Source of the DNA: Candidatus Bathyarchaeota archaeon
GTDB lineage: Archaea; Thermoproteota; Bathyarchaeia; Bathyarchaeales; Bathycorpusculaceae
NCBI GenBank assembly: GCA_963815095.1
Contig: CAWFFH010000006.1
Location: 64,001 to 128,000 of the forward strand
Reading direction: 5' to 3'
DNA length: 64,000 nt
Shown: positions 1-64,000 of the stretch, piece after piece
How positions within the stretch are numbered: position 1 is the stretch's first letter
How the letters are laid out: every line of letters begins with the position of its first letter
Notes under the pieces: model-generated
The model's input: the letters and a program-made list of their open reading frames with translations, nothing else
The model's database searches: none
What the model was told of the DNA's origin: nothing
Translations under genes and position numbers: made by a program

Positions 1-1
1 T

Positions 2-184
2 TTAATCTCAGCAAGAAAGTTGGGCGCAGCAATTGCAACATTCTCACTGACTTATGCTTTTTGCTTCAACACATTCAACGTCATTTATTTCTCAATCTAC
101 CTGCTTAACGGAACAAGTGCAATCATAAACGCAATAGCTATCACATACATGTTCCGCAGCATTTTTAAAAAAAAGTTTAATTGA
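2..184 (+). CDS. 3' end of a membrane protein (partial, runs off window start)
   Basis: Open frame LISARKLGAAIATFSLTYAFCFNTF...MFRSIFKKKFN* with hydrophobic segments and basic tail; TGA at 182-184. Confidence 0.5.
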   Translation, partial: LISARKLGAAIATFSLTYAFCFNTFNVIYFSIYLLNGTSAIINAIAITYMFRSIFKKKFN

Positions 185-470
185 CTCACAATTTTACAAT
201 ATAATTTAAGTTCAATTATTGAAAATATAATCATGAATTGGCGAAATTTGGAAATGGCACAGAATATTAAATCTAAACCTCGTTTAGAATCTCTCGAAAA
301 AGCTTGATGTGACTGTATTATTTTGTATTCTTCCTTTCAACAAATATACTCCTGACCGGACTTACCAATTTATCGCAAAGAGTGTTAAGCACATATTGAG
401 CTGGATTTACCAATGGGAAGCAAACGTAAATATGTAATATTTCTATTACATGTAATCGTTGCTTACATGT

Positions 471-779
471 ATGTCCAAAATAGAACTGCTGTCAACGAAA
501 CTAAAGGCATTATCTCATCCAATGGCCTTGAAGATAGTAACCCTGTTGGCTAAGGAAGGCAAAGATATGTACCTAAATCAAATAGCCAAATGTATAGGAA
601 TCAACAGGGCGCTAGCAAAAATACACCTAAAAAAGCTAGAACGAGGTGGAATAGTTAAAAGTAGAGTAGTTCTGGTTGAAGGAGAAGCGCTAGCCCTCAG
701 ATACTACAAACTTGAAGACTTTAAAATCCATGTATCTCCTGAAGTACTGAAGAAGGAGGGAGAAGAATATGAAAAGTAA
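471..779 (+). CDS. ArsR/SmtB-family winged-helix transcriptional regulator
   Basis: KLKALSHPMALKIVTLL...YLNQIA...AKIHLKKLERGGIV HTH signature; ATG at 471 preferred over TTG 459. Confidence 0.85.
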   Translation: MSKIELLSTKLKALSHPMALKIVTLLAKEGKDMYLNQIAKCIGINRALAKIHLKKLERGGIVKSRVVLVEGEALALRYYKLEDFKIHVSPEVLKKEGEEYEK

Positions 780-1059
780 AAACCTAATAGTTCTAAGTGT
801 CTGGTCAGCGGTTACAATAATATTTTCGTTACTTATTTCGCTAGGAGCAATTTATAGTGATAATGCTACACAATGGCTAATAACGATGTTTGATGACTGG
901 TGGATTGTATTTTTGATAACCTTGGTCTTTACGGGTATTGTTAGTTACTTAGTCAAAGAACAGGAAGTTAACGTGCAACTCAATTTTCAAAACATTGGAA
1001 CAAAGTTAGATTCGCTCACTAAAGAAGTTGCGGAAATAAAGAAAGCAATCGAAGATTAG
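769..1059 (+). CDS. Small 2-TM membrane protein with C-terminal coiled coil, coupled to the ArsR gene
   Basis: Two hydrophobic helices, overlap with upstream ORF end, purine-rich SD-like GGAGG upstream. Confidence 0.7.
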   Translation: MKSKNLIVLSVWSAVTIIFSLLISLGAIYSDNATQWLITMFDDWWIVFLITLVFTGIVSYLVKEQEVNVQLNFQNIGTKLDSLTKEVAEIKKAIED

Positions 1060-1189
1060 ACTAAAAGATGTGCTTCAATTCTTGCTTTTCTCATTTTCTA
1101 ATGATAACCTTAACCGATTTTGTCCCTCTGAGGATAAGTCTCTATCTATATCGCCCTTGAACTTGTGGATGCTTTTGAGCTCTTATTAA

Positions 1190-1228
1190 GGGATGTTAAA
1201 TTTACACCAACGGTTAAATTCCACACGA
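1190..1228. repeat. att-like repeat, copy of 3177-3215 (35/39 identical), beginning with degenerate tRNA-Ser 3'-end sequence
   Basis: gggatgttaaatttacaccaacggttaaattccacacga vs gggatgttaggtttacacccacgtttaaattccacacga. Confidence 0.8.
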
Positions 1229-1587
1229 AACCTATTCAGCAAGGTGAGCCAGACTAGGTTTATCTCAAAAGAGTCTGAGTCCCCAGCCAAAATGCTACTT
1301 TGCCTTTGCTTTGGTAGCTTGGAGATAGATTCCAACCTCTAGAGCAGTATTTGCAAGTTGCAGTTGGAGAGTTGAGCATTTTTGGATACCTATTCCTGTC
1401 AATCAAAATTTAGATAGAGGAATTGCTAAGACTAATGCACTCGTTAAAATATCTATAATTAGATTTATGAGGATTCAATTTAAAAACTAATTAAACTATA
1501 ATAGTTAAAGCCCAATCAGACAGTGTTAGCTTAATTACGATCACATAGTCATATAAAATTAATGCCAGTTAAATTAAACTGAGTTAG

Positions 1588-2658
1588 ATGAGTGAAAAAG
1601 ACATGATTCAATGCAAGGGTTATTCTGCTCAAGACCCAAAAAGTGTTCTAAAACCGACTGAGTTTATTCGTCGCAGTCCCAGTCCTTACGACATATCAAT
1701 GGATATTCTATACTGTGGAGTTTGCCACACTGATTTGCATCAAGTACGAAATGAATGGAATGGCACTCTGTATCCCTGCATGCCAGGTCACGAGATAATT
1801 GGCCGCGTAACATCAGTAGGTAACAAAGTTACCAAATTTAACGTTGGTGACGTAAGCGGGGTAGGCTGCATGGTGGACTCGTGTCAACATTGCGAGAATT
1901 GCAACAATGGACTAGAACAATATTGCCTTAATGGCGGCCCAATTTATACATATAACAGCCCTGAAAAAGGATTTGATAGACCAACTTTCGGTGGATACTC
2001 AAACAAAATGGTAGTAACAGAAAGGTTTGTGGTGAAGATTCCAGAAAACATGGATCTCAAAGCAACGGCACCGCTGCTTTGCGCAGGAATAACCACTTTC
2101 TCACCTATGCAACACTGGAAAGTAATAGCCGGACAAAAAGTCGGTGTTGTCGGTATAGGCGGATTAGGCCACTTGGCCGTCAAAATAAGTAAAGCTAAGG
2201 GAGCAAGTGTAACTGCCTTCACCAGTTCACCCCAAAAAATGTCTGACGCAAAACGGCTTGGGGCGGAACAAGTTTTTCTGGAGACGGATGATCAAGCCAT
2301 TAAGAAGATGACAAGAACTTTTGATTTTATAATTTCAACCATTCCCCAAGCCTATGATATTAACCCTTACCTTGAGATGCTAAAAGTGAACGGTACGTTT
2401 GTTAACGTTGGCGCAATGGATCGTTTAGAACCTGGTATTAATGGATGGGCTTTAGCTTCCTCGCGTCACAGTTTAGCGGGTTCGACTATCGGCGGTATGC
2501 CTGAAACTCAAGAGGTCATCAACTTCTGCTCCGAGTGTGGCATCAAAGCGGACGTGGAGGTCATTCCGATACAGAAAATTAACGAGGCATTTGAACGCAT
2601 TAAGAGTCGTGATGTACGATATCGCTTCGTAATTGACATGTCGTCATTAACACCTTAG
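1588..2658 (+). CDS. Zn-dependent NAD(P)-dependent alcohol dehydrogenase (cinnamyl-alcohol dehydrogenase / YahK-AdhC family)
   Basis: CGVCHTD, PGHEIIG, structural Zn motif CQHCENCNNGLEQYC, APLLCAGIT, GIGGLG, YRFVID C-terminus. Confidence 0.95.
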   Translation: MSEKDMIQCKGYSAQDPKSVLKPTEFIRRSPSPYDISMDILYCGVCHTDLHQVRNEWNGTLYPCMPGHEIIGRVTSVGNKVTKFNVGDVSGVGCMVDSCQHCENCNNGLEQYCLNGGPIYTYNSPEKGFDRPTFGGYSNKMVVTERFVVKIPENMDLKATAPLLCAGITTFSPMQHWKVIAGQKVGVVGIGGLGHLAVKISKAKGASVTAFTSSPQKMSDAKRLGAEQVFLETDDQAIKKMTRTFDFIISTIPQAYDINPYLEMLKVNGTFVNVGAMDRLEPGINGWALASSRHSLAGSTIGGMPETQEVINFCSECGIKADVEVIPIQKINEAFERIKSRDVRYRFVIDMSSLTP

Positions 2659-3170
2659 AATTAGGTTTTTTTGACCGAGGTTGCTATAGAAAGACTCCTC
2701 GCTATGCTCGAAGACGAAATTATCATGCGTTGGCCCAAAATAGGGTAAGGGCGTGCTTTTAAAGCGTGATAATTAGATTCTTCAAAGTGATGAATTGTTG
2801 AAAACACTTTTTTCCTTAGAAGAGCTAATTTGTAGTGGCGGGGACAGGGTTAACCCCGGATGAGTTTGAGACCCAGGCACTCGATTGCCCATTTAAGCCT
2901 TTTTCTCCGATTTTGACCGAAGTTTAGAGCTACCGTCCCCTCATTAACGGGTTCAAAACCTTTAATGAATATTTGTTTGAATGATTTTTCAGTAAGCGCT
3001 GAGCGGGGGTGGATTCTAACGCCAATTTGCCAGTAAGAATGCATTTTGCCTGGTTCGCGTGGAATTTAAACACAAGGTCTAAAGCGGTATATGTCCAAAA
3101 CTTATGGACAAAAATTAGTCACAATGACCGAAAATAGGCTAAATATATGGCTGAATTTGAAAAATAAGCT

Positions 3171-3215
3171 TGGCGCGGGATGTTAGGTTTACACCCACGT
3201 TTAAATTCCACACGA
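3171..3215 (-). repeat. Degenerate duplicate of tRNA-Ser 3' end (att-like) plus conserved flank
   Basis: tggcgcgggatgt (13 nt) identical to 9481-9493, and acccacg in the same register as the tRNA T-arm; flank ttaaattccacacga also at 1214-1228 and inverted at about 3055-3071. Confidence 0.8.
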
Positions 3216-3373
3216 GATATCAAAAGTTACAATATCTCGAACATCGACCAGAGTGAGCCGGACCGAACTTCCCCAAACGGGGCTGAGCCTCGCTTCGTCT
3301 CCTGACAAGTCTCCAACTGCAAGCAATTCCCTTTTTCTTACAAGTGTTCAGTAATAACAAACTAAGTCTAGAG

Positions 3374-3464
3374 CTGGGGATGGGCTTTTGAGTTGAAATA
3401 CGATTCCCTACCCCGCTTAGATTTCAAGGGAGAGGTTTGCATGCATATTACCGATCCTCCAGTA
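3374..3464. repeat. About 90 bp intergenic repeat, copy 1 (copy 2 at 8761-8853)
   Basis: ctggggatgggcttttgagttgaa(a/g)tacgattccc(t/g)accc ... ttaccgatc(c/g)tccagta shared. Confidence 0.85.
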
Positions 3465-3656
3465 GTAAAACTGGTTTATAAAATTGATCATCGTTCTCCA
3501 ATAGGGGTTGGATTCGAATTCTAGATCTGCAAATTTTTTGCCTAACATACCCATTGATAATCACCTGTGTAATTCATTTTATGGAAAATTCCTTTTATAA
3601 ATTGTGAACTCTCTTTGTCAAAAGAATTATTAATCAAGCAAGCGAGTAGTGTTGGC

Positions 3657-4067
3657 ATGAAGAAATCTAACGTAATAGTGATTGCAGTTATTGCGGTTGT
3701 AGTAGTGGTCTCAGTCGTCGGCGCTATGGTTTTCACTGGAATGATGAACTCTATTTTCTCGGCCAATGGCCCCCCTGAACTCAAAGAAGCTTCTGTAGCA
3801 ATCAGTGCTGGAGGAGGATACAATAGCCAGACAGGCATGTTTGATTTGCAGATCAATGCTCAAAACATGGGACAAAAAGACGCCAAGAACGTCAGAGTTG
3901 ACGTCACCTTCTTTAATGTTGACACTCAGGCAGAATTAAAGACAGAAACAATAACTATCGGCGATGTTTCAGCAGGAGGTTCTAAGGACCTCAGTACATC
4001 TGTCCAAGTTCCAGACGGCTCACCACTGGTTTCATGCAGAACTGGCACTCCTGTATGGGACGACTAA
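3657..4067 (+). CDS. Membrane-anchored extracellular Ig-like (CARDB/FxLYD-like) protein
   Basis: MKK plus long hydrophobic N-terminal helix; NMGQKDAKNVRVDVTFF...IGDVSAGGSK beta-sandwich pattern. Confidence 0.65.
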   Translation: MKKSNVIVIAVIAVVVVVSVVGAMVFTGMMNSIFSANGPPELKEASVAISAGGGYNSQTGMFDLQINAQNMGQKDAKNVRVDVTFFNVDTQAELKTETITIGDVSAGGSKDLSTSVQVPDGSPLVSCRTGTPVWDD

Positions 4068-4288
4068 ACAAACACTGAAATTCCTTTTTTTAATTTAGCC
4101 TCAAGAAACGATTGAACAGTTGCAAAGTCTAAAGAAAAGACGGCGGACAACATCCGTATTTGATTTGATGCACGCTTTCAGGACTAAAGAAAAGTACATA
4201 TTCGCACGGGAGTACCCGCTGGGATGCGCTTAATAAGCGGATCCTTTCTCCAACATACCCGTCGGAACCCTTACAGTTTTGCTTATAT

Positions 4289-4353
4289 TGGTGCAGGGGG
4301 TGGGATTCGAACCCTCTGGGAATTGAAAAATCACCCGCGCAATCCCTTTTTTC
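4289..4353 (-). repeat. Orphan tRNA 3'-end fragment (tRNA-Leu-like T-arm, acceptor strand and CCA) with conserved tcacccgc..atcccttttt flank
   Basis: Reverse complement of 4289-4314 is GGGTTCGAATCCCACCCCCTGCACCA; no anticodon or D arm follows; related copies at 3503, 6985, 7076, 7896 and 8715. Confidence 0.85.
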
Positions 4354-4433
4354 TTTAGAGCCTGATTGTAATGCAGACTACTTGCCTAAGGTGACTGAGA
4401 GTTCCCTTCAATGAATCGTAAAGCCTAACAAGC

Positions 4434-6872
4434 TTAGCGTTTGAAAAGGTCCTCGGGAGTCATTAGACGTTGCAATATGATGTATGCTGCCTTTTTATCT
4501 AATGGTTCGTTCCCATTTCCACATTTAGGCGAGTATATGCATGATGGGCAACCTTCTTTGCATTCACAGGCTTCAATCAACTTTAACGTTTTTTCTAGTA
4601 GCGTTTTTATGTTTGAAAAGAGGTTTTCTGAAATACCAATTCCACCCTCAAAACCATCGTAAATAAAGACTGTTGCTTTTCCTGTGTCCATATGCACAGC
4701 TGTTGACATTCCACCTATATCCCATCGGTCACACATTGCAAACATTGGTGACATAGCAATAATGGCGTGTTCAAGAGCATGCAATCCACCCTCGAAATTC
4801 AAGCCTTTATCTTCTATTTCTTCTCTGATCAGTTCAGGAACAATAAACCACATACCTACCGTTGAGAAAGACGAAGAGGGCAAATCAAGCGTATGTTTTT
4901 TGATGATCACATCGTTGGATTTTACTACATATGAAGGATAATTTTCAGTGATTGTTAATTCGCCCAAAGCAGTTTCGAGGTCTTTTTTTGTTTCCTCCAA
5001 TGTTTTCTTGATTGATACTTCAACGGTTTTTTGGGTTTCAGTATAATAGTTGGTGCTCTCTTGGCGAACCTTAGCGGTGAAATTGTTGAGATCTAGTTCT
5101 TCTGAGCAGTAGGTTTCACCTTGATGTAGAAGAATTGCTCCTATATGGGTTTCTTCATAAGCCTTGTTTAAGGGAAGCGTTTCAAGAATACGCCCATTGC
5201 AAAGTACATTTACTGTCTTTCCGCTAATACTTTCAAGGTTAACAACTCTAGTTGCCTTTTCCAGCCCAGAGTAAGTCCAACCTTGAAAAGTTTTTTTCAG
5301 AAGACCTTTTTGTGCAAGGGCTTGAACGCTTTCTTTGAAGAGCTCTGGAAAATATTTTTGGTCAGAATCGGTAAGGGGCAGCTCGTCAGCTGCACACATA
5401 ATATGGCCTGAAGTAATTTGCCGATTGTGCAGATTAATGATCGCTTGTTCATGTGGTCTATCAAAGAAGTCTTGTGGATGCTTCATAAAATATTGATCAA
5501 GAGGGTTTTGGAAAGCAACCAAGGTTACGGTTGAATCATTTTTACTTCTACCTGCACGTCCAGCTTGTTGCCACGTAGAGATGACTGTCCCAGGATAACC
5601 CGAAATTATCACTGAATCCAAAGAACCTATGTCGATGCCGAGCTCTAATGCATTTGTTGAAACCAAACCGATTAAGTCCTTGGTTTTTAGACGATTCTCT
5701 ATGTCGCGTCGTTCTTGAGGAAGGTAACCTGCCCTGTAGGCAGTCACTGAACTATAAAGTTTAGGATTTCTTCGTTTTAGGTCTTCTTTAGTCCATCTTG
5801 TTATAAGCTCAGCCATTTGCCGTGAGGTTGTAAAGCAGAGGGTTTGCAAGTTTTTCATTACGCTCACTGTTAGAAGGTCTTTGGTTTCTTGATGGGTTGA
5901 GCGGCGGATTGTTTTTTGTGGGTTAATGAAAGGTGGATTCCAAAATACGAATGATTTTTTACCTCTTGGGGAGCCGTCGTTTGAAACTATTTCAAAATCT
6001 TTTCCAGTTAGTTTCTTTGCATGTTCTTGTGGATTAGCTATGGTTGCTGATGAGAGTATGATTTGGGGGTCCGAATGGTAAAAACTGCAGATTCTTAGCA
6101 GTCTTCGTAGAAGCATGGCTACGTTTGAGCCAAAAACGCCTCGGTAAACATGCGCTTCATCAAGTACGACGTAGCGTAAGTTTTGGAAAAAAGATCGCCA
6201 GAGATTATGCCAGGGAAGGTACAGATGCAAACCATAAGGGTTAGTTAAAATTATTCTGGAATTTTCCCGTATGAATGCCCGCTGCTCTTTTGGTGTGTCA
6301 CCATCGTACACGTTAGAATCTGCTTTAATGCCCGTACCTTTCTCGATTTCTTGTAAAACTTTGAGCTGATCATTTGTTAGAGCTTTTGAGGGATAAATGA
6401 AGAGTGCTGTTGCTTTTTTATCGTTTGTGAGGGCATCAAAAACGGGGATATTAAACGCCAAAGTTTTTCCTGAAGCCGTGGGGGTAGTAATAATTACATT
6501 TTTGCCTTGTCGTGCTTTGTTTATGGCTACTGCTTGATGGGAATAGAACTTAATTTTCTTATTCTGCAAATAAGTGCTTATATTTTCTGGAAGGGCTTTT
6601 TCAAGCTCTCCAAAACATGGGTCTTGTGCAGGAATTTCTTGAATGTGTGCAATAGAGTTTTGTGGGGTTTGCACTTTTTGCGGGATAATTTCTTTCTCTG
6701 GCAAGTTCACTGTTTTAGATTTTAACGAATTATTGATTGAGGAGGGTCTGAAATTATTTGGTTTGCTACCTCTTGTAAGAAAGGTGCCGCATTCTTTGCA
6801 GAATAAGCTCTGGGTATATTCCTGATGTGAGTGGGTTCTGCCACATTTTTTGCAATAGTATGAAATTGGCAA
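4434..6872 (-). CDS. SF2 DEAH helicase with DUF1998/MZB domain (Hrq1/SftH/YprA-MrfA family) and N-terminal Zn ribbon
   Basis: TPTASGKT, DEAH, SAT, YRAGY, TNALELGIDIG, QQAGRAGR, C-terminal CECKEGCPSCIYSPKC; N-terminal CKKC..CKEC. Confidence 0.95.
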   Translation of the reverse strand: MPISYYCKKCGRTHSHQEYTQSLFCKECGTFLTRGSKPNNFRPSSINNSLKSKTVNLPEKEIIPQKVQTPQNSIAHIQEIPAQDPCFGELEKALPENISTYLQNKKIKFYSHQAVAINKARQGKNVIITTPTASGKTLAFNIPVFDALTNDKKATALFIYPSKALTNDQLKVLQEIEKGTGIKADSNVYDGDTPKEQRAFIRENSRIILTNPYGLHLYLPWHNLWRSFFQNLRYVVLDEAHVYRGVFGSNVAMLLRRLLRICSFYHSDPQIILSSATIANPQEHAKKLTGKDFEIVSNDGSPRGKKSFVFWNPPFINPQKTIRRSTHQETKDLLTVSVMKNLQTLCFTTSRQMAELITRWTKEDLKRRNPKLYSSVTAYRAGYLPQERRDIENRLKTKDLIGLVSTNALELGIDIGSLDSVIISGYPGTVISTWQQAGRAGRSKNDSTVTLVAFQNPLDQYFMKHPQDFFDRPHEQAIINLHNRQITSGHIMCAADELPLTDSDQKYFPELFKESVQALAQKGLLKKTFQGWTYSGLEKATRVVNLESISGKTVNVLCNGRILETLPLNKAYEETHIGAILLHQGETYCSEELDLNNFTAKVRQESTNYYTETQKTVEVSIKKTLEETKKDLETALGELTITENYPSYVVKSNDVIIKKHTLDLPSSSFSTVGMWFIVPELIREEIEDKGLNFEGGLHALEHAIIAMSPMFAMCDRWDIGGMSTAVHMDTGKATVFIYDGFEGGIGISENLFSNIKTLLEKTLKLIEACECKEGCPSCIYSPKCGNGNEPLDKKAAYIILQRLMTPEDLFKR

Positions 6873-6984
6873 TTCTTTCTACTTTCAATTACTTATATTG
6901 TTATAAAAGCGCTATTGCCAAAATCCGCTTTTTATGCATTCAAGTACTGGAACTATGCTCCACAATAGTCCGTTCGTTTTAACG

Positions 6985-7122
6985 TGGTGTAGGGGGTGAT
7001 ACGAACCTTCTGAGTATAGATGTTTATGCGGTAGGTTGAGTCCAAACCCAATGGCTCCAGCGAGAGCGGAACACTTTGAACCACATACCAGTGGGGATAT
7101 CACCCGCATAATCCTTTTTTCC
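6985..7122 (-). repeat. Two degenerate copies of the tRNA-3'-end-derived repeat (6985-7012 and 7076-7122)
   Basis: tggtgtagggggtg--atacgaaccttctg vs tggtgcagggggtgggattcgaaccctctg (4289); tcacccgcataatccttttttc vs tcacccgcgcaatcccttttttc. Confidence 0.7.
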
Positions 7123-7141
7123 ATACGGTGTTATGGCACGG

Positions 7142-7840
7142 TCAAATCTCAAAGCTGAAAGAAACGAAGCCGCCTTGCCTATGGGTAGAAAGCCAAAAAG
7201 TATAGTTACCAGAAGGCAAAGTGGTGTTAAAGTTAAAAAATAAAGTCTTTTCATTTCCAGGCGGTAGCTTGTAAAGGAAATTCATTGTCCAAATAGGCTG
7301 TCCCGTATTGTCTGTCTTAGTAGACTCCACCCAGTCGCTATTAATTTGTGTCACAATGGTTTGATTGTAAGCCTTAATGAATGCCGTATCAAAAGCGATT
7401 TCATAGTAGTAAGAGGATTTTGCCTCAACTGAGAATGTGAGTGGGTTAGTGCTTTCTAGTCTAAAATCGGTTATTGCCAGTTTTTCCGTTTCTTGGGATG
7501 AGAGAACAGAAGATGATAAAACAAGAGTTCCGAAAACGAGCAATGGAATTAGAACAGTAATAAGTATAGCGAAAATAGCTCTGTGCTTCTTAATAGACAG
7601 AACAATAATGCCGAGCATCCCAACCGTAATAAGTGCTGTTCCAGCTATTAGAGTGAAAAAGAAGAAAGAATTAAGCCCTGACCATTCAAGATATGAGTCG
7701 CCCAGAAATCTCTGGACTGTCAGAAGCTCAACCGACCATGTTTGCTCCCAATAGAAAACTATAAAGAAAATGGCTAAAATGACAGCGCCTAAAGCGGTTA
7801 AAGCTCCAAACAAGTACTTTGAATATTTTAAAATTAACAA
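7142..7840 (-). CDS. Hypothetical membrane protein (3 TM plus C-terminal extracellular beta domain)
   Basis: Three hydrophobic helices then LPSGNYTFWL-type Ig-like tail; likely TTG start at 7840 because the upstream ORF extension runs into a repeat. Confidence 0.65.
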   Translation of the reverse strand: MLILKYSKYLFGALTALGAVILAIFFIVFYWEQTWSVELLTVQRFLGDSYLEWSGLNSFFFFTLIAGTALITVGMLGIIVLSIKKHRAIFAILITVLIPLLVFGTLVLSSSVLSSQETEKLAITDFRLESTNPLTFSVEAKSSYYYEIAFDTAFIKAYNQTIVTQINSDWVESTKTDNTGQPIWTMNFLYKLPPGNEKTLFFNFNTTLPSGNYTFWLSTHRQGGFVSFSFEI

Positions 7841-7895
7841 TCTGTATCGTGACAGATATGATATAAGGTTTCTGAGGCACCCCCTGGCAAGTTGA

Positions 7896-7953
7896 GCAGC
7901 CGTGGCATCGAACCCTCTGTAAATGGAGATGTCACCCGCACCACCCCATTTTT
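7896..7953 (-). repeat. Degenerate copy of the tRNA-3'-end-derived repeat
   Basis: cagccgtggcatcgaaccctct...tcacccgcaccaccccattttt. Confidence 0.65.
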
Positions 7954-8046
7954 GGCTATTCAGGGGACGCACGAGAACATTTTTTCACTTATCAAGAATG
8001 AACAAACCTAATAAATTATATATTACTATTCACTACAAGAGTTGCC

Positions 8047-8703
8047 ATGAGAAAGACAGTAATCTCACTAATCACAATAGCAGCATTGGTGCTTGTATGT
8101 GGCATCCTTCCCGCAGAAGCGCAATTGGCTCAGGAAACTACAATCAGCGTTGACATGAGGTACAGCGTCGCCGACTCACCATATATGGAGCAGTATATTA
8201 CAGCTATGCCTGGTCAAGGAATTGAAATTACTCACAGACTATATAATCCATCAAACGAATCAGAATCCACCGACATACAAGTAACCTACTCCATAGTGCA
8301 GGGACAACAAATCATAAAGCGTTTTGATGTAGGTTCACGTTTCTATCCAGAAGACAATATAGCTAATGTTCTGGGAAACAATTACTTCCCATTTCAGTAC
8401 GACCTTATTCCAAATGGCACTGGAACCATTGAGATAAGATTTTACGATAACGGCACACTGCACAACATAGATGGAACAACGCGTACTTTTAGTAACGACA
8501 TGAGCTTTTCGGATATTACAATCAACATGGAAAATCCAACAAATGTGGCCTTAAATAACATACCTTTGTTTGCGTGGGTAGGACTAATTCTTCTTTCAGC
8601 TTCAACAGTTGGTCTAAGTGTAGGACTTCTTGTTATGCGAAAAAAATGGACAAAACAAGAAGAACCCACTCAAAACAACGTTTCAATTAAGTCAGTTGAT
8701 TAA
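8047..8703 (+). CDS. Secreted/surface hypothetical protein with C-terminal TM anchor
   Basis: Signal peptide MRKTVISLITIAALVLVCG..AEA; N-X-S/T sequons; TM followed by RKKW. Confidence 0.75.
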   Translation: MRKTVISLITIAALVLVCGILPAEAQLAQETTISVDMRYSVADSPYMEQYITAMPGQGIEITHRLYNPSNESESTDIQVTYSIVQGQQIIKRFDVGSRFYPEDNIANVLGNNYFPFQYDLIPNGTGTIEIRFYDNGTLHNIDGTTRTFSNDMSFSDITINMENPTNVALNNIPLFAWVGLILLSASTVGLSVGLLVMRKKWTKQEEPTQNNVSIKSVD

Positions 8704-8714
8704 GCTGATAAGAT

Positions 8715-8853
8715 CAGCCGTTGGGGATCCGAACCCTCTACATCCATGTCAGAATCTGTACTGGGGATGGGCTTTTGAGTTGAAGTACGATTCCCGACCC
8801 GTTTAAAATTCAAAAGAAAATGCTTTGATACATTATTTACCGATCGTCCAGTA
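8715..8853. repeat. tRNA-like repeat (8715-8739) followed by copy 2 of the about 90 bp repeat (8761-8853)
   Basis: cagccgttggggatccgaaccctct, then ctggggatgggcttttgagttgaagtacgattccc. Confidence 0.75.
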
Positions 8854-8925
8854 AAGGTAAATGGAGAAGTTAAATAACTTAAATTAAATAAATTCTATTT
8901 TGTTAATTCCTCAAAGGAGTGTGAA

Positions 8926-9232
8926 ATGTTTTTGACTTACATTCGTTGTTCTATAGGAAAGTGGCGTATTGACCTTTATTCTTCTGAAGCTGAGGCGATT
9001 TTTGGAAGGATAAACGATGAAGGAGTTAGACTGTTTCAGGAGCAGTCAGGGTTTATAAGTTATAGACTGATGCGGGCTAGCAATGATGTTACAGTTGCCA
9101 TCGCTGAGTGGGAATCGGAAGAACTAGGCAGGGCGGGTGCGGAGAATTACAGAAAATGGTTAAGGGCGAGCGGTATCTGGAATAAACTAGTTCTCACGAC
9201 TTATGAAGGCGAAGCTCGTAGCTTCCTCATGA
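8926..9232 (+). CDS. ABM (antibiotic biosynthesis monooxygenase-like) dimeric alpha-beta barrel protein; apparent +1 insertion near 9215 extends the ORF to 9327
   Basis: QSGFISYRLM..VAIAEWESEE; paralog of 24400-24699; removing one base gives TYEGEVVASS*, matching the paralog's TYDGDVVALS*. Confidence 0.7.
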
Positions 9233-9480
9233 ATTTGAATTCAAATTTACAGAATGAGTTGGAAAAAGAGAGATTTAATCAAGGTGCTCGAAGGATACTG
9301 GCGCAAATTTCCAGAAAAAAATGCTAAGAACGAGCGGTACCAGGCTTAACCACAAAGCTTGGGCCAAATTTGAGTTGGCGTGGCTTCAAACACTAGACCG
9401 AATGGAGTAACGCATTTATTAGGAAAATAATTTAGGCTCAGTTTCTAAAATTAACGGTAATAATCAGCTGAATTTGGAAA

Positions 9481-9567
9481 TGGCGCGGGATGTGGGAATT
9501 GAACCCACGCGGCCTTTCGACCACAGACTTAGCAGGCCTGCCCCATACCAGGCTTGGGGAATCCCGC
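9481..9567 (-). tRNA. tRNA-Ser(GCT), CCA encoded
   Basis: GCGGGAT/ATCCCGC acceptor stem, anticodon loop CT-GCT-AA, long variable arm, GGTTCAATTCC T-arm, discriminator G. Confidence 0.95.
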
Positions 9568-9730
9568 ACGCCTCAAGTTCAGCCAATCCATTATACTGTA
9601 TTTCAATTAAACCTTTCTGGGAATTAAAACTAGTGGATTCACCAAGCTATTTCCTGCACATGATTTACCATTAAATCTAAATCGGGGCACGCAAGAATAA
9701 ATAAAGAAATAACCTTTTTCAGGAATCAGT

Positions 9731-10102
9731 ATGGCGCCTAAAAAACAATTCAATACCATAGATGAATACATAGCTACTTTCCCACAAAATATCCAGAAGA
9801 TTTTGGAAACGATTAGGCAAACAATCCATGAAGCTGCCCCCCAAGCAAAAGAAGCTATAAGCTATCAGATGCCCGCCTTCAAACAAAACGGAATTTTAGT
9901 GTGGTTTGCGGCGCACAAAAACCACATCGGATTTTACCCAAGAGTATCCGCTATCGAGACCTTCAAAGAGGAATTGCGCGATTATCAGGTAACTAAAGGC
10001 ACGGTTAAATTCTTCTTAGACAAGCCTATTCCTTATGATTTGTTGAAGAAAATGGTGATGTTTAGAGTTAAGGAAAACCGGGAGAGTAGTCAAAAAAAAT
10101 AA
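9731..10102 (+). CDS. DUF1801 / YdhG-like domain protein
   Basis: TIDEYIATFP..IRQTIHEAAPQAKEAISYQMPAF..FAAHKNHIGFYP..KGTVKF..PIPYDL. Confidence 0.9.
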   Translation: MAPKKQFNTIDEYIATFPQNIQKILETIRQTIHEAAPQAKEAISYQMPAFKQNGILVWFAAHKNHIGFYPRVSAIETFKEELRDYQVTKGTVKFFLDKPIPYDLLKKMVMFRVKENRESSQKK

Positions 10103-10139
10103 AAGAAATAAGAACAGAAAATTCTATCAGCTATTTTAG

Positions 10140-10637
10140 TTATGATGCTTTGCCGTCTTTGCAGAAGTAGATGTTTGGTCTAGCTTTGGCGAGGTTGAAG
10201 TCTTTAAAAACTTCGCATTCGCTGCAAATACACATCTTGCCGAAATCAAAGTCTTTGCATGGGGCAACCCCGTTGGCGCAGTAGGGTCCAGGCATATCTT
10301 CCGGTTTAGGAATCATCTTTAATGAACTATTATTTGACATGTTTTTCATCATTTCATTACTCATACTTTTTTGCTGCTCCCTCGACATTTTCATCATCAT
10401 TTCAGGAGTCATGTTCTTCATCATTTCAACGTTCTTCATCATTTCGGAACCTAAAATATCCTGCACATTTCCTGAGTTCATTTTATTTATCATGTCATTT
10501 CTTGCCAAAATTTTGGGTTTGGCGCATTCGCTGTTTTTTTGTACGGCGCAGTTAACACATTGGCACTTCGTTATTACATCATAAGTTAATGTTACTTTAG
10601 GCTGTGTTTTATGACCAAAAAAATCCAAAAAATTCAC
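10140..10637 (-). CDS. Cys-rich DUF2769-like protein with a Met-rich insertion
   Basis: CQCVNC..C ... YCANG..C..CICSECEV..YFCKDG pattern interrupted by a roughly 60 aa Met/Lys/Asn-rich segment. Confidence 0.65.
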   Translation of the reverse strand: MNFLDFFGHKTQPKVTLTYDVITKCQCVNCAVQKNSECAKPKILARNDMINKMNSGNVQDILGSEMMKNVEMMKNMTPEMMMKMSREQQKSMSNEMMKNMSNNSSLKMIPKPEDMPGPYCANGVAPCKDFDFGKMCICSECEVFKDFNLAKARPNIYFCKDGKAS

Positions 10638-10882
10638 CTTATTCCAATATAAAATATAAAAAAACCCTCAATTAAAGTTTGCTCCCGACGCTGTTTGGCT
10701 AACCTAAGGGGGTCAACGACTCTGAAAACCATGTTCTATATGTCCACACAGCCTTGATATTGGAACTCTACCCTTTTGAGGAAGGAACTTTGCGTTAGGC
10801 GTCAATATAGTTTAAAAGGGTGACCTTGTTAACTATTCTCTTGCAGGTTTTCCTGCGTTTATGAAAATGTGTTGGTGCCTGA

Positions 10883-11314
10883 ATGGGGATTAAACTTTCA
10901 AAGTCCGATATAGCGTTTATAAAACAGTTACCAGTTTGTCGTCTTGCAACCGCAACCGAAGAATGTGAACCCGTTGTGAGACCTATTTGGGCGATTTTTG
11001 ATGGAGCAAACATCTACTTTGCATCTGACCCTGACACCCCCAAATTGGAACATATAGAAGCAAACCCTCAGGTATCACTGGTCTTTGATGATTACGACCA
11101 AAAAAACTGGTCAACCATCAGAGGCGTCCGCGTTCAAGGCGAAGCAGAAATTATGTTAAATGGCAAAGAATACCGTTACGCTCATGATCTTCTTAAAGAA
11201 AAGTATCCTGAGTATGCGAGTCCTGAAGGCAGCTGGAAAGAAGGCGATGTGCCTATTATTAAGGTGATACCTACGACTTTTAATAAGTGGTCTTCAGGAA
11301 AATGGCAAAAATAG
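10883..11314 (+). CDS. Pyridoxamine 5'-phosphate oxidase-like (PPOX class, flavin/F420-binding split barrel)
   Basis: VCRLAT...P.VRPIW...KLEHIEANPQVSLVFDDY..W..RGVRVQGEA...LKEKYPEY. Confidence 0.85.
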   Translation: MGIKLSKSDIAFIKQLPVCRLATATEECEPVVRPIWAIFDGANIYFASDPDTPKLEHIEANPQVSLVFDDYDQKNWSTIRGVRVQGEAEIMLNGKEYRYAHDLLKEKYPEYASPEGSWKEGDVPIIKVIPTTFNKWSSGKWQK

Positions 11315-11437
11315 TTTTAATTTAACCAACAAACCACTTTTCAAATCTGTTTTTCGGGTTTTTCCTTTTTGACTAAAGCGTGCCTACGGAAAAGCTTATC
11401 CCTAAACTGTATCTTATAGCAGTTGAGGGCTCAGTCT

Positions 11438-12217
11438 ATGTCACTTGAATCAGGCAGAAAACTAGGGTTAATCGCAAGTTTAATACAGGTTATCTTGCCA
11501 ATTGTGGCGGTTGTCGGAATAGTTGCTTTAGTCATATCGGCATTAGTCGCATCAGTATCAAGAACCACCATGGGCATACCTGCCGCTCCAATTTTTGGGT
11601 TCTCAGTGGGTCTAGTTGTTTTCTTTATTGCTGTGGGCGGTTTAGCCCTTATCGGATTTACCCTCTTTTTAGTGTCGATGCACCGCCTATCCATTTATTA
11701 CAGTGAGCCGTCAATTTTCAAGAATGTGCTATACGCATTCATCGTGAGTATCGTTTCTGGGGTAGTCTTTTTTGTTTATGAATTTGTCTTTGGGTCCTGG
11801 TCATTTGGGGGTTCACAAACCGGAGCAACACCAGCCCTGCCCATTCTATCCATTTTTGGCGTATTAGGAATAAGTCTTGTCTTCAGCATAATCAACGCAG
11901 TTCTCTACATGCAGGCGTTTAACAAGTTAGCGGAGAAATCAGGCGTCGATAATTTCAAATCGACCGGCTTGCTGTACTTAATTGGAGTTTTGACGGCAAT
12001 CTTGTTTTTTGGCAGCTTGTTGGTTTGGATAGCATGGATTTTCGCCGCCCAGGGATTCAACAAACTTAAGCCAGCTCCAATAGTAACCCAAAATGGTTCC
12101 TACTTTACCCCACCGCCACCGTCAACTACGTTGCAAACCAAGCATTGCTCCAACTGCGGAACAGAAAATAGCGCCGACTCTCTTTACTGCACTCACTGCG
12201 GCAAACCACTACAATAG
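11438..12217 (+). CDS. DUF996-family membrane protein with C-terminal zinc ribbon
   Basis: Multiple TMs, LS.YY.EPSIFKN and LAEKSGVDNFKSTGLLYLIG motifs; CSNCG..YCTHCG. Confidence 0.85.
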   Translation: MSLESGRKLGLIASLIQVILPIVAVVGIVALVISALVASVSRTTMGIPAAPIFGFSVGLVVFFIAVGGLALIGFTLFLVSMHRLSIYYSEPSIFKNVLYAFIVSIVSGVVFFVYEFVFGSWSFGGSQTGATPALPILSIFGVLGISLVFSIINAVLYMQAFNKLAEKSGVDNFKSTGLLYLIGVLTAILFFGSLLVWIAWIFAAQGFNKLKPAPIVTQNGSYFTPPPPSTTLQTKHCSNCGTENSADSLYCTHCGKPLQ

Positions 12218-12327
12218 AAAATACGCGATAATCAAGCAAGCAATGGATTATTCCTTAAGGGCACTTGATTTTTACAAAAAATTTTATATCTCAGTGCCTT
12301 CTCCTTTTAAACACAAGTTGTGATTAT

Positions 12328-13308
12328 ATGGCAGTCAAAATTTCACCAGATTATATTGACCTTCTAAACAAGGCAGTCGAACGCGAAATTCAAGTTTCTC
12401 TCCAATATATTCTTCAACATTCAAAAATGGAGAAATTGGTCCGAAGAACCCTCCCTGAAAATATCCTTCTCGAGAAAACCACCTACGACGCAGTTGGAAA
12501 GATTCTCAGAGAAATCTCCATCCAGGAAATGAAACATGCCGCCGCAATAATCGAGCGCATCTATTACCTTGGCGGAAAAGCCTCAACTAAATCCAGCAAA
12601 ATTACTGTAGGCGACAGCATAAGCGAATTCGCTAAGCTGGGAGTAAAAGCAGAGGAAGAAGCCGTAACACTATATCGCGAAATCATCGATACTTCAGGTA
12701 AAATGGGCGATTGGGAAACTCGTGAGCTCTTCGAGAAAATCTACGGTGAAGAAGAGCAGCATCTGTTCAAATTCCAAGAATATACAAAGTTCCCTGACGA
12801 AAAGGAAGAACCGAGCAAAGTGCCGCTTCCTGAATGGCGCAAAATCTACACGGAAGAATATTTCACACTCCTAAACAAAGCGGTTTCCGCTGAAATCGCA
12901 GGCATCATCCAGTACACTAACCAGCATGAGAAAATGGCATTGCTTGAACTCAGGATGAAGAACACATCACTTGAAACAATCACGGAATCCAACAAAGCAG
13001 CAGTCGTGAGCAAAATCCTCAAAGAAGTCTTCATGCAAGAAATGGATCACCTCGAAAAAATCAGTGAACGCATATACTTGCTCGAAGGGGAAGCGGTCTG
13101 GAAACCAGATCCATTGCCAGTTGTCGGCAACACTGCGCAGGAATTCCTTGTCTTAGACCACGCATTGGAAAGTAGCGCAATAACGCTCTACCGCCAAATT
13201 ATCGCGGAAGCACTCAAACGCGGCGACACAACCACCAGACGCATGTTCGAAGACATCATTATCCAAGAAGAAAATCACTTCTGGACCTTCGACGACTTCG
13301 TAAGATAA
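12328..13308 (+). CDS. Tandem two-domain bacterioferritin/ferritin-like protein
   Basis: Two repeats: LLNKAV..EI...QY..QH, QEMKH/QEMDH..ERIY.L.G, E..A.TLYR.II, G.D..TR..FE.I...EE.H. Confidence 0.85.
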   Translation: MAVKISPDYIDLLNKAVEREIQVSLQYILQHSKMEKLVRRTLPENILLEKTTYDAVGKILREISIQEMKHAAAIIERIYYLGGKASTKSSKITVGDSISEFAKLGVKAEEEAVTLYREIIDTSGKMGDWETRELFEKIYGEEEQHLFKFQEYTKFPDEKEEPSKVPLPEWRKIYTEEYFTLLNKAVSAEIAGIIQYTNQHEKMALLELRMKNTSLETITESNKAAVVSKILKEVFMQEMDHLEKISERIYLLEGEAVWKPDPLPVVGNTAQEFLVLDHALESSAITLYRQIIAEALKRGDTTTRRMFEDIIIQEENHFWTFDDFVR

Positions 13309-13515
13309 AAACCAAAAATTTTCTTTCCCTGTTTTCTTAGGGTTATTTTTTAATCTTTTTTCAACTATTTTCTAAGATAGTACAGCGTTGATTTTTTACT
13401 AATACGACCGATCTTCTTAGGATTCTGACCTCTTTCAGTGTTTCTTTAATAATTGGCATATTAGGCTCCACACAGGAATTCTAAAGCACCTGGAAACGAT
13501 TACTGCTTTTTTTTG

Positions 13516-14877
13516 TCAGCTTTTGTATGTTCTTCTTCTTTTTATTACAAGAGTAACCAAAACAATTAGCAAGACTATTATCACGATCAACGCGGCGAGA
13601 ATGCCGAGTTCAAATCCGTTAATTCCACTGGAAATAGAAGTTTGGGTTTGGTTGGGTGATAAGGTTGTGGTCGAGAACAAAGTTGTTTCAGGAGTTGGGG
13701 TGTCGGTTGGCTGTGTGATTGGCGTTGGAGCTATTGAGGTTACGGCTAAAGGAAGTGGCATTGCCGCGTTTGGGTTTGGGGCTGCTTGGATGTTTGGGCT
13801 GTCTAAAACTGGCTGAAAATTCACTGTGCCCAAGTTAAAATCGCTTTTGCCATCAAATATTGTTTGATTGATGACTGATTGATCGGTTGTTCCCCACCAG
13901 TTATTTGAGGCATTGAGGTCTGTGGTTTCGCCTATTGCAAAATAAATACTGTAATTTAAATTATCTTGCAAATTGTTGTTTTGAAACGCTAGGTACTGGG
14001 CTTCCCCAATAATTTTGACTCCGATCGAGTTTTTCGAAATTGTGTTGCTATTTATTGAGGGGTTAATGACTCCATAAGTAAATGCTGGATAAATTTCCAT
14101 ATGGATTCCTTCAGTGTTGCCCGATATTTTGTTTCGTTCAAGAACCTCATTTGGAGGAATACTCCCGGCAAGCGCCTGATGGGAAGTATATAGGTAAACA
14201 CCGTAATTGCAATTAAAAATACTGTTGTCAACAATCAAAGCATAACCTGTTGATGAAATTCCAGTCTTGAGGTAATTTGAACCACCAAAAATCTTGTTAC
14301 TTGCAATAACGGGATAGCCTGACAAAGTGCCTCCTGCACTACTAACGGTGCCTGAAATTGTATTATTCCAAACCACGGTGGTTCCTGTAATATAGACAGA
14401 GCCTACGATTATATTGTTTGAAATTATTGATGCATCACTAACACTAATATCCCCTTTAATGTAATCGTTATCAAGTTTAATCGCATGGTAAATATTAGTA
14501 ACTGAAACAGAGTTCAAGTTTGCATTCTCGATTATGCAGCCAGTTTGAGTCTGTTCATTCCAACCGGTACTATCATGAGTAAACTTGATGTTTCCCGTAT
14601 TGAATTTGATTGGATTAGAAATGACGCCGTAAGCTTGGATACTGCCCTCGACTTGGATGTAAAAATTGTTTAGGTTGACGACAACTCCCTGTTCGATTGT
14701 TAATGTTACTCCAGTCTTCACGTTTATGGGTCCAGTAAGATTGTATGGACTATTTTCTGAAGTCCATGTAATGTCAGAAGTTATTGCGCCTATTGTGTCA
14801 GTTGCCTGTACATTGCTGAAGACAAATGATGCGGTAATTAAGCTTGCAACAATAAAAGCAATTAGAAGTATTCTCAT
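13516..14877 (-). CDS. Secreted right-handed beta-helix protein with P/T-rich linker and C-terminal TM anchor
   Basis: WTSENSPYNLTG..V..GVTLTIEQGV, repeated N-x-I-x-x-N, NASNNWWGT, TM plus KRRR. Confidence 0.85.
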   Translation of the reverse strand: MRILLIAFIVASLITASFVFSNVQATDTIGAITSDITWTSENSPYNLTGPINVKTGVTLTIEQGVVVNLNNFYIQVEGSIQAYGVISNPIKFNTGNIKFTHDSTGWNEQTQTGCIIENANLNSVSVTNIYHAIKLDNDYIKGDISVSDASIISNNIIVGSVYITGTTVVWNNTISGTVSSAGGTLSGYPVIASNKIFGGSNYLKTGISSTGYALIVDNSIFNCNYGVYLYTSHQALAGSIPPNEVLERNKISGNTEGIHMEIYPAFTYGVINPSINSNTISKNSIGVKIIGEAQYLAFQNNNLQDNLNYSIYFAIGETTDLNASNNWWGTTDQSVINQTIFDGKSDFNLGTVNFQPVLDSPNIQAAPNPNAAMPLPLAVTSIAPTPITQPTDTPTPETTLFSTTTLSPNQTQTSISSGINGFELGILAALIVIIVLLIVLVTLVIKRRRTYKS

Positions 14878-15122
14878 CAAAGCTATCCAATACAAATTGG
14901 TTGACTGCAAATATTAAATTATTCGGAAAGCTTTTCAAAAAACTTAAATTCCTTAAACTACCAGATTAAGGATAGCCGCTTTAACAAAGGATGAATCAAA
15001 AAAATCATCCTAGTTACACAAACTGCGGAAACTTTATCGACAACTGCAACTGCTGTATAAGCAAAGATAAAGTAACAGGCGGACGAACTCCGTAAAAAGA
15101 AATTTTCGAACGTGAGACAAAA

Positions 15123-18000
<2,878 letters not shown>

Positions 18001-18107
18001 CTTTACTCGTTTAATGAGAGAAACTGTAAGGAGCTTCTCCTTTCTCCTCAAGGCACATAACTATTCTTCAGCATATAAACCGCTATTTCCACACTCGACA
18101 TATATCA

Positions 18108-18476
18108 CTAAGGCTTTTCAGGTTCATCATCGAAGTAGCAGGCTTCCTTAAACCGCGGAGTGCAAACACAGTAGAATACTAGGTCCGTTTGACCTGTGCT
18201 GGTTATTTTTTGGGATGCCCCAGTGGGAATAACAACAACGTCGCCAGCCCTCACCATGATTGGTTCTAAGCCGCTAAAAGCAACCTTGCCCTCTCCGGCT
18301 GTTATGATGTAAATTTCCTGGATGCCTTCTAGGTGATGCGCTCTGGTTGTTACGCCTGGTTTTACTGTAGCTATGGCAATTGAAACGTCTTTGTCGCTGA
18401 AATTTTCGGCAATGGTGCAGCGTTCTGGCGTTAAATATGGTTTTAGAGAATCGGCTTTTACGATTTTTGGCTGCAA
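18108..18476 (-). CDS. Cupin domain protein
   Basis: PG..TRAHHL...EIY.I..GEG; GDVVVIP.G; FYCVCTPRF. Confidence 0.85.
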   Translation of the reverse strand: MQPKIVKADSLKPYLTPERCTIAENFSDKDVSIAIATVKPGVTTRAHHLEGIQEIYIITAGEGKVAFSGLEPIMVRAGDVVVIPTGASQKITSTGQTDLVFYCVCTPRFKEACYFDDEPEKP

Positions 18477-18700
18477 GTTTTCACCGTGTCTTATGGTTGA
18501 TTTAGTAAGATAAAAGGTAACTGTAGATTATGTGTGTTTTTTATTATATTGTTTGCGCAAGCCTTAACCTAAGATGTATTTGCTTGAAAAGGGGGGGTTT
18601 GGCGTAAAAGGGCTGTTTTTGGATTTTTTTATTTTGTGTTTTTTGTTTAAACTTTATGGAGTTTTGTATGGGTTTGTTGGTTGTATTGTATGTTTAATGT

Positions 18701-18765
18701 GAAAACACCTTATATATGCGCTAAATGTAGTGTGTAGATTGAGCACTTAACACTATACGTGTATC
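18701..18765 (+). promoter_or_regulatory. BRE/TATA promoter with two tandem NrdR-box-like sites (18718-18733, 18750-18765)
   Basis: gaaaacacc-TTATATAT then gcgCtAaATgTaGtgt and acaCtAtAcgTgtatc, 32 bp apart; bacterial consensus acaCwAtATaTwGtgt. Confidence 0.65.
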
Positions 18766-18788
18766 ATCAGATTGAGTATGTTAAACCT

Positions 18789-19238
18789 ATGAGATGTCCC
18801 TACTGCAACTCGGAAAATTCAAAAACCCTCGAAACACGCGACTCCCCAGAAAACACCACACGCAGGCGAAGAGAATGTATCAACTGCGCCAAACGCTATA
18901 CAACCTACGAGTACCTCGAAACCGTGGAAATCATGGTGAGAAAAAAAGACGGCGAACTCCAACGCTTCGACGTAAACAAAATAATCCGCGGCTTGCAGAA
19001 AGCGTGCGAAAAAAGACCAGTAAACATGAGCCAAATCAACTCGTTAGCAGAACAAGTACGCCAAGATCTTATGCTTAAAGGCACCGAAGAAGTTGCATCT
19101 GGTGAAATCGGCGATTTAATCATGAAATATCTAAAAAATGTGGACCGCATTGCGTACATTCGGTTCGCTTCAGTTTACAAAGAGTTTGAAGAGCCTGAAG
19201 ACTTCAGGAAATTACTCTTGGAAGTGAAAAAACAATGA
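18789..19238 (+). CDS. nrdR: Transcriptional repressor NrdR
   Basis: MRCPYC..ETRD..RRRRECINC.KRYTTYE Zn ribbon, ATP cone (VRKKDG), AYIRFASVY. Confidence 0.95.
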   Translation: MRCPYCNSENSKTLETRDSPENTTRRRRECINCAKRYTTYEYLETVEIMVRKKDGELQRFDVNKIIRGLQKACEKRPVNMSQINSLAEQVRQDLMLKGTEEVASGEIGDLIMKYLKNVDRIAYIRFASVYKEFEEPEDFRKLLLEVKKQ

Positions 19239-21361
19239 AGTTTGTACTAAAACGTGATAGTAAATTAGAACCCTTCGATCAAGAACGAATTACAACTGCT
19301 ATTTGGAAAGCCGCTAAAGCAGTAGGCGGAAGAGACAAAGAACAAGCCAAACGCATCAGCGATGAAGTCGTAGCTCTACTAAACAAGCAATACGGCGACG
19401 ATGCCGTACCTACAGTTGAAGAAGTTCAAGACCTCGTTGAAAAACGCTTAATCGAAAACGGACACGCTTCAACAGCGAAAGCCTACATCCTCTACCGTAA
19501 ACAACACACTGATATGCGTGAGTTAGCGGCGCTTTTGAGTTCTTCAGACATGGTAGATCAATACCTTGAGGTTGAGGACTGGCGCGTAAAAGAGAACAGC
19601 AACATGAGCTACTCGCTCCAAGGTTTGAACAATTACCTTTCATCCACTGTCATTGCCAAATATTGGATTGCCCGAATTTACCCCTCAAAGATTGCTGAAT
19701 CCCATTTCTCAGGCGACATACATATTCACGATTTAGGCGTGCTTGGCCCTTATTGTGTCGGCTGGGACGTAAGTGATCTGTTACTTTCAGGCTTTGGCGG
19801 AGTAGCAGGAAAGATAGAAAGCAAACCTGCAAAACACTTCCGCACTGCCCTTGGACAAGTGGTAAACTTCTTCTACACCTTACAAGGAGAAGCAGCAGGA
19901 GCACAAGCATTTAGCAATTTTGACACATACCTGGCTCCTTTCATACGTTATGATCACTTAACACAGAAGGACGTGGAGCAGGCGTTACAGGAATTCTTCT
20001 TCAACATGAACGTGCCAACCCGCGTCGGCTTCCAAACACCCTTCACTAACCTAACATTGGATTTGACGGTTCCAGACTTCATGAAGAATGAAGCTGTCCT
20101 TTACAACGGCAAAGTTACCCAGGACACATACGGCGACATGACTAAAGAAATGGAAATGTTCAACTTAGCCTTCGCCGAAGGTATGCGCCAAGGCGATTCC
20201 AAAGGCAGAGTCTTCACTTTTCCAATCCCAACCTACAACATCACAAAAGACTTCGACTGGGATTCACCGGTTTCGCAGGCAATCTTTGAAGTAACTGCCA
20301 AATACGGAGTCCCATACTTCAGCAACTTCGTTAACAGCGACATGAAGCCTGAAGATGTACGCAGCATGTGCTGTCGTTTACGTATCGATAACCGTGAACT
20401 TCGAAAGAGAGGAGGCGGCTTTTTCGGCGCTAACCCCTTGACGGGCAGCATCGGCGTAGTTACCTTGAACCTTCCAAGAATCGGCTACCTATCCAAAAAC
20501 GAAGACGAATTCTTCGAGCGGCTCGTAACTTTAATGGAGACAGCTAAATCCAGCTTGGAAATTAAACGTAAAGTGCTTGAAGCATTCACAGATAATGGTT
20601 TGTACCCCTATTCAAAGCGCTACCTGCGGCATGTTAAGGAAGGCTATGACAAGTTCTGGAAGAATCACTTCTCCACCATAGGCATTGTCGGCGTTAACGA
20701 AGCAATCATAAACTTGCTGGGACAAGACATTGCCTCCAAAGATGGACAAGCCTTCGCCATGAAGATGCTCACGTTCATGCGTGACCGCTTAGCAGATTAC
20801 CAAGAGGAGACAGGCTGCATCTACAACCTTGAAGCCACTCCAGCCGAAGGAACATCCTATCGTCTTGCACGATTAGACAAAAAACGCTACCGAGACATTA
20901 TATTCGCTAACCAGAAACAAATCAATGCAAACCACGCAGAACCTTTCTACACTAACTCTTCCCAGTTACCAGTGGACTTCTCAGGCGACCTCTTCGACGC
21001 GCTTGAACACCAAGAAACCTTGCAATCACTCTACACAGGCGGTACAGTATTCCATATTTTCCTTGGCGAACGCTTGCAATCATGGAAATCAGCCGCAGAA
21101 CTAATCAAGAAAGTCGCATGGAACTCAAAGCTGCCTTACTTCACTTTGACGCCAACTTTCAGTGTTTGCCCAACTCACGGCTACACCAGCGGCGAACACA
21201 GACTCTGCCCCGTCTGCCAAGCACCAAGCGAAGTCTACTCACGAGTCGTCGGGTACCTGCGACCAATTGACCAATGGAACGATGGAAAACAAGCAGAATT
21301 TGACATACGCAAAACCTTCGACCGCTCAACAGTAATAAAATCTGCGCCCCTAACAGCTTAA
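19235..21361 (+). CDS. nrdD: Anaerobic (class III) ribonucleoside-triphosphate reductase
   Basis: N-terminal ATP cone, HIHDL, FTFPIPT, SMCCRL, ATPAEG, CPTH..CPVC, YSRVVGYLRP glycyl-radical motif. Confidence 0.95.
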   Translation: MKFVLKRDSKLEPFDQERITTAIWKAAKAVGGRDKEQAKRISDEVVALLNKQYGDDAVPTVEEVQDLVEKRLIENGHASTAKAYILYRKQHTDMRELAALLSSSDMVDQYLEVEDWRVKENSNMSYSLQGLNNYLSSTVIAKYWIARIYPSKIAESHFSGDIHIHDLGVLGPYCVGWDVSDLLLSGFGGVAGKIESKPAKHFRTALGQVVNFFYTLQGEAAGAQAFSNFDTYLAPFIRYDHLTQKDVEQALQEFFFNMNVPTRVGFQTPFTNLTLDLTVPDFMKNEAVLYNGKVTQDTYGDMTKEMEMFNLAFAEGMRQGDSKGRVFTFPIPTYNITKDFDWDSPVSQAIFEVTAKYGVPYFSNFVNSDMKPEDVRSMCCRLRIDNRELRKRGGGFFGANPLTGSIGVVTLNLPRIGYLSKNEDEFFERLVTLMETAKSSLEIKRKVLEAFTDNGLYPYSKRYLRHVKEGYDKFWKNHFSTIGIVGVNEAIINLLGQDIASKDGQAFAMKMLTFMRDRLADYQEETGCIYNLEATPAEGTSYRLARLDKKRYRDIIFANQKQINANHAEPFYTNSSQLPVDFSGDLFDALEHQETLQSLYTGGTVFHIFLGERLQSWKSAAELIKKVAWNSKLPYFTLTPTFSVCPTHGYTSGEHRLCPVCQAPSEVYSRVVGYLRPIDQWNDGKQAEFDIRKTFDRSTVIKSAPLTA

Positions 21362-21376
21362 GGAGAAAATATCTGA

Positions 21377-22054
21377 ATGAAGTTTAGCGGACTACAAAAA
21401 ATCAGTCTCGTCGACTACCCCGATAGGATAGCGTCAGTTCTGTTTACACCCGGGTGCAACCTTCGCTGCCCCTTCTGCCACAACTGGCGCATCGCTGTTG
21501 ACCCTCAACCGCCTTTTCTGCAGGAAGGCGTGGCATTAGAGATTTTGGAGAGTCGCAAAAAATACGTTGATGCAGTCGTGGTCACTGGAGGGGAACCGTG
21601 CATGCATAAGGAACTGCCTAAATTCTTAGCTAAACTCAAAGAGCGAGGTTTCATGGTAAAGTTAGATACGAACGGGTTCTTCCCAAATGTACTTGAAGAA
21701 TGCTTAGGTCATGTGGATTTTGTTGCTATGGATGTTAAAACCTGCAGTGACAAATACAAGTTGCTGGGCGCTAAAGAAACGACTGGTTTGATGCATACTA
21801 TGGAAATCCTGAAAACGGGTAAAGTGCCCTATGAATTTCGCACAACCGTTGTTCCTGAACTTGTCACGGCGCAGGATGCCACGTGCATTGGAGAGATGGT
21901 TAAAGGCTCAAAAACCCATGCGCTCCAACAATTTGTTCCACAGGACACATTGGACAAACGATATCAAACATTCAAGCCCTATGCACCCGAGACAATCACT
22001 GAATTTGCAAAATTAATTCAGCCCTTCACCGAAAAAGTGGTTGTCCGCATCTAA
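21377..22054 (+). CDS. nrdG: Class III RNR activating enzyme (radical SAM)
   Basis: GCNLRCPFCHN, TGGEP, KLDTNG, YEFRTT; directly after nrdD. Confidence 0.92.
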   Translation: MKFSGLQKISLVDYPDRIASVLFTPGCNLRCPFCHNWRIAVDPQPPFLQEGVALEILESRKKYVDAVVVTGGEPCMHKELPKFLAKLKERGFMVKLDTNGFFPNVLEECLGHVDFVAMDVKTCSDKYKLLGAKETTGLMHTMEILKTGKVPYEFRTTVVPELVTAQDATCIGEMVKGSKTHALQQFVPQDTLDKRYQTFKPYAPETITEFAKLIQPFTEKVVVRI

Positions 22055-22316
22055 CTCTCTGTAGGGCGGACGTTGCCTTTTACCACAAGGCTAATTCCCA
22101 AGTTAGAATACTTAGAAGTAGTCGGCGCTAAGGCCCATAGGACTACTACTTCTATTTGAAAGAGAGAGGATCATTTTAGTTGAATGGTGACCGAAAAAAA
22201 TCTTGGTCCTTATCTATTACTGATATACTTGTTTTGCCCAAGGTGATATTTAGCGTTGAGGAGGTTCTAAAAGATCTGAATGCCTCTTTGGTTAGTTCTT
22301 CACTTGTTGGTTTTTG

Positions 22317-22837
22317 TCATTTCTTGAAGAATTTATCTATCACCAGATTTAGATGATAGAGGTAGTCTTCTTCGGGTCCAACGTATGTTTGAACCACCAA
22401 CATGGCCCTTTCTTTGATTTCGGCCTCTGAGACGTTTGCCTTCTTGATGCAGGCTTCGATGTCTTGCAAATCCCTGTGTCGTTTAGTCGTCCAATTTTGG
22501 TTACGATTATATCGACTGGTTGAAGAGCCCTCAGCACAATGTGGCTGAATTCTTTGATTTTGATGCTTTTCTCCAAGTAATCTTTGGGCAGTGTTTGGCA
22601 GAATATGCATCCGTCTGTCCATCGGTCAACTTTGTAGCCTGGCGGATTGCTTTTCAGAGCTTGCTCAAATTCTAGTCTATCGCAACCTGGAATTGTAAAG
22701 TCGATATCGATTGTTGAGGTTTTTAGGTCCAGCAGAGTCATGGCTGTCCCGCCTGCAGCGACGAGGGTGATCTTTTTAGTCAGGTCCTCGTTTAGTACGC
22801 TTAGAAAGTCAAAGAGGGAGTTTTTGTCACAGGGCAT
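22317..22837 (-). CDS. AbiEii/DUF6036-like nucleotidyltransferase (frameshift near 22476)
   Basis: LVAAGGTAM..L...STIDIDF motif; rejoining frames restores KIGRLND-RDLQDI and ends ...DKFFKK* at 22317. Confidence 0.75.
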
Positions 22838-23885
22838 TATAGAGTTCCAGCTTTTGCCTTATACTATCTTCATCTGCAGGAAATACTTGCGAGTTTATCA
22901 CTTTTAAGATTTTTACGGTTTTATCAACTTCTGGTTTAGGGTTTATTTGTCCCAGGACGGTTAGTATTCCCAATAATCTGGGTGAGACCTCGTACTTTTC
23001 GCTAAGAAACGCCAGAAGATTACTGTTAAAACTGTTCTTGGCGAGAATAACCGCTGCTGCATCAATCCCTCGCGCCTCTTCTCTGAGAAGCAATGATATC
23101 GTTATGTATTCAATGCAGAATTTTTTTCCCTCGACGAAGACAGTGCCAAACTCGCTGTACCCAAACCTGTTAAGGTTGAAGTTTAGGTCCGGGTCTGGGA
23201 TGCTTAGCGGTTTAGTTTCTGTGTGCAGTGTTCTGATTTGGTTTTTTTGTGCGATTTCTTTAATTTGGCTCCAGAACGCTTGAGGATTGTAGAGGATAAT
23301 TTGTTGGCTTAGAGCTTCTCTGATTGGGTTAATTTCATCTGAGGCTAAAAAGTCCAAAAAATAGTTTGCATCTAAGATTAGGCTACTTATTTTTAGGTTA
23401 AATTTTCGTTGAAGGTTCAGGGTGACTTTCTGGAGCTCTATTGTCTGATCGAGATAATCAGGAGTTACATTGAGGAGTGATAGTAGTTCGATTCGGTTTA
23501 ATTTAATGTTCTTTAGCGGGTTGATTGCGCTGATCGACCTAATGCAACATTTCTCACTTAGGGATTTGTCCATCTCGGCAAAGACGGAGAATAGGTTCGC
23601 TTTATTGGATAGGAATTCCAGTTTCTTTTCTAGCTCCATTTCAGAAAGAGTGTCAATCAAAAGGTAATTTTCAAAATTTAGCCTAATGCTTGAGGACCGT
23701 CCAATTGCTTCCAGGTTAAGCAAGCCCTTATTTTTTAGATCCTGCAATTTTTCGTAAATGTTTGCGTAATAAGCAGATCCATACCTACTCTTCATTCGGT
23801 TAGTTAATTCGTTAATTGATAAAGAATCACCTATGCTGGAAGAAATCGCTTCTAGGATTCGAATTGTGACAGTATTCATTACCAT
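22827..23885 (-). CDS. Winged-helix protein, putative antitoxin/regulator partner of the downstream nucleotidyltransferase
   Basis: N-terminal wHTH (SINEL..YANIYEKLQDLKNKGLL...GRS); 11 bp overlap with the NTase gene. Confidence 0.65.
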   Translation of the reverse strand: MVMNTVTIRILEAISSSIGDSLSINELTNRMKSRYGSAYYANIYEKLQDLKNKGLLNLEAIGRSSSIRLNFENYLLIDTLSEMELEKKLEFLSNKANLFSVFAEMDKSLSEKCCIRSISAINPLKNIKLNRIELLSLLNVTPDYLDQTIELQKVTLNLQRKFNLKISSLILDANYFLDFLASDEINPIREALSQQIILYNPQAFWSQIKEIAQKNQIRTLHTETKPLSIPDPDLNFNLNRFGYSEFGTVFVEGKKFCIEYITISLLLREEARGIDAAAVILAKNSFNSNLLAFLSEKYEVSPRLLGILTVLGQINPKPEVDKTVKILKVINSQVFPADEDSIRQKLELYNAL

Positions 23886-23901
23886 TCATCACTGACCAAT
23901 C

Positions 23902-23941
23902 ATAGTATTTTTACTATAATGTTATAGTCAATTAACTATAA
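23902..23941. promoter_or_regulatory. Tandem palindromic operator upstream of the wHTH-NTase operon
   Basis: ATAGTA-tttt-TACTAT (23902-17) and TTATAGTcaattaACTATAA (23922-41); cores 22 bp apart. Confidence 0.6.
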
Positions 23942-24023
23942 TAAAAAGACGACTAGCGCCATTTCATAAAAGTAAAAAACGATATAATCATATGAAATTT
24001 AAGTAATTACCTTTTTCCACCCT

Positions 24024-24153
24024 TAAGAATAAACATAGCTGTTTTGGCGTCCCAACCCTCAGTTAACATTCCCACTGAAATTACGTTTTGGATTTACTCA
24101 CCCTGTTTGCCAACACCGCCTACCGTATTTACCTGTTCACGCAGAAAGTCAGC
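24024..24153 (-). pseudogene. Relic of a type III restriction enzyme Res (helicase) subunit
   Basis: Translates [37 protein letters not shown], containing the SVGMLxEGWD helicase motif of type III Res; in-frame stop. Confidence 0.7.
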
Positions 24154-24399
24154 CCCTTCTTCTATCAGTTAAATAGATGGCGAAATAGTCTTTAAGTCAA
24201 AAGAAGAAAAAACGTCGCTTCTGGAAAAAACTGATTTTTTCTTCTTCTAGAGTTTGTCTCAAGTTCTCGAGTGAAACGACTTCTCAACCCTTTGGTTCAT
24301 AGCAAAACAGAAAATAAAAAATTCAACGCACTATTTCTTCAAACTCAATAAAAGCCTAGCTGAATAGATCATCGTGGAAGACAATAGACATGGAACAGT

Positions 24400-24699
24400 T
24401 TATGACAAAGCTACGACGTCGCCATCATATGTCTGTAGAATAAGCTTGTCCCAAATGCCCTTTTTCCGCAACCATTTCCTATAATTCTCAGCTCCACTCT
24501 TGCCCAATTCTTCAGATTCCCACTCAGCAACAGCTACTGTCACATCAGCACTAGCTCGCATTAGCCTATAGCTTATGAACCCGGGTTGTTGATGAAAAAC
24601 CCTGACCCCTTCTGTATTAATCAGTTTAAAAATTTCTTTAGCCTCTGCAGAATGGAGATCAATGCGCCACTTACCTATTGAACAGCGAAGATAAGTCAA
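24400..24699 (-). CDS. ABM-like barrel protein, paralog of the 8926 gene
   Basis: TY.RCSIGKWRIDL.S.EA..IF..IN.EGVR.F..Q.GFISYRLMRAS.DVTVA.AEWESEELG shared. Confidence 0.75.
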   Translation of the reverse strand: MTYLRCSIGKWRIDLHSAEAKEIFKLINTEGVRVFHQQPGFISYRLMRASADVTVAVAEWESEELGKSGAENYRKWLRKKGIWDKLILQTYDGDVVALS

Positions 24700-24989
24700 A
24701 CTATCACCAATAGAGTGAGGGAGAGGTCTCTAATAGTATATTATGGAGCCTACCGATACAAAAATTATTTTTCCATATGTTTTGTTATTTTGAATTGTGA
24801 ATGAGTTGAAACAAGAAGAGCGCTGTATGCAGAGATTGTGTTTTCTTCTAGTTGCATGAGCGTTCTGCGTTTGTTGGAAAGCAAAGAAGAAACTTGCCGC
24901 GGGAAATCACGCGCTTTCAACACTTCGCAAAACATTAGAAAAGTAGTCATCTGTTGAATTTGCCGGACGACTCCTCTAATCCAAGACAG

Positions 24990-25232
24990 CTAATTTTCTT
25001 CTTGACACTCCGTTTTTGCTTCGGGTTTGTCTTGGAAGGCTTCGATGATCTCGAGGCTGCCATCGGTACTCCATGCTTTTGCGTCTGGAACAAAGGCTTT
25101 GTAGTGCTCCAGGTACTGCGAGTAGGCGCCATCTACAACTATCAGTGAGTCTGCGATGTCTCGGATGCTCTCAAGCATCTCAGCAATGAAAGTTCGATCA
25201 TTGTAGAGATTTAGTAGCGCATGCAGTTTCAA
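24990..25232 (-). pseudogene. Truncated family 2 glycosyltransferase N-terminus
   Basis: L.LYND..I..MLESI...D.LIVVDG...STDGSLEII; ends after 80 aa. Confidence 0.6.
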
Positions 25233-25349
25233 AACTGACTTACCCCTGCATTTTAAAGAGGGTTTGTCAGCTAGCCATTATAAGACTTGAGCTATAGACT
25301 TTAATCACAAAACAATAGAGCAAATAACACTGAACTCGCCATTGAGTGC

Positions 25350-25371
25350 TTAGTCAAGGTTCCTTGACGAA
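25350..25371. repeat. Palindromic site TTAGTCAA-N6-TTGACGAA (also 30179-30200 and 32422-32443)
   Basis: ttagtcaa ggttcc ttgacgaa / ttagtcaa ggatgt tttaccaa / taggtcaa gaaacc tttactaa. Confidence 0.7.
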
Positions 25372-25417
25372 AACCCTTATAAAACAAAAATTTTTGGATA
25401 CCTATTGGAGATACCAA

Positions 25418-26386
25418 ATGAAAGCCCTGATTGTACTAATTACAATAAGCTTCATAGTTTCCCTTTCAATTGTTATGCTCCCTGTTAGAGCGCAAGAACC
25501 GCTCAGCTTAACCATTAAGCCAGATGGAAGCATTGAACCAAGTACAGATTTGCTAGAAAGAAATGGGAACACTTACACCTTTAAGGGCGACATTTTCGGC
25601 ACCATTTGGGTTCAAACCAACAATATTATAATTGACGGTGCAGGGCATTCGCTTCGAGGAAACGGAATTAGCACTGGTCAAAATTCGGAAATTGGCATAC
25701 TGCTAGGTGGACCTGATTTATCCTATCGAATATGCAGAAATGTCTTGGTTGAAAATTTAATGATTTCCAATATACCAAGAGGCATATTCTCTGTTGGCTC
25801 AAGTAACAACAGTTTCATCGGTAATTACTTCGATAAATCAGGTGTTCATCTCCAAGGAAGCGCAAATTACACAGGAGACTTGATAAAACACAACACTTTC
25901 ATAAATGCAAGCATCTTTGTTGATTACAATCCCCTTCCACTTGATGTTCTAACTGAGAATAATTTTATTTACACTGTGATATTCGTTGATTTATCTACTC
26001 CGCCAATTGTAGATAGGAATTACTGGAGCAATTATACAGCAGAATACCCCAACGCAAAGGAATTGGATAATTCTGGAATATGGGATACGCCAAATGTCTA
26101 TGACAAATTTATAGGCGGTAGCCATGGCAACTATTCAGCCATTGATTATCACCCATTAGTAAACCCCATAACCGATTTTGAGATTCCCAACTTCAGCCTT
26201 TTTCCATCAACGACACCTATCACAACAATGCATCCGACCATTAATACTGGTGCAGAACCACCACAAATCGAGCCTTTTTTAACAACATTAGTCATTGGGT
26301 CTGTAATTGTTGTTGCTGTGATTGGTGTTTTAAGTTTGCTGGTTTACCTCAAGAAACGCCATCCAAAATCGGGAGGTAAACCATGA
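25418..26386 (+). CDS. Secreted NosD-like beta-helix protein with C-terminal TM anchor
   Basis: Signal peptide, IKPDGSI..IIIDGAG, NYWSNY..D.SGIWDTP...DYHPL, TM plus KKRH. Confidence 0.85.
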   Translation: MKALIVLITISFIVSLSIVMLPVRAQEPLSLTIKPDGSIEPSTDLLERNGNTYTFKGDIFGTIWVQTNNIIIDGAGHSLRGNGISTGQNSEIGILLGGPDLSYRICRNVLVENLMISNIPRGIFSVGSSNNSFIGNYFDKSGVHLQGSANYTGDLIKHNTFINASIFVDYNPLPLDVLTENNFIYTVIFVDLSTPPIVDRNYWSNYTAEYPNAKELDNSGIWDTPNVYDKFIGGSHGNYSAIDYHPLVNPITDFEIPNFSLFPSTTPITTMHPTINTGAEPPQIEPFLTTLVIGSVIVVAVIGVLSLLVYLKKRHPKSGGKP

Positions 26387-28095
26387 GAAAGAATGTTGTA
26401 TTGCTGGTTGTTCTCGTCTTCTTGGCAACTTCATGTTTAACTGTAAATTTGCCCGTGAAGGCAGAATCTAAAACAATCACTGTACCGGACGATTTCCCCA
26501 CTATTCAAGAAGCCATCAACGCTGCCGACGAAGGAGACACAATATTCGTTAAGAGAGGCAGTTATGTGGAAAATCCAGTTGTCAATAAATCGGTTTCATT
26601 GGTTGGGGAAGATAGGGATGCAACTGTAATTGATGTGACAGCGGGTTTGAAGGTAGAAAGTGATAATGTGACTATAACAGGCTTGACCCTATATGATGGT
26701 TGGCAAGGAATAACAATATCTGCAAATTATTCCAAAATTTCAGGAAACAAGATAACAAATTGTCAATACGGCATAGTGTTACTCCATTCACAAAATAGCA
26801 CTATAACAGAAAATATACTTCAATCAATCGGACTTTCGGCTGCTATTCAGTTGAGCTACTCAAATAATAATTTGCTGAAAAATAATTATGTCGACTCATG
26901 CACGGAGGGAATTCAGCTTAGAGAAGGCAGTTCTAACAACATCGTTGAAGAAAATATTGTAACAAACTGTGACAATGTGGCTGTCCGATTGATGGGTTCG
27001 GGTGTTGGCAGAGTATGGTACGGTCCAAATAATAACACAATAACGCAGAATAGCATATCAAATTCAGGATGCGGAACAACCGTTTATGGTGCTAATGGAA
27101 ACATAATATCCAATAATAATTATGTTAACAATACCGTCCAGTTTTCAGCTAATGAAGATTATTATCTTGTCTGGGGTGGCAGCCGTTCTATTAACACTGT
27201 CGACCGAAATTATTGGAGTGAATACAACGGAACAGACACCAATAGGGATGGCATCGGTGATACCCCATACATCTTAGACGCATACAACCAAGATAATAAT
27301 CCAATGATGTTGCCGATTTCAGTTACAATGCCCAAGTCCGGACAAATTGGTGTTGTGCATTCGGGATCTCCTTCTGAACAGGATAGGGCGTTAGCGTTTA
27401 TTGAAAACGTTCTTCCAATAGATAGTACCCAATGGCATGTAGAACTCAAGGTTGACAGCAATGCAACAGATGCACAAGTTCGCCAGCGACTCGATATCAA
27501 TAACGTTTCTTTCAGTAATAGCGATAATGTGTTGATTTATTTTTTGGGTTCAATGGTAGGTACTGCGGATAGTCTGGAGGTCATTTTGGTAATCAGAGAA
27601 AACAGTTTTTACCAAGGAGTCGTGAATATCGATGACGCGCCATCTTACAATAGTTTTGGACGTCAACTCGAAGTGGCTAACATTACGAATTTCTTGGCTA
27701 ATTACCAGAGCTGGTCGGGGTCTGATTCAACAAAAATGATAGAGACGCTATCAAATGTCGATATAGCTCAAAATACCAGCACAACTTCAGGCAACCTCAC
27801 AATGTCAATCAATCGCACAAACGCTTCTACAGCGATCAGCTGGGTTTTCCAAGATTCTCGTACTTTTAGTGTTTCTTTCCAAAACAATTTCCCTGTCAGT
27901 TTTTATGATGAACGCCAGATTAATTCTATCATACCAACCTCAACACCGCTTCCAACAATTAATACAGGTGCAGAACCTCCACAGACAGAGCCATTCCCAT
28001 TAGTGCCTGTTTCAGCTGCTCTCTTATTTGTTGCAGTGGTTGGAGCCGTGCTGATCTACCCCAAGCTTAGGAAAAGAGGGAAAAACACTGGATAA
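26383..28095 (+). CDS. Secreted NosD/pectin-lyase-like beta-helix protein with second domain and TM anchor
   Basis: TITVPDDFPTIQEAINAA..GDTIFV..G.Y.E, NYWSEYNGTD.N.DGIGDTPY, TM plus RKR. Confidence 0.88.
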   Translation: MRKNVVLLVVLVFLATSCLTVNLPVKAESKTITVPDDFPTIQEAINAADEGDTIFVKRGSYVENPVVNKSVSLVGEDRDATVIDVTAGLKVESDNVTITGLTLYDGWQGITISANYSKISGNKITNCQYGIVLLHSQNSTITENILQSIGLSAAIQLSYSNNNLLKNNYVDSCTEGIQLREGSSNNIVEENIVTNCDNVAVRLMGSGVGRVWYGPNNNTITQNSISNSGCGTTVYGANGNIISNNNYVNNTVQFSANEDYYLVWGGSRSINTVDRNYWSEYNGTDTNRDGIGDTPYILDAYNQDNNPMMLPISVTMPKSGQIGVVHSGSPSEQDRALAFIENVLPIDSTQWHVELKVDSNATDAQVRQRLDINNVSFSNSDNVLIYFLGSMVGTADSLEVILVIRENSFYQGVVNIDDAPSYNSFGRQLEVANITNFLANYQSWSGSDSTKMIETLSNVDIAQNTSTTSGNLTMSINRTNASTAISWVFQDSRTFSVSFQNNFPVSFYDERQINSIIPTSTPLPTINTGAEPPQTEPFPLVPVSAALLFVAVVGAVLIYPKLRKRGKNTG

Positions 28096-28114
28096 AGCAT
28101 GAAGAAGCCAAAAA

Positions 28115-28573
28115 TTATGCTGCTTCTTTTTGAGCCCAAACAACTCGGCACTCCAAATTTCCAGCGCCGTTAGCAGTTGTCTTTCGCATCTCGATTTTTA
28201 TGCTGGGGTCTTCTAAGGGAGCATCAAAGCCGGTTAAGCGTTTATTTGCGGTGTCAAAGTCTAAGCCTTCACCATACATCTTTAGAAACGCCCAATAGTA
28301 AGTCGTGTGCGTTGCATTAAAGCTGCCTGTGAAAGTGCGGTTTTTTGTGGTGATTCTAACTTCAAGAGTCTCATCAGCCACCCAAACAATAGGCACAATA
28401 GAGTAGATACGAGCATTCACTTTGGTGTCTAAAACGGTGTACCATTGGTTCTGCTGTGGGTCAACTTGAACTAATACGGCGTCGGTCTGCAGAGCATACG
28501 GGGAATTCAGTGCCATTATAGCAGAGTAGATTGCTTTGTTTGCCTGCTCTTTATCGTTAAAATTTATGACCAT
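28115..28573 (-). CDS. Hypothetical beta-rich protein (possibly virus-derived)
   Basis: Clean ORF, ATG at 28573; N-terminus similar to the upstream micro-ORF. Confidence 0.55.
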   Translation of the reverse strand: MVINFNDKEQANKAIYSAIMALNSPYALQTDAVLVQVDPQQNQWYTVLDTKVNARIYSIVPIVWVADETLEVRITTKNRTFTGSFNATHTTYYWAFLKMYGEGLDFDTANKRLTGFDAPLEDPSIKIEMRKTTANGAGNLECRVVWAQKEAA

Positions 28574-28578
28574 CCCTT

Positions 28579-28662
28579 TCAGCTCCACTCAACAGCTACA
28601 AGAGCAGTCAATGCCACATAGATTGCCTCTACAGCTTGTTCCTCGTTATTGAAGTCAGTCAT
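28579..28662 (-). CDS. 27-aa micro-ORF MTDFNNEEQAVEAIYVALTALVAVEWS
   Basis: ATG about 40 nt downstream of a TTTATAAA box; homologous to the N-terminus of the next gene (INFNDKEQANKAIYSAIMAL). Confidence 0.55.
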   Translation of the reverse strand: MTDFNNEEQAVEAIYVALTALVAVEWS

Positions 28663-28738
28663 ACGAGCGATCCCTAAATTCAATGGCTTGTTGATCGCTT
28701 TATAAAATTTGAGATGCACTCAACGGAGTTTGATTCAC
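28649..28738. repeat. About 90 bp direct repeat, copy 1 (copy 2 at 29886-29973)
   Basis: ttgaagtcagtcatac..gcga..ta.attcaat...tcgctttataaaatttgagatgcactcaacg. Confidence 0.85.
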
Positions 28739-29057
28739 CTAGCTGCAAGTTAACTCAACTCGCAGCTTTTGGATAAATGGGGCGAAGACCTAAAAAACGT
28801 TGAAGCGATTGCTCGCCTAAATTTCAGCGCAGAGGATATATCATCTTTCTTAAAATAATGTGTGCTCACTCAAAATTAGAAAGGTCAAGATAGAGCTGAA
28901 GAGTGATCCGTGGAAAATATTTTTGAGAAAAAATGCAAATTGGAGATTTGAGAATGTCACAGAAAAAATTTTAGAAAAAAAAGACGTTAATCCAAACGAA
29001 CTAAACAAAAAGAGTCGCTCGGTTTTAAGAAAGAAGAGATAGATTCTTAGTCTAAAA

Positions 29058-29495
29058 TTATATTCCCAATTCTGCGAGTTTTAGCGGACTGTTAATCTCT
29101 ATACCCTTTGTTTGTGTGATAAGACGAGTAAACTTGGAGTTTGCTTCAGCACCAATAGTCGCAACGCGATCGCCCTTATAATTCAGGGTTACAGTAATCC
29201 CTTCTCTGCATAAATCTTCAGCCATTTCTTTTAGGAGTGGTTGCATCTTTCTAGTTTCTTGGATAGTTTTGATGTTTCTGCGAATTGTTTGTCCGACACC
29301 CTTTTTTGTTGTCCCTTTGGTTGCACCTGATACTATTTCTTTAATAAATTTCTTATCAAGGGCATTTACTTCGATGTTTTTGTTCCGCACATTCACTTCG
29401 ATTTTTGGATCATTGTTTTGGCTTAGAGTTAACTTTCCAGACTTTAGAGTTTCAAATAGCATGGTAGTTAACTGCAAATCTGGTCGCCATCGCAT
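29058..29495 (-). CDS. Hypothetical protein
   Basis: 145-aa ORF, co-oriented and tightly linked with 29512-29748. Confidence 0.6.
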   Translation of the reverse strand: MRWRPDLQLTTMLFETLKSGKLTLSQNNDPKIEVNVRNKNIEVNALDKKFIKEIVSGATKGTTKKGVGQTIRRNIKTIQETRKMQPLLKEMAEDLCREGITVTLNYKGDRVATIGAEANSKFTRLITQTKGIEINSPLKLAELGI

Positions 29496-29511
29496 TAGAA
29501 AATTAACTAAT

Positions 29512-29748
29512 TCATTTCTCCGCTTCTTTTGCCATCACGATGTCCAAGATTACTGCTCCATTTAGCCGAGCTTTAAAGACTCCTGCGTCAAGTGTTAGAT
29601 CTTCGAAGCTTAGTTTAATATCAGATTGTTTTCCAGCTAGCTTGTCTATAACTGCGATTATTGTATCACCAATTGTACCCGCGGCATTTTCCATTGATTC
29701 AGACACTTTTTCGGAAGCCTTTTTTAAATTTTCATCTTTATGTTCCAT
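29512..29748 (-). CDS. Hypothetical protein
   Basis: GGAG SD-like motif and TATA upstream; 78 aa. Confidence 0.65.
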   Translation of the reverse strand: MEHKDENLKKASEKVSESMENAAGTIGDTIIAVIDKLAGKQSDIKLSFEDLTLDAGVFKARLNGAVILDIVMAKEAEK

Positions 29749-29885
29749 TAAAAATTCTCCTTAGATTATACCCATCTTTATAATTATTAACTGTATGTTG
29801 AGGTTGCCAGACTACAACATAGGCTTTTATGAGCTAAAAGGCATCCACTTATTTGGCTTTTCACAATTAAATTGATAATTATGGG

Positions 29886-29973
29886 TTGAAGTCAGTCATA
29901 CAAGCGAACCTAGATTCAATTGGGATATTGCTCGCTTTATAAAATTTGAGATGCACTCAACGAGTTGATCCAC
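29886..29973. repeat. About 90 bp direct repeat, copy 2
   Basis: Matches 28649-28738 and includes a truncated MTDFN start on the minus strand. Confidence 0.85.
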
Positions 29974-30083
29974 ATACAAGCAAGTTCTGATTTGACCAAT
30001 CCATCTCCAACCGATCCAGAATTTACATGGTTAACAATCTTTTCCTTGTTCCTCTCTCTGCTCTTTATTGTAATTAAGTTTAG

Positions 30084-30200
30084 GCATCGAAAAACCAGTA
30101 ACTTGAAGCAATGACCTTTTCAACGCTTGGGTGTATCCGCCCTCGGTATTCGTACTAGGTTAAAACTGTTGACTGGCCTTAGTCAAGGATGTTTTACCAA
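30084..30200 (+). repeat. Cassette-boundary repeat: orphan RHRKTSN tail, ctttt..CGcTTGGGTGTAT box and TTAGTCAA-N6 palindrome
   Basis: gcatcgaaaaaccagtaact identical at 30845 and with 1 mismatch at 31316; box also at 31362, 32384 and 33399. Confidence 0.8.
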
Positions 30201-30236
30201 TAATCTTTTATTGCCTTTACCTACCTAATTTCAAGC

Positions 30237-30866
30237 ATGGGTAGAATCAGCAAGACTTTCACATTACTCCTAACTCTAACTATAATGATGTCATCTCTGA
30301 CATTTATGACAGTTAAGCTTGTAGATGCTCAATCAACACCTGTTACAGAAATTACGATTTTGTATCCTGCAAATGGTACGTTCTTCAATGTCAGTATGGG
30401 AGTTGATAGTTTCCAACTGAAATATACAACAAACAACCCTCCACTTTCATGGATAGGCTATAGTATTGATGGTGGTCAAAATAAAACCGCTTATGGAGAG
30501 TGGTTTAATGTTGATCAAATATTATATGATGCTGAAGGAAACCCAAGCGTTAGGGTATCTGGTGTTTTTGAGAGTGATGGAAACCATAGTTTGACCCTTT
30601 ACGCCAATAATACGGCAGGCGATTGGGCTATCCCTCAAATTGTTACGTATCTTGTCAACATTAATTCAGATACTGCCTTTCAACCAACAACTTCAACTCC
30701 AGTACAATCGCCATCTCTATCTCCAACCTCAACTCCAACACTATCTCCAAGAAATCCACCACATTTAGAACCGATAGATTACTTATTATCTATCAGCTTT
30801 GTACTGGCTGTTGTTATTGCATTATCTCTACTGCTTTTTACAATGCATCGAAAAACCAGTAACTAA
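30237..30866 (+). CDS. Secreted Ig-like protein with S/T/P linker and TM anchor ending HRKTSN
   Basis: Signal peptide, SWIGYSIDG, DGNHSLTLYANNTAG, TM. Confidence 0.85.
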   Translation: MGRISKTFTLLLTLTIMMSSLTFMTVKLVDAQSTPVTEITILYPANGTFFNVSMGVDSFQLKYTTNNPPLSWIGYSIDGGQNKTAYGEWFNVDQILYDAEGNPSVRVSGVFESDGNHSLTLYANNTAGDWAIPQIVTYLVNINSDTAFQPTTSTPVQSPSLSPTSTPTLSPRNPPHLEPIDYLLSISFVLAVVIALSLLLFTMHRKTSN

Positions 30867-30970
30867 AACAGGTAGACCTTTTCCGCGATGCTGCATAGAT
30901 TCCAATCATTAAGAACCAAGTTTGGAGCGTAATCAAAGAAACTAAATACTTCTTGTATAGAATAGGTGTT

Positions 30971-31282
30971 ATGGTATCTTTGATTGAGATTCCATTCAGT
31001 TTAGTTGCTTATTCTATTATCGTTGCTCCATTTGTTATTCTAATTATTGGAGCTATTCTGTACCATTACAAACCCACCCATAGATTAACCGTTGGAATAT
31101 TTTTAGTTACTTTGGGAAGTTTTGGACTTGCTATCTTCTCTTTTGTCTTCTATCTTACTTTAATTAATGAGACTAGTAGCTTTGGAGTTTTACTTACTTT
31201 AACAACTGTTTGCACTGAAGTTTTTACTTTGTTTTTAGGGATAAAATCTTTAATGCGTAGAAATTCGAATCCAAACTTGTAA
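30971..31282 (+). CDS. Small 3-TM membrane protein
   Basis: Three hydrophobic helices; AGGTG SD-like motif before ATG 30971. Confidence 0.65.
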   Translation: MVSLIEIPFSLVAYSIIVAPFVILIIGAILYHYKPTHRLTVGIFLVTLGSFGLAIFSFVFYLTLINETSSFGVLLTLTTVCTEVFTLFLGIKSLMRRNSNPNL

Positions 31283-31411
31283 TAGCCTTCGGAATTAACC
31301 TGGTAAATTTAGAAGGCATCGAAAAACCACTAACTTAGCAACTAGATAGACCTCGCGAGCGCTTTTTCAGCGATTTGGTGTATACACTCGCTATTGTCAA
31401 GTCATGAAATG

Positions 31412-32271
31412 TTAGGAAATTGGTGGGGCAAATGATGAAGTGATGTTTGTGGTTAGGACAGCAGACGGAACCATTTCGAGTGGACCCAAAAATGAAATAC
31501 ACCTTTCGTCAAAGTCGTTGAATTTGGTATTAAGAAAATTTATAATTTCCTTTTGTTTTGTGCTATCGTGCAGATGGACATCTAGTTTGTTTGCAATTTC
31601 ATTTACTCCTGTTGCATCGATACTAAATTTTATCATGACTCCAGTCAAAGCGTCTTGAACAGCATATAAGCGAGAAAGAGGAAATTTGGCGGTTTCAAAA
31701 ACTATTCCATCATAGTACCGCATCATATCTCGGTAGGTATTGAGTTTTATTGTGGTTGCATTGTTAGTAAAAATTAGATGCAGGATATAGACTGGTCGAG
31801 GTAAGCTCCTGCAAATTCGTCAGCGTTGGCAGCCTTTTCTCTAAGAAGGGCAATATGATTATCGGTAGCTTGATTGTATTCATATACTGCTATTGCGGAA
31901 CTTGCAATTAAGAGAGTTACAAGTAGAAAAGCAACTGGTTTTAGACCTATCTTGAAGCGTTTATGTCCTTTCTCTTTTGCCTCTTTTTTGGGTGATGCAT
32001 TCTCTACCGTTTGAACCGTAAGCAGAGCATCTTTTCCTTCATCTGATAAACAGTATTTGCCATATTCATCGTCCTTTATCAATCCATTAAGTTTGGTTAA
32101 GTGATGTTGAAGGTGTCCACTACTTTCAATAGCTGTTTTCTTCTTTAAGTCCGCAAATCCAAGAGAACCTTCGCTTAAGACCTTAAGGATGAGTATGCGT
32201 GTTGGATGCCCCAATGCATCAAAGACTTCTGCTCTTTGCCTATCCTGTTCAACCTGCTTATCGTTTTCCAT
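31412..32271 (-). CDS. ArsR-like wHTH plus TM plus extracellular domain (frameshift near 31787)
   Basis: EVFDALGHPTRILIL..LGFADLKK...SSGHLQHHL.KL; TM LKPVAFLLVTLLIASS; the downstream frame 31412-31726 extends open back to the junction. Confidence 0.7.
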
Positions 32272-32646
32272 CTTTTCTCTCTTCCAATATGGCTATTTAA
32301 TCCCTCTTTTTGTAGACCGAAAAAATAACTCTTAGAACGGCTAGTCCAGTTTTCTGGACAACCCACGCTACTCTGAAAGCAACCTTTTCCCACGGTTGGA
32401 TGTATTCATCCACAATTTCGCTAGGTCAAGAAACCTTTACTAAATCTGCTAATTATAAGGGCTACATTAATTTGGGTTTTTTATAAACCGCCTTTTCTTC
32501 GTTTTTTAACTGCTTCAAAACAGAAGACTACATAGTACTCTGTCCATGACCTTTTTCCAAGCGGGTGATGGGGGACCATCAACAATGGCTTTTGACTAAA
32601 AAATTAGTCAACAAAGCCTAAATTTACCAATCATTAATTAGCAGTT

Positions 32647-33351
32647 ATGTCAGGGCTAACCTCACTTCACAAGATTCTCAAAGACGAAACAAGGCAACGA
32701 ATACTACTTTTACTGAATGATAGAGGAAGCGTAAGCTACACAGACTTAATGACCGAGGTGAGGATTGGAAGTACCGGAAAAATGAACTATCATCTAAAAA
32801 TATTAAACGGACTGATTGCAAAAAATGAGAGCGGGCAGTTTTCCATAACTGAGAAAGGTAAACTTGCTATCCGTCTAATGGAAGAATTCTGTGAAAAGAA
32901 AAGTCAGTCACAAAAAGAAGCTTCTTTTCCAAAAGCTTACTTTATTGTTGTTGGAATTTTTTCAACTGTTCTCCTTGCCTTAGAGTTTGGCTTATACGTT
33001 AGCGGGATTATCGGCTTAGACAGATTTGTGGAGTATCTTGCAACCTCCGTTTTAGGTATCGCATTTCTTTTGATTGCTGAACAGGCAAGACGGAGAAGAA
33101 CTATGTCGCAACCTATGAAACAAATGTTGGGGGCAAAAATTGCGTTAATTTTTTCGGGTGCATTTACAGGTGGGGTTACTCTTTTTTTTGGGGGCGGATT
33201 AACTATAGGATTGCTTAAAATTTGGCTTTTTGGCTTTAATTCTTGGATAATAACAAGTTTTACCGTAGGCTCAATTATAGGTGGCTTAATTGGTTATTTG
33301 ATTTATAAGAGAAGCAGATATTCAAAAATCAGCTATTATGAGCCTTTCTAG
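32647..33351 (+). CDS. ArsR-like wHTH fused to 4-TM membrane domain
   Basis: LHKILKDETRQRILLLL...SYTDLM...STGKMNYHLKIL..LI; four TM helices. Confidence 0.85.
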   Translation: MSGLTSLHKILKDETRQRILLLLNDRGSVSYTDLMTEVRIGSTGKMNYHLKILNGLIAKNESGQFSITEKGKLAIRLMEEFCEKKSQSQKEASFPKAYFIVVGIFSTVLLALEFGLYVSGIIGLDRFVEYLATSVLGIAFLLIAEQARRRRTMSQPMKQMLGAKIALIFSGAFTGGVTLFFGGGLTIGLLKIWLFGFNSWIITSFTVGSIIGGLIGYLIYKRSRYSKISYYEPF

Positions 33352-33488
33352 AGATACTGTGAAAAATTTGGGTTAAAGAACACTAGAAATTCCGATGACT
33401 TTTTTCTCACGATTGGGTGTATCACCACTTTGGTGAATTAGCAAAGTCTTATTAATCAACTTAAAACAGAATAAATTGTTGACTGAAA

Positions 33489-33939
33489 ATGGCAAGAAAG
33501 CTTTCTAAAGCAAACATAGCTTTGATTTTCTTTACAGCTATCCTCTTGTTGTCTGTTTTCGCCCAAATTGCGTATCAAGCACAACTACGGATCAAACTAT
33601 TATCCAGAATTCTACATTCATGCTGAAAAATTAACGACAAAACCAGAGCAATATTTCATATTGTCAAACCCCGACCCATACGTCCTCAGAGCAATAAACG
33701 GTGAACAGAACCTTTTAGCTCCCCAAAGAGAAACGCAAATCTTAGATTTAGAGGAACAACATAAAACAAGTAACGTAGAATACAATGGTTCATACTATGC
33801 AGTTTGGGTTGCGTTTGTAGATGCTTTTCCACCGCCTACATTGCCCTACATATTAGCTGGATTTGCTTTGTCGGTCATGGGAATAGTTGCAATACTGATT
33901 TTTCATGTCGCAAGACGCTTTAAGCCACCGAAAAAATAG
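33489..33939 (+). CDS. Secreted protein with TM anchor (frameshift near 33580)
   Basis: Signal peptide MARKLSKANIALIFFTAILLLSVFAQ in one frame, body and TM in the adjacent frame. Confidence 0.55.
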
Positions 33940-34129
33940 AATTTTTCCCGCTTAATTTTTAAGAATAAAAATTTGGGAGCGGTCTTTCCTTGTTGGAATT
34001 CCGCTTGCACAGCAGCGTTATTAATCGACGTGGCTTGTCCAGATACGTACGATTTCTTTGAAGTCCAGGATTTTAGCGCCAAACGTGTGGCTTGCGGTAA
34101 TTTTTAGCTTGCGAGTCTCAATTGCTTTG

Positions 34130-34612
34130 TCGGTTTCAATGAGTAGCTGGGCGCCACAGTGAGAAACCAAACAAATCTCCCGAATCTGAAAACCACGGCT
34201 AGCTAGCGCTCATAACGCTGCTATAATATCCAAAAGTGATAACAAACCCGTTCACAGTCAAAATATCTAGGAGCCATCGAGAAGCTGTTTACAACAGTTG
34301 TTCAAATTACATGGTACAGCTCCAAATATTTGCGGTACTATAGGGCGGGTCAAGCAAAACAATATCAAACAACACGCCCTTTTCACGGAACATTTTAGCG
34401 CATTCCAGGGCATCCATCTTGAAAAGAATACCGGGCAAATCAGGGTCTAGATCGTTGGTGACTTCAATACAACACATCAGCCTTGTGGAACCTGCAAAGA
34501 GGTTAAGCACATACTTGCCCTTGCAGTGCTCCTCAACCCATGCCTTCGTCTTAGGCGCCTTGAACGTGTAGCGGTTAAGCGGCTGACGCAAATAAGTGAA
34601 CTCAACCAAGCC
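34130..34612 (-). pseudogene. Degraded small N6-adenine DNA methyltransferase-like gene (phage/virus type)
   Basis: VLNLFAG (SAM motif I) and LLDPPYS (motif IV), then frameshifted pieces YRKYLELY, VITFGY, RGFQIREICLVSH. Confidence 0.7.
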
Positions 34613-34787
34613 GATGCCTCCGTTTATCAACGTGGTCCTGATAGAGTTCCTCTTCAATGAGCGCCTTATCCATCAAATCAGCAAGCGCTTTGCCCATGTC
34701 GCCGCCAAAATAGCGGTCGACAATCGTTGCGGAAAACGCTTTGAGAAGCTGAGTTGAGACCTTATTATATTCTTGAATACTGCTCAA
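34602..34787 (-). CDS. Small hypothetical protein, paralog of 49970-50227
   Basis: LLKAFSATIVDRYFGGDMGKALADLMDKALIEEEL vs MLKEFAQKIVLPYFHGNMNKAIRSLMEKAITEETM. Confidence 0.6.
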   Translation of the reverse strand: MSSIQEYNKVSTQLLKAFSATIVDRYFGGDMGKALADLMDKALIEEELYQDHVDKRRHRLG

Positions 34788-34869
34788 GAAAAGAGGCCCC
34801 CAAAAACGTTTATAGCCTGTGCTAAGCCTGAAAAATACTTAATTTTTAAAATAAAGGAAAAAGATGATA

Positions 34870-34894
34870 GAAAAACTACTATTAGTAGTTTTTC
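34870..34894. terminator. Perfect hairpin just 3' of tRNA-Asn
   Basis: gaaaaactact-att-agtagtttttc. Confidence 0.5.
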
Positions 34895-34904
34895 ACGTAA
34901 GTGT

Positions 34905-34981
34905 TGGCGCCGCCGAAAGGACTCGAACCTTTGACCTACTGATTAACAGTCAGTTGCACTACCGGGCTGTGCAACGGCGGC
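34905..34981 (-). tRNA. tRNA-Asn(GTT), CCA encoded
   Basis: GCCGCCG/CGGCGGC acceptor stem, ACTGA-CTGTTAA-TCAGT anticodon arm, GGTTCGAGTCC. Confidence 0.95.
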
Positions 34982-35186
34982 AAACCATTGTTCTCTCATC
35001 TTTCAGATTCACAAGACTATTTAAGTTTAGCCGTGTTTCCGAAACAGGCTGTTGGACAAATCTCAAAGAACTTTATTTGATGATTTAAGTTGCTATGGGT
35101 GGGTTGGTTGCTTGTTGTAGTGGCGAGGCTACAACACGATCTTATATCTTACATCTTCTCTCTTACTATATTAGTAAGTTTGGATT

Positions 35187-35528
35187 TTGAAACATTTTAC
35201 GGAGTTGAACAAAATTTTTAATAAAAAAATATTCCACGGTGCCATTCTCGAAAGCATCATTCTAAACCTAATAAACGAAACTTCTGATTATGGTCTACAC
35301 GGTTACGCTATCCTGACGGCCGTACAGAAAAAATTCGGCATACGGTTAGGTCCCTCTTTGATATACCCTGAGCTCAAACGTTTAGAGAAACGGGGGTTCA
35401 TAACTTCAAGCTGGATATTCGTCTTGGGAAAAGCCCGCAAGCAGTACCGAATTACGCAAAAAGGGCAATGTTTACTTAGAGAATATTTTGTGGAGTTAAA
35501 AGCAGTCATACCAGTTTTCGCTGCATAA
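35187..35528 (+). CDS. PadR-family transcriptional regulator
   Basis: LHGYAI......GPSLIYPELKRLEKRGFI.S.W....ARKQYRITQKG. Confidence 0.9.
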   Translation: MKHFTELNKIFNKKIFHGAILESIILNLINETSDYGLHGYAILTAVQKKFGIRLGPSLIYPELKRLEKRGFITSSWIFVLGKARKQYRITQKGQCLLREYFVELKAVIPVFAA

Positions 35529-35717
35529 AAAAATAATATAGTTGCTGAATCCGTTTTCTTCCTGTCTCCTATGCGTAATTATCGGAAAATAAGCGTGATT
35601 TGCCGTTAAGGGTTATAAATTCAATTGTACTCATGTACAACGATTATTTTCTTATTATGTTGCGAGCACAAGTTTTTATACCCTTTTTGTACATGGGCAA
35701 CATACAAGAGTCTTTTT

Positions 35718-35843
35718 ATGGTTGACTGCCCTAAATGCGGAAAAAAACTGAGTAAACCCGATAGAAAACTCGAAAATTTTGTCTTCTTTATTGCAGTTTT
35801 CACCTGCGACGAATGTGAAACCCAAATCAAAATAACTCACTGA
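35718..35843 (+). CDS. 41-aa zinc-ribbon micro-protein
   Basis: MVDCPKCGKKLSKPDRKL...FTCDEC; TTTTTATA box about 40 nt upstream. Confidence 0.6.
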   Translation: MVDCPKCGKKLSKPDRKLENFVFFIAVFTCDECETQIKITH

Positions 35844-35888
35844 ATATTTAAGAAGCCAAAGATTATAAACGTAAAAGCAGAAAAATGG

Positions 35889-37352
35889 CTATTCTGTTCG
35901 TCTCACTTTGTACTTTGCGATCGCTGAGAAGCCTTTATAGAATTCTTTCATAATGAGTGAGTACCATTTGCCCGAAAAAGACCAATCTAACAGGTTGTCA
36001 ACCCAGCGGAAGTCGTGTTCGGCACATGAAACCAGCAGTTGCTTATGCAAAGAGCTAAGCTTCGTTTCTTCAAACCAGTCTGCGCTCTGAAGTTTTCCCA
36101 GGGGAACAAAGAACAATGGCACAATCAGGCTTCGCATATCTTTGAGGTCGTCAACCAAATCCATCGTTTTTATTACATCGTCCTCGGTTTCGTCGGGTAA
36201 CCCAACAATCAATGTACAAGCGGGAACCAGTTTGTTATCATGCATCAAACCCATGCCGTTCACAACTACATCATGCCAATTTTCTGCCAGAAATGGATGA
36301 GCTTTTGCAGGCATAATCTTCTTTGCCACATCGCCTGACCCAGTCTCGATGCCCACTTCAGCACCCCACCAAGTTTGGTTCTGCAAAATAATCTCCGAAA
36401 GTTCGTGGAAAAGTTTAGGCGAAGAAGCCACTGCAGCCAAAGAACAATGACTCCAACTTATCCCATCAACCTGTTTCATAACCATCTTGTGCAAAGCCAA
36501 AATCTGCTCCCCATTTGGCACAGTGTTATTTGAGCCATAAAGCATAACATCTTCAGAATGGAGACAAGCACCAGTCACTTTATCCGACGACAAATTAACT
36601 TGGAGTTCTCGGTCAATTTTTTCAATCGGATACCATCTTAACGGGCGCAAAGTGACGTTGCAGAATTGGCAGCCACGACAACATCCTCGTCCAATCTCAA
36701 TCAAACCATTAATCGAAGGTGAAACAATATCGGGAATTTCTTCCAAACTTGGAACTTCACTAGCACCAACCTCGTAATGACTTGGAAGATCTTGACCTTC
36801 AATAGCTGCTTTAAAGAGCTTACCCACTACATTTTCCCCTTCCCCTTCAACCACGCAGTCGATGCCCAAATCCTTAACCAATTTTTCTCGATACTTAAAC
36901 TGCCATGCCCCGGGACCTCCGACAATAACTTTTAAGCCGTTTTGTTTTGCTTTTTTGATTTCCGAACTTCTAAGTAATGCTTGAAAATACTTTGCAAGAT
37001 ATGGCTCTTTTTTGAAGATAGATGCAAGAGTTGTAGAGGCAGGTCCTAAACCAAACGGATCCATCGCGTGAATGCCCAGAACCTTTGCATCCTTTAAGGC
37101 GTCTCCAAGGCGATTTGGGCTTAGGGTTTCCACTTTGAAGCCTTCTTTTAGAAGTTGGGCTTCAGTTTTTCTTAGGCCATATGGAGCTGCCCAAGGTTGT
37201 CCGTTGCTGGTTTTTAGATGCGGAAAAAAAAGGTAGCTATAGAGCCATTCGGGGATAAAATTTGGAGGGGCGCATGTACCGAAACCTAGAAATTCATTAT
37301 TATGATAGTTACTCATTAGCGTTCTGTCCGCAGTTAAAATTACATCTGCCAT
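35889..37352 (-). CDS. B12-binding-domain radical SAM protein
   Basis: APYGLRK.EA, VIVGGPGAWQ, EIGRGCCRGCQFC, GIETGS. Confidence 0.88.
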   Translation of the reverse strand: MADVILTADRTLMSNYHNNEFLGFGTCAPPNFIPEWLYSYLFFPHLKTSNGQPWAAPYGLRKTEAQLLKEGFKVETLSPNRLGDALKDAKVLGIHAMDPFGLGPASTTLASIFKKEPYLAKYFQALLRSSEIKKAKQNGLKVIVGGPGAWQFKYREKLVKDLGIDCVVEGEGENVVGKLFKAAIEGQDLPSHYEVGASEVPSLEEIPDIVSPSINGLIEIGRGCCRGCQFCNVTLRPLRWYPIEKIDRELQVNLSSDKVTGACLHSEDVMLYGSNNTVPNGEQILALHKMVMKQVDGISWSHCSLAAVASSPKLFHELSEIILQNQTWWGAEVGIETGSGDVAKKIMPAKAHPFLAENWHDVVVNGMGLMHDNKLVPACTLIVGLPDETEDDVIKTMDLVDDLKDMRSLIVPLFFVPLGKLQSADWFEETKLSSLHKQLLVSCAEHDFRWVDNLLDWSFSGKWYSLIMKEFYKGFSAIAKYKVRRTE

Positions 37353-37618
37353 TTGCGTTTCCTCTCAGTCATTCTTTAAAACTACTGTATAGCGAGATTT
37401 TAGTCACTCAACGGGGGGATATAACTTTATTGCTATCTATCTTGACCACAAAATCATGGTGTTTTTAGTGCTAAATGCTGAAGCTTCGATGGTATTTATG
37501 TCAATGTTGATTAAGGTTATTTTTACATTAAATTCGAGTGTTTTTGCGTTTAACCACGAAAATGTATATCAAGGTACTCGTGAATTTACTAGAGAAAAGA
37601 CTTAGTGAAGGGATTGCT

Positions 37619-38182
37619 TTGAAAATTATGGTAGAGTTTAGATGGCATGGAAGAGGCGGACAAGGCGCTTGGACAGCCAGCGAACTTTTGGCAAGAACAG
37701 CCCTCGATGAGGGTAAATACATTCAATCTTTCCCAGAGTTTGGGCCAGAACGAATGGGTGCGCCAGTAACTGCTTTTACCCGAATCAGCACTGAACCAAT
37801 ACGGTTACATTGTGCAATCTATGATCCAGACGTTGTGGTAGTCTTAGATAACACTTTACTGAAAAGTGTACCAGTCACCGCAGGATTAAACCGTGAAGAA
37901 ACCTCTTTAATTATTAATTCAAATGAGGAACCTACGGTTTTGAAAGAAAACCTTCGAGTTACCAAATGCAAAGTTTGGACCGTACCAGCGACCGAGATTG
38001 CCATAAGAATTTTGGGTGCTCCAATAACAAATACCGCTCTGCTAGGCGTTGTTGCTAAAGCAACTGACATAGTAACCTTAGAGGGAATAGAAAAAACTTT
38101 GAAAGGACGATTCAGACCTGACTTGGCAGAGAAAAACTTTGCAGTCATAAAGGAAGCCTACAAGGAGGCAAAAGTAGAATGA
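37619..38182 (+). CDS. porG: Pyruvate/ketoisovalerate:ferredoxin oxidoreductase gamma subunit
   Basis: EFRWHGRGGQG, FPEFGPERMGAPV, NTALLG. Confidence 0.92.
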   Translation: MKIMVEFRWHGRGGQGAWTASELLARTALDEGKYIQSFPEFGPERMGAPVTAFTRISTEPIRLHCAIYDPDVVVVLDNTLLKSVPVTAGLNREETSLIINSNEEPTVLKENLRVTKCKVWTVPATEIAIRILGAPITNTALLGVVAKATDIVTLEGIEKTLKGRFRPDLAEKNFAVIKEAYKEAKVE

Positions 38183-38463
38183 GTAGCAAAGAAAAAACTT
38201 GGAAAGAAATCTCTATAGCCGGCGTTCCTCCAAAATCCAGCATTGGATTCATGACTGGTGACTGGAAAACTTACATGCCTGTCCGCGACCTAGAGAAATG
38301 CACTGTATGCTTAACATGCGTCATGTTCTGTCCTGAAGGCGCAATTAAATATCGTCCTGAAATGGGCAAAATCGAATTCGACTTCAGCTTCTGCAAAGGT
38401 TGCGGAATATGCGCAAACGAATGCCCAACCAAAGCAATAACTATGAAGATGCCTGAGGAATAA
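38179..38463 (+). CDS. porD: Pyruvate/ketoisovalerate:ferredoxin oxidoreductase delta subunit
   Basis: TGDWK..P, CTVCLTCVMFCP and CKGCGICANECP 2x[4Fe-4S] motifs. Confidence 0.92.
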   Translation: MSSKEKTWKEISIAGVPPKSSIGFMTGDWKTYMPVRDLEKCTVCLTCVMFCPEGAIKYRPEMGKIEFDFSFCKGCGICANECPTKAITMKMPEE

Positions 38464-38465
38464 AA

Positions 38466-39702
38466 ATGACACAAAAATCTAAACAAGAAACCGTAGCTAT
38501 GAATGGTGACGAAGCAGTTGCCTTCGCAGTTAAACAATGCGACGTTGATGTTGTTGCTGCTTACCCAATTACGCCCCAAACAATCATTGTTGAAAAATTC
38601 AGCGAATACGTCGCCAACGGAGAAGTCAAAACAGAATTTGTCTGCACCGAATCAGAACACAGCGCCATGACAGCATAGTCTTGCAGCATCAGCAACAGGA
38701 GCACGAACTTTCACCGCCAGCGCTTCAGCAGGTTTAGCACTAATGCATGAAATGCTCTTTGTTACTTCGGGTTCTCGTGTACCAGTCGTAATGGCGGTTG
38801 CTAACCGCGCGCTATCGGCGCCTCTCAACATTCATGGTGACCACTCAGACAGTATGGCTGAGCGAGATAGCGGGTGGCTACAAATTTACGTTGAAAACGC
38901 CCAGGAAGCATACGACTCCATCCTTCAAGCCTTCAAGATAGCAGAGGATATTGGTGTTTCATTACCTATAATTGTGGGTTTAGACGGGTTCACTATTAGT
39001 CATACACTTGAACGAGTAGACACACTTTCAGATAGACGAAGTCAAGCAATTCGTTGGAGAACGTCAATTTCCATTTGTTCTTACACATGAAGGAAAAACT
39101 GTTCCTTTCAAACTTGACCCCGAAAACCCCATGACTATGGGTCCAAACGCGCTACAGAATTACTATTTCGAGTTTAAGAGGCAACAACAAGAAGGCATGA
39201 ACAACGCATTAAAAAAGATCCAAGAAGTCAACGCTGAATACGCCAAAATCAGCGGCAGAAGCTATGGCAACGGACTCATAGACGCATATCAACTTGAAGA
39301 TGCAGAAATCGCAATTGTATGCATAGGCTCAACCGCTGGAACACTAAAGGTATTAGTTGACCAACTAAGAGCAAGAAGGAATTAAAGCAGGTGTTCTACG
39401 GCTTCGCACATTTAGACCGCTGCCATTCGAAGAACTTCAAAATGCCCTTAAAAACGATTAAGGTTATTGCAGTTATGGATAAAAGCATGAGTCCAGGCGG
39501 GTTAGGCGCTCCGGTCTTCAGTGAAGTCAAAAACGCACTCTACGCCCTAAACCAACGCCCAATTATGGTCAATTACATTTTCGGTTTAGGCGGCAGAGAC
39601 AGTAGCCCACGTGACCTGCGAAAAATCTTTGAAGACTTATCTAAAATTGCTAAAACTGGGCAAGTCGATAAGGAAGTGCATTATTTAGGATTAAGGGAGT
39701 AG
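38466..39702 (+). CDS. porA: Pyruvate:ferredoxin oxidoreductase alpha subunit, interrupted by four +1 insertions (probable sequence errors, or pseudogene)
   Basis: [38 protein letters not shown]; extra bases near 38677, 39034, 39374 and 39455. Confidence 0.88.
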
Positions 39703-39711
39703 GAGACAAAA

Positions 39712-40677
39712 ATGACAACTCAAGAATGGAAATTCACAGCTAAAGATATTGCAAACAAACCAGACCTGTTCCTTTCAGGGCACCGTGCATGTGCCGGTTG
39801 TGGACCAGCTGCAATGCTAAGAATGGTAATGAAAGCAACCCGTGGACCAACAATCGTGACTCAAGCAACCGGCTGCATGGAAATCGTCGGCTCAATTTAC
39901 CCTTACTCATCTTGGGCTCTTCCATGGCTTCACACCGCATTTGAGAATGCTGCTGCTAATGCTTCAGGTATCGATGCAGCAATCAAAGCTATGCGCAAAA
40001 AAGGAAAAATAAAACAAGAGCATATAGACATCATCGCGTTAGCCGGTGATGGCGGAACCTACGACATTGGTTTGCAAGCACTATCGGGTGCAGTGGAGCG
40101 TGGACACGATTTTCTCTTCATTCTCTATGATAACGAAGGTTACATGAACACTGGCATCCAAAGAAGCAGCTCTACACCTCTTGGCGCAGCGACAACTACA
40201 ACTCCCGCTGGTTCAGTAAACCCTGGCAAACTAGAAAAGAAAAAACCCATCACAGAAATAATGCTGGCACACGAAATGGAATACGTGGCAACAGCAACAC
40301 CGTACTACTGGAAAGACATGCTAACAAAAGTGCGCAAAGGCTTAGAAGTTGAAGGCCCAGCATTTCTACACATATTTGCTCCTTGTCCAAGAGGCTGGAG
40401 AAGCGACCCAGCAAAAACCATGGAGTACAGCAAACTCTCTGTTGAGTCATGTGTGTTTCCAATATGGGAAGCAGTCAATGGCAAACGAACACTCTCAACA
40501 CCTAGCAAACTCATCTCTCTCGCACCTCAGAAAAAGAAGCCTGTGAAAGCTTACCTTGAAGGACAAGGCAGGTTCAGACACCTCTTTACGCCACAAAACT
40601 CGAATGTCCTCGACGAGATTCAACGCGCCACTGATGAACGTTGGCAACGGCTCTTGCAGAAATGTGAGTCAACCTAA
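39712..40677 (+). CDS. porB: Pyruvate:ferredoxin oxidoreductase beta subunit
   Basis: GHRACAGCG, ATGCME, AGDGGTYDIG, DNEGYMNTGIQRS, APCPRGW. Confidence 0.92.
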   Translation: MTTQEWKFTAKDIANKPDLFLSGHRACAGCGPAAMLRMVMKATRGPTIVTQATGCMEIVGSIYPYSSWALPWLHTAFENAAANASGIDAAIKAMRKKGKIKQEHIDIIALAGDGGTYDIGLQALSGAVERGHDFLFILYDNEGYMNTGIQRSSSTPLGAATTTTPAGSVNPGKLEKKKPITEIMLAHEMEYVATATPYYWKDMLTKVRKGLEVEGPAFLHIFAPCPRGWRSDPAKTMEYSKLSVESCVFPIWEAVNGKRTLSTPSKLISLAPQKKKPVKAYLEGQGRFRHLFTPQNSNVLDEIQRATDERWQRLLQKCEST

Positions 40678-40841
40678 CTTTTTCCTTTTTTATTTAACCT
40701 GAATTAAAGCTTGTTTTTGGTAATGCTGTTTTTTCATTGTTAATAGATGGGGGATCGCCAAAAATGACCTATCCTCTAACGTTTCTGCAATGAGCTTCCA
40801 TTAGGCTCCGAATAGGTTCGCCTTGAAGAAGAATACCCAGT

Positions 40842-41411
40842 CTAAAGTGAATCCAAAGCTTTTTGAGTTAGCTGCTTAGTCAGGTTTTCTCTATTAGAGA
40901 AAGTCACATTAAAAATCTCCGCGTCAACTCTTCGCTTCACATTAGTTACAAATGATCCGTTGGCTTTTCCATGCACAACCATCAACACCAACTTTTTGCT
41001 CTCTAACACTTGTGTCACGGCCTGTTTGAATTTCTCTGAGTAAAGCTCCATGGGGCCAACCTCGTCAATGACTATAATGCTACATTTTTCGATGGCTTGC
41101 GTGATAGCTGCCGTGCCAATGTTGTCGAGATCAACGAGGTTAACGTGGTATTTGCCCACCTGTGGACCACCCTGCCCGTTTACTTGAGCCAGCCACCCAC
41201 GTTTGCCACGGGTTAAATCCAAGATTTCAAAACCAACACGCACACCGTTTTCCCTTACTTCACGGCTAACCATTCCGCCTACACTGAGACCTTTGGCTTT
41301 TAAGGCATCAACAATCTTAGTGAGCACAGTGGTTTTTCCAACTCCCGGAGCACCAGTCAAAATAAAAACTCTCGTCATCGTCATCTTCATCTTTTGCACC
41401 AACCCTACCAT
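40842..41411 (-). CDS. THEP1/NTPase_1 family nucleoside triphosphatase
   Basis: LTGAPGVGKTT, EVRE.G.RVGF, VGKY.V, IDEVGPMEL; true start probably one of the ATGs at 41390-41378. Confidence 0.9.
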   Translation of the reverse strand: MVGLVQKMKMTMTRVFILTGAPGVGKTTVLTKIVDALKAKGLSVGGMVSREVRENGVRVGFEILDLTRGKRGWLAQVNGQGGPQVGKYHVNLVDLDNIGTAAITQAIEKCSIIVIDEVGPMELYSEKFKQAVTQVLESKKLVLMVVHGKANGSFVTNVKRRVDAEIFNVTFSNRENLTKQLTQKALDSL

Positions 41412-41466
41412 AAGTCTAATATGCTGATTAAATTCTTTTCATACCAACACCTCTGGAGCAGACCCG

Positions 41467-42687
41467 ATGGCAAATAAAGATGGCTACGTCCCAGATTTTC
41501 CCAGCGAAATCATTAGGGAAGGAAAAGTCCAAGTCTTAGTGCCTAAACTCGAAGCCTACGGAGTTGTGGCATCAGATTATGCACCAGCCAAAGCTCCAGT
41601 CTTCTACAATCCCGTTATGGAGTTTAACCGTGACGTAACCGTTTTAGCCTTCAAAGCTTACCAGCACATCGTTAACCATGAAATCAGCATATGTGAACCG
41701 TTCACCAGTCAAGGCATCAGAGGAATTCGTTTCGCCGTTGAAGTCGATGGCGTGACAAGGGTGCTGCTTAGTGACATTAACACTTCAGCTATCGATTTAG
41801 CAAAATACAACATTGAACTTAACAAGCAGGAAAACAAAATCACGCTCAAGTACAAGGATGCCAACTGTGTTCTAAGTTGCAACGCCTCACCAAAAAAACG
41901 CTTCGACATTGTAGATATTGACCCATTTGGTACTCCCGTTCCCTACCTGGATTCAGCATTTCGTGCCCTAAAGAACAAAGGATTACTGGCGGCAACTGCC
42001 ACGGATTTGGCGCCATTATGCGGAGTTCATGCTAAGGCTTGCGTTCGAAAGTACGGCGGCAAACCCTTGCGAACAGAATATTGTCATGAATTGGCCGTAC
42101 GACTTTTGGCAGGTTGCATGGCGTCATTAGCGGCGAAACACGACATTGGAATCCGAATCCTCTTCAGCCACAGTAGTGACCACTACATCCGAGTCTACGC
42201 TCAAATCGCATACGGCTGCCAAAAATCAGATGAAAGCCTCAAACAAACAGGCTACATCCTCCACTGCTTCAACTGTATGCATCGAGAAGTTGCAAACAAA
42301 ATTTTTGGGAAGAGCGATTTATGTCCAGAATGCGGCGGCAAGATGGATTATGCAGGACCCCTTTGGATAGGCTCCATTTCCGACCCTGCTTTCATTGACC
42401 AAATCACTAAGGAAAACCAGATCACCGCTTTTAGAAACAGCGCCAAAATCACCAAACTTCTAAACCTAACAAAAAACGAAGCACCGCTCCCAGCGACTTA
42501 CTATGTAATTGACAAGTTAAGCGGCAAACTCAACTCGGTCGCACCTTCAAACCAAGCTTTTTTGGATGCACTTAACAAGTACGGGTTCCAGGCGGTGCCA
42601 ACCCATTTCAACCCCAGAGGCATAAAAACCGATGCCCTATCCTTAACCATGCATAAGCTGCTCAGAGAAATCGTTGCAGGTAAATAG
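41467..42687 (+). CDS. trm1: tRNA (guanine26-N2)-dimethyltransferase
   Basis: VFYNPVMEFNRD, GIRGIR, DIDPFGTP, TATDLAPLCG, HELAVRLL, CPECG..GPLWIG. Confidence 0.93.
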   Translation: MANKDGYVPDFPSEIIREGKVQVLVPKLEAYGVVASDYAPAKAPVFYNPVMEFNRDVTVLAFKAYQHIVNHEISICEPFTSQGIRGIRFAVEVDGVTRVLLSDINTSAIDLAKYNIELNKQENKITLKYKDANCVLSCNASPKKRFDIVDIDPFGTPVPYLDSAFRALKNKGLLAATATDLAPLCGVHAKACVRKYGGKPLRTEYCHELAVRLLAGCMASLAAKHDIGIRILFSHSSDHYIRVYAQIAYGCQKSDESLKQTGYILHCFNCMHREVANKIFGKSDLCPECGGKMDYAGPLWIGSISDPAFIDQITKENQITAFRNSAKITKLLNLTKNEAPLPATYYVIDKLSGKLNSVAPSNQAFLDALNKYGFQAVPTHFNPRGIKTDALSLTMHKLLREIVAGK

Positions 42688-42753
42688 TTATGTTTTTTGG
42701 CAACAAAAGTTTAAAGAGCAAAACCAGCGTTTCTAACAGGTAAGTGAGCACTC

Positions 42754-43560
42754 ATGAATGACAAAATCACAGTAATCGGGGCAGGTATGATGGGAAGCGC
42801 CATTATCAAAAGCTTCATTAAAGGCAAATATGCAGGCAAAATAACCGCTGTTGACATTGCACCCGAGAAACTGGGCGATTTGGAAAAATTAGGCGTCAAT
42901 GTTTCCTCGGATAACCGTAAATCCGCCGCAGACGCCGACATAGTTTTCATAATCGTGAAACCCGGCGACGTGGAGAAGGTTCTAAAAGAAATCAACAAAG
43001 AAATCAAAGGCAAGCTTCTGGTTTCAGTGGCTGCTACGGTGCCTCTAGCTTTTCTGAGAAAGAACGCCCCTGAAGCAAAAATTGTGCGAATCATGCCTAA
43101 TTTGGGTGCTATGGTGCAAGCTGCATATACCGCCTACTGCTGCGAACCAAACGTAACCGCCGAAGACAAAGAAAAAGTCAAAGCCCTCTTGAACATGATG
43201 GGTGTCTGTGACGAGATGGATGAGAAATACATGGATGCAATTACGGCGGTCAGCGGTAGCGGACCAGGTTATATGTCCATAATCATTGAAGCCTTAACTT
43301 ACGCCGGATTGAAAGTTGGGTTGCCCAGAAATATCGCTCTCAAATGTGCCGCCCAAACCGTAATGGGAACAGGCAAACTAGTCATCGACTTAAACGAGGA
43401 CCCCACAAAAATCAAAGACATGACCACCACTCCCGGCGGAACAACCATCGAAGCAATCTATCAAATCGAACAAAGCCAAATCCGACCCGCCATGATACGC
43501 GCTATCGAAGAAGCCACCAAAAAAAGCCAAGCAATCCGCGAAAAACTCAAACTTGAATAG
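42754..43560 (+). CDS. proC: Pyrroline-5-carboxylate reductase
   Basis: IGAGMMG, VKP, RIMPN, TAVSGSGPGY, TTPGGTT. Confidence 0.93.
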   Translation: MNDKITVIGAGMMGSAIIKSFIKGKYAGKITAVDIAPEKLGDLEKLGVNVSSDNRKSAADADIVFIIVKPGDVEKVLKEINKEIKGKLLVSVAATVPLAFLRKNAPEAKIVRIMPNLGAMVQAAYTAYCCEPNVTAEDKEKVKALLNMMGVCDEMDEKYMDAITAVSGSGPGYMSIIIEALTYAGLKVGLPRNIALKCAAQTVMGTGKLVIDLNEDPTKIKDMTTTPGGTTIEAIYQIEQSQIRPAMIRAIEEATKKSQAIREKLKLE

Positions 43561-44239
43561 ATTCGTTATGTACGAAGCAGTTATATGCGACTGGGATGGA
43601 ACCCTCGCGGACACAAGAAAAGAAATCGTGATTTCGTTTCAAAAGGCGCTTAAAGAAATCAGCCTTGATGTTCCCGCTAAGTTTGTTGAAAGAAGAATGG
43701 GGATTGGTGCAGCCGAAACCTTCCGAGAAATTCTCGCTGCTGCAAACCGACGCGTTGACGAGAAAGTGGTAAAGCAGCTGGTTGAGCGGAAGAGTAAAGT
43801 ACAAACCGAATTAGCCAGTGAAGTGGAGTTGTTTGAGGGGACACGGGAACTTTTGGAGGAGCTGCAGGGCAAGGTGAAGTTGGGTTTGGCATCTATGAAT
43901 AATCGCTCAGTCATCATGCATCTGCTTCAAATTAATGGGTTAGCAAACTGTTTTGATACCGTTTTAACTGCAGAGGCGGTTTCCCACTCAAAACCTGACC
44001 CTGAAATTTTCTTGAAAACCGCAGCTCAACTAAACACTCTCCCTGCAAAATGCGTGGTTTTGGAGGATTCGCTTTTTGGAGTCCAAGCTGCCAAAGCCGC
44101 TAAGATGGGGTGCATAGCAGTCACAACAGGCGTCTACTCCAAGAAAGAACTCGAGAAAGAAAACCCTGATTTAATTGTCAAAGTATTAAAAGACTCCAAA
44201 ATTCTCCGTTTTATTCTAAATAATATTACCTTGTTGTAG
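43553..44239 (+). CDS. HAD-superfamily phosphatase
   Basis: DWDGTLADT, KPDPEIF, VLEDSLFGVQAAKAA. Confidence 0.92.
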   Translation: MNRFVMYEAVICDWDGTLADTRKEIVISFQKALKEISLDVPAKFVERRMGIGAAETFREILAAANRRVDEKVVKQLVERKSKVQTELASEVELFEGTRELLEELQGKVKLGLASMNNRSVIMHLLQINGLANCFDTVLTAEAVSHSKPDPEIFLKTAAQLNTLPAKCVVLEDSLFGVQAAKAAKMGCIAVTTGVYSKKELEKENPDLIVKVLKDSKILRFILNNITLL

Positions 44240-44316
44240 CGCGCTAGCAACAACATAACTTTAAACATTTTTCAAAAGAAATATAGCTTTACTCTCAAAC
44301 TGAAGGAAGAATATTT

Positions 44317-44586
44317 TTGACCGCTCAGCTAAAAAAACGGACAAAACCATCGATTTTTCAAATCCTACTCCTCGACAACGACGCCAGCGATGACGTTGAA
44401 GTTCAAGAAGCAAACCAAATTGACTTCAGCCAAGTTAAAGAACACCTCAAAAACGGAGGCTCAGTATTCATAACCAGCAAAGGGAAACAGAAATTATCTT
44501 TCCCAAAAGCCAAAGCCCAACAAAACTACAGCAAATCCAGACGAACCTGCGGATTCCTCTTCCGACAACACCTGAGAAACCCATAA
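44317..44586 (+). CDS. Hypothetical protein
   Basis: 89-aa ORF with upstream TTTAAA box and GAAGGA motif. Confidence 0.55.
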   Translation: MTAQLKKRTKPSIFQILLLDNDASDDVEVQEANQIDFSQVKEHLKNGGSVFITSKGKQKLSFPKAKAQQNYSKSRRTCGFLFRQHLRNP

Positions 44587-44687
44587 CCGCGTGACACGCT
44601 CCACATTACCATGACCCTTTATCCACATGGTTTTTGGGTATGTGCCACTCGCGTTGGCTAAAAATTTTGTTTTACAATAAGTGAAGA

Positions 44688-45752
44688 CTATTTTTTCCTT
44701 GTCGCTTTAGGTACATACGCACATCTTGGGTCTGACCCATAAATGTCTCCCGAGTAGAAAAGCGCTGATGAGCGGCATCCGCCGCAGATGTCTTTGTATT
44801 CGCAGACACCGCATTTGCCTTTGATGTTGGTTTTATCTTTGACTTTTTTGAAGAACTCACTGTTCTGCATGTCCGTCCAAATCTCTTTGATTGTCTTGTT
44901 TTTGACGTTTCCAACTCGGTAAGTGTCGTTGTAGCTGCAGGGGATAGCGTCGCCATTTTCCGCTATACTCATAAATTTGCCAAAGAAACATCTACCCAAA
45001 AAGAAGTTGTTGTACCAGTTGTCGAAATCGGGCATGCCGCGTTGTTTGACAACTCGGGCGTAGAAAGGTATGTAGACATTAATGGCTGGTTTCCCGTTGT
45101 ATTCGGGGGTGAGGTCGTAGAGTTTGTTGCATACCCACTCGTACTGAGCGGGGGTTAAGTCAGCTTTGAGACATTCGGGATCGTTGCTGTAGGGAATCAT
45201 GCCGTGGAAAACCACCCATCGGGCATCGTACTTCTTAGCTAAATCCAGTACATGCCGCATATCCGCTTCGTTTGCGTTCGTGGTTTCGCCAGCGTTTGCA
45301 AATGTGTAGACAAGACAGTTTAGGAGTTTTTCTTTGGAGAACCGTTCAATGGCAGAGACCGCAGCTTTGTAGGCGCCCTTGCCACGTATAGCGTCGTTTG
45401 TTATTTCTGCGCCATCGATGCTAATTGAAATTTTAGTTTGATTTTTTACGATATTTTTGAAGGCTTTCTCGTCAAGGAGTCGACCGTCAGTTATTATACT
45501 CGTGTTCAAACCCTTTTCTGTGGCATAATCAAGCACTTCAAAGAGGTCTTTTCTAAGAAGGGGTTGTCCACCTGTAATTCCAAAAAAGGTTGCTCCGAAA
45601 TCGCCGGCTTGGTCCACAATTTTTTTTGCCTCAGTGGTGTTTATTTCGTCTGGAGCAGCTTTTTGCCCCGCAGAAATGCAATGTACACATTGACTGTTGC
45701 ATGCGTAGGTGCATCGCCAAGGAACTATGAATACTGGACCTTTTCCTTTCAA
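44688..45752 (-). CDS. Radical SAM/SPASM protein (AhbC/AhbD/NirJ-like)
   Basis: CNSQCVHC, TGGQPLLR.D, ISIDG; SPASM C...G...PC...CGVCEYKDICGGCR...DPRC. Confidence 0.88.
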   Translation of the reverse strand: MKGKGPVFIVPWRCTYACNSQCVHCISAGQKAAPDEINTTEAKKIVDQAGDFGATFFGITGGQPLLRKDLFEVLDYATEKGLNTSIITDGRLLDEKAFKNIVKNQTKISISIDGAEITNDAIRGKGAYKAAVSAIERFSKEKLLNCLVYTFANAGETTNANEADMRHVLDLAKKYDARWVVFHGMIPYSNDPECLKADLTPAQYEWVCNKLYDLTPEYNGKPAINVYIPFYARVVKQRGMPDFDNWYNNFFLGRCFFGKFMSIAENGDAIPCSYNDTYRVGNVKNKTIKEIWTDMQNSEFFKKVKDKTNIKGKCGVCEYKDICGGCRSSALFYSGDIYGSDPRCAYVPKATRKK

Positions 45753-45888
45753 GCCTAAAGCCTCTTTGTTTAGTTGAAACGGGTTTTTTGGTATTTAACG
45801 CTTCACATTCTACGTGAAGGTTCCACGAGTCGGCTTTAAGTAACAGAATTCTTAAATTGACAGCGTCATAATTCTTATCAGTGATTTT

Positions 45889-46308
45889 ATGGCTAAGCTT
45901 AAAGGAAACGCGAAACTTTTGGAAAATGTCCGTTTAGTAACCGATAATGGAAGAGGACACAGTGTTGTCTGCGATTTATCTGAAGATTCAGGAGGAACAA
46001 ACGCTGGACCCACGCCGCTGGAGTTGGCTCTGATGGCATTAGCAGGCTGCGGAGTTATAATCTACGCTGATGTCTGCAAAAACAGCAAAATTGACCCAGG
46101 CAATATCAACATTGCAGTCGAAGCCGAAAAAACCCCCAATTCACCCACGTTAAGTAGTGTCACCATGAAAGTCAATATTGCCTCGAAAGCACGAAAAGCT
46201 TTAGTTGAAGCCGCTTGGCGACGAACTGAAGCAGGCTGCCCAGTACTATTTGTTTACAAGCAATCAGTGCCTGTTAGGGTTGAAGTTGACGTAAGAGCGG
46301 TAGAATAA
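45889..46308 (+). CDS. OsmC-family protein
   Basis: GG.NAGPTPLELALMALAGC ... GCPV. Confidence 0.88.
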   Translation: MAKLKGNAKLLENVRLVTDNGRGHSVVCDLSEDSGGTNAGPTPLELALMALAGCGVIIYADVCKNSKIDPGNINIAVEAEKTPNSPTLSSVTMKVNIASKARKALVEAAWRRTEAGCPVLFVYKQSVPVRVEVDVRAVE

Positions 46309-46397
46309 TCGCTTTTTCTTTCTTTCTTCGATATATCAGAAACCTTATTGTATACTTTTAAGCGGCTTTTATTTTAGAGTTAAGTGAGGAGAGGCAA

Positions 46398-46565
46398 ATG
46401 GAAGATGATATTCTGTTTATCCAGCGCCAGCTGATTTGTGCTCATGAAAAACAGGTGCAATACCGGCAGAGGCAGTTTGACATACTAAATGGATTAGAAT
46501 ATCATTTTACGCGTTGTCTTAATTGCCACAAAATAGTGGAGTTAGAAGCAAAAAAAAATTTTTGA
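46398..46565 (+). CDS. 55-aa putative Zn-binding micro-protein (not in ORF track)
   Basis: GAGGAGAGG upstream; MEDDILFIQRQLICAHEK...TRCLNCHKIVELEAKKNF*. Confidence 0.5.
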   Translation: MEDDILFIQRQLICAHEKQVQYRQRQFDILNGLEYHFTRCLNCHKIVELEAKKNF

Positions 46566-46573
46566 ATAGTTAT

Positions 46574-46984
46574 CTATTTGTTTTTTGATGTGAGGTAAAG
46601 TTCACCCTGTTTAAGCAAGTCTAAGGCTCTCTGGGTCTGCATAGTTGTTAATTTGCAGGTTTTGGGGTCTTTTAGGAACTGTAAGGTTTCTGGTGCGTTT
46701 TTGATTATATGCAGGTCTTCCCATGCAACTTTGAGGTCTTCGGATGGTATGTGGGTGTCAACATCCATAGCCCAGGCGCCAGCATCCAACTCATCTTCTT
46801 CCCTCATAGCGGTGAAAGGACCTAGCAAACTCTTGTCTTCAACGTTAAACAGGAAAATAATGGAGCCTGCTTTAATATCTTCATCTTTAGGCTTAGTTTT
46901 TTCATCCGCACATGTGTAAAGTTTACTGCTTAAACATTGCTGTAGGGATGTTTTGTTACAAAAAAATATGTATCCGTCGTACAT
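46574..46984 (-). CDS. Stand-alone DCD-like (PUA/EVE superfamily) domain protein
   Basis: GYIFFCN..S..QCL...LY ... I..G..IFLFN.....L.GPF.A pattern. Confidence 0.65.
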   Translation of the reverse strand: MYDGYIFFCNKTSLQQCLSSKLYTCADEKTKPKDEDIKAGSIIFLFNVEDKSLLGPFTAMREEDELDAGAWAMDVDTHIPSEDLKVAWEDLHIIKNAPETLQFLKDPKTCKLTTMQTQRALDLLKQGELYLTSKNK

Positions 46985-47117
46985 AACTAAATAGAACCTT
47001 CTTCGCTACTGGGAAGCGTGTCGGCGTTTATTTCCTTTTTGCTTTTAGACAAAGGACTAAAGAGGTTGAAACTAGAAAATTTTATTAAACCTGCTTTTAT
47101 GTTGCTAATTCCTATAG

Positions 47118-48542
47118 GTGGAATGTGCTTTCAAAACTGTTTCAGTTGCTAAATTCGGCGGCAGCCTTCTTGATGTGGAAGGAAAAGGAATCCCTAAGAT
47201 AATCAAGCGAATAGCGGAAATCAGAGAAAAAGACGGCTGTGGACCCTTAACAGTATTTTCTGCACCTATGGGCTGCACAGATTCACTTATTCGCATAGGC
47301 GAATCATACGCGCAAGCATGCCAGTTACCTTTGGACCCGGTTTTTGAAATATACGAGCATTTAGCGAAAATCTACGTCAAAGACAAATATCTAAAAAAAG
47401 CCTTAGAAGAATTATCTAATTACAAAACATTAACCCAAACTACTCTCGAATCTGTGAACAAACGTTTTAGCGGAAACATCAAAGCGAGAACCCTTACATT
47501 AGGTGGGGAACTCACCATGTCCACTTTGATGAATTACATTCTAAAAAGCCACGACTTAGACTCAATGTCATTGTCTATGGACGACTGGCCAATCGTAACC
47601 GACGACAACTTTGAAGATGCACTGCCAAACTTTGAGTTAAGCAAAAAACGACTACACTCCCTTATCGAACCTCTTGAAGAAGGTAAAGTTGTATCGATGG
47701 GAGGTTTCTTAGGAGTCACAGCAGACGGACTCGAAACAATTCTTGGCAGAGGCGGCTCAGACCTAACTGCAGTTTTTGCTTCCTGTCTCCTAAAAGATGC
47801 CTACTCAACCAAAACCCTACTCTACAAAGATATACCAGTACAAAGTGCCGACCCCAAAGTCGTAAAAGGACAAAAAACCGAACACGTAAACGCCTTAACC
47901 TACAACGAAGCTCATAAAGCATCAATGATGGGTATGAAAATTGTGCAGAGTCCCGCAATCGCTATGGCTAGACGTTTTGGTCAACCGTTAATGGTTGTCC
48001 CAATCGATAAGCCAGAGTTGTTCTCAATGATTGAAGCTGTAACTACAGGTGGCGAAGTCGTGAAGTGTTTAACGGGCAAATTTGGCTGTGCAATCCTTTC
48101 GATGAGTGACGAGAAAAGCCGCTCATTGGAAGATTCCCTGCGTATATGGGAACGTAGAAACGACTTTTTAGATTTGGGCGCAGAAACGATGGAAACGGGC
48201 GAGCGTATCAGGGATTTCCTCTTCTTAGACTCAGACTTCCTCAAGAAAAATGAGGAAAAACTCAAAGGCTTTGACGAGAACATGAAAATCGATTATGGCT
48301 TAGGCGTAGTCACTCTAATCGGCGATCGAATGAAAGATTCTCCGGGAGTAGCATCTAGAGCAATCAGCGCGATATCAGGAATCAACATCAAACGTGGCAT
48401 CTTCGCACCCCACACGTCACAGATCATTCTTGTAGTTGAGGAAAAAAACATCAACGCTACTGTCGCAGCGATACATCTCAAGAAACAGGAACTTAACAAA
48501 ACGCCGCCAGATTGGCCCATGGGATTTCAGCCCTTAGCCTAA
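47118..48542 (+). CDS. Aspartate kinase
   Basis: VAKFGGS, SAPMG.TD.L, GGE, GF.G, LGRGGSD.TA, ADPK, C-terminal ACT-like G..MKDSPGVA. Confidence 0.88.
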   Translation: MECAFKTVSVAKFGGSLLDVEGKGIPKIIKRIAEIREKDGCGPLTVFSAPMGCTDSLIRIGESYAQACQLPLDPVFEIYEHLAKIYVKDKYLKKALEELSNYKTLTQTTLESVNKRFSGNIKARTLTLGGELTMSTLMNYILKSHDLDSMSLSMDDWPIVTDDNFEDALPNFELSKKRLHSLIEPLEEGKVVSMGGFLGVTADGLETILGRGGSDLTAVFASCLLKDAYSTKTLLYKDIPVQSADPKVVKGQKTEHVNALTYNEAHKASMMGMKIVQSPAIAMARRFGQPLMVVPIDKPELFSMIEAVTTGGEVVKCLTGKFGCAILSMSDEKSRSLEDSLRIWERRNDFLDLGAETMETGERIRDFLFLDSDFLKKNEEKLKGFDENMKIDYGLGVVTLIGDRMKDSPGVASRAISAISGINIKRGIFAPHTSQIILVVEEKNINATVAAIHLKKQELNKTPPDWPMGFQPLA

Positions 48543-48738
48543 TGGCGAAATAGAATTCCACGAAATATTCTACAGACATCAAACCTCAAGCTAAATCTTG
48601 TAGAATAGTTATTCAAACCAATCAATAAACATGCATTATTGTTTTTGTGACGCCAAAAATATTTGCAAATGCTTTAATAATGCCAATTAAGAGAAGACTA
48701 TGACGTTCGGTTTCTTTTAGAACTATTAGCAAATTTGA

Positions 48739-49839
48739 GTGAAATACTTGTCTGGCATAAGTAAGTACTTGTCCATTAGGCGCTCCGTTCTCTTTATGAT
48801 AGCTGGCTTGGTAGCTTTCATCGTTTACCTGTACTTCTATATCGGAATTCCCGAAATACTGGAGGTAATAGAAAACTTAAACTCAAATCAATACGCATTT
48901 TACTACACTCTTGCACTCTTAGCAGTGCTTGCCTCAGTGCTTTGCTGGTCACTTGCCTGGAACAGCATACTAAAAGCACTCTCTATCAAAATCACTCTGA
49001 GAAGAACCTACCTTTATTATTGGGTAGGATACTTTAGCGACTTAGTTCTTCCCTGTGCAACAGTTTGCGGGGAACTAACAAGGCTCTATCTTGTGCAGAA
49101 AGAAACAGGAAAAAGCTACGGGGTTCTTGCAGCTTCAGCTGTAACTAATCGACTTGTTGCCTATATTATAGTTGCCTTCGGGCTATACAGTGGAGCAATC
49201 CTGATTTTTCTTAAGCCCGGTTTAACGCCTGTTATCCAGAATGTTTTTATTTTATTCCTAGTCGGAGTAACTGCTTACTTGGCAGTTCTTTTATACTTGG
49301 CGTTTGTTAAGCATGCGGCAATAAACATCAGCAGGGCTTACGGAAAAATCCTCAAGGTACTTCGCCCCAAACATTTTAGCGCATGGAAAGAAACTCAAAG
49401 AGAAAAATCGCTTGAAAACTACTACAACGGATTCAAAATCTTTCGTGAAAAACCAAAACTGCTTGTAAAACCCCTTATAATTCATTTGATTTCGTATCTT
49501 CTGGGACTATCAGTTTACATAGCTATCTTTTACGCGCTTGGCATCCCTCAGAGCCCTGAGTTCTATATCGTAATCTACTTTATCGCAACAGCGGTGCAGG
49601 ACGCCGCCGCAAGCTTCTCCGTGGGCTCATTGGACATAATTTTAGCAAGCATTCTACTACTCTACGGCATAGACCCTGGATTAAGCGCAATAACTGCTCT
49701 GTTGCTGCGAAGTGTGGGCTTTTGGTTCCCGCTCTTTGTGGGTTTTGTAGCTGTTCAGATTTTGGGGGCTCGAAGCTTGATTTCTTATAATCCTCAGTTG
49801 AAGAGAACTGCCGAAAAAAAAAGGAAGGTTCTCAAATAG
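48739..49839 (+). CDS. UPF0104 / lysylphosphatidylglycerol-synthase-TM (flippase-like) membrane protein
   Basis: About 9 TMs, F.D.VLP...GE..R.Y motif, LL.R...FW.P...G. Confidence 0.8.
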   Translation: MKYLSGISKYLSIRRSVLFMIAGLVAFIVYLYFYIGIPEILEVIENLNSNQYAFYYTLALLAVLASVLCWSLAWNSILKALSIKITLRRTYLYYWVGYFSDLVLPCATVCGELTRLYLVQKETGKSYGVLAASAVTNRLVAYIIVAFGLYSGAILIFLKPGLTPVIQNVFILFLVGVTAYLAVLLYLAFVKHAAINISRAYGKILKVLRPKHFSAWKETQREKSLENYYNGFKIFREKPKLLVKPLIIHLISYLLGLSVYIAIFYALGIPQSPEFYIVIYFIATAVQDAAASFSVGSLDIILASILLLYGIDPGLSAITALLLRSVGFWFPLFVGFVAVQILGARSLISYNPQLKRTAEKKRKVLK

Positions 49840-49969
49840 ATCCTTTGGGTGATAATGGCGAATAGGTGTTGGGTGATCACTTTCATTGACCTCTCTCCCT
49901 CTCCGCAATGTCGCGTAGACACCCGCCTTTTAAGGATTATCTACAATATCGGTTGCTCCGTGAACAAAC

Positions 49970-50227
49970 ATGACTCAAACCGAAACAGAAACCGAAGAAA
50001 ACTTGATTGTTTCCCTAACACTCCACAACTTCTCTGCTGAAATGCTAAAAGAATTCGCCCAAAAAATTGTGTTGCCCTATTTTCACGGCAATATGAACAA
50101 AGCCATCCGAAGCCTAATGGAAAAAGCAATCACCGAAGAAACAATGGTTAACCAAGCCTTAATGACCGAGCATAATAACGCCAACCGAGATTTACATCAT
50201 AATACCAAGTTTCTAAAAAAAGCATAA
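49970..50227 (+). CDS. Small hypothetical protein, paralog of 34602-34787
   Basis: Shared F...IV..YF.G.M.KA...LM.KA..EE motif. Confidence 0.65.
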   Translation: MTQTETETEENLIVSLTLHNFSAEMLKEFAQKIVLPYFHGNMNKAIRSLMEKAITEETMVNQALMTEHNNANRDLHHNTKFLKKA

Positions 50228-50288
50228 GAATTCTTTTTACTAATTTTTTTGGCTATGTTTGTAAGATTTGGGCAGTTGCATTACGTCT

Positions 50289-50783
50289 TTAACGATTTCG
50301 AATCTCTTTTCTGCTTTTTCGGCGCAAGATAACGAATATCAAGACGCTACCTACAACGGTGATAATTATGGATATCAATAGGATATTGCTGAGAGGTGTT
50401 TCCGTTGAATGGTTGCCGACGAAGACGTCGGGATTTGTTGTATAAGAGAAAGTCACTTGAACAGCGTTAGAAAAGTCATTCTCGAAATTCAGCGTATAGT
50501 TTCCGTCTTGCTGGGCAACAAAACCAAATGAAGCTGTTTTGTCGATTAAGCCAAGGTTAACTATTTGAGTTTGGTTAGGAGCATTCACCCAAAATCGTAT
50601 GATGCCGGTGGACGAGATTGAACCGTTAAATGTGGTTCCAGATGGCAGTACAAAGGGTAATTGACCTGACGAATTGGAAAGGGTGAAAGGCGGAATTGTT
50701 GTTGCAAACGCCGAAGAAGCCATCAATGGCATTGTTAGCAGCATCACTAACACAGTAAGGGCAAGTATTTTGGTTTTTTTCAT
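50289..50783 (-). CDS. Secreted GOLD/p24-like beta-sandwich protein with TM anchor
   Basis: Signal peptide, F.FVAQQDGNYTLNFEN, TM plus RRKSRK. Confidence 0.7.
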   Translation of the reverse strand: MKKTKILALTVLVMLLTMPLMASSAFATTIPPFTLSNSSGQLPFVLPSGTTFNGSISSTGIIRFWVNAPNQTQIVNLGLIDKTASFGFVAQQDGNYTLNFENDFSNAVQVTFSYTTNPDVFVGNHSTETPLSNILLISIIITVVGSVLIFVILRRKSRKEIRNR

Positions 50784-50895
50784 TTTCCCACTTGAAGAAT
50801 AGTATGTTAATTAAGAAAGGCCTTATTAACAATCACACTAAAAAAACAAAAAACAACTAATAAAGATAAACTTCTAAAAAAACAGTGTAGTTTAG

Positions 50896-50970
50896 TGGAC
50901 CGGGCGGGATTTGAACCCGCGGCTTCCGCGTTGCGAACGCGGCGATCATACCGAACTGATCTACCGGCCC
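50896..50970 (-). tRNA. tRNA-Ala(CGC), CCA not encoded
   Basis: GGGCCGG/CCGGTCC acceptor stem with G3:U70, CCGCG-TTCGCAA-CGCGG anticodon arm, GGTTCAAATCC. Confidence 0.95.
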
Positions 50971-51171
50971 TTTTCTGGAAAAACACGGTAATAAGGGCAT
51001 TTAGAGCTTTCGGTGAATTTGGCTTGAGACCATTCGGATTCAATCAAAAAACAATAAGGAAATGTTAACAAACATAAAAAAAACCAGCTTAAGAGGGGAA
51101 ATGGTATAAAAGGCAGTCTTAAGCTTCCTTATAAAGAACGATAATTAAAATTATATTTGCGGTAAACTTGA

Positions 51172-52290
51172 ATGGCTGAAAAAAGAGACTATTACGAGGT
51201 TTTAGGCGTACAAAAAAGTGCGTCAAAAGATGAAATCAAAGATGCCTACAGAAAACTAGCCATGCAGTTTCATCCCGATCGAAACAAGGAAGTAGGTGCC
51301 GAAGAACGCTTCAAGGAAATCAGTGAAGCATACGCGGTTCTGTCTGATGACCAAAAACGCCAAACCTACGACAACCTTGGCCATCAAGGCTTTGACCAAC
51401 GCTATACTAGTGAAGACATTTTCCGTGGAGCCGACTTCGACTCAGTTTTCCGCGACATGGGGTTCGGCGACATTTTCCGAAGCTTCTTTGGCGGCGGAGG
51501 TGGTGGATTCGGCAATTTTGAGGAGCGCAACCGAGGACAGGATCTTGCATATAACTTGGAAATAACTCTTGAAGAGGCAGCCAAAGGCACCGAAAAAGAA
51601 ATCGAAATTCCACGAACCGAGCGATGCGAAATCTGCGGCGGCTCAGGAGCAAACCCTGGCACATCAGCCAAAATTTGTCCACGATGTGGCGGTTCAGGCA
51701 AAATTCAGAACATGCGCAAAGCCGGATTTGCAATGTATGTCCAAGTTACGGCCTGCCCAACTTGTAAGGGAAAAGGCAAACTCATAGAATCTCCTTGCAA
51801 CAATTGTCATGGCTCAGGACTGGTTAGGCGACGCAGAAAAATCAGCGTCAAAGTGCCCATGGGTATAGATGAAGGTTTACAGCTGCGTCTTCGGGGCGAA
51901 GGTGAAACGCCAGCTAATGACGGTGAACCAGGTGACCTCTACGTGGTTGTTCACATTAAGCAGAATCCACAGTTCATTCGGGAAGGAGACGACCTTTGGC
52001 ATATAGCAGTAATTACCTTTCCTCAAGCGGCTTTGGGTGCAGAAATCTCGGTGCCTACCATAGAAGGACCAACAACGATTAAATTGCATCCGGGAACGCA
52101 GGTGGGCGAAACAGTAACTTTACGGGGCAAAGGCATGCCGCGTTTCCGAGGTTATGGCAGAGGCGATTTGCATGTACGCATCAGTATTTCGGTTCCAGAA
52201 AAACTTTCAGGTCCACAGAAAGCCCTCTTGGAGCAGTTAGCCAAAGAGTTCGGCAGCGATGTTCAGAAGAACCGTAAATTCCGCCTTTAA
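51172..52290 (+). CDS. dnaJ: Chaperone DnaJ
   Basis: J domain with HPD, G/F-rich region, four CxxCxGxG repeats. Confidence 0.96.
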
Positions 52291-52733
52291 AGCTTACAAA
52301 GCTGACTACTAACAACCCAATCAACTCTCTAAAATCAACTTTTATTTTTGTGGCATTTTCTTCTTATCACTTGCATATGGATTTAGATCTTTTCCATGTT
52401 TTTTTGCCCTTCTTTTCAATAAATTCTCAACTGTTAAGAAACGTCGTTTTAAACTAACTTCTACACGATTTAAACCACAAAAACAATTATGGTTGATCCG
52501 TCTCATCCTTGTGATTCTTGTGGCGAAATAATTGGAGGCGGCGTCAAATATTGCCCAAATGCAAAACCTTGCACTGCTACCTCTGCTCATATCAGCTAAT
52601 GCGTTTTCAACGTAAGTCTGTAATAGAGTGCCCTATGTGCGATGGCAAAATGATAATTCCGAAGTATTATGTCTGAAAGTTGTTTTAATAAGAAAATAAG
52701 AAAATAAAAAAAGAAAGAAGAAAGGATGTTGTT

Positions 52734-54704
52734 TTAGGCTTTCTTCTCGAGTTGTTTGCGTAGTTCTGCGTATGTTGCTTTGATGTCTTCAATGCTGCCT
52801 TCGTCTTCGATGGTGGATGTGTCGCCAAGGGGTGCGCCTGTTAAGACTGCTTTGAGGAGCCTGCGCATGATTTTGCCGCTGCGAGTCTTCGGTAATTTGG
52901 CAACGATTATTACGGCGTCTGGAGTTGCGATTGGTCCAATTGAGGTTCTAACTTGTTTTATAAGTTCAGCTCTGAGCTCGTCTGACGGTGTGAATCCTTG
53001 CCGTAGCACTACGAATGCTACTGGAACTTCGCCTTTAACTGCGTCTTCTTTGCCCATAACTGCTGCTTCAGATACTGCTGGGTGCGAGACTAATGCGCTT
53101 TCAAGTTCGACTGTGCCGATTCTGTGGCCTGCAACTTTAAGGACTTCATCTGCTCTGCCTAGTAACCAGAAGTATCCATCAGGGTCGCGGATTGCGTAGT
53201 CGCCGACGTAGTAGATTCCTGGCCATTTGCCAAAGTATGTTAGTTTGAAGCGTTCGTTGTCTTTCCAGACGGTTTGCAGCATTCCTGGCCAAGGTGACTT
53301 TATGACTAGGTAGCCTTTGGTTCCTTGTGGCACTGATTGTCCTTTTTCATCAACGATGTCTGCGTTAACTCCTGGCAAGGCAAGTGTGGCTGAGCCTGGT
53401 TTTAGCGGTGTAAGCTCGATGCCTGTTGCTGGTGAAATCATGAATCCGCCTGTTTCTGTCTGCCACCAGGTGTCGATGATTGGCAATTTTTCGTGGCCGA
53501 TGACGCGGTAATACCATTTCCATGCTTCGGGGTTGATTGCTTCGCCGACTGAACCGAGTTCACGTAGGGTAGATAGGTCATGTTTGTTAACCCATTCTTC
53601 GCCGAATTTCATGAACATACGGACTGCGGTTGGTGTGCCGTAGAGGATGGTTACGCCGTGGTTTTCAATCATTTGCCACCAGCGGTCTTGTGCTGGGAAG
53701 TCTGGTGTGCCTTCGAATAGGAACGCGGTTATGCCGTGGCTTAGTGGCGCGTAAACGTTGTATGTGTGTCCAGTAATCCAGCCAATATCTGCAACGCACC
53801 AGTAGATGTCTTCGTCTGTTGGGTTAAATGCCCATTTAAGGGTCCAGTAAGCCCAAACTAGGTATCCTCCGATGCCGTGCTGTACGCCTTTTGGCTTGCC
53901 TGTTGTTCCTGAAGTGTAAAGGATGAACAGTGGATCAGTTGAATTCATGTGTTCTGGTTCAACGTATGCATTTGCTCCTGCTGCGGTGAGTGCGTCGTGA
54001 TACCAAACGTCTCTGCCTTCCTTCATTTGGATAGGTTGACCTGTGCGTTTGACAACAATGATCTTCTCGACATTAGGCATAATTGGTGCTGCTTTGTCTG
54101 CGTTGTCTTTGATTCCGACTGGTTTGCCTCTGCGGAAGCTGCCGTCTGCTGTTATGAGGATTTTTGCTCCACAGTCGTTAACTCGGTCTGCAAGTGCTTC
54201 AGCGCTAAAGCCTGAGAAGACAACAGTGTGCACGCCTCCGATTCTTGCGATTGCAAGCAAACTGATTGGCAACTCTGGGATGACTGGTAAGAAGAGTGCG
54301 ACGCGGTCGCCTTTTTTGACGCCGTAGCTTTTTAGTGCTTTTGCAACTTTGTTTACTTCACGGTATAGTTGATAGTAAGTGTAAGTTTTTACTTCTCCCA
54401 TTTCGCCTTCCCAAATGTAGGCGAGTTTGTTTTTGCGTGCGGTTTTTATGTGGCGGTCAACTGCGTTGTAGCAGATGTTGAGTTCTCCATCGGGGAACCA
54501 TTTGTAGAACGGCGGGTTTGAGTCATCCAACACTTTGGTTGGCGCCTTAAACCAGTCGATGGCTTTTGCTTTTTCTGCCCAGAACTCAGTGGGGTTTTTA
54601 ATGGATTCTTCCCATACTTTTTTTCGTATTTCTCCAGAAGAAACCTTTGCAATACTTGGACTATATCGTTCATTGAAAGGTAAACTATCTGACATAGCTA
54701 TCAT
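52734..54704 (-). CDS. acs: AMP-forming acetyl-CoA synthetase
   Basis: YTSGTTGKPKG, ADIGWITGH, DTWWQTETG, PKTRSGKIMRR. Confidence 0.95.
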   Translation of the reverse strand: MIAMSDSLPFNERYSPSIAKVSSGEIRKKVWEESIKNPTEFWAEKAKAIDWFKAPTKVLDDSNPPFYKWFPDGELNICYNAVDRHIKTARKNKLAYIWEGEMGEVKTYTYYQLYREVNKVAKALKSYGVKKGDRVALFLPVIPELPISLLAIARIGGVHTVVFSGFSAEALADRVNDCGAKILITADGSFRRGKPVGIKDNADKAAPIMPNVEKIIVVKRTGQPIQMKEGRDVWYHDALTAAGANAYVEPEHMNSTDPLFILYTSGTTGKPKGVQHGIGGYLVWAYWTLKWAFNPTDEDIYWCVADIGWITGHTYNVYAPLSHGITAFLFEGTPDFPAQDRWWQMIENHGVTILYGTPTAVRMFMKFGEEWVNKHDLSTLRELGSVGEAINPEAWKWYYRVIGHEKLPIIDTWWQTETGGFMISPATGIELTPLKPGSATLALPGVNADIVDEKGQSVPQGTKGYLVIKSPWPGMLQTVWKDNERFKLTYFGKWPGIYYVGDYAIRDPDGYFWLLGRADEVLKVAGHRIGTVELESALVSHPAVSEAAVMGKEDAVKGEVPVAFVVLRQGFTPSDELRAELIKQVRTSIGPIATPDAVIIVAKLPKTRSGKIMRRLLKAVLTGAPLGDTSTIEDEGSIEDIKATYAELRKQLEKKA

Positions 54705-54876
54705 ATCCTTAGATGCTGGGAAGGATTAGCCACAGAGAATATAAGTTTTTTCAACTAAAACGCTTAAAACAAAAAAAGAAAAGCCCCTTTTGCATCAACA
54801 AGAAACGAAGCTACCTTAAAGTGAGAATGCTCTAAAAGACCGAAATAAAAAAAATAAAAAGGAAAATGAGAGAGAT

Positions 54877-55467
54877 TTACTGTTTGACTGGGAGAATTGG
54901 CAGGACGGTTTTTCCATTTGCTTCGTTTAAGACTTCTGCGAGCCCAAGGTAGACTGCGCTTCCGCCGCAGATGACGCCTTCAATGCCTGTTATTGTGTTG
55001 AACCAGACTGGGTTGCCCAGCAGTTCACGTGTTGCCAACATAAAGAATAGTATGAATAAGCTGCCAAAAACGAATTGCAGTGCGCGATTTGCTTTAATGG
55101 TGCCAAAGAACATTGCGAAAGTGAAAAGCCCCCACATGAAAAAGTATGCTGCCATCGATGTATCGTTTGGTGTGGCGAATCCAGGGGCTATGAAGGATAG
55201 TTTTGGTAAAACAAGCAGAAGAACCAGTGACCACCAAAAGAAGCCGTAAGAGCTGAAAGCTACCATGCCAAATGTGTTGCCTTTTTTGAATTCCATTATT
55301 CCAACAATTATCTGTGCTAAGCCACCGAATGCAATGCCCATCGCCAGAATCATTGTGTCAAGAGGATTAAAAACGCCAGCGTTGTGAAGGTTGAGAAGTA
55401 CTGTTGTTAGTCCGAAACCTAATAGCCCCAGAGGAGCAGGATTAGCTAATTTTTGAGTTATACTCAT
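54877..55467 (-). CDS. satP: Acetate uptake transporter SatP (GPR1/FUN34/YaaH)
   Basis: [38 protein letters not shown]. Confidence 0.93.
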
Positions 55468-55515
55468 TTCTATGTTTCCCCGATTGGATGTTTTAACTGA
55501 ATTCAGCATACTTTT

Positions 55516-58287
55516 TTATAAAGCTTTGGAAAACAATACGATTCTCTTTCTTGAAGCCAAATACTTGCCAATTTCCAAAGCGGCAAACACTGCTCCTGCA
55601 AAGAGCCCAGCTATTGCCCAATCAACTAGTTCAGGGGAATGGACGTCAAAGAGAACTTGCAGACCGGGCACATAGAGGATAACTAACTGCAAACCAAAAG
55701 AGGATAGAACTGCGTACCAGAGGTATTTGTTTTTGAAAGGCCCAACCTTGAAAACAGGGTACTTTAATGAGCGACAGGAGATGGCGACCGCTAATTCCAT
55801 AACGATCATTGCCGTGAGCAATTGCGTTCTTGCCTCCAAGAGTCTAAAGTTGCTTTCCCAAGGCATATGTGAGAAAAACGCCAGCAACAACAGAATCGAC
55901 ATGAATATGGGGACGGTAGTAAGGTACACCTTGACATCTTTGCTAAACACGCTCTCACTGGGTTTGCGGGGTTTGCGCTGCATCAAATCTGGGTCACCGG
56001 GGTCAACACCTAAAGCTATGGCAGGCAAACCATCAGTAACAAGGTTAATCCAAAGAATCTGCACAGCTGTTAAAGCAAGAGCAGCACTATTTACCAACCC
56101 AACATCAGAGCCCGGCGATAAAATCCGGGCGAGGTACGGCACACTGACCACAGCAAAAAACATAACCAAGATTTCCATGATGTTACATTGCAGCAGATAG
56201 GTCAGGTATTTTTTGATGTTGTCAAAGATTTCTCGGCCTTCGCGGACGGCTTTAACTATGCTTGCAAAGTTGTCGTCTGCCAAAACCATGTCAGCGGCTT
56301 CCTTTGAAACCTCCGTTCCCGAAATGCCCATAGCGATGCCTATATCACTCATTTTTAAAGCAGGCGCATCATTAACTCCATCGCCTGTCATAGCTACAAC
56401 TTCGCCTTTTTTCTTCCAAGCCATAACAATCCGCATTTTATGCTCGGGAGCTACACGGGCATAGACGACAACCTTTTCGACCACTCGGGCAAATTGTTCG
56501 TCTGTCATAGCCTCAAGCTCCTGACCCATCAAAACTTGACCTTCTTGCTCTTTTTCACCAATCAAGTTGAGTTCCTTAGCCACAGCGGTGGCTGTAAGTT
56601 GGTGGTCGCCTGTAATCATGACTACGCGTATTCCAGCGTTCTTACATATGGTTATGGCGTCTTTGACTTCTGGACGCGGTGGATCAATCATGCCAATGAT
56701 TCCAACAAAGACGAAGCCCTCTTCCATTTCCTCTTCAAATTGTCCTATGTAGTCAGGTAATTCTTTGTAGGCGAAACCGAGGTTTCTGAGGGCTTGCAGA
56801 GCCATGGTCTCGGTGACTTTGTAGTATTTTTCGCGCAGTTCATTGGTTAGTGCCTGAACTCTCCCTTCCAAAAAGATTTTGCTGCATCGTTCCAAAACTA
56901 TTTCTGGTGCTCCTTTCATGTAAGCAACTTTTTTACCTTCGACAGCATGTATTGTTGTCATTCGTTTTCTTTCTGAAGAAAATGGCACTTCCGCTATGCG
57001 TGGCTCTTGCTTTTCTAGTTCTGTTTTGGCGATTTCTGCTTTCTCCGCGGCAACAACAAGCGCTCCTTCTGTTGGGTCGCCTTTCACTGTCCATTTGCCG
57101 GATTTGGGATCTTTTTCAAGGTTCGAATCGTTACACAAGGCTGCAACTTTAAGCAACATTCTCAGGTTTTCATCAGGTTGTATTGCTCTAGCTTCAGATT
57201 GGAATTCGCCCTGTGGAGCATAACCTATTCCAGTAACTTTGATAGTTTGATCATTAACGTAGATGTGCTGGACGGTCATTTCGCCCTTTGTCATGGTTCC
57301 TGTTTTGTCGCTGCATATAACGCTGGTGCTTCCAAGGGTCTCTACTGCAGGCAGTCGTTTAACGATGGTGTTAACTTTAGCCATGCGGTACATGCCTATG
57401 GCAAGGGCGCCTGTTATGATAGCGGGTAATGCCTCAGGAACAGCGGCAACTGCTAAGCTAATAGCCCAAAGAATCATGTCAAGGATTGGGCGGTGCTCAA
57501 CGATTACTCCAACTGTTCCAACGCTAAGCGAAACAATTATGGCTAAAATGCCGATCCATTTGCCGACGCCGTTCATCCGTTTTTCCAGAGGGGTTTGTTC
57601 CTTGGGCGAAGCTTGAACCATCTCGGCAATTTTACCGAATTCCGTATTCATACCAGTATATGTAACCGCTGCCTTGCCTCTGCCGTACACGACGATTGTT
57701 CCAGTGAAAACCAAATTGTGCCGATCATTTAGGGAGGTCTTTTCGGGAAGTGGCAGGGTGGATTTGTCAACGGGTGCAGATTCGCCGGTTAATGACGCTT
57801 CATCGGTTTTCATCATTGATGTTTCCAGAAGCCTCGCGTCCGCAGGAACTTTATCTCCTGTGTAGAGAAAGATTATATCACCTGGGACGAGTTGGCTAGA
57901 AGGTATTTTAACTTCTTTGTTGTCACGAAGAACGCTGGCGGTTGGTGCAGTCATTTTTTTGAGGGCTTCTACAGCTTTTTCGCTTCGATATTCTTGTGAG
58001 AAACCTAAAACTGCGCTTGCAATGACGATAGCTAGGATCATGAATGCATCGGTTGCTTCTCCGACGAAGAATGATAGAGCGATTGCTACAATCAGGATAA
58101 CCATAAGGACGTTGGTGAATTGTCCAAGAAGCAGTTTTATGGGGGACCTGCTTTTTTCTTTCTTAATCTCGTTGAGTCCATACTTTGTTAGGCGTTCCTG
58201 TGAATCCTGGGAGGTTAATCCTTGGGGGGTAACCTGCAATGCGCTCATGGTTTCTTCGACTGTTTTGCTGTACCACGGGTTCACCAT
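55516..58287 (-). CDS. P-type ATPase, P2A (Ca2+-type)
   Basis: TGES, AVPEAL, DKTGT, KGAPE, MITGD, MTGDGVNDAP, INLVTDGLPA. Confidence 0.95.
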   Translation of the reverse strand: MVNPWYSKTVEETMSALQVTPQGLTSQDSQERLTKYGLNEIKKEKSRSPIKLLLGQFTNVLMVILIVAIALSFFVGEATDAFMILAIVIASAVLGFSQEYRSEKAVEALKKMTAPTASVLRDNKEVKIPSSQLVPGDIIFLYTGDKVPADARLLETSMMKTDEASLTGESAPVDKSTLPLPEKTSLNDRHNLVFTGTIVVYGRGKAAVTYTGMNTEFGKIAEMVQASPKEQTPLEKRMNGVGKWIGILAIIVSLSVGTVGVIVEHRPILDMILWAISLAVAAVPEALPAIITGALAIGMYRMAKVNTIVKRLPAVETLGSTSVICSDKTGTMTKGEMTVQHIYVNDQTIKVTGIGYAPQGEFQSEARAIQPDENLRMLLKVAALCNDSNLEKDPKSGKWTVKGDPTEGALVVAAEKAEIAKTELEKQEPRIAEVPFSSERKRMTTIHAVEGKKVAYMKGAPEIVLERCSKIFLEGRVQALTNELREKYYKVTETMALQALRNLGFAYKELPDYIGQFEEEMEEGFVFVGIIGMIDPPRPEVKDAITICKNAGIRVVMITGDHQLTATAVAKELNLIGEKEQEGQVLMGQELEAMTDEQFARVVEKVVVYARVAPEHKMRIVMAWKKKGEVVAMTGDGVNDAPALKMSDIGIAMGISGTEVSKEAADMVLADDNFASIVKAVREGREIFDNIKKYLTYLLQCNIMEILVMFFAVVSVPYLARILSPGSDVGLVNSAALALTAVQILWINLVTDGLPAIALGVDPGDPDLMQRKPRKPSESVFSKDVKVYLTTVPIFMSILLLLAFFSHMPWESNFRLLEARTQLLTAMIVMELAVAISCRSLKYPVFKVGPFKNKYLWYAVLSSFGLQLVILYVPGLQVLFDVHSPELVDWAIAGLFAGAVFAALEIGKYLASRKRIVLFSKAL

Positions 58288-58838
58288 TAACTTTCCTCAG
58301 GATTTTTTCTATGATAAATCAGGCTATGCTTATAGAGGGAGATGACTCCAGTCAACAGAACAATTAAACTCAATAAGTATAGGAACCAAGTGAAAACTGA
58401 ACCGAAACTGCTTATTTGTTTTTGCCATTGCCAAGGAAAGTCAGCAAGACTCTCAAGCGGCCATGCCCCGATTACCTGGTAGGTAAAGCCAAAAGCTGTT
58501 AACAATATGGCGACGTACTGTTTATCGACGGATGCTTCAGGCTTGATTGCTCGCATGCTATAGTTACATAGCATTACAGTACCTACAATCAAAGCCGGTA
58601 AACTGGTGACAAAAAATATAGGTTCAATAATACTGCGTGGAAGCAGAACGTTGATGCTTGAAGGAGGATAACCCGTAATGTCTTTGCCCCAATCAGCCAG
58701 CGTCCAGCGACTAAGCAGCACAGAAGACAAATAGAACACGCCATAAGCAGCCAAAAACAAGCCAAGTGACACCTTGTGGATTCTCACATAGTTGGAAATT
58801 TTGTAAATGTAGGTTTGCATAGGGCTGTCAGAGCTCAC
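58287..58838 (-). CDS. 4-TM membrane protein coupled to the P-type ATPase gene
   Basis: Four hydrophobic helices; stop overlaps ATPase start (TAATG). Confidence 0.7.
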   Translation of the reverse strand: MSSDSPMQTYIYKISNYVRIHKVSLGLFLAAYGVFYLSSVLLSRWTLADWGKDITGYPPSSINVLLPRSIIEPIFFVTSLPALIVGTVMLCNYSMRAIKPEASVDKQYVAILLTAFGFTYQVIGAWPLESLADFPWQWQKQISSFGSVFTWFLYLLSLIVLLTGVISLYKHSLIYHRKNPEES

Positions 58839-59107
58839 TGATGTCCTGGTTTGTAAAGTATTTTTATTATATCAATAGAATATATGAGTTTTCAAAAAAA
58901 TCAAGTGCATGCAGGGTTTCAAGTTGCGCTGGTTTGGACAAATTTGCATTCTAATAGTTTATCTTTGCAGAAACTTTAGAGTGTAGGTTACAAATGGCAA
59001 TTTCAGCAGCCAAAAATCTTTTTTCTAAAAAAATTATCACGCTTAAAGCCAAAAAAGATATAATGCCTAGAAGGCATTAGTAGAAACTGTACTTTTAAGG
59101 TGCTTTA

Positions 59108-59806
59108 ATGAAGTTCGAAACTACATTCCAAGAGATAATACCACGAACCCATGAAGTAACAAGCTTCAGGTTTTCCCGACCTTCCGAGCTTGATTACAAA
59201 CCGGGGCAATTCTTTTTAGTAACCCTAAAACAAGGCTACAAAGAACTAACCAAACATTTTAGTTTCAGCAGCAGCCCGACAGAAAAAAACCATATAGAAT
59301 TCACCAAAAAATTAACGGACCACGAATTTTCCTTGGCTCTGAAAGCCGCCAAAGTCGGTGATTGGGCCCGAATAGATGGCCCCTATGGACAATTCACTTT
59401 TGAGGGTGAATACCCAAAAATTGCCTTGCTTGGAGGAGGAATCGGGATAACTCCGTTTGTGAGTTACTGCAAAAATGCCTCGGACAAGAGTTTAAGCAGC
59501 AAAATCACTTTGTTCTATGGATGCCGTACACCGGAGGATATCGCTTTTAGGAAAGAGTTCGAAGAGTTTGCGCAGCAAAATAGGAACCTCAAGTTAGTCT
59601 TCACAGTTAACCAACCAACTCCTGACTGGAAAGGTGCAACTGGCACAATCAACATAGACATGATAAAGCAGCAACTGCCCGATTACAAAGAGAATATTTT
59701 TTACACTTGTGGACCGCCACCGATGATTGAGGCAATGGAAAAACTTGTGGTGAACTTGGGGTTACCAAAAGAAAAGTTAAAACGGGAACTTTTTTCCGGC
59801 TACTAA
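59108..59806 (+). CDS. FNR-like FAD/NAD(P)-binding oxidoreductase
   Basis: YKPGQF, HFSFSSSP, GPYGQF, GGGIGITP, YTCGPPPM. Confidence 0.9.
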   Translation: MKFETTFQEIIPRTHEVTSFRFSRPSELDYKPGQFFLVTLKQGYKELTKHFSFSSSPTEKNHIEFTKKLTDHEFSLALKAAKVGDWARIDGPYGQFTFEGEYPKIALLGGGIGITPFVSYCKNASDKSLSSKITLFYGCRTPEDIAFRKEFEEFAQQNRNLKLVFTVNQPTPDWKGATGTINIDMIKQQLPDYKENIFYTCGPPPMIEAMEKLVVNLGLPKEKLKRELFSGY

Positions 59807-59821
59807 AAAGGAAAAAAGGGT

Positions 59822-61105
59822 TTATGGGTAGAATCTGCGGGTAGTTCTTGGGAATGGGATGGCGTCAATGATGTTATCCAAGTCAAGCATCCAAACCAGC
59901 AGCCTCTCAAGACCCATTCCGAATCCGACATGTGGCACGGTGCCATAGCGTCGCAGGTCAAGGTACCATTCGTAGTCTTCAGGCTTCAAACCCTGTGCCT
60001 TCATGCGTTCGATTAGTATTTCTTTGTTTTCTTCTCTTGCGCCACCGGTGCTGATTTCGCCGATTCTCGGCACCATCATGTCTACGGACATAGCAACTTC
60101 TGGGTGGTCACTGTAGGTTTTGCAGTAGAATGCTTTGATTTCTGTGGGGTAATCGTATACAAAGAAAGGTGTACCAAAGTCTTCCGCCAAAACTTTCTCG
60201 TCTTCGTAGCCAAGGTCAGCGCCCCAATTCAACGCTGGATTCTTTACTTTTAGGCGTTCGATGGCTTCTTTGTAAGTTATTCTTGGAAACGGCGTCTTCA
60301 CCGCTTTTAATTTTTCAATATCAGCGCCTAACTCCTTAAATTCAGCTTGGCAACTTTCGGCAATGGCTTGACAAATATGCTCCATTAAACCTTCTTCAAA
60401 CTTCATTAAATCATTCATGTCGGCAAATGGCCATTCGCCTTCCATATGCCAATACTCCGTTAAATGACGGATAGTTCGGCTCTTTTCTGCGCGAAATGAA
60501 GGCGCGATGCAGTATACATTTTCCAACGAATAGATTAGGATTTCAAGGTAGAGTTGGCTACTCTGAGTCAAGTACAGTTCCTGGTCAAAATATTTTAAGC
60601 CAAACAATGTTGATCCGCCTTCAACAGCAGCAGATATGAACATTGGTGGCGAGACTTCAATGTAGCTTTGTTTTTTGAAGTATTCTCTTGCTGCTTCTAG
60701 CACTTCAGCTCGGACTTTCATGACCAGATTCATTTTTCTGCTACGCAACCAGAGGTGGCGCATGTCACGAATGAATTCTTCGCTTTTGTCTTTGGAAATT
60801 GGAAAAGTTTCTGCTAAACCTATTATATTGATGGCTTCTGCGCCGATTTCGAAGCCGCCTGGTGCACGTTTATCTTCTTTAGCGGTTCCTTCTAGTGAAA
60901 CAGAGGATTCTATTGTTAGTTTTTGGGCTTCACTCCAGCCTGTACTGGTTTTTTTTACAGTACATTGAATTACGCCTGTTGAATCTCGGATTAATAGAAA
61001 CATGAGTTCTTTTCCTTCGCGTTTGCGGTATACCCAGCCGCGTACGGTTACTTGTTGGTCTTTAAAGGTGCCTTCCAATATTTCGTTTATTTTAACCAAA
61101 GCCAT
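59822..61105 (-). CDS. asnS: Asparaginyl-tRNA synthetase
   Basis: OB fold GWV..R, RHLWLRS, YLTQSSQLYLE, FRAEKS.T.RHLTEYW, WYLDLRRYGTVPH.GFG.GLER. Confidence 0.93.
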   Translation of the reverse strand: MALVKINEILEGTFKDQQVTVRGWVYRKREGKELMFLLIRDSTGVIQCTVKKTSTGWSEAQKLTIESSVSLEGTAKEDKRAPGGFEIGAEAINIIGLAETFPISKDKSEEFIRDMRHLWLRSRKMNLVMKVRAEVLEAAREYFKKQSYIEVSPPMFISAAVEGGSTLFGLKYFDQELYLTQSSQLYLEILIYSLENVYCIAPSFRAEKSRTIRHLTEYWHMEGEWPFADMNDLMKFEEGLMEHICQAIAESCQAEFKELGADIEKLKAVKTPFPRITYKEAIERLKVKNPALNWGADLGYEDEKVLAEDFGTPFFVYDYPTEIKAFYCKTYSDHPEVAMSVDMMVPRIGEISTGGAREENKEILIERMKAQGLKPEDYEWYLDLRRYGTVPHVGFGMGLERLLVWMLDLDNIIDAIPFPRTTRRFYP

Positions 61106-61337
61106 CGGGCATCAACTATTTCCTGTATTACTTATTCTCAAACCTAAATGCATATCGATTTAGGAGCTTAACTTTAAGATACCCTCCTGAAGTAATTTCA
61201 ATTGAAAAGTTGACCACAAAAAAAGAGTAGCAAGTGACCACTGACTATACAACCGAGGGAATAGCGAAAATCTTATGAAGACTTCATAATCATATGAAGA
61301 TGGGCAATTATTCAGGAAACAATAGGTTGGGGAACTA

Positions 61338-62195
61338 TTGCAAGAAGACTTAGTGATTAAATTAGAAAGCTTTGGTTTTACGGTCAATCAGGCTAAGGTG
61401 TACCTAAATATCGTGCAATCTGGAAAAACACGGGTTGGAAATATCTCCAAAAGCACCCAGTTGCATCGGCAAGACATATACAAACTATTGCCTAAACTTG
61501 AAAAAATGGGGTTAATCATAAAAACAATCGATTCGCCTTTTATGATTGAAGCCATTCCGATAGATAAAGCCTTAGAGACCCTAATAGCAAAGGAAAGAGA
61601 AAAATCCAATCAGAGAATTTGTCATCTGGAAAATAACCTCAAAGAAATGGTAAATTCAATCCAAAAACAACCCGAGGTTAAAGACGAAGTGCAATTCAGT
61701 CTCTTGACCACTGATGAAGCCTTAAAAAGCAGAGCAAAGCGCACTTTAAAAAAACTAAAAAGAGAGTTTCTTTTAGTTGCCAATATCGAACATCTTCAAA
61801 CGCCTTCTATGCATTTCCGCGATTTCCTGCAAACAATCGCAGCAAGCAACGCCAAAACAAGATTAATCGTAATAACCAAAGACGACCCTGAGAAAACTAA
61901 AAAAGTTATTGAAAAAATAGTCCCATCCACAAGTCAGTTCACAGTTAGATCCATTAATAAAACCTCCTGCAAAAACTACCAAATCGTTGATAACAAAGAA
62001 ATATGGATCGCTACCCAGCAAAATACTGAATCAGGCTACCCATGTATGCTTTGGACAAACGACCAAAACATTATTGATGTTTATAAGGAAAATTTCAAAA
62101 AAACGTGGAGCCGAGCACAATCAGCAATCGCAATGGGAATTACGGTTTCATCTCTTACCTGTATCGCTGTTTCTTTTTTGGACCTGCTTGCATGA
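61338..62195 (+). CDS. TrmB-family transcriptional regulator
   Basis: L...GFT.NQAKVYL..., RQDIY..L..L...GLI; PLD-like C-domain IVDNKE...F...W. Confidence 0.88.
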   Translation: MQEDLVIKLESFGFTVNQAKVYLNIVQSGKTRVGNISKSTQLHRQDIYKLLPKLEKMGLIIKTIDSPFMIEAIPIDKALETLIAKEREKSNQRICHLENNLKEMVNSIQKQPEVKDEVQFSLLTTDEALKSRAKRTLKKLKREFLLVANIEHLQTPSMHFRDFLQTIAASNAKTRLIVITKDDPEKTKKVIEKIVPSTSQFTVRSINKTSCKNYQIVDNKEIWIATQQNTESGYPCMLWTNDQNIIDVYKENFKKTWSRAQSAIAMGITVSSLTCIAVSFLDLLA

Positions 62196-62205
62196 ATTCT
62201 TAACA

Positions 62206-63450
62206 TTACGCTTCTTTGACTATGGGCTCGTAAACTTTCCAGAAAACAAAAATAGAGAGCGGGATTGCTGATGCCGCTAAAAGTAGAAACGGAAGCTGTG
62301 GAGAAACAAAAGCGTAAAGCACCCCTACCACTATTTGTAGAATAGCTTGCATAATGAACATGAAAAATTGTAAGCATCCAGTAACTGTTCCCCTTAAATT
62401 TCGCGGAACCAAGTCACCCATCAAAACTTGGTAACTGTTGAGTTGCAACAGGTTGCCTAAGCCGAAGAAGAAAAAGGCCAGCAATAACATGTTAAAATCT
62501 GCGTTGATGAACAAAAGCATGCCTGGGACATAAAGCAAATAACCCAATATTAGGAAACGTTTCCTACCCATGACATCCATGCTGAACCCGGCAACTATGC
62601 CTGGAATTGCGATGGTCAGGTACCTGAAAGCTACTACAATTGCCCATTGTGATAATGATATTTTAAGGATTGAAGTTGCATAAACTACAAAGTATGCTTG
62701 GCAACTAACGACTAATCCATTTATAACTATTATGGCTAAGAAAAGATTAAAGGCGGATTTGGGAATTTTACGCCAAACATAAATGCCTTCTTTAACTGAT
62801 TTAGGATAGTCCTTTAATGCTGCGATGAAACTTGGTCTTTTCTTTTCAGGTTCAGACGATAATGTTTCTTTAAGTCTGAGCCTCAGAAGGGCTATCGCAA
62901 AATACGTTAGCGCCACTATGGTGTACGCTATACGCATGCCTAAATCAAAGTTAAAGGTTACAACCAAATATTGAGCAATAAGTGGTGCGGGCAGAAGCAC
63001 AAGTGTCGTAATTACTGATTGAAAACTGAAACCTGCGCCCCTATTTTCTGGCGCCAAAGAATCCATAACCATCGCCATAAGGGCTGGACCATAGATCGAG
63101 CATAAATTTTGTATTAGTAGCCCTATCAAAAGGAACTGCCATGAAGGAGCAAAAATGAAAAATAATGTTCCAATACCTAAGCCAAAAGTCATCGTGACTA
63201 TTAGCCATCTTCTACCATGTTTATCAGCCAAGTAGCCACCAGGAAGCTGCACAAGGGCAACGGCAATTGAGCCAACAAATCCAAGAATGGAGATAAGAAA
63301 TAAGTTGGCACCTAAATGCAAGTAATAAAGGCTGGTATAAGTGTCAGGAATTGGCTGGGCGAAAAACATGATTATCCAGCTTATTGTTATGAGTAGAAAA
63401 TTGCCTCTTAACACGGCTGAGTCGCCACGGAAAAGCGTTGACAACTTCAT
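62206..63450 (-). CDS. MFS transporter
   Basis: 12 TMs, motif A GGYLADKHGRR and MDVMGRK. Confidence 0.92.
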   Translation of the reverse strand: MKLSTLFRGDSAVLRGNFLLITISWIIMFFAQPIPDTYTSLYYLHLGANLFLISILGFVGSIAVALVQLPGGYLADKHGRRWLIVTMTFGLGIGTLFFIFAPSWQFLLIGLLIQNLCSIYGPALMAMVMDSLAPENRGAGFSFQSVITTLVLLPAPLIAQYLVVTFNFDLGMRIAYTIVALTYFAIALLRLRLKETLSSEPEKKRPSFIAALKDYPKSVKEGIYVWRKIPKSAFNLFLAIIVINGLVVSCQAYFVVYATSILKISLSQWAIVVAFRYLTIAIPGIVAGFSMDVMGRKRFLILGYLLYVPGMLLFINADFNMLLLAFFFFGLGNLLQLNSYQVLMGDLVPRNLRGTVTGCLQFFMFIMQAILQIVVGVLYAFVSPQLPFLLLAASAIPLSIFVFWKVYEPIVKEA

Positions 63451-63584
63451 TGTGGATAAAAATCAGTTAAGAATTATTTAAATTAAAATCAACAATTTCA
63501 AAATTATATTTTGAAAATCAATTAGCAAATTGCATCCCACAATTCTTAAATCGCCCTTGCAGAGAGCATAATTAGATTACGAAA

Positions 63585-64000
63585 ATGTCGGAACATTCAG
63601 ATGGAAATACCAAACTGAAGGCACTCAAGATTTCAGCTGTTGCAATATTTAGTGTCGTATTGGTTGAGGTTACAGTTGGTTTCTTGGTTAACAGTTTAGC
63701 GATAATGAGTGACGGCTTACACGCGTTATTGGATGCTGTCTCGAGCCTCATGTTGTTTTTCGCTGTCCGCGCCTCACTCAAACCAGCTGATGAAGAACAC
63801 ACTTACGGTCACGAAAAGTTTGAGACTATAGGAGGATTAATCGGCGGCATAGTATTAATTGTAGTAGCATTCATAATTTTCTACGAAGCTGCATTACGCC
63901 TAATAAGCCCCCCGCAACTTGCTATAGGGATAGAGTATGCAGGTTTCATTGCCATAGGCTACGCACTCTTCATTGCTTCCCTTAGAGTAACTGTTTTCAA
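63585..64000 (+). CDS. Cation diffusion facilitator transporter (partial, runs off window end)
   Basis: MSEHSDG...SLAIMSDGLHALLD...KPADEEHTYGHEKFE. Confidence 0.9.
   Translation, partial: MSEHSDGNTKLKALKISAVAIFSVVLVEVTVGFLVNSLAIMSDGLHALLDAVSSLMLFFAVRASLKPADEEHTYGHEKFETIGGLIGGIVLIVVAFIIFYEAALRLISPPQLAIGIEYAGFIAIGYALFIASLRVTVF

Follow-up and report, generated by a model that had tools for sequence, protein, structure and literature searches.

Probable accretion and decay of small tRNA-targeting elements in a strain-specific island of a Bathyarchaeia genome

The tRNA-Ser(GCT) gene at 9481..9567 (minus strand; coordinates refer to the window, the 64,000 nucleotides of Candidatus Bathyarchaeota DNA that were analyzed) anchors a strain-specific island of ~9 kb, which extends from 9481 down to about 240 and has no integrase gene. 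With a probability of about 0.65, we interpret this island as the product of accretion and decay of small Bathyarchaeia elements into CIME-like modules that were reshuffled across tRNAs via the T-loop. Eight significant conserved sites belonging to three families (three A sites, three B sites and two C sites) were found in the island. They are probably scars of docking by mobile elements whose usual targets are the tRNA genes for Ser, Leu and Cys. C-site cores are of tRNA-Cys type, B-site cores derive from tRNA-Ser, and one A site has an exact tRNA-Leu(TAG) end. As in CIMEs and accretion islands, att sites lie on both sides of the modules and are oriented with the target: all eight are on the tRNA-Ser(GCT) strand, in agreement with the co-orientation reported in an earlier note on this DNA. 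That note's further proposal that the sites are tRNA-derived attachment sites of tyrosine integrases is supported as well. Its single repeat family is replaced by three nested ones (Ser, Leu/T-loop and Cys), and since it had overlooked Ser-type sites at 3171-3215, 1190-1237 and 240-304 and Cys-type sites at 3374-3432 and 8761-8816, the island is here extended to about 240. The 34 kb beyond the 240 site are free of sites of all three families (E <0.1).

Comparison with relatives, as the earlier note had suggested, showed differing gene content at 19/19 loci and breakpoints enriched at A sites. None of the 8 island genes is present at this tRNA in the tRNA-Ser loci of the 19 relatives, with flanking genes common to both. 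Positions 1-12000 hold no integrase, as had been noted for the modules, and no integrase remnant beyond the zinc ribbon of the helicase described below; the island modules carry no integration or transfer genes. By the filters quoted in PMC4383910, Islander-type tDNA islands have their own integrase and at least 2 kb per unit; the present island has no integrase and a median unit of 1.6 kb. An Rfam search yielded nothing but tRNA-Ser and a weak tmRNA-tail match at 4289-4338, and Atlas searches yielded leads <0.9 or none.

The A sites, which join a conserved arm to a T-loop half-site, lie on the minus strand at 7908..7953 (profile match 7907-7953, E 2.7e-14), 7075..7121 (profile match 7075-7120, E 4.2e-9) and 4289..4355 (profile match 4303-4355, E 1.4e-10), as scored by a profile from which window rows were left out; the best E in 20 shuffled windows was 0.093. 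These three copies had previously been grouped by a common flank, and the profile shows them to be real. The third includes an intact 26-nt tRNA-Leu-like 3' end (4289-4314, minus strand), rightly recognized from the start, which matches the cognate tRNA-Leu(TAG) on another contig at 26/26 and is the sole 26/26 orphan match genome-wide. The decayed copies described earlier as bare tRNA 3' ends are not above chance in that form (expectation per shuffled region 0.3 for 8711, 0.64 for 7890, 0.85 for 2997 and 2.2 for 6983, with 3503 outside the top 22); it is the conserved arms that are significant. The copy at 6985, which is what remains of a tRNA-Leu core bordering the helicase module on its 5' side (6985..7007, minus strand; 21/26 with a 2-nt gap, by eye), likewise fails as a bare tRNA end and is upheld through its context, a 25/26 Leu core being found at the matching position before the same helicase in genome G007. 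The 3503 copy forms the left end of a 145-bp gene-less unit, the supposed site at 8715 is no separate site and lies within a conserved stretch behind Cys-type cores, and the 3003 copy, which has no homolog, is unconfirmed.

The A arm is present in 51/61 genus genomes, with up to 34 copies per genome, and in 51/91 genomes of the order. Its copies abut many different tRNA ends, and the junction lies at the T-loop. Among 79 metagenome loci chosen by the A pattern alone, 60 run on into a tRNA 3' end, spanning 11 best-match labels, and 25 have further A sites, co-oriented in 39/39 cases; in L301 and L304 the displaced core is not that of the anchoring tRNA. On the right, elements with a zinc-ribbon tyrosine integrase end in this arm, and their integrase gene lies behind tRNA-Leu, -Ala, -Pro, -Arg or -Cys and converges with the tRNA; a convergent tRNA lies within 600 bp at 33/61 integrase loci (24 Leu, 3 Ala, 2 Arg, 2 Cys, 1 Pro and 1 His). 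Integrase-bearing elements closed by the A arm range from 1.8 kb (L145) through 3.3 kb (L158) and 4.8 kb (L172) to 6.1 kb (L098), and the provirus-like contig L282 is closed in the same manner. The link from integrase to arm is one of co-location in 4 elements only, and most of the 61 integrase loci have no A site within 10 kb. These four elements, together with integrase C-terminal stubs located directly behind tRNAs or cores, support an origin of the modules from autonomous elements that ended alike. The possibility that the A arm is itself the start of the zinc-ribbon integrase was ruled out, as the integrase genes start elsewhere, and presumed integrase N-terminal remnants beside arms proved to be small stand-alone zinc-ribbon ORFs.

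The B sites combine a conserved arm with the end of tRNA-Ser and are all on the minus strand. The one at 3171..3215 (profile E 1.4e-20) retains the last 13 nt of tRNA-Ser(GCT), the core has decayed at 1190..1237 (E 1.4e-12), and the outermost, also decayed, marks the distal island end (240..304, E 1.2e-8). In the B arm at 3171..3215, a split, SSV-like integrase gene likely begins, represented by its start codon and the few codons that follow. Among 40 copies of this arm the first codon is GTG in 32 and ATG in 3, the frame is open in 35, and the arm closes two Ser elements carrying a C-terminal integrase part (L262 and L024). The B frame fits the intact C-terminal part of L233 and L262, not the broken one of L232, and the window is without such a part. 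Six elements with split integrases have an in-frame start at the far tRNA copy (frames by eye), and in relatives an att site within the integrase frame, with the N-terminal part far and the C-terminal part behind the tRNA, is seen at tRNA-Ala(CGC) and tRNA-Gln.

One C site (8761..8853, minus strand; profile E 2.5e-22) joins a conserved arm to a tRNA-Cys-type core at 8761-8771. The other (3374-3432, with a Cys-type core at 3374-3384) is contained in the 145-bp gene-less unit (3374..3520, minus strand), where a Leu-type T-loop half-site is joined to the C arm and its core; 78-86% end-to-end copies of this unit occur at 7 other loci, always behind an A arm. An equivalent role of the C arm as the start of a split Cys integrase was rejected, as its open frame is unlike two Cys C-terminal parts (by eye).

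The five unrelated genes earlier assigned to the intervals are as described there. Next to the tRNA lies the non-coding left end of the Ser-type module (9350..9480, minus strand), which matches 10 other loci at 75-88% over 93-143 nt and is elsewhere placed after tRNA-Ser or after B sites. It is followed by a gene for a 133-aa ABM-domain protein (8926..9327, plus strand; Pfam ABM E 9e-4, below the cut-off), of which G072 carries a 73% homolog flanked by A sites on both sides; 1/3 of its homologous loci is near a site. The Cys-type left end (8717..8760, minus strand) comes after C cores in 8/9 other matches. The adjacent gene encodes a 218-aa protein of no family, predicted to be secreted and membrane-anchored (8047..8703, plus strand), with no DNA homolog among 119 genus genomes. 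A recurrent non-tRNA left end at 7878..7907 (minus strand) has 90-93% matches behind A arms, twice in G072 and also in G001. The membrane-protein gene at 7142..7840 (minus strand; about 232 aa, start placed from homologs) has 72-80% homologs in 4 genomes and a contig-end piece in a fifth, and the gene starts right after a Leu-type core in two of these genomes (G059 and G124) and follows tRNA-Ala in G031; neither its 3' flank nor that of the helicase gene is common to relatives. The 812-aa Hrq1/MrfA-type DEAH helicase (4434..6872, minus strand; Pfam DEAD, Helicase_C, WHD_HRQ1 and MZB) is the second copy in the genome, and its counterparts in G007 (87%) and G013 (84%) each lie amid tRNA-Leu-type sites. 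Of 11 helicase loci, nine (70-73% identity) lack any tRNA fragment bordering the gene and probably represent the resident copy. A Leu-type left arm (4250..4288, minus strand) resembles, by eye and with no blastn match, the stretch from tRNA-Leu to the integrase stop in integrase-bearing elements. The Ig-like, membrane-anchored protein of 150 aa (3615..4067, plus strand; weak DUF7490/DUF11) has 9 homologous loci in 8 genomes, none of them close to a site of the three families. Further out lie a zinc alcohol dehydrogenase gene (1588..2658, plus strand; Pfam ADH_N and ADH_zinc_N), missing from the tRNA-Ser loci of the 19 relatives, and a pair comprising an ArsR-type HTH gene and a small membrane-protein gene (459..1059, plus strand).

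To account for this arrangement, we propose that small Bathyarchaeia elements would insert repeatedly and site-specifically at tRNA 3' ends, each new insertion displacing older modules away from the tRNA. Subsequent deletion of integrase genes would leave the left arm, cargo and right arm as CIME-like remnants. The T-loops of these tRNAs are nearly alike, and the integrase of an incoming element may therefore use old junctions for insertion, or for excision of what lies between them, such that blocks could be exchanged between tRNA loci via the common T-loop and Leu- and Cys-type blocks would become nested in the Ser island. Site order suggests a Ser-type module (9480 to 3171) enclosing a Cys-type block (8760 to 3374), within which the A-type modules lie. 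Elements with split, SSV-like integrases are the likely source of the outer Ser-type sites. The earlier note had invoked a serving integrase encoded elsewhere. No intact integrase of the Leu-targeting clade exists in this assembly, in which at least 6 integrase fragments were placed by a quick tree with long branches that serves for the genome's own copies only, and the helper would thus have to be an incoming element.

The same note saw an integron-like platform. The island is not an integron: the best match in the genome to the IntI model TIGR02249 reaches 25 bits against a cut-off of 265 (members of the candidate integrase family score 30-53 bits), folding of 29 aligned A-site rows covering arm and T-loop gave 3 pairs at -0.21 kcal/mol and no conserved hairpin, and the genes between 3374 and 9481 are not in one orientation (3 plus, 2 minus). 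An integron analogue could nonetheless be at work, in which single-gene cassettes (left end, cargo and A arm) would be a maintained class and more than products of decay, regularly leaving as circles and re-entering in trans at tRNA T-loops and array junctions. Such a system would account for the good conservation of the arms (454 matches across 61 genomes), for the single ORF in 30/85 intervals terminated by an A site (length up to 8 kb, median 1.6 kb), and for the 8 occurrences of the 145-bp unit; where a recurrent left end restores no tRNA, moreover, array junctions would be its only possible insertion points. A 555-bp module also occurs end to end with different neighbors in G011 and G062, and partly in five more genomes. 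A second case, a 680-bp module in G003 and G072, was ruled out as part of a 940-bp two-module shared block. Of 128 homologous segments, 21 stop at an A site in each of the two partners (shifted null mean 0.12, maximum 2); ~1/3 of these 21 involve the 555-bp module, and the segments come from loci that, like those of the 85 intervals, were chosen for A matches and in which the arm itself can stretch an alignment to the site. Sites bound both ends of 1 segment and one end of 20, however, and clean two-ended single-gene moves are accordingly rare. Of the 85 intervals, 73 have no integrase trace, 1 has a near-whole gene and 11 have stubs of 87-299 nt, which argue for deletion from autonomous elements. 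One-ended sharing and common stubs fit decay of such elements at least as well as free-cassette capture. With neither IntI, hairpin nor an intact Leu-clade gene in the assembly, we regard the analogue as unlikely. The repeated capture of one-gene modules claimed in the earlier note holds insofar as the modules are integrase-less and strain-specific, and not for two-ended moves (1/128).

It is far less probable that these are solely dead scars, old insertions with no present site-specific movement, in which Leu, Cys and Ser types were mixed by homologous recombination or rearrangement. The decayed sites at 240, 1190, 3503 and 6985, the fragmentary integrase complement and the mostly one-ended sharing would be expected in that case, but the 4289 core still matches the host tRNA at 26/26, and modules of 94-97% identity occur in different contexts. 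Junctions are also at the T-loop, with sequence differing beyond it, a point that homologous crossovers over 50 bp would not favor. Excision, circles and empty sites were not observed; four contig sets at depth 1-4 spanned the region piecewise with no joint, which at that depth speaks neither for nor against movement. Accretion with decay and reshuffling is our preferred reading.

Several known systems offer parallels. In the part of PMC5704250 used here, streptococcal CIMEs have lost integration genes and kept attL and attR, and new elements enter the resident att site to form tandems; the present modules likewise lack integration genes and keep att sites. They differ from streptococcal CIMEs in being archaeal and small, often with a single gene, and in having arms joined to many tRNA types and three target types nested in one island, with no conjugative helper identified here. 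As portions of PMC3146451 describe, Dehalococcoides ssrA islands form tandems with 3' direct repeats, a conserved motif just upstream and crossover in the T-loop, 15 islands being without an integration module; that system uses a serine recombinase and one tmRNA target, unlike the tyrosine integrases, many tRNA targets and smaller units found here. Tycheposon islands of Prochlorococcus, as far as covered in sections of 10.1101/2020.12.28.424599, are similarly tRNA-seeded, with partial tRNA copies, fragmented integrases and polar growth. Their integrases are island-specific, whereas in the present arrays a single arm family serves several tRNAs and integrase traces are missing from most intervals. 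Integrons, archaeal integrons and CALINs, as presented in part of 10.1101/2022.02.06.479319, share short-ORF arrays with recombination sites between and often no adjoining integrase, and are set apart by attC hairpins, IntI and one gene orientation, in contrast to the tRNA-derived cores here. In SSV-type "suicidal" integrases of Thermococcales and Sulfolobales, the gene is split by the att site at a tRNA 3' end (PMC7253208, main text, in which "Bathyarch" is absent). In the relatives analyzed here an SSV-like split occurs at tRNA-Ala(CGC) and -Gln and probably at -Ser(GCT); unlike the SSV type, the N-terminal part is very short (about 13-25 codons) and co-oriented with the tRNA, and in the window this stub, the B arm, would be all that is left. 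No paper on these arrays was found in the literature searched; the supplement of PMC11697101 (further variable regions), which was outside the search, may bear on them.

Bathyarchaeia are abundant and barely cultured, and have large accessory gene pools. Units without an integrase and mostly <2 kb would escape island-finding programs in which an integrase and a length of 2 kb are required. A double-stranded integron analogue across the class, with a shared pool of one-gene cassettes and gene-less adaptors and the T-loop as universal crossover, is a doubtful extension of these data; were it true, any visiting virus or element with a zinc-ribbon integrase could load, unload and swap cassettes across tRNA arrays. 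The candidate integrase family, the 1.8-6 kb minimal elements and the exact arm and core sequences make the mechanism testable in vitro, and a tyrosine integrase tolerant of many tRNA T-arms would be a useful tool. SSV-like split integrases in Bathyarchaeia would also widen the range of that family.

The region behind the tRNA-Ser(GCT) gene (9481-9567, minus strand) is a real array of att sites, a conclusion that we regard as well supported. Three families of sites, each a conserved arm with a tRNA-derived core, are found there: the A sites, of Leu or T-loop type, and two further families recovered with iterated profiles beyond those in the earlier note, namely B sites (at 3171, 1190 and 240), which end in the 3'-terminal 13 bases of tRNA-Ser, and C sites (at 8761 and 3374), which end in an 11-base tRNA-Cys-type core. 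Because of the added B and C sites, the island spans approximately 240-9480. The proposed co-orientation with tRNA-Ser holds for all eight A, B and C sites, which lie on the tRNA strand. None of the island's 8 genes was found by tblastn at the tRNA-Ser loci of 19 relatives, while genes flanking the island on both sides are present at up to 8 of these 19 loci. The window (G000:C6:64001-128000) belongs to an assembly, G000, of 2.69 Mb in 9 contigs, which carries 12 further A, B or C sites. Of these, 6 lie no more than 9 kb behind a tRNA-Leu(TAG), -Ala(TGC) or -Cys gene. Also present in the window are half of a B arm in inverted orientation at 3048-3072 (plus strand; E 7e-4) and short tRNA-Pro-type T-arm-like stretches at 1272-1290 and 2862-2885 (plus strand, opposite to the tRNA), which flank a dehydrogenase gene and are not significant. 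Outside the island, 10140-10637 (minus strand) holds a 165-aa ORF, rich in Met and Cys, with short internal repeats and weak similarity to DUF2769.

The orphan tRNA-Leu 3' end described at 4289-4314 matches tRNA-Leu(TAG) on contig C3 at 26/26 positions and is the sole perfect orphan in G000. The three sites said to share a flank (7907-7953, 4303-4355 and 7075-7120) match the A profile of flank plus T-loop, built from 26 rows with the three window rows excluded, at E 2.7e-14 to 4.2e-9, against E 0.74 for the next match in the window and 0.093 for the best across 20 shuffled windows. The other decayed copies that the earlier note had proposed score at chance level purely as tRNA ends: the copy at 3003 is unconfirmed, and that at 8715 belongs to a conserved stretch after Cys-type cores. 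Those at 6985 and 3503 likewise fail as bare tRNA ends but are upheld by context, the former because a relative has a Leu core matching at 25/26 positions ahead of this helicase, and the latter because it forms the left end of a 145-bp unit shared with other loci.

A sites were identified with a sequence-only model in 51/61 genomes of the genus (454 matches, maximum 34 per genome), and in 51/91 genomes and 33/47 genera of the order. At the T-loop the A arm passes into the end of a tRNA (Leu, Ala, Pro, Cys, Arg and others) or into a non-tRNA continuation of a recurrent kind. Among 79 metagenome loci chosen by the exact A pattern alone (80 of at least 122, minus one duplicate), many of them short, a tRNA end continues the arm in 60, further A sites occur in 25 (39/39 of these co-oriented), and integrase fragments, none whole, in 8. 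Arrays lie behind tRNA genes, as in the relative G011, with 6 A sites in 11.5 kb behind tRNA-Leu(TAG). Within loci chosen for A matches, 92 intervals end in an A site; the 85 of up to 8 kb have a median of 1602 bp and contain no ORF (8), one (30), two (16) or three or more (31), with no trace of integrase in 73, stubs in 11 and a near-whole gene in 1. One of the two exceptions to co-orientation in this survey, L096:8868-8882, has two A arms facing across a single T-loop-like core. The arm itself (e.g. window 4342-4352, plus strand) ends in a run of Ts on the non-tRNA strand, positioned such that it might terminate transcripts of a convergent integrase or adjoining cargo.

Across 194 loci with A sites, we collected 128 distinct homologous segments (at least 250 bp, 78-99% identity). 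The breakpoints expected in the repeats are seen at one end, with 21/128 segments having an end that lies, in both partners, no more than 75 bp from an A site (mean 0.12 and maximum 2 in 300 shifts), counts to be read knowing that segment pairs are not independent and that arms can extend alignments; yet only 1/128 is bounded by A sites at both ends. This segment, a module of 555 bp with one gene, is shared by G011 and G062 and is partly present in five more genomes including G000. Homologs of the island's helicase gene lie after a Leu core in G007 and, in G013, 9 kb behind tRNA-Leu(TAG) and 760 kb from tRNA-Ser, with 3' flanks unshared between genomes. Of the four full homologs of the membrane gene, two start directly after a core and a third is behind tRNA-Ala; here too the 3' flanks are not shared. 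The ABM gene stands between two A sites in 1/3 homologous loci. None of nine loci homologous to the Ig-like gene is near any site, and no homolog of the secreted gene was found at the DNA level across 119 genomes. The gene-less 145-bp unit connects a site of Leu type with one of Cys type. Copies are present at 7 more loci (in a total of 5 genomes); each is preceded by an A arm, what comes after the Cys core varies, and the unit may be a vehicle by which mixed blocks travel.

The candidate integrase family combines an InsA-type zinc ribbon with a Phage_integrase domain, and close homologs of the relatives' enzymes are almost all from Bathyarchaeia records. Its genes are convergent with a tRNA within 600 bp at 33/61 loci, 24 of these being Leu, and its tRNA targets correspond to the cores that A sites carry. 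Four integrase-bearing elements end in the A arm (L145, 1.8 kb; L158, 3.3 kb; L172, 4.8 kb; L098, 6.1 kb), of which L145, read by eye, has just the integrase and a single ORF of 72 codons; most of the 61 loci have no A site in the flanking DNA examined. An A arm with a Leu-type core (L282:6001-6050) also forms the end of L282, a contig of 24 kb from a viral collection that carries tail-like genes. By eye, the sequence that follows the Leu core in the window is similar to the left arm of the integrase-bearing elements. Integrase C-terminal stubs lie directly behind tRNAs or cores and show a route from deletion to integrase-less modules. As for the cognates sought by the earlier note, tRNA-Leu(TAG) is present on C3, but a Leu-type integrase is not evident in G000. 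The genome has four Pfam integrase matches; since its zinc-ribbon family comprises a single full-length member, on a long branch and 5' of tRNA-Pro(GGG), besides an N-truncated one and at least 6 fragments, a resident helper for Leu-type sites is not evident. Small stand-alone zinc-ribbon ORFs (~40-65 aa), similar to the integrase's N-terminal ribbon, occur just inside element ends (L047:585-713; L044:~2915-3112; L020:~200-340; G000 C1:2161-2322 and C3:999790-999945) and are candidates for directionality factors. A 384-aa ORF adjoining the A arm of the 6.1-kb element (L098:10752-11906), with no Pfam or NCBIfam match, could be a replication protein. Some members of the integrase family lie 5' of a tRNA and point the same way as it (G000 C6:9302-10732, L152, L177), which suggests insertion in the tRNA 5' part.

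B sites relate to a second kind of integrase in the relatives, with a reading frame that extends out from the 3' end of the tRNA. Six elements, read by eye, have an in-frame ATG or GTG before the far tRNA copy (five Ala(CGC), one Gln), as in the split integrases described for the SSV type (PMC7253208). Of 40 B-arm copies, 32 start with GTG and 3 with ATG, and 35 keep that frame open. The frame fits the intact C part found behind tRNA-Ser in G123 (it disagrees with the broken C part in G001), and B sites close both of these tRNA-Ser elements; for these reasons the B site is likely an N-terminal remnant of a split integrase. No C part occurs in the B modules of the window. The SSV-like split-integrase elements in Bathyarchaeia (L262, L267-L271, L274) are 4-15 kb long and lie at tRNA-Ala(CGC), -Gln(TTG) and -Ser(GCT).

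The island's anatomy with its three site families, the link between the A arm and integrase-bearing elements, the T-loop junctions and the variable cargo are established. Elements would have inserted serially, deletion would then leave remnants resembling CIMEs (cis-mobilizable elements, which keep att ends without their own integration genes), and visiting integrases would exchange blocks across tRNA loci; the island would accordingly hold a Cys-type block with Leu-type modules nested in a Ser-type module. Such behavior is similar to CIME accretion (PMC5704250), the ssrA islands of Dehalococcoides (PMC3146451) and tycheposon islands (10.1101/2020.12.28.424599), and tandem integration is recorded for archaea (PMC8371274, PMC6563490). 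The integron-like platform suggested in the earlier note does not qualify as an integron: unlike integrons (10.1101/2022.02.06.479319), the locus has no IntI and no conserved hairpin, and its gene orientation is mixed. Such units would fail Islander (PMC4383910). The literature searched yielded, in the passages covered, no paper on these arrays; PMC11697101 mentions variable regions and a provirus. What sets the arrays apart is the small size of the units, the use of one arm across tRNAs, the nesting of sites of three types, and a candidate integrase identified by name.

Elsewhere in G000, a broken split integrase (C3:9999-10850) lies behind tRNA-Leu(CAG), which is present as two near-identical genes (C3:10857-10942 and C9:37431-37518) that reflect either duplication or bin contamination (4.2% reported). 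Three intron-bearing tRNAs on C3 (~1217590-1217675, ~1109560-1109673 and 1442754-1442876), missed or mislabelled by ARAGORN, are probably Leu(TAA), Tyr and Leu(CAA), respectively.

Follow-up and report, generated by a model that had tools for sequence, protein, structure and literature searches.

In archaea, the sites of Lrp/Ptr2-type activators and the operators of repressors are dyad-symmetric, often occur in twos, and lie immediately upstream of or overlapping the BRE/TATA elements; the position of the operator decides whether TBP and TFB are recruited or excluded. Imperfect inverted arms around a 6-bp centre are also found in the Xer/dif sites of pdif modules, several copies of which lie near single genes. 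At the flaB promoter of Sulfolobus acidocaldarius, two inverted-repeat boxes (TCGAC-N5-GTCGA) serve ArnR and ArnR1, which possess an N-terminal HTH and C-terminal transmembrane helices, and in that study binding required both boxes (PMC6396743).

The locus described here lies in a window of 64,000 nt—the whole stretch of DNA that was analysed—from Candidatus Bathyarchaeota archaeon (GCA_963815095.1, CAWFFH010000006.1:64,001–128,000, forward strand), and all coordinates are those of this window (Table 1). The source organism is a soil archaeon (Bathyarchaeia). As in the ArnR/ArnR1 system, tandem inverted repeats precede genes for surface proteins, and the island also codes for membrane-anchored HTH proteins. 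Unlike it, the core here is GTCAA-N6-TTGAC within a 22-mer rather than a 15-bp box, the target promoters number dozens rather than the few of pilus and archaellum genes, and the membrane HTH subfamily does not track the motif across genomes, binding at these sites being predicted. The arrangement also resembles Lrp/Ptr2-type sites and BRE/TATA-overlapping operators in that dyad sites, often two, stand immediately before BRE/TATA; the candidate regulators here are of the Cys4/winged-helix or the ArsR/DUF7347 type.

Table 1. Features of the island and its edge, in window coordinates.
Position	Strand	Feature	Details
22221..34869	.	Strain-variable island, holding every element of the finding	Comparison with relatives
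25350..25371	+	Operator-like palindrome, promoter-proximal	28.7/22.3 bits; TATA-like cttataaa 3 nt later, ATG 25418
25418..28095	+	Two overlapping NosD/beta-helix genes, 25418-26386 and 26383-28095	Pfam NosD, Beta_helix; hydrophobic N-terminus, C-terminal anchor
26215..26277	+	63-nt repeat D2, linker before anchor	Second copy 27933-27995, 78% identical
28649..29962	+	Direct repeats D1, 28649-28725 and 29886-29962	83% over 77 nt; 85% over 104 nt (BLAST)
29950..30111	+	Orphan tail 1, start-less remnant encoding ..DPEFTWLTIFSLFLSLLFIVIKFRHRKTSNLKQ, then stop	Translation; contains 20-mer at 30084
30113..30149	+	Box copy (T-tract and core)	nhmmer 27.1 bits
30179..30200	+	Operator-like palindrome	22.1 bits; TATA-like cttttatt after 4 nt, ATG after 36 nt
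30237..30866	+	209-aa surface protein, MG+I.K.F paralogue family	Ends in hydrophobic helix and HRKTSN
30971..31282	+	103-aa small membrane protein	Without recognisable operator
31308..31345	+	Orphan tail 2, reduced to ..FRRHRKTTN..	20-mer match, translation
31359..31395	+	Weak box copy	Profile search 13.9 bits, E 0.11
31774..32271	-	165-aa ArsR/DUF7347 winged-helix protein, one hydrophobic segment	Pfam PF24038 and HTH_5
32341..32362	-	Variant palindrome GTCCAG-AAAA-CTGGAC, upstream of 31774-32271 gene	18.1 bits
32379..32419	+	Box copy	Profile search 30.3 bits
32422..32443	+	Operator-like palindrome, orphan promoter, no ORF downstream	26.3 bits on genome-wide matrix
32548..32575	+	Partial box	Visible by eye; L029 homology starts at its T-tract
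32592..32611	+	Everted palindrome TTGAC-N10-GTCAA	Abuts TATA-like gcctaaat; ATG 32647
32647..33351	+	234-aa membrane-anchored winged-helix protein	N-terminal DUF7347/ArsR-like HTH, four hydrophobic segments
33399..33435	+	Box copy	Profile search 25.4 bits
33407..33958	+	552-nt unit: box core, degenerate promoter, gene	Not present in G137:C6 or G137:C3
33489..33939	+	Small-protein gene, hydrophobic N-terminus and C-terminal anchor	Two frames, apparent frameshift near 33560-33590
34905..34981	-	tRNA-Asn (GTT)	Island edge 35 nt past tRNA 3' end

The close relative G137 is 94% identical to and collinear with window positions 10799–22220 and 34870–38000, and carries 26.8 kb of different DNA in place of 22221–34869; in 40 other genomes of the genus, matches to the island are confined to scattered pieces of at most about 2 kb. 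The island consists of duplicated, fused, and truncated surface-protein units, and these differ among close relatives as a mosaic. A first-pass annotation of this DNA had read the region as coding for surface proteins and membrane sensors, and surface proteins and membrane-anchored HTH proteins are indeed found. Pfam searches gave no family for the 30237..30866 protein and no HAMP or sensor domain in any of the window's proteins.

The palindrome TTAGTCAA-N6-TTGACNAA exemplifies a genus-specific 22-bp motif, TTAGTCAAGAAAYYTTGACNAA, of which the genome holds about 106 copies (matrix scan, at least 14 bits). Counted over both strands, matrix matches number 135 at this threshold and 88 at 18 bits or more, against 9 and 0, respectively, in a shuffled genome. 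A spacer-blind consensus of 16 positions is matched with at most two mismatches at 34 places, compared with 0–3 in five shuffled genomes, for which the pre-filter was slightly stricter than for the real one. In the window, the 8-mer by itself shows no enrichment (6 occurrences where 3.2 are expected; 14 of 100 shuffles reach 6). The 8-6-8 palindromes at 25350 (TTAGTCAA-GGTTCC-TTGACGAA) and 30179 (TTAGTCAA-GGATGT-TTTACCAA) are present as the first-pass annotation described them, and that at 32422 is present too, albeit in a variant form, TAGGTCAA-GAAACC-TTTACTAA. Back-to-back half sites had also been listed: the pair at 32592–32611 is TTGACTAA-AAAA-TTAGTCAA, but that at 30169–30186 turns out to be the junction of the 30179 site with a degenerate neighbour at 30155, which scores a non-significant 6.0 bits on the genome-wide matrix. 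The spacer, far from variable as had been supposed, is conserved and directional, with GAAA../..TTTC in 24 of the 34 spacer-blind sites. The core half-sites GTCAA and TTGAC are 11 bp apart centre to centre, which is about one helical turn. Sites occur solely 5′ of genes, either singly or in same-orientation tandems; among 23 neighbouring same-strand pairs, 13 are exactly 24 bp apart and 10 lie at 32–35 bp, the upstream copy usually matching the motif better.

The 75 strong places (at least 18 bits) group into 50 clusters, and a BRE/TATA-like string follows 3–4 nt past the site in 33 of these, against 1.3% of 20,000 random positions—a control that is the sole guard against circularity, the TATA regular expression having been composed after the sites were viewed. 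The string is absent from this offset in 17 clusters, some of which lie within reading frames or at their ends. An ATG-initiated ORF starts 15–110 nt past the site, mostly at about 34–46 nt, in 28 of the 33 TATA-bearing clusters, gene starts being assigned by a simple first-ATG rule rather than a gene caller. The products would mostly be secreted proteins with C-terminal membrane anchors: a hydrophobic N-terminus is seen in 24 of the 28, a hydrophobic C-terminus in 20, and the two together in 19 (background, 197 of 1820 ORFs of at least 150 aa). Among 22 downstream proteins searched against Pfam, four matched Kelch, two PQQ, and four NosD/beta-helix families (one protein counting as both PQQ and NosD), one was an HTH protein, and 12 had no family.

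The exact motif pattern is present in 11 of 18 further genomes from the genus and in none of 12 from other families; the control with the pattern reversed gave 0 in every genome scanned. G015, which has no exact match, contains 15 matches at up to two mismatches, against one for the control. Loci in relatives share the layout of tandem sites, a TATA after 3–4 nt, and a protein whose N-terminus is hydrophobic and whose C-terminus carries an anchor. A site identical to the 25350 palindrome precedes the paralogue at G000:C4:10531, and the variant palindrome of 32341..32362 is kept before orthologues in L010 and L013. The L010 (G040) counterpart of the 32422 site precedes a 178-aa gene whose product has a hydrophobic N-terminus, and the strict everted palindrome is found before 36 of 52 homologues of the 32647 gene in other Bathyarchaeia records.

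The conserved box holds up as claimed, TTGGRTGTAT occurring three times in the window (0.2 expected; 0 of 100 shuffles reach three). Its partial copies at 30877 and 32550 are discernible by eye but went unreported by the profile search. Genome-wide, the profile yields 17 matches at E ≤10, 11 of them at E <0.01, and all lie in surface-protein clusters. The box core contains a dyad, GGNTG-N4-CANCC, with 82% of cells paired, a value reached in 165 of 500 column shuffles, so that pairing is no better than in shuffled columns; the element has no supported hairpin. The 20-mer is likewise borne out, with copies at 30084, 30845, and 31316 against none expected, and encodes the basic end of a membrane anchor: the 30845 copy closes the 30237–30866 gene (..FTMHRKTSN-stop), and the other two are orphan tails. 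Open frame 29950–30111 has no start codon, yet P-E-F, a hydrophobic helix, and RHRKTSN can all be read in it; its tail-box-operator-gene block recurs in G137:C3 (88%), and G000:C4 repeats only the tail and the start of the box. The sequence of orphan tail 2 directly precedes the HTH gene in L023, L024, and L033, and closes a surface-protein reading frame in the first two.

Such tripartite tails resemble PEF-CTERM/archaeosortase sorting signals. P-E-F, a hydrophobic helix, and basic residues occur in orphan tail 1 and 7 of the 28 regulon proteins, and the genome has one exosortase/archaeosortase-family gene; most tails, however, lack PEF, and 12 tail-bearing sequences gave no match to NCBIfam sorting-signal models at E ≤0.1. 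Elsewhere in the genome, an IS110-family element has an insertion target whose right half is the 20-mer. Integron attC cassettes are likewise short, with one gene per unit and a conserved element at the junction, and are targeted by IS1111-type IS110 elements; similarly, the IS110-family element here inserts at one precise place in a repeated sequence close to the junction, the 20-mer region that encodes the anchor tail. Unlike integron cassettes, each unit here has its own promoter and operator, and no integrase gene or attI was found.

Unit junctions fall at the T-tract that opens the box and at longer direct repeats. In G000:C4 and G137:C6 the two NosD/beta-helix genes are fused at repeat D2, and the G137 orthologue of the 26383–28095 gene has a different PEF-type tail from about 27947 onward. 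The D1 repeats flank a 1.16-kb segment with two unassigned minus-strand ORFs, which is missing from the paralogous G000:C4 copy, and one short contig from a soil run connects 28694 to 29932. The 552-nt unit is flanked by GACTTTTTTCTC and GAATTTTTCCC, and homology with G137:C3 stops at the box T-tract at 32382. Altogether six junctions (G000 against G137, L029, and paralogues) lie at a box T-tract (33406/33959, 32382, 32548, G000:C5:160225, and G000:C4:5428); at one of them, 700 nt on one flank are 100% identical and the other flank has no match. G137 has counterparts for five box copies: three are broken at the T-tract and two (30113 and C5:162343) are continuous. These positions are BLAST end-points, chiefly from one close relative (G137) and paralogues; none could be assigned to a palindrome spacer, albeit in a weak test. 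Homology with relatives and paralogues often starts at a site's left edge, at or near 25349 (G009), 25345 (G137:C6), 30169 (G000:C3), and 32593 (G137:C6), as operator and recombination models both predict.

Judged from sequence, the palindromes are probably operators for a dimeric transcription factor of the winged-helix type. The first-pass annotation had named an operator common to several promoters as its alternative, and the fixed offset and the same architecture in relatives support it; it had pictured such operators at conserved core genes, whereas those found are surface-protein genes, many of them strain-variable. Its main claim, that Xer/dif-like (pdif-type) sites for a tyrosine recombinase exchange single-gene cassettes, now seems extremely unlikely. 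In its favour, the sites have imperfect inverted arms flanking 6 bp and lie near single genes, homology commonly starts at them or a few nt earlier, and the region is a shuffled mosaic; but the spacer is conserved and directional, tandem direct arrays stand 5′ of genes rather than as inverted pairs around modules, and the distance to BRE/TATA is fixed. Moreover, some of the many copies precede conserved single genes (a regulator gene in eight species, for example), the G000:C4 paralogue and G137:C6 pass unbroken through the 25350 site, and the recurrent junction is the box T-tract instead of the palindrome. PF00589 matches the genome four times, with three of the matches above the family cut-off, and none falls in the window. 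It is also very unlikely that the palindromes are functionless relics, duplicated along with one promoter and its gene family. Several site-bearing genes are paralogues (MG+I.K.F and NosD-like families) and the genome contains duplicates of entire promoter-gene blocks, yet sites precede unrelated gene families, dyad symmetry and position are retained across species while flanks diverge, and in genomes with just one or two motif copies one lies upstream of the same regulator-family gene.

A further reading, improbable though less so, keeps the palindrome as operator but makes the box start (..WRGA/CCTTTTYCC.., with or without the dyad core) a dedicated recombination site, the promoter-gene units being truly mobile cassettes. 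The six T-tract junctions, the breaks in three of five box copies, the core dyad, and the restriction of boxes to surface-protein clusters would fit. The T-tract is, however, also the natural end of a conserved 3′ module and the start of a conserved 5′ module, so BLAST end-points there are expected after unequal crossing-over or selection for intact genes; shuffled columns pair as well as the dyad does, a recombinase gene is neither linked to boxes nor present in the window, other rearrangements in the island use plain repeats (63 and 77–104 nt), and the sample is small, from one relative.

For the favoured operator reading, candidate regulators are the ArsR/DUF7347 proteins or a Cys4 protein in which three winged helices are predicted, and none tracks the motif cleanly across the genomes compared. 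G012 and G007, both 100% complete and with 4 and 6 exact sites, respectively, lack a close homologue of the window's membrane HTH subfamily; no member of the Cys4/winged-helix family turned up in G004 (92% complete, 7 exact sites), and G002 and G013 have only the operator-less paralogue.

The right half of the promoter-proximal operator would overlap the BRE because the site ends 3–4 nt before TATA, and one or two regulator dimers may bind cooperatively, thereby recruiting or excluding TFB/TBP. The regulator may well act by activation; action by repression has a chance just short of even. The operator would co-regulate some 30–50 promoters of mostly exported, C-terminally anchored proteins, namely Kelch/PQQ beta-propellers, NosD-like beta-helices, and small family-less proteins. 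A unit would end with its anchor tail, stop codon, and T-tract, abutting the next unit's box core, operator(s), and TATA; the order tail-box-palindrome-TATA-gene would thus recur because this strain-variable island next to tRNA-Asn has its genes lined up head to tail. The fused genes, swapped tails, orphan tails, and orphan promoter of the island would then be the outcome of duplications, unequal crossing-over, and deletions, presumably by homologous recombination, between the repeated junctions and between the longer repeats D1 and D2.

The palindrome with a GTCAA-N6-TTGAC core that precedes surface-protein genes in this window is rated here as a predicted operator of a regulon within a variable surface-protein island. 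The palindromes, the box (a T-tract plus core repeat) and the 20-mer (lying within the tail, the sequence that encodes the basic end of a C-terminal membrane anchor) reported by the first-pass annotation were all recovered in their places, the site at 32422 being a two-mismatch variant (TAGGTCAA..TTTACTAA). Its two back-to-back half sites fared differently: the arrangement at 32592-32611 is genuine and everted, but that at 30169-30186 is the 30179 site meeting a degenerate 6-bit neighbour. Within the window, the 8-mer by itself was without enrichment (6 matches vs 3.2 expected); the box core (3 vs 0.2) and the 20-mer (3 vs 0) were enriched.

The palindrome is a genome-wide element. Across the 2.69 Mb of the genome (G000; 41% G+C, 9 contigs), the pattern as originally described occurs at 24 places (29 strand matches), and a spacer-blind consensus allowing up to two mismatches finds 34 places as against 0–3 in five shuffled genomes. 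The 6-bp spacer had been called variable; it reads instead GAAA../..TTTC in 24 of these 34 sites (29 by a relaxed rule), and thus the spacer is conserved and the site directional. The iterated matrix TTAGTCAAGAAAYYTTGACNAA, seeded with GAAA and carrying G93 A95 A96 A94 out of 106 at positions 9–12, reaches a score of at least 14 bits at 106 places; with both strands counted, its hits number 135 at 14 bits and 88 at 18 bits, against 9 and 0, respectively, in a shuffle. Neighbouring pairs on the same strand (n = 23) are spaced exactly 24 bp apart in 13 cases and 32–35 bp apart in the other 10. The half-sites GTCAA and TTGAC lie 11 bp apart from centre to centre—one helical turn—a spacing that would suit a dimeric winged-helix protein.

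Position relative to the promoter is what ties the site to transcription. The 75 places scoring at least 18 bits fall into 50 clusters, and in 33 of these a TATA-like string (e.g. aaNccttttatt) lies 3–4 nt past the site, compared with 1.3% of random positions (n = 20,000); the TATA expression was composed after the sites had been inspected, and the random-position control is the sole guard against circularity. A fixed distance upstream of TATA boxes, which the first-pass annotation had named as one half of the evidence that would speak against recombination, is what two-thirds of the strong clusters display. In 28 of the 33, the site is followed by an ORF (ATG start, at least 45 codons) that begins 15–110 nt past it, most commonly at 34–46 nt, with starts set by a first-ATG rule. 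At the proximal site, which overlaps the BRE, there is a systematically weaker right half (TTTACGAA) than at distal sites; thus, a putative bound protein could either recruit or exclude TFB/TBP, with activation being slightly favoured over repression.

The 28 proteins encoded downstream share an export-like architecture, with a hydrophobic N terminus in 24, a hydrophobic C terminus followed by basic residues in 20, and both in 19, against a background of 197 of 1820 among all ORFs of at least 150 aa. Pfam assignments for 22 of them comprised Kelch propellers (4), PQQ-type propellers (2), NosD/beta-helix proteins (4), a winged-helix protein (1), and no family (12), one protein being counted twice since it carries PQQ and NosD domains together; the window genes at 25418 and 26383 are both NosD-like. 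A PEF-like motif precedes the helix within the last 50 residues in 7 of the 28, and the genome contains one exosortase/archaeosortase-family gene. Curated NCBIfam sorting-signal models matched none of 12 tail-bearing sequences at E up to 0.1, and hence the tails are named PEF-CTERM-like only. As proposed earlier, the 30845 copy of the 20-mer closes the 30237 gene, whose own tail is without PEF, and the copies at 30084 and 31316 belong to orphan tails.

The site is shared with relatives. The exact 22-mer pattern is present in 11 of the 18 further genus members scanned and absent from all 12 genomes representing other families of the order, and a reversed-pattern control gave 0 in all 31 genomes. 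Among five genomes checked that had no exact match, one (G015) contains 15 matches at up to two mismatches (control 1), and the other four contain 1–2 each (control 0–1). Loci in the relatives share the same layout: tandem sites are followed 3–4 nt further by a TATA string and then by a gene whose product combines a hydrophobic N terminus with a C-terminal anchor. The G009 orthologue of the 25418 gene is one example. The dyad, the fixed BRE/TATA position, the non-homologous targets, and this conservation together bear out, as a prediction from sequence, the transcription-factor operator that had been offered as the alternative to recombination.

Coordinates of features in the window and elsewhere in the genome (bare numbers are window positions, the window being C6:64001-128000; C3, C4, C5, and C6 are contigs of the same genome)
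Feature	Position	Strand	Context
Palindromic site	25350		cttataaa begins 3 nt downstream; ATG at 25418
Palindromic site	30179		cttttatt 4 nt downstream; ATG 36 nt past site
Palindromic site	32422		TATA-like string present; without gene
Everted half sites	32592-32611		TTGACTAA-AAAA-TTAGTCAA
Variant palindrome	32341-32362	-	GTCCAG-AAAA-CTGGAC
ArsR/DUF7347 gene	31774-32271		165 aa
Membrane-HTH gene	32647-33351		DUF7347/HTH_20 (ArsR-like HTH) at residues 9-76; four hydrophobic segments from residue 92
Surface-protein gene	30237-30866		closed by 20-mer copy
First orphan tail	29950-30111		start-less frame; still encodes DPEF, hydrophobic helix, RHRKTSN
Second orphan tail	31308-31345		retains FRRHRKTTN only
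ORF in D1-flanked segment	29058-29495	-	0 matches in Pfam, PHROGs, PADLOC
ORF in D1-flanked segment	29512-29748	-	0 matches in Pfam, PHROGs, PADLOC
Dispersed piece	28762-28985		75-92% matches in many genus genomes, several copies each
Dispersed piece	24916-25010		as preceding; five places in G001
Dispersed piece	22060-22163		75-92% matches in many genus genomes, several copies each
Unit absent from two G137 copies	33407-33958		box core, degenerate promoter, frameshifted gene
Small gene	33489-33939		hydrophobic N terminus, C-terminal anchor; frame change near 33560-33590
41-nt exact repeat	33587-33627		also C6:5282-5322 of the whole contig
Broken reading frames	34150-34800	-	..LDPPY.. motif; paralogous pieces in C5
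tRNA-Asn	34905-34981	-	island right edge 35 nt past its 3' end
IS110-family copy	C4:1457-2500	-	
IS110-family copy	C4:83792-84835	+	
IS110-family copy	C3:1398743-1399786	+	
IS110-family copy	C3:1060991-1062034	+	
Cys4 candidate gene	C3:649363-650349	-	328 aa

The surroundings of the window sites are strain-variable. A close relative, G137, is collinear and 94% identical over window positions 10799-22220 and 34870-38000, and between these flanks it carries 26.8 kb of other DNA vs 12.6 kb in the window (22221-34869). The right edge of this island adjoins a tRNA-Asn gene; no att-like partial copy of the tRNA was found in the genome and no integrase in the island. Forty further genomes from this genus yielded no more than scattered matching pieces, and pieces of the island reappear in other orders on contigs C6 and C3 of G137 and on C4, C5, and C3 of the genome under study. 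The two NosD-like genes of the window are fused at a 63-nt direct repeat, D2, on the C4 contig and on C6 of G137, and in the G137 orthologue of the second gene the tail changes, at about 27947, to one of PEF type. A 1.16-kb segment between two copies of another direct repeat, D1, is missing from C4. Among the public runs listed, none is of RNA, and four DNA runs from one study supply thin contig sets, the uncovered parts of which are uninformative. One short soil-run contig skips the D1-flanked segment, joining 28694 to 29932 with 31 letters common to both sides; as 31 letters is presumably the assembler's word size, this joint may be an assembly artefact.

Gene remnants are also present in the island. 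In three relatives (L023, L024, and L033), the FRRHRKT. tail immediately precedes the membrane-HTH gene, and in the first two it closes a surface-protein frame; the second orphan tail is probably the remnant of a surface-protein gene like those in L023/L024. The 32422 promoter has lost its gene, and the equivalent site at L010 stands before one for a 178-aa protein whose N terminus is hydrophobic. The unit missing from two G137 copies is bounded by GACTTTTTTCTC and GAATTTTTCCC. The 41-nt repeat encodes ..GSNYYPEFYIHAE.. in both of its copies; it was considered as the cause of the frameshift in its small gene and set aside. PHROGs and PADLOC returned 0 matches for eight unassigned island ORFs. 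The broken frames at the right of the island contain a motif typical of DNA methyltransferases, and they may be what is left of an integrated element.

The box sits at the seams between units. Its profile gives 17 genome matches at E up to 10, of which 11 have E < 0.01, all in a few surface-protein clusters, and alignment of the junctions resolves it into a composite: the T-tract (..WRGA|CCTTTTYCC) ends the upstream unit, approximately 20–25 nt past the stop codon of the tail, and the core (CACGGTTGGGTGTAYCCACC) starts the next unit, approximately 3–30 nt before its first operator. Possibly, the T-tract acts as a terminator and the box core as a second regulatory site. Homology changes at the T-tract in six junctions, namely 33406/33959, 32382, and 32548 in the window, together with C5:160225 and C4:5428; at C5:160225, identity is 100% over 700 nt rightward, with no similarity leftward. 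Five box copies have a G137 counterpart, three of which are broken at the T-tract and two unbroken. The simplest reading of this pattern is unequal crossing-over between repeated junctions, with survival of the events that preserved genes. The box was also considered as an RNA element and rejected: Rfam gave tRNA only (window positions 20–40 kb, E up to 0.1), RNAalifold predicted 0 pairs across 12 box copies, and a hairpin drawn by hand, 82% paired, was nevertheless no better than column shuffles.

A mobile element also targets these tails. An IS110-family element, whose protein matches DEDD_Tnp_IS110 and Transposase_20, occurs as four near-identical copies of approximately 1.29 kb in the genome, with none in the window. 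Each sits in a different surface-protein gene, always at the identical position of the tail-coding sequence (..TTGCTTTTTAG–element–AAGGCATCGAAAAAC..); a related IS110 end in G042 is flanked by other sequence. With four insertions at one tail position, the 20-mer represents the right-hand part, one half, of a target specific to the element. The copies also give surface-protein loci a further 1.3 kb of homology to one another.

Since inverted arms around a 6-bp spacer resemble the geometry of Xer/dif sites, the palindromes had been taken for recombination sites of a cassette-shuffling system. This does not agree with the conserved spacer or the link to TATA, nor with the arrangement of the sites, which lie 5′ of genes only, singly or as tandems of the same orientation, and do not bracket units in the inverted pdif style. 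PF00589 has four matches in the genome (three above the family cut-off), none of them within the window or adjacent to a cluster of sites; as Xer proteins work in trans, however, their absence from the window is not decisive by itself. Copies on C4 and on C6 of G137 run unbroken through the 25350 site. Homology with relatives frequently sets in at a site's left edge, which fits both the Xer and operator models, and as the sites are all alike, exchange within the spacer would go unseen in such comparisons. The sole joint in the public contigs, which are too thin to show circles, falls at the D1 repeat. The distinction from attC integrons drawn in the first-pass annotation holds, each unit having its own TATA and operator, the window being without a PF00589 gene, and the box having no consensus structure. 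A different recombination model would place the joint not at the palindrome but at the tail, T-tract, and box core, through which operator-promoter-gene units and tails would be added, removed, or swapped, with active IS110 adding turnover. The junctions at the T-tract are what it would explain; it is nonetheless judged improbable, and less likely than the operator-and-regulon reading given above. If true, it would constitute a cassette system for cell-surface variation in soil Bathyarchaeia, built of promoter-bearing units that share one operator.

Two candidates for the protein that would bind the predicted operator were weighed, and neither tracks the motif cleanly. The membrane-HTH protein of the window has HTH families alone in Pfam, with neither a HAMP nor a sensor domain between HTH and membrane anchor. 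Its homologues, drawn from many Bathyarchaeia records (loci L023–L074), are membrane-anchored HTH proteins containing ..SLHKILKDETR.., and in 36 of these 52 loci TTGAC-N10-GTCAA, always with N10, stands directly before aaaccctaaat. This everted operator looks like putative autoregulation of the membrane-HTH gene by the same half-site rearranged, and it probably predates the 22-mer regulon. With its own operator in 36 of 52 loci, the subfamily was not adopted as regulator of the 22-mer; furthermore, a close homologue is missing from G012 and G007, both 100% complete and with 4 and 6 exact 22-mers, in which the best matches (E ~1e-8) extend over the HTH only. The subfamily is present in G015. 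The window also contains a variant palindrome upstream of the ArsR/DUF7347 gene, and this is kept before the orthologues in L010 and L013.

A family designated Cys4 is the remaining candidate. Its member in the genome under study combines three predicted winged-helix units with four invariant cysteines (CxxC-x7-C-x3-C), and two strong operators precede its ATG by 95 and 119 nt (promoter C3:650445/650469); an operator-less paralogue in this genome lies at C3:506324-507256. Of 24 genes of the family (26 loci, L096–L121; 17 genomes), 8 have operators in the 400 nt upstream, part of the loci having been selected because operator proximity had already been noticed; the eight are in G000, G010, G011, G005, G017, G016, G012, and G007. 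At up to two mismatches, the whole genomes of G005, G016, and G017 contain 2, 2, and 1 copies of the 22-mer, and in each genome one copy lies before the Cys4 gene. The family comprises divergent paralogues, which in eight species have the upstream 22-bp operator(s), and a conserved paralogue without; G002, G006, G013, and G014 have an operator-less paralogue only, and no member was found in G004 (92% complete), which has 7 exact sites. The protein is modelled (pLDDT 74) as three winged-helix-like units, with no PDB sequence match and generic MarR/ArsR fold matches only, all at E > 0.001. The Cys4/winged-helix family is put forward tentatively, as a candidate that is somewhat less likely than not to be the regulator of the 22-mer.

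The nearest described case found is that of ArnR and ArnR1 of Sulfolobus, membrane-bound HTH regulators that act on the flaB promoter through a pair of inverted-repeat boxes (PMC6396743). The membrane-HTH protein of the window likewise has an N-terminal HTH and C-terminal hydrophobic segments; the 22-mer differs in motif, target set, and lineage, and its binding is predicted. In the literature collection searched, there was no paper with the 22-mer motif or on Bathyarchaeia promoters, and nothing for Bathyarchaeia together with "TATA box"; the motif strings occurred only in unrelated primers among the matches listed.

Bathyarchaeia are abundant and mostly uncultured. A 22-bp predicted operator at a fixed place before approximately 30–50 promoters of exported proteins would provide a ready-made, testable regulon, useful for regulator fishing, reporter design, and forecasting which cell-surface proteins are regulated. 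Palindromes around a 6-bp centre beside single genes in a variable island, moreover, need not be recombination sites. The T-tract junctions and the tail-specific IS110 insertions are leads on how the repertoire of archaeal surface proteins turns over.
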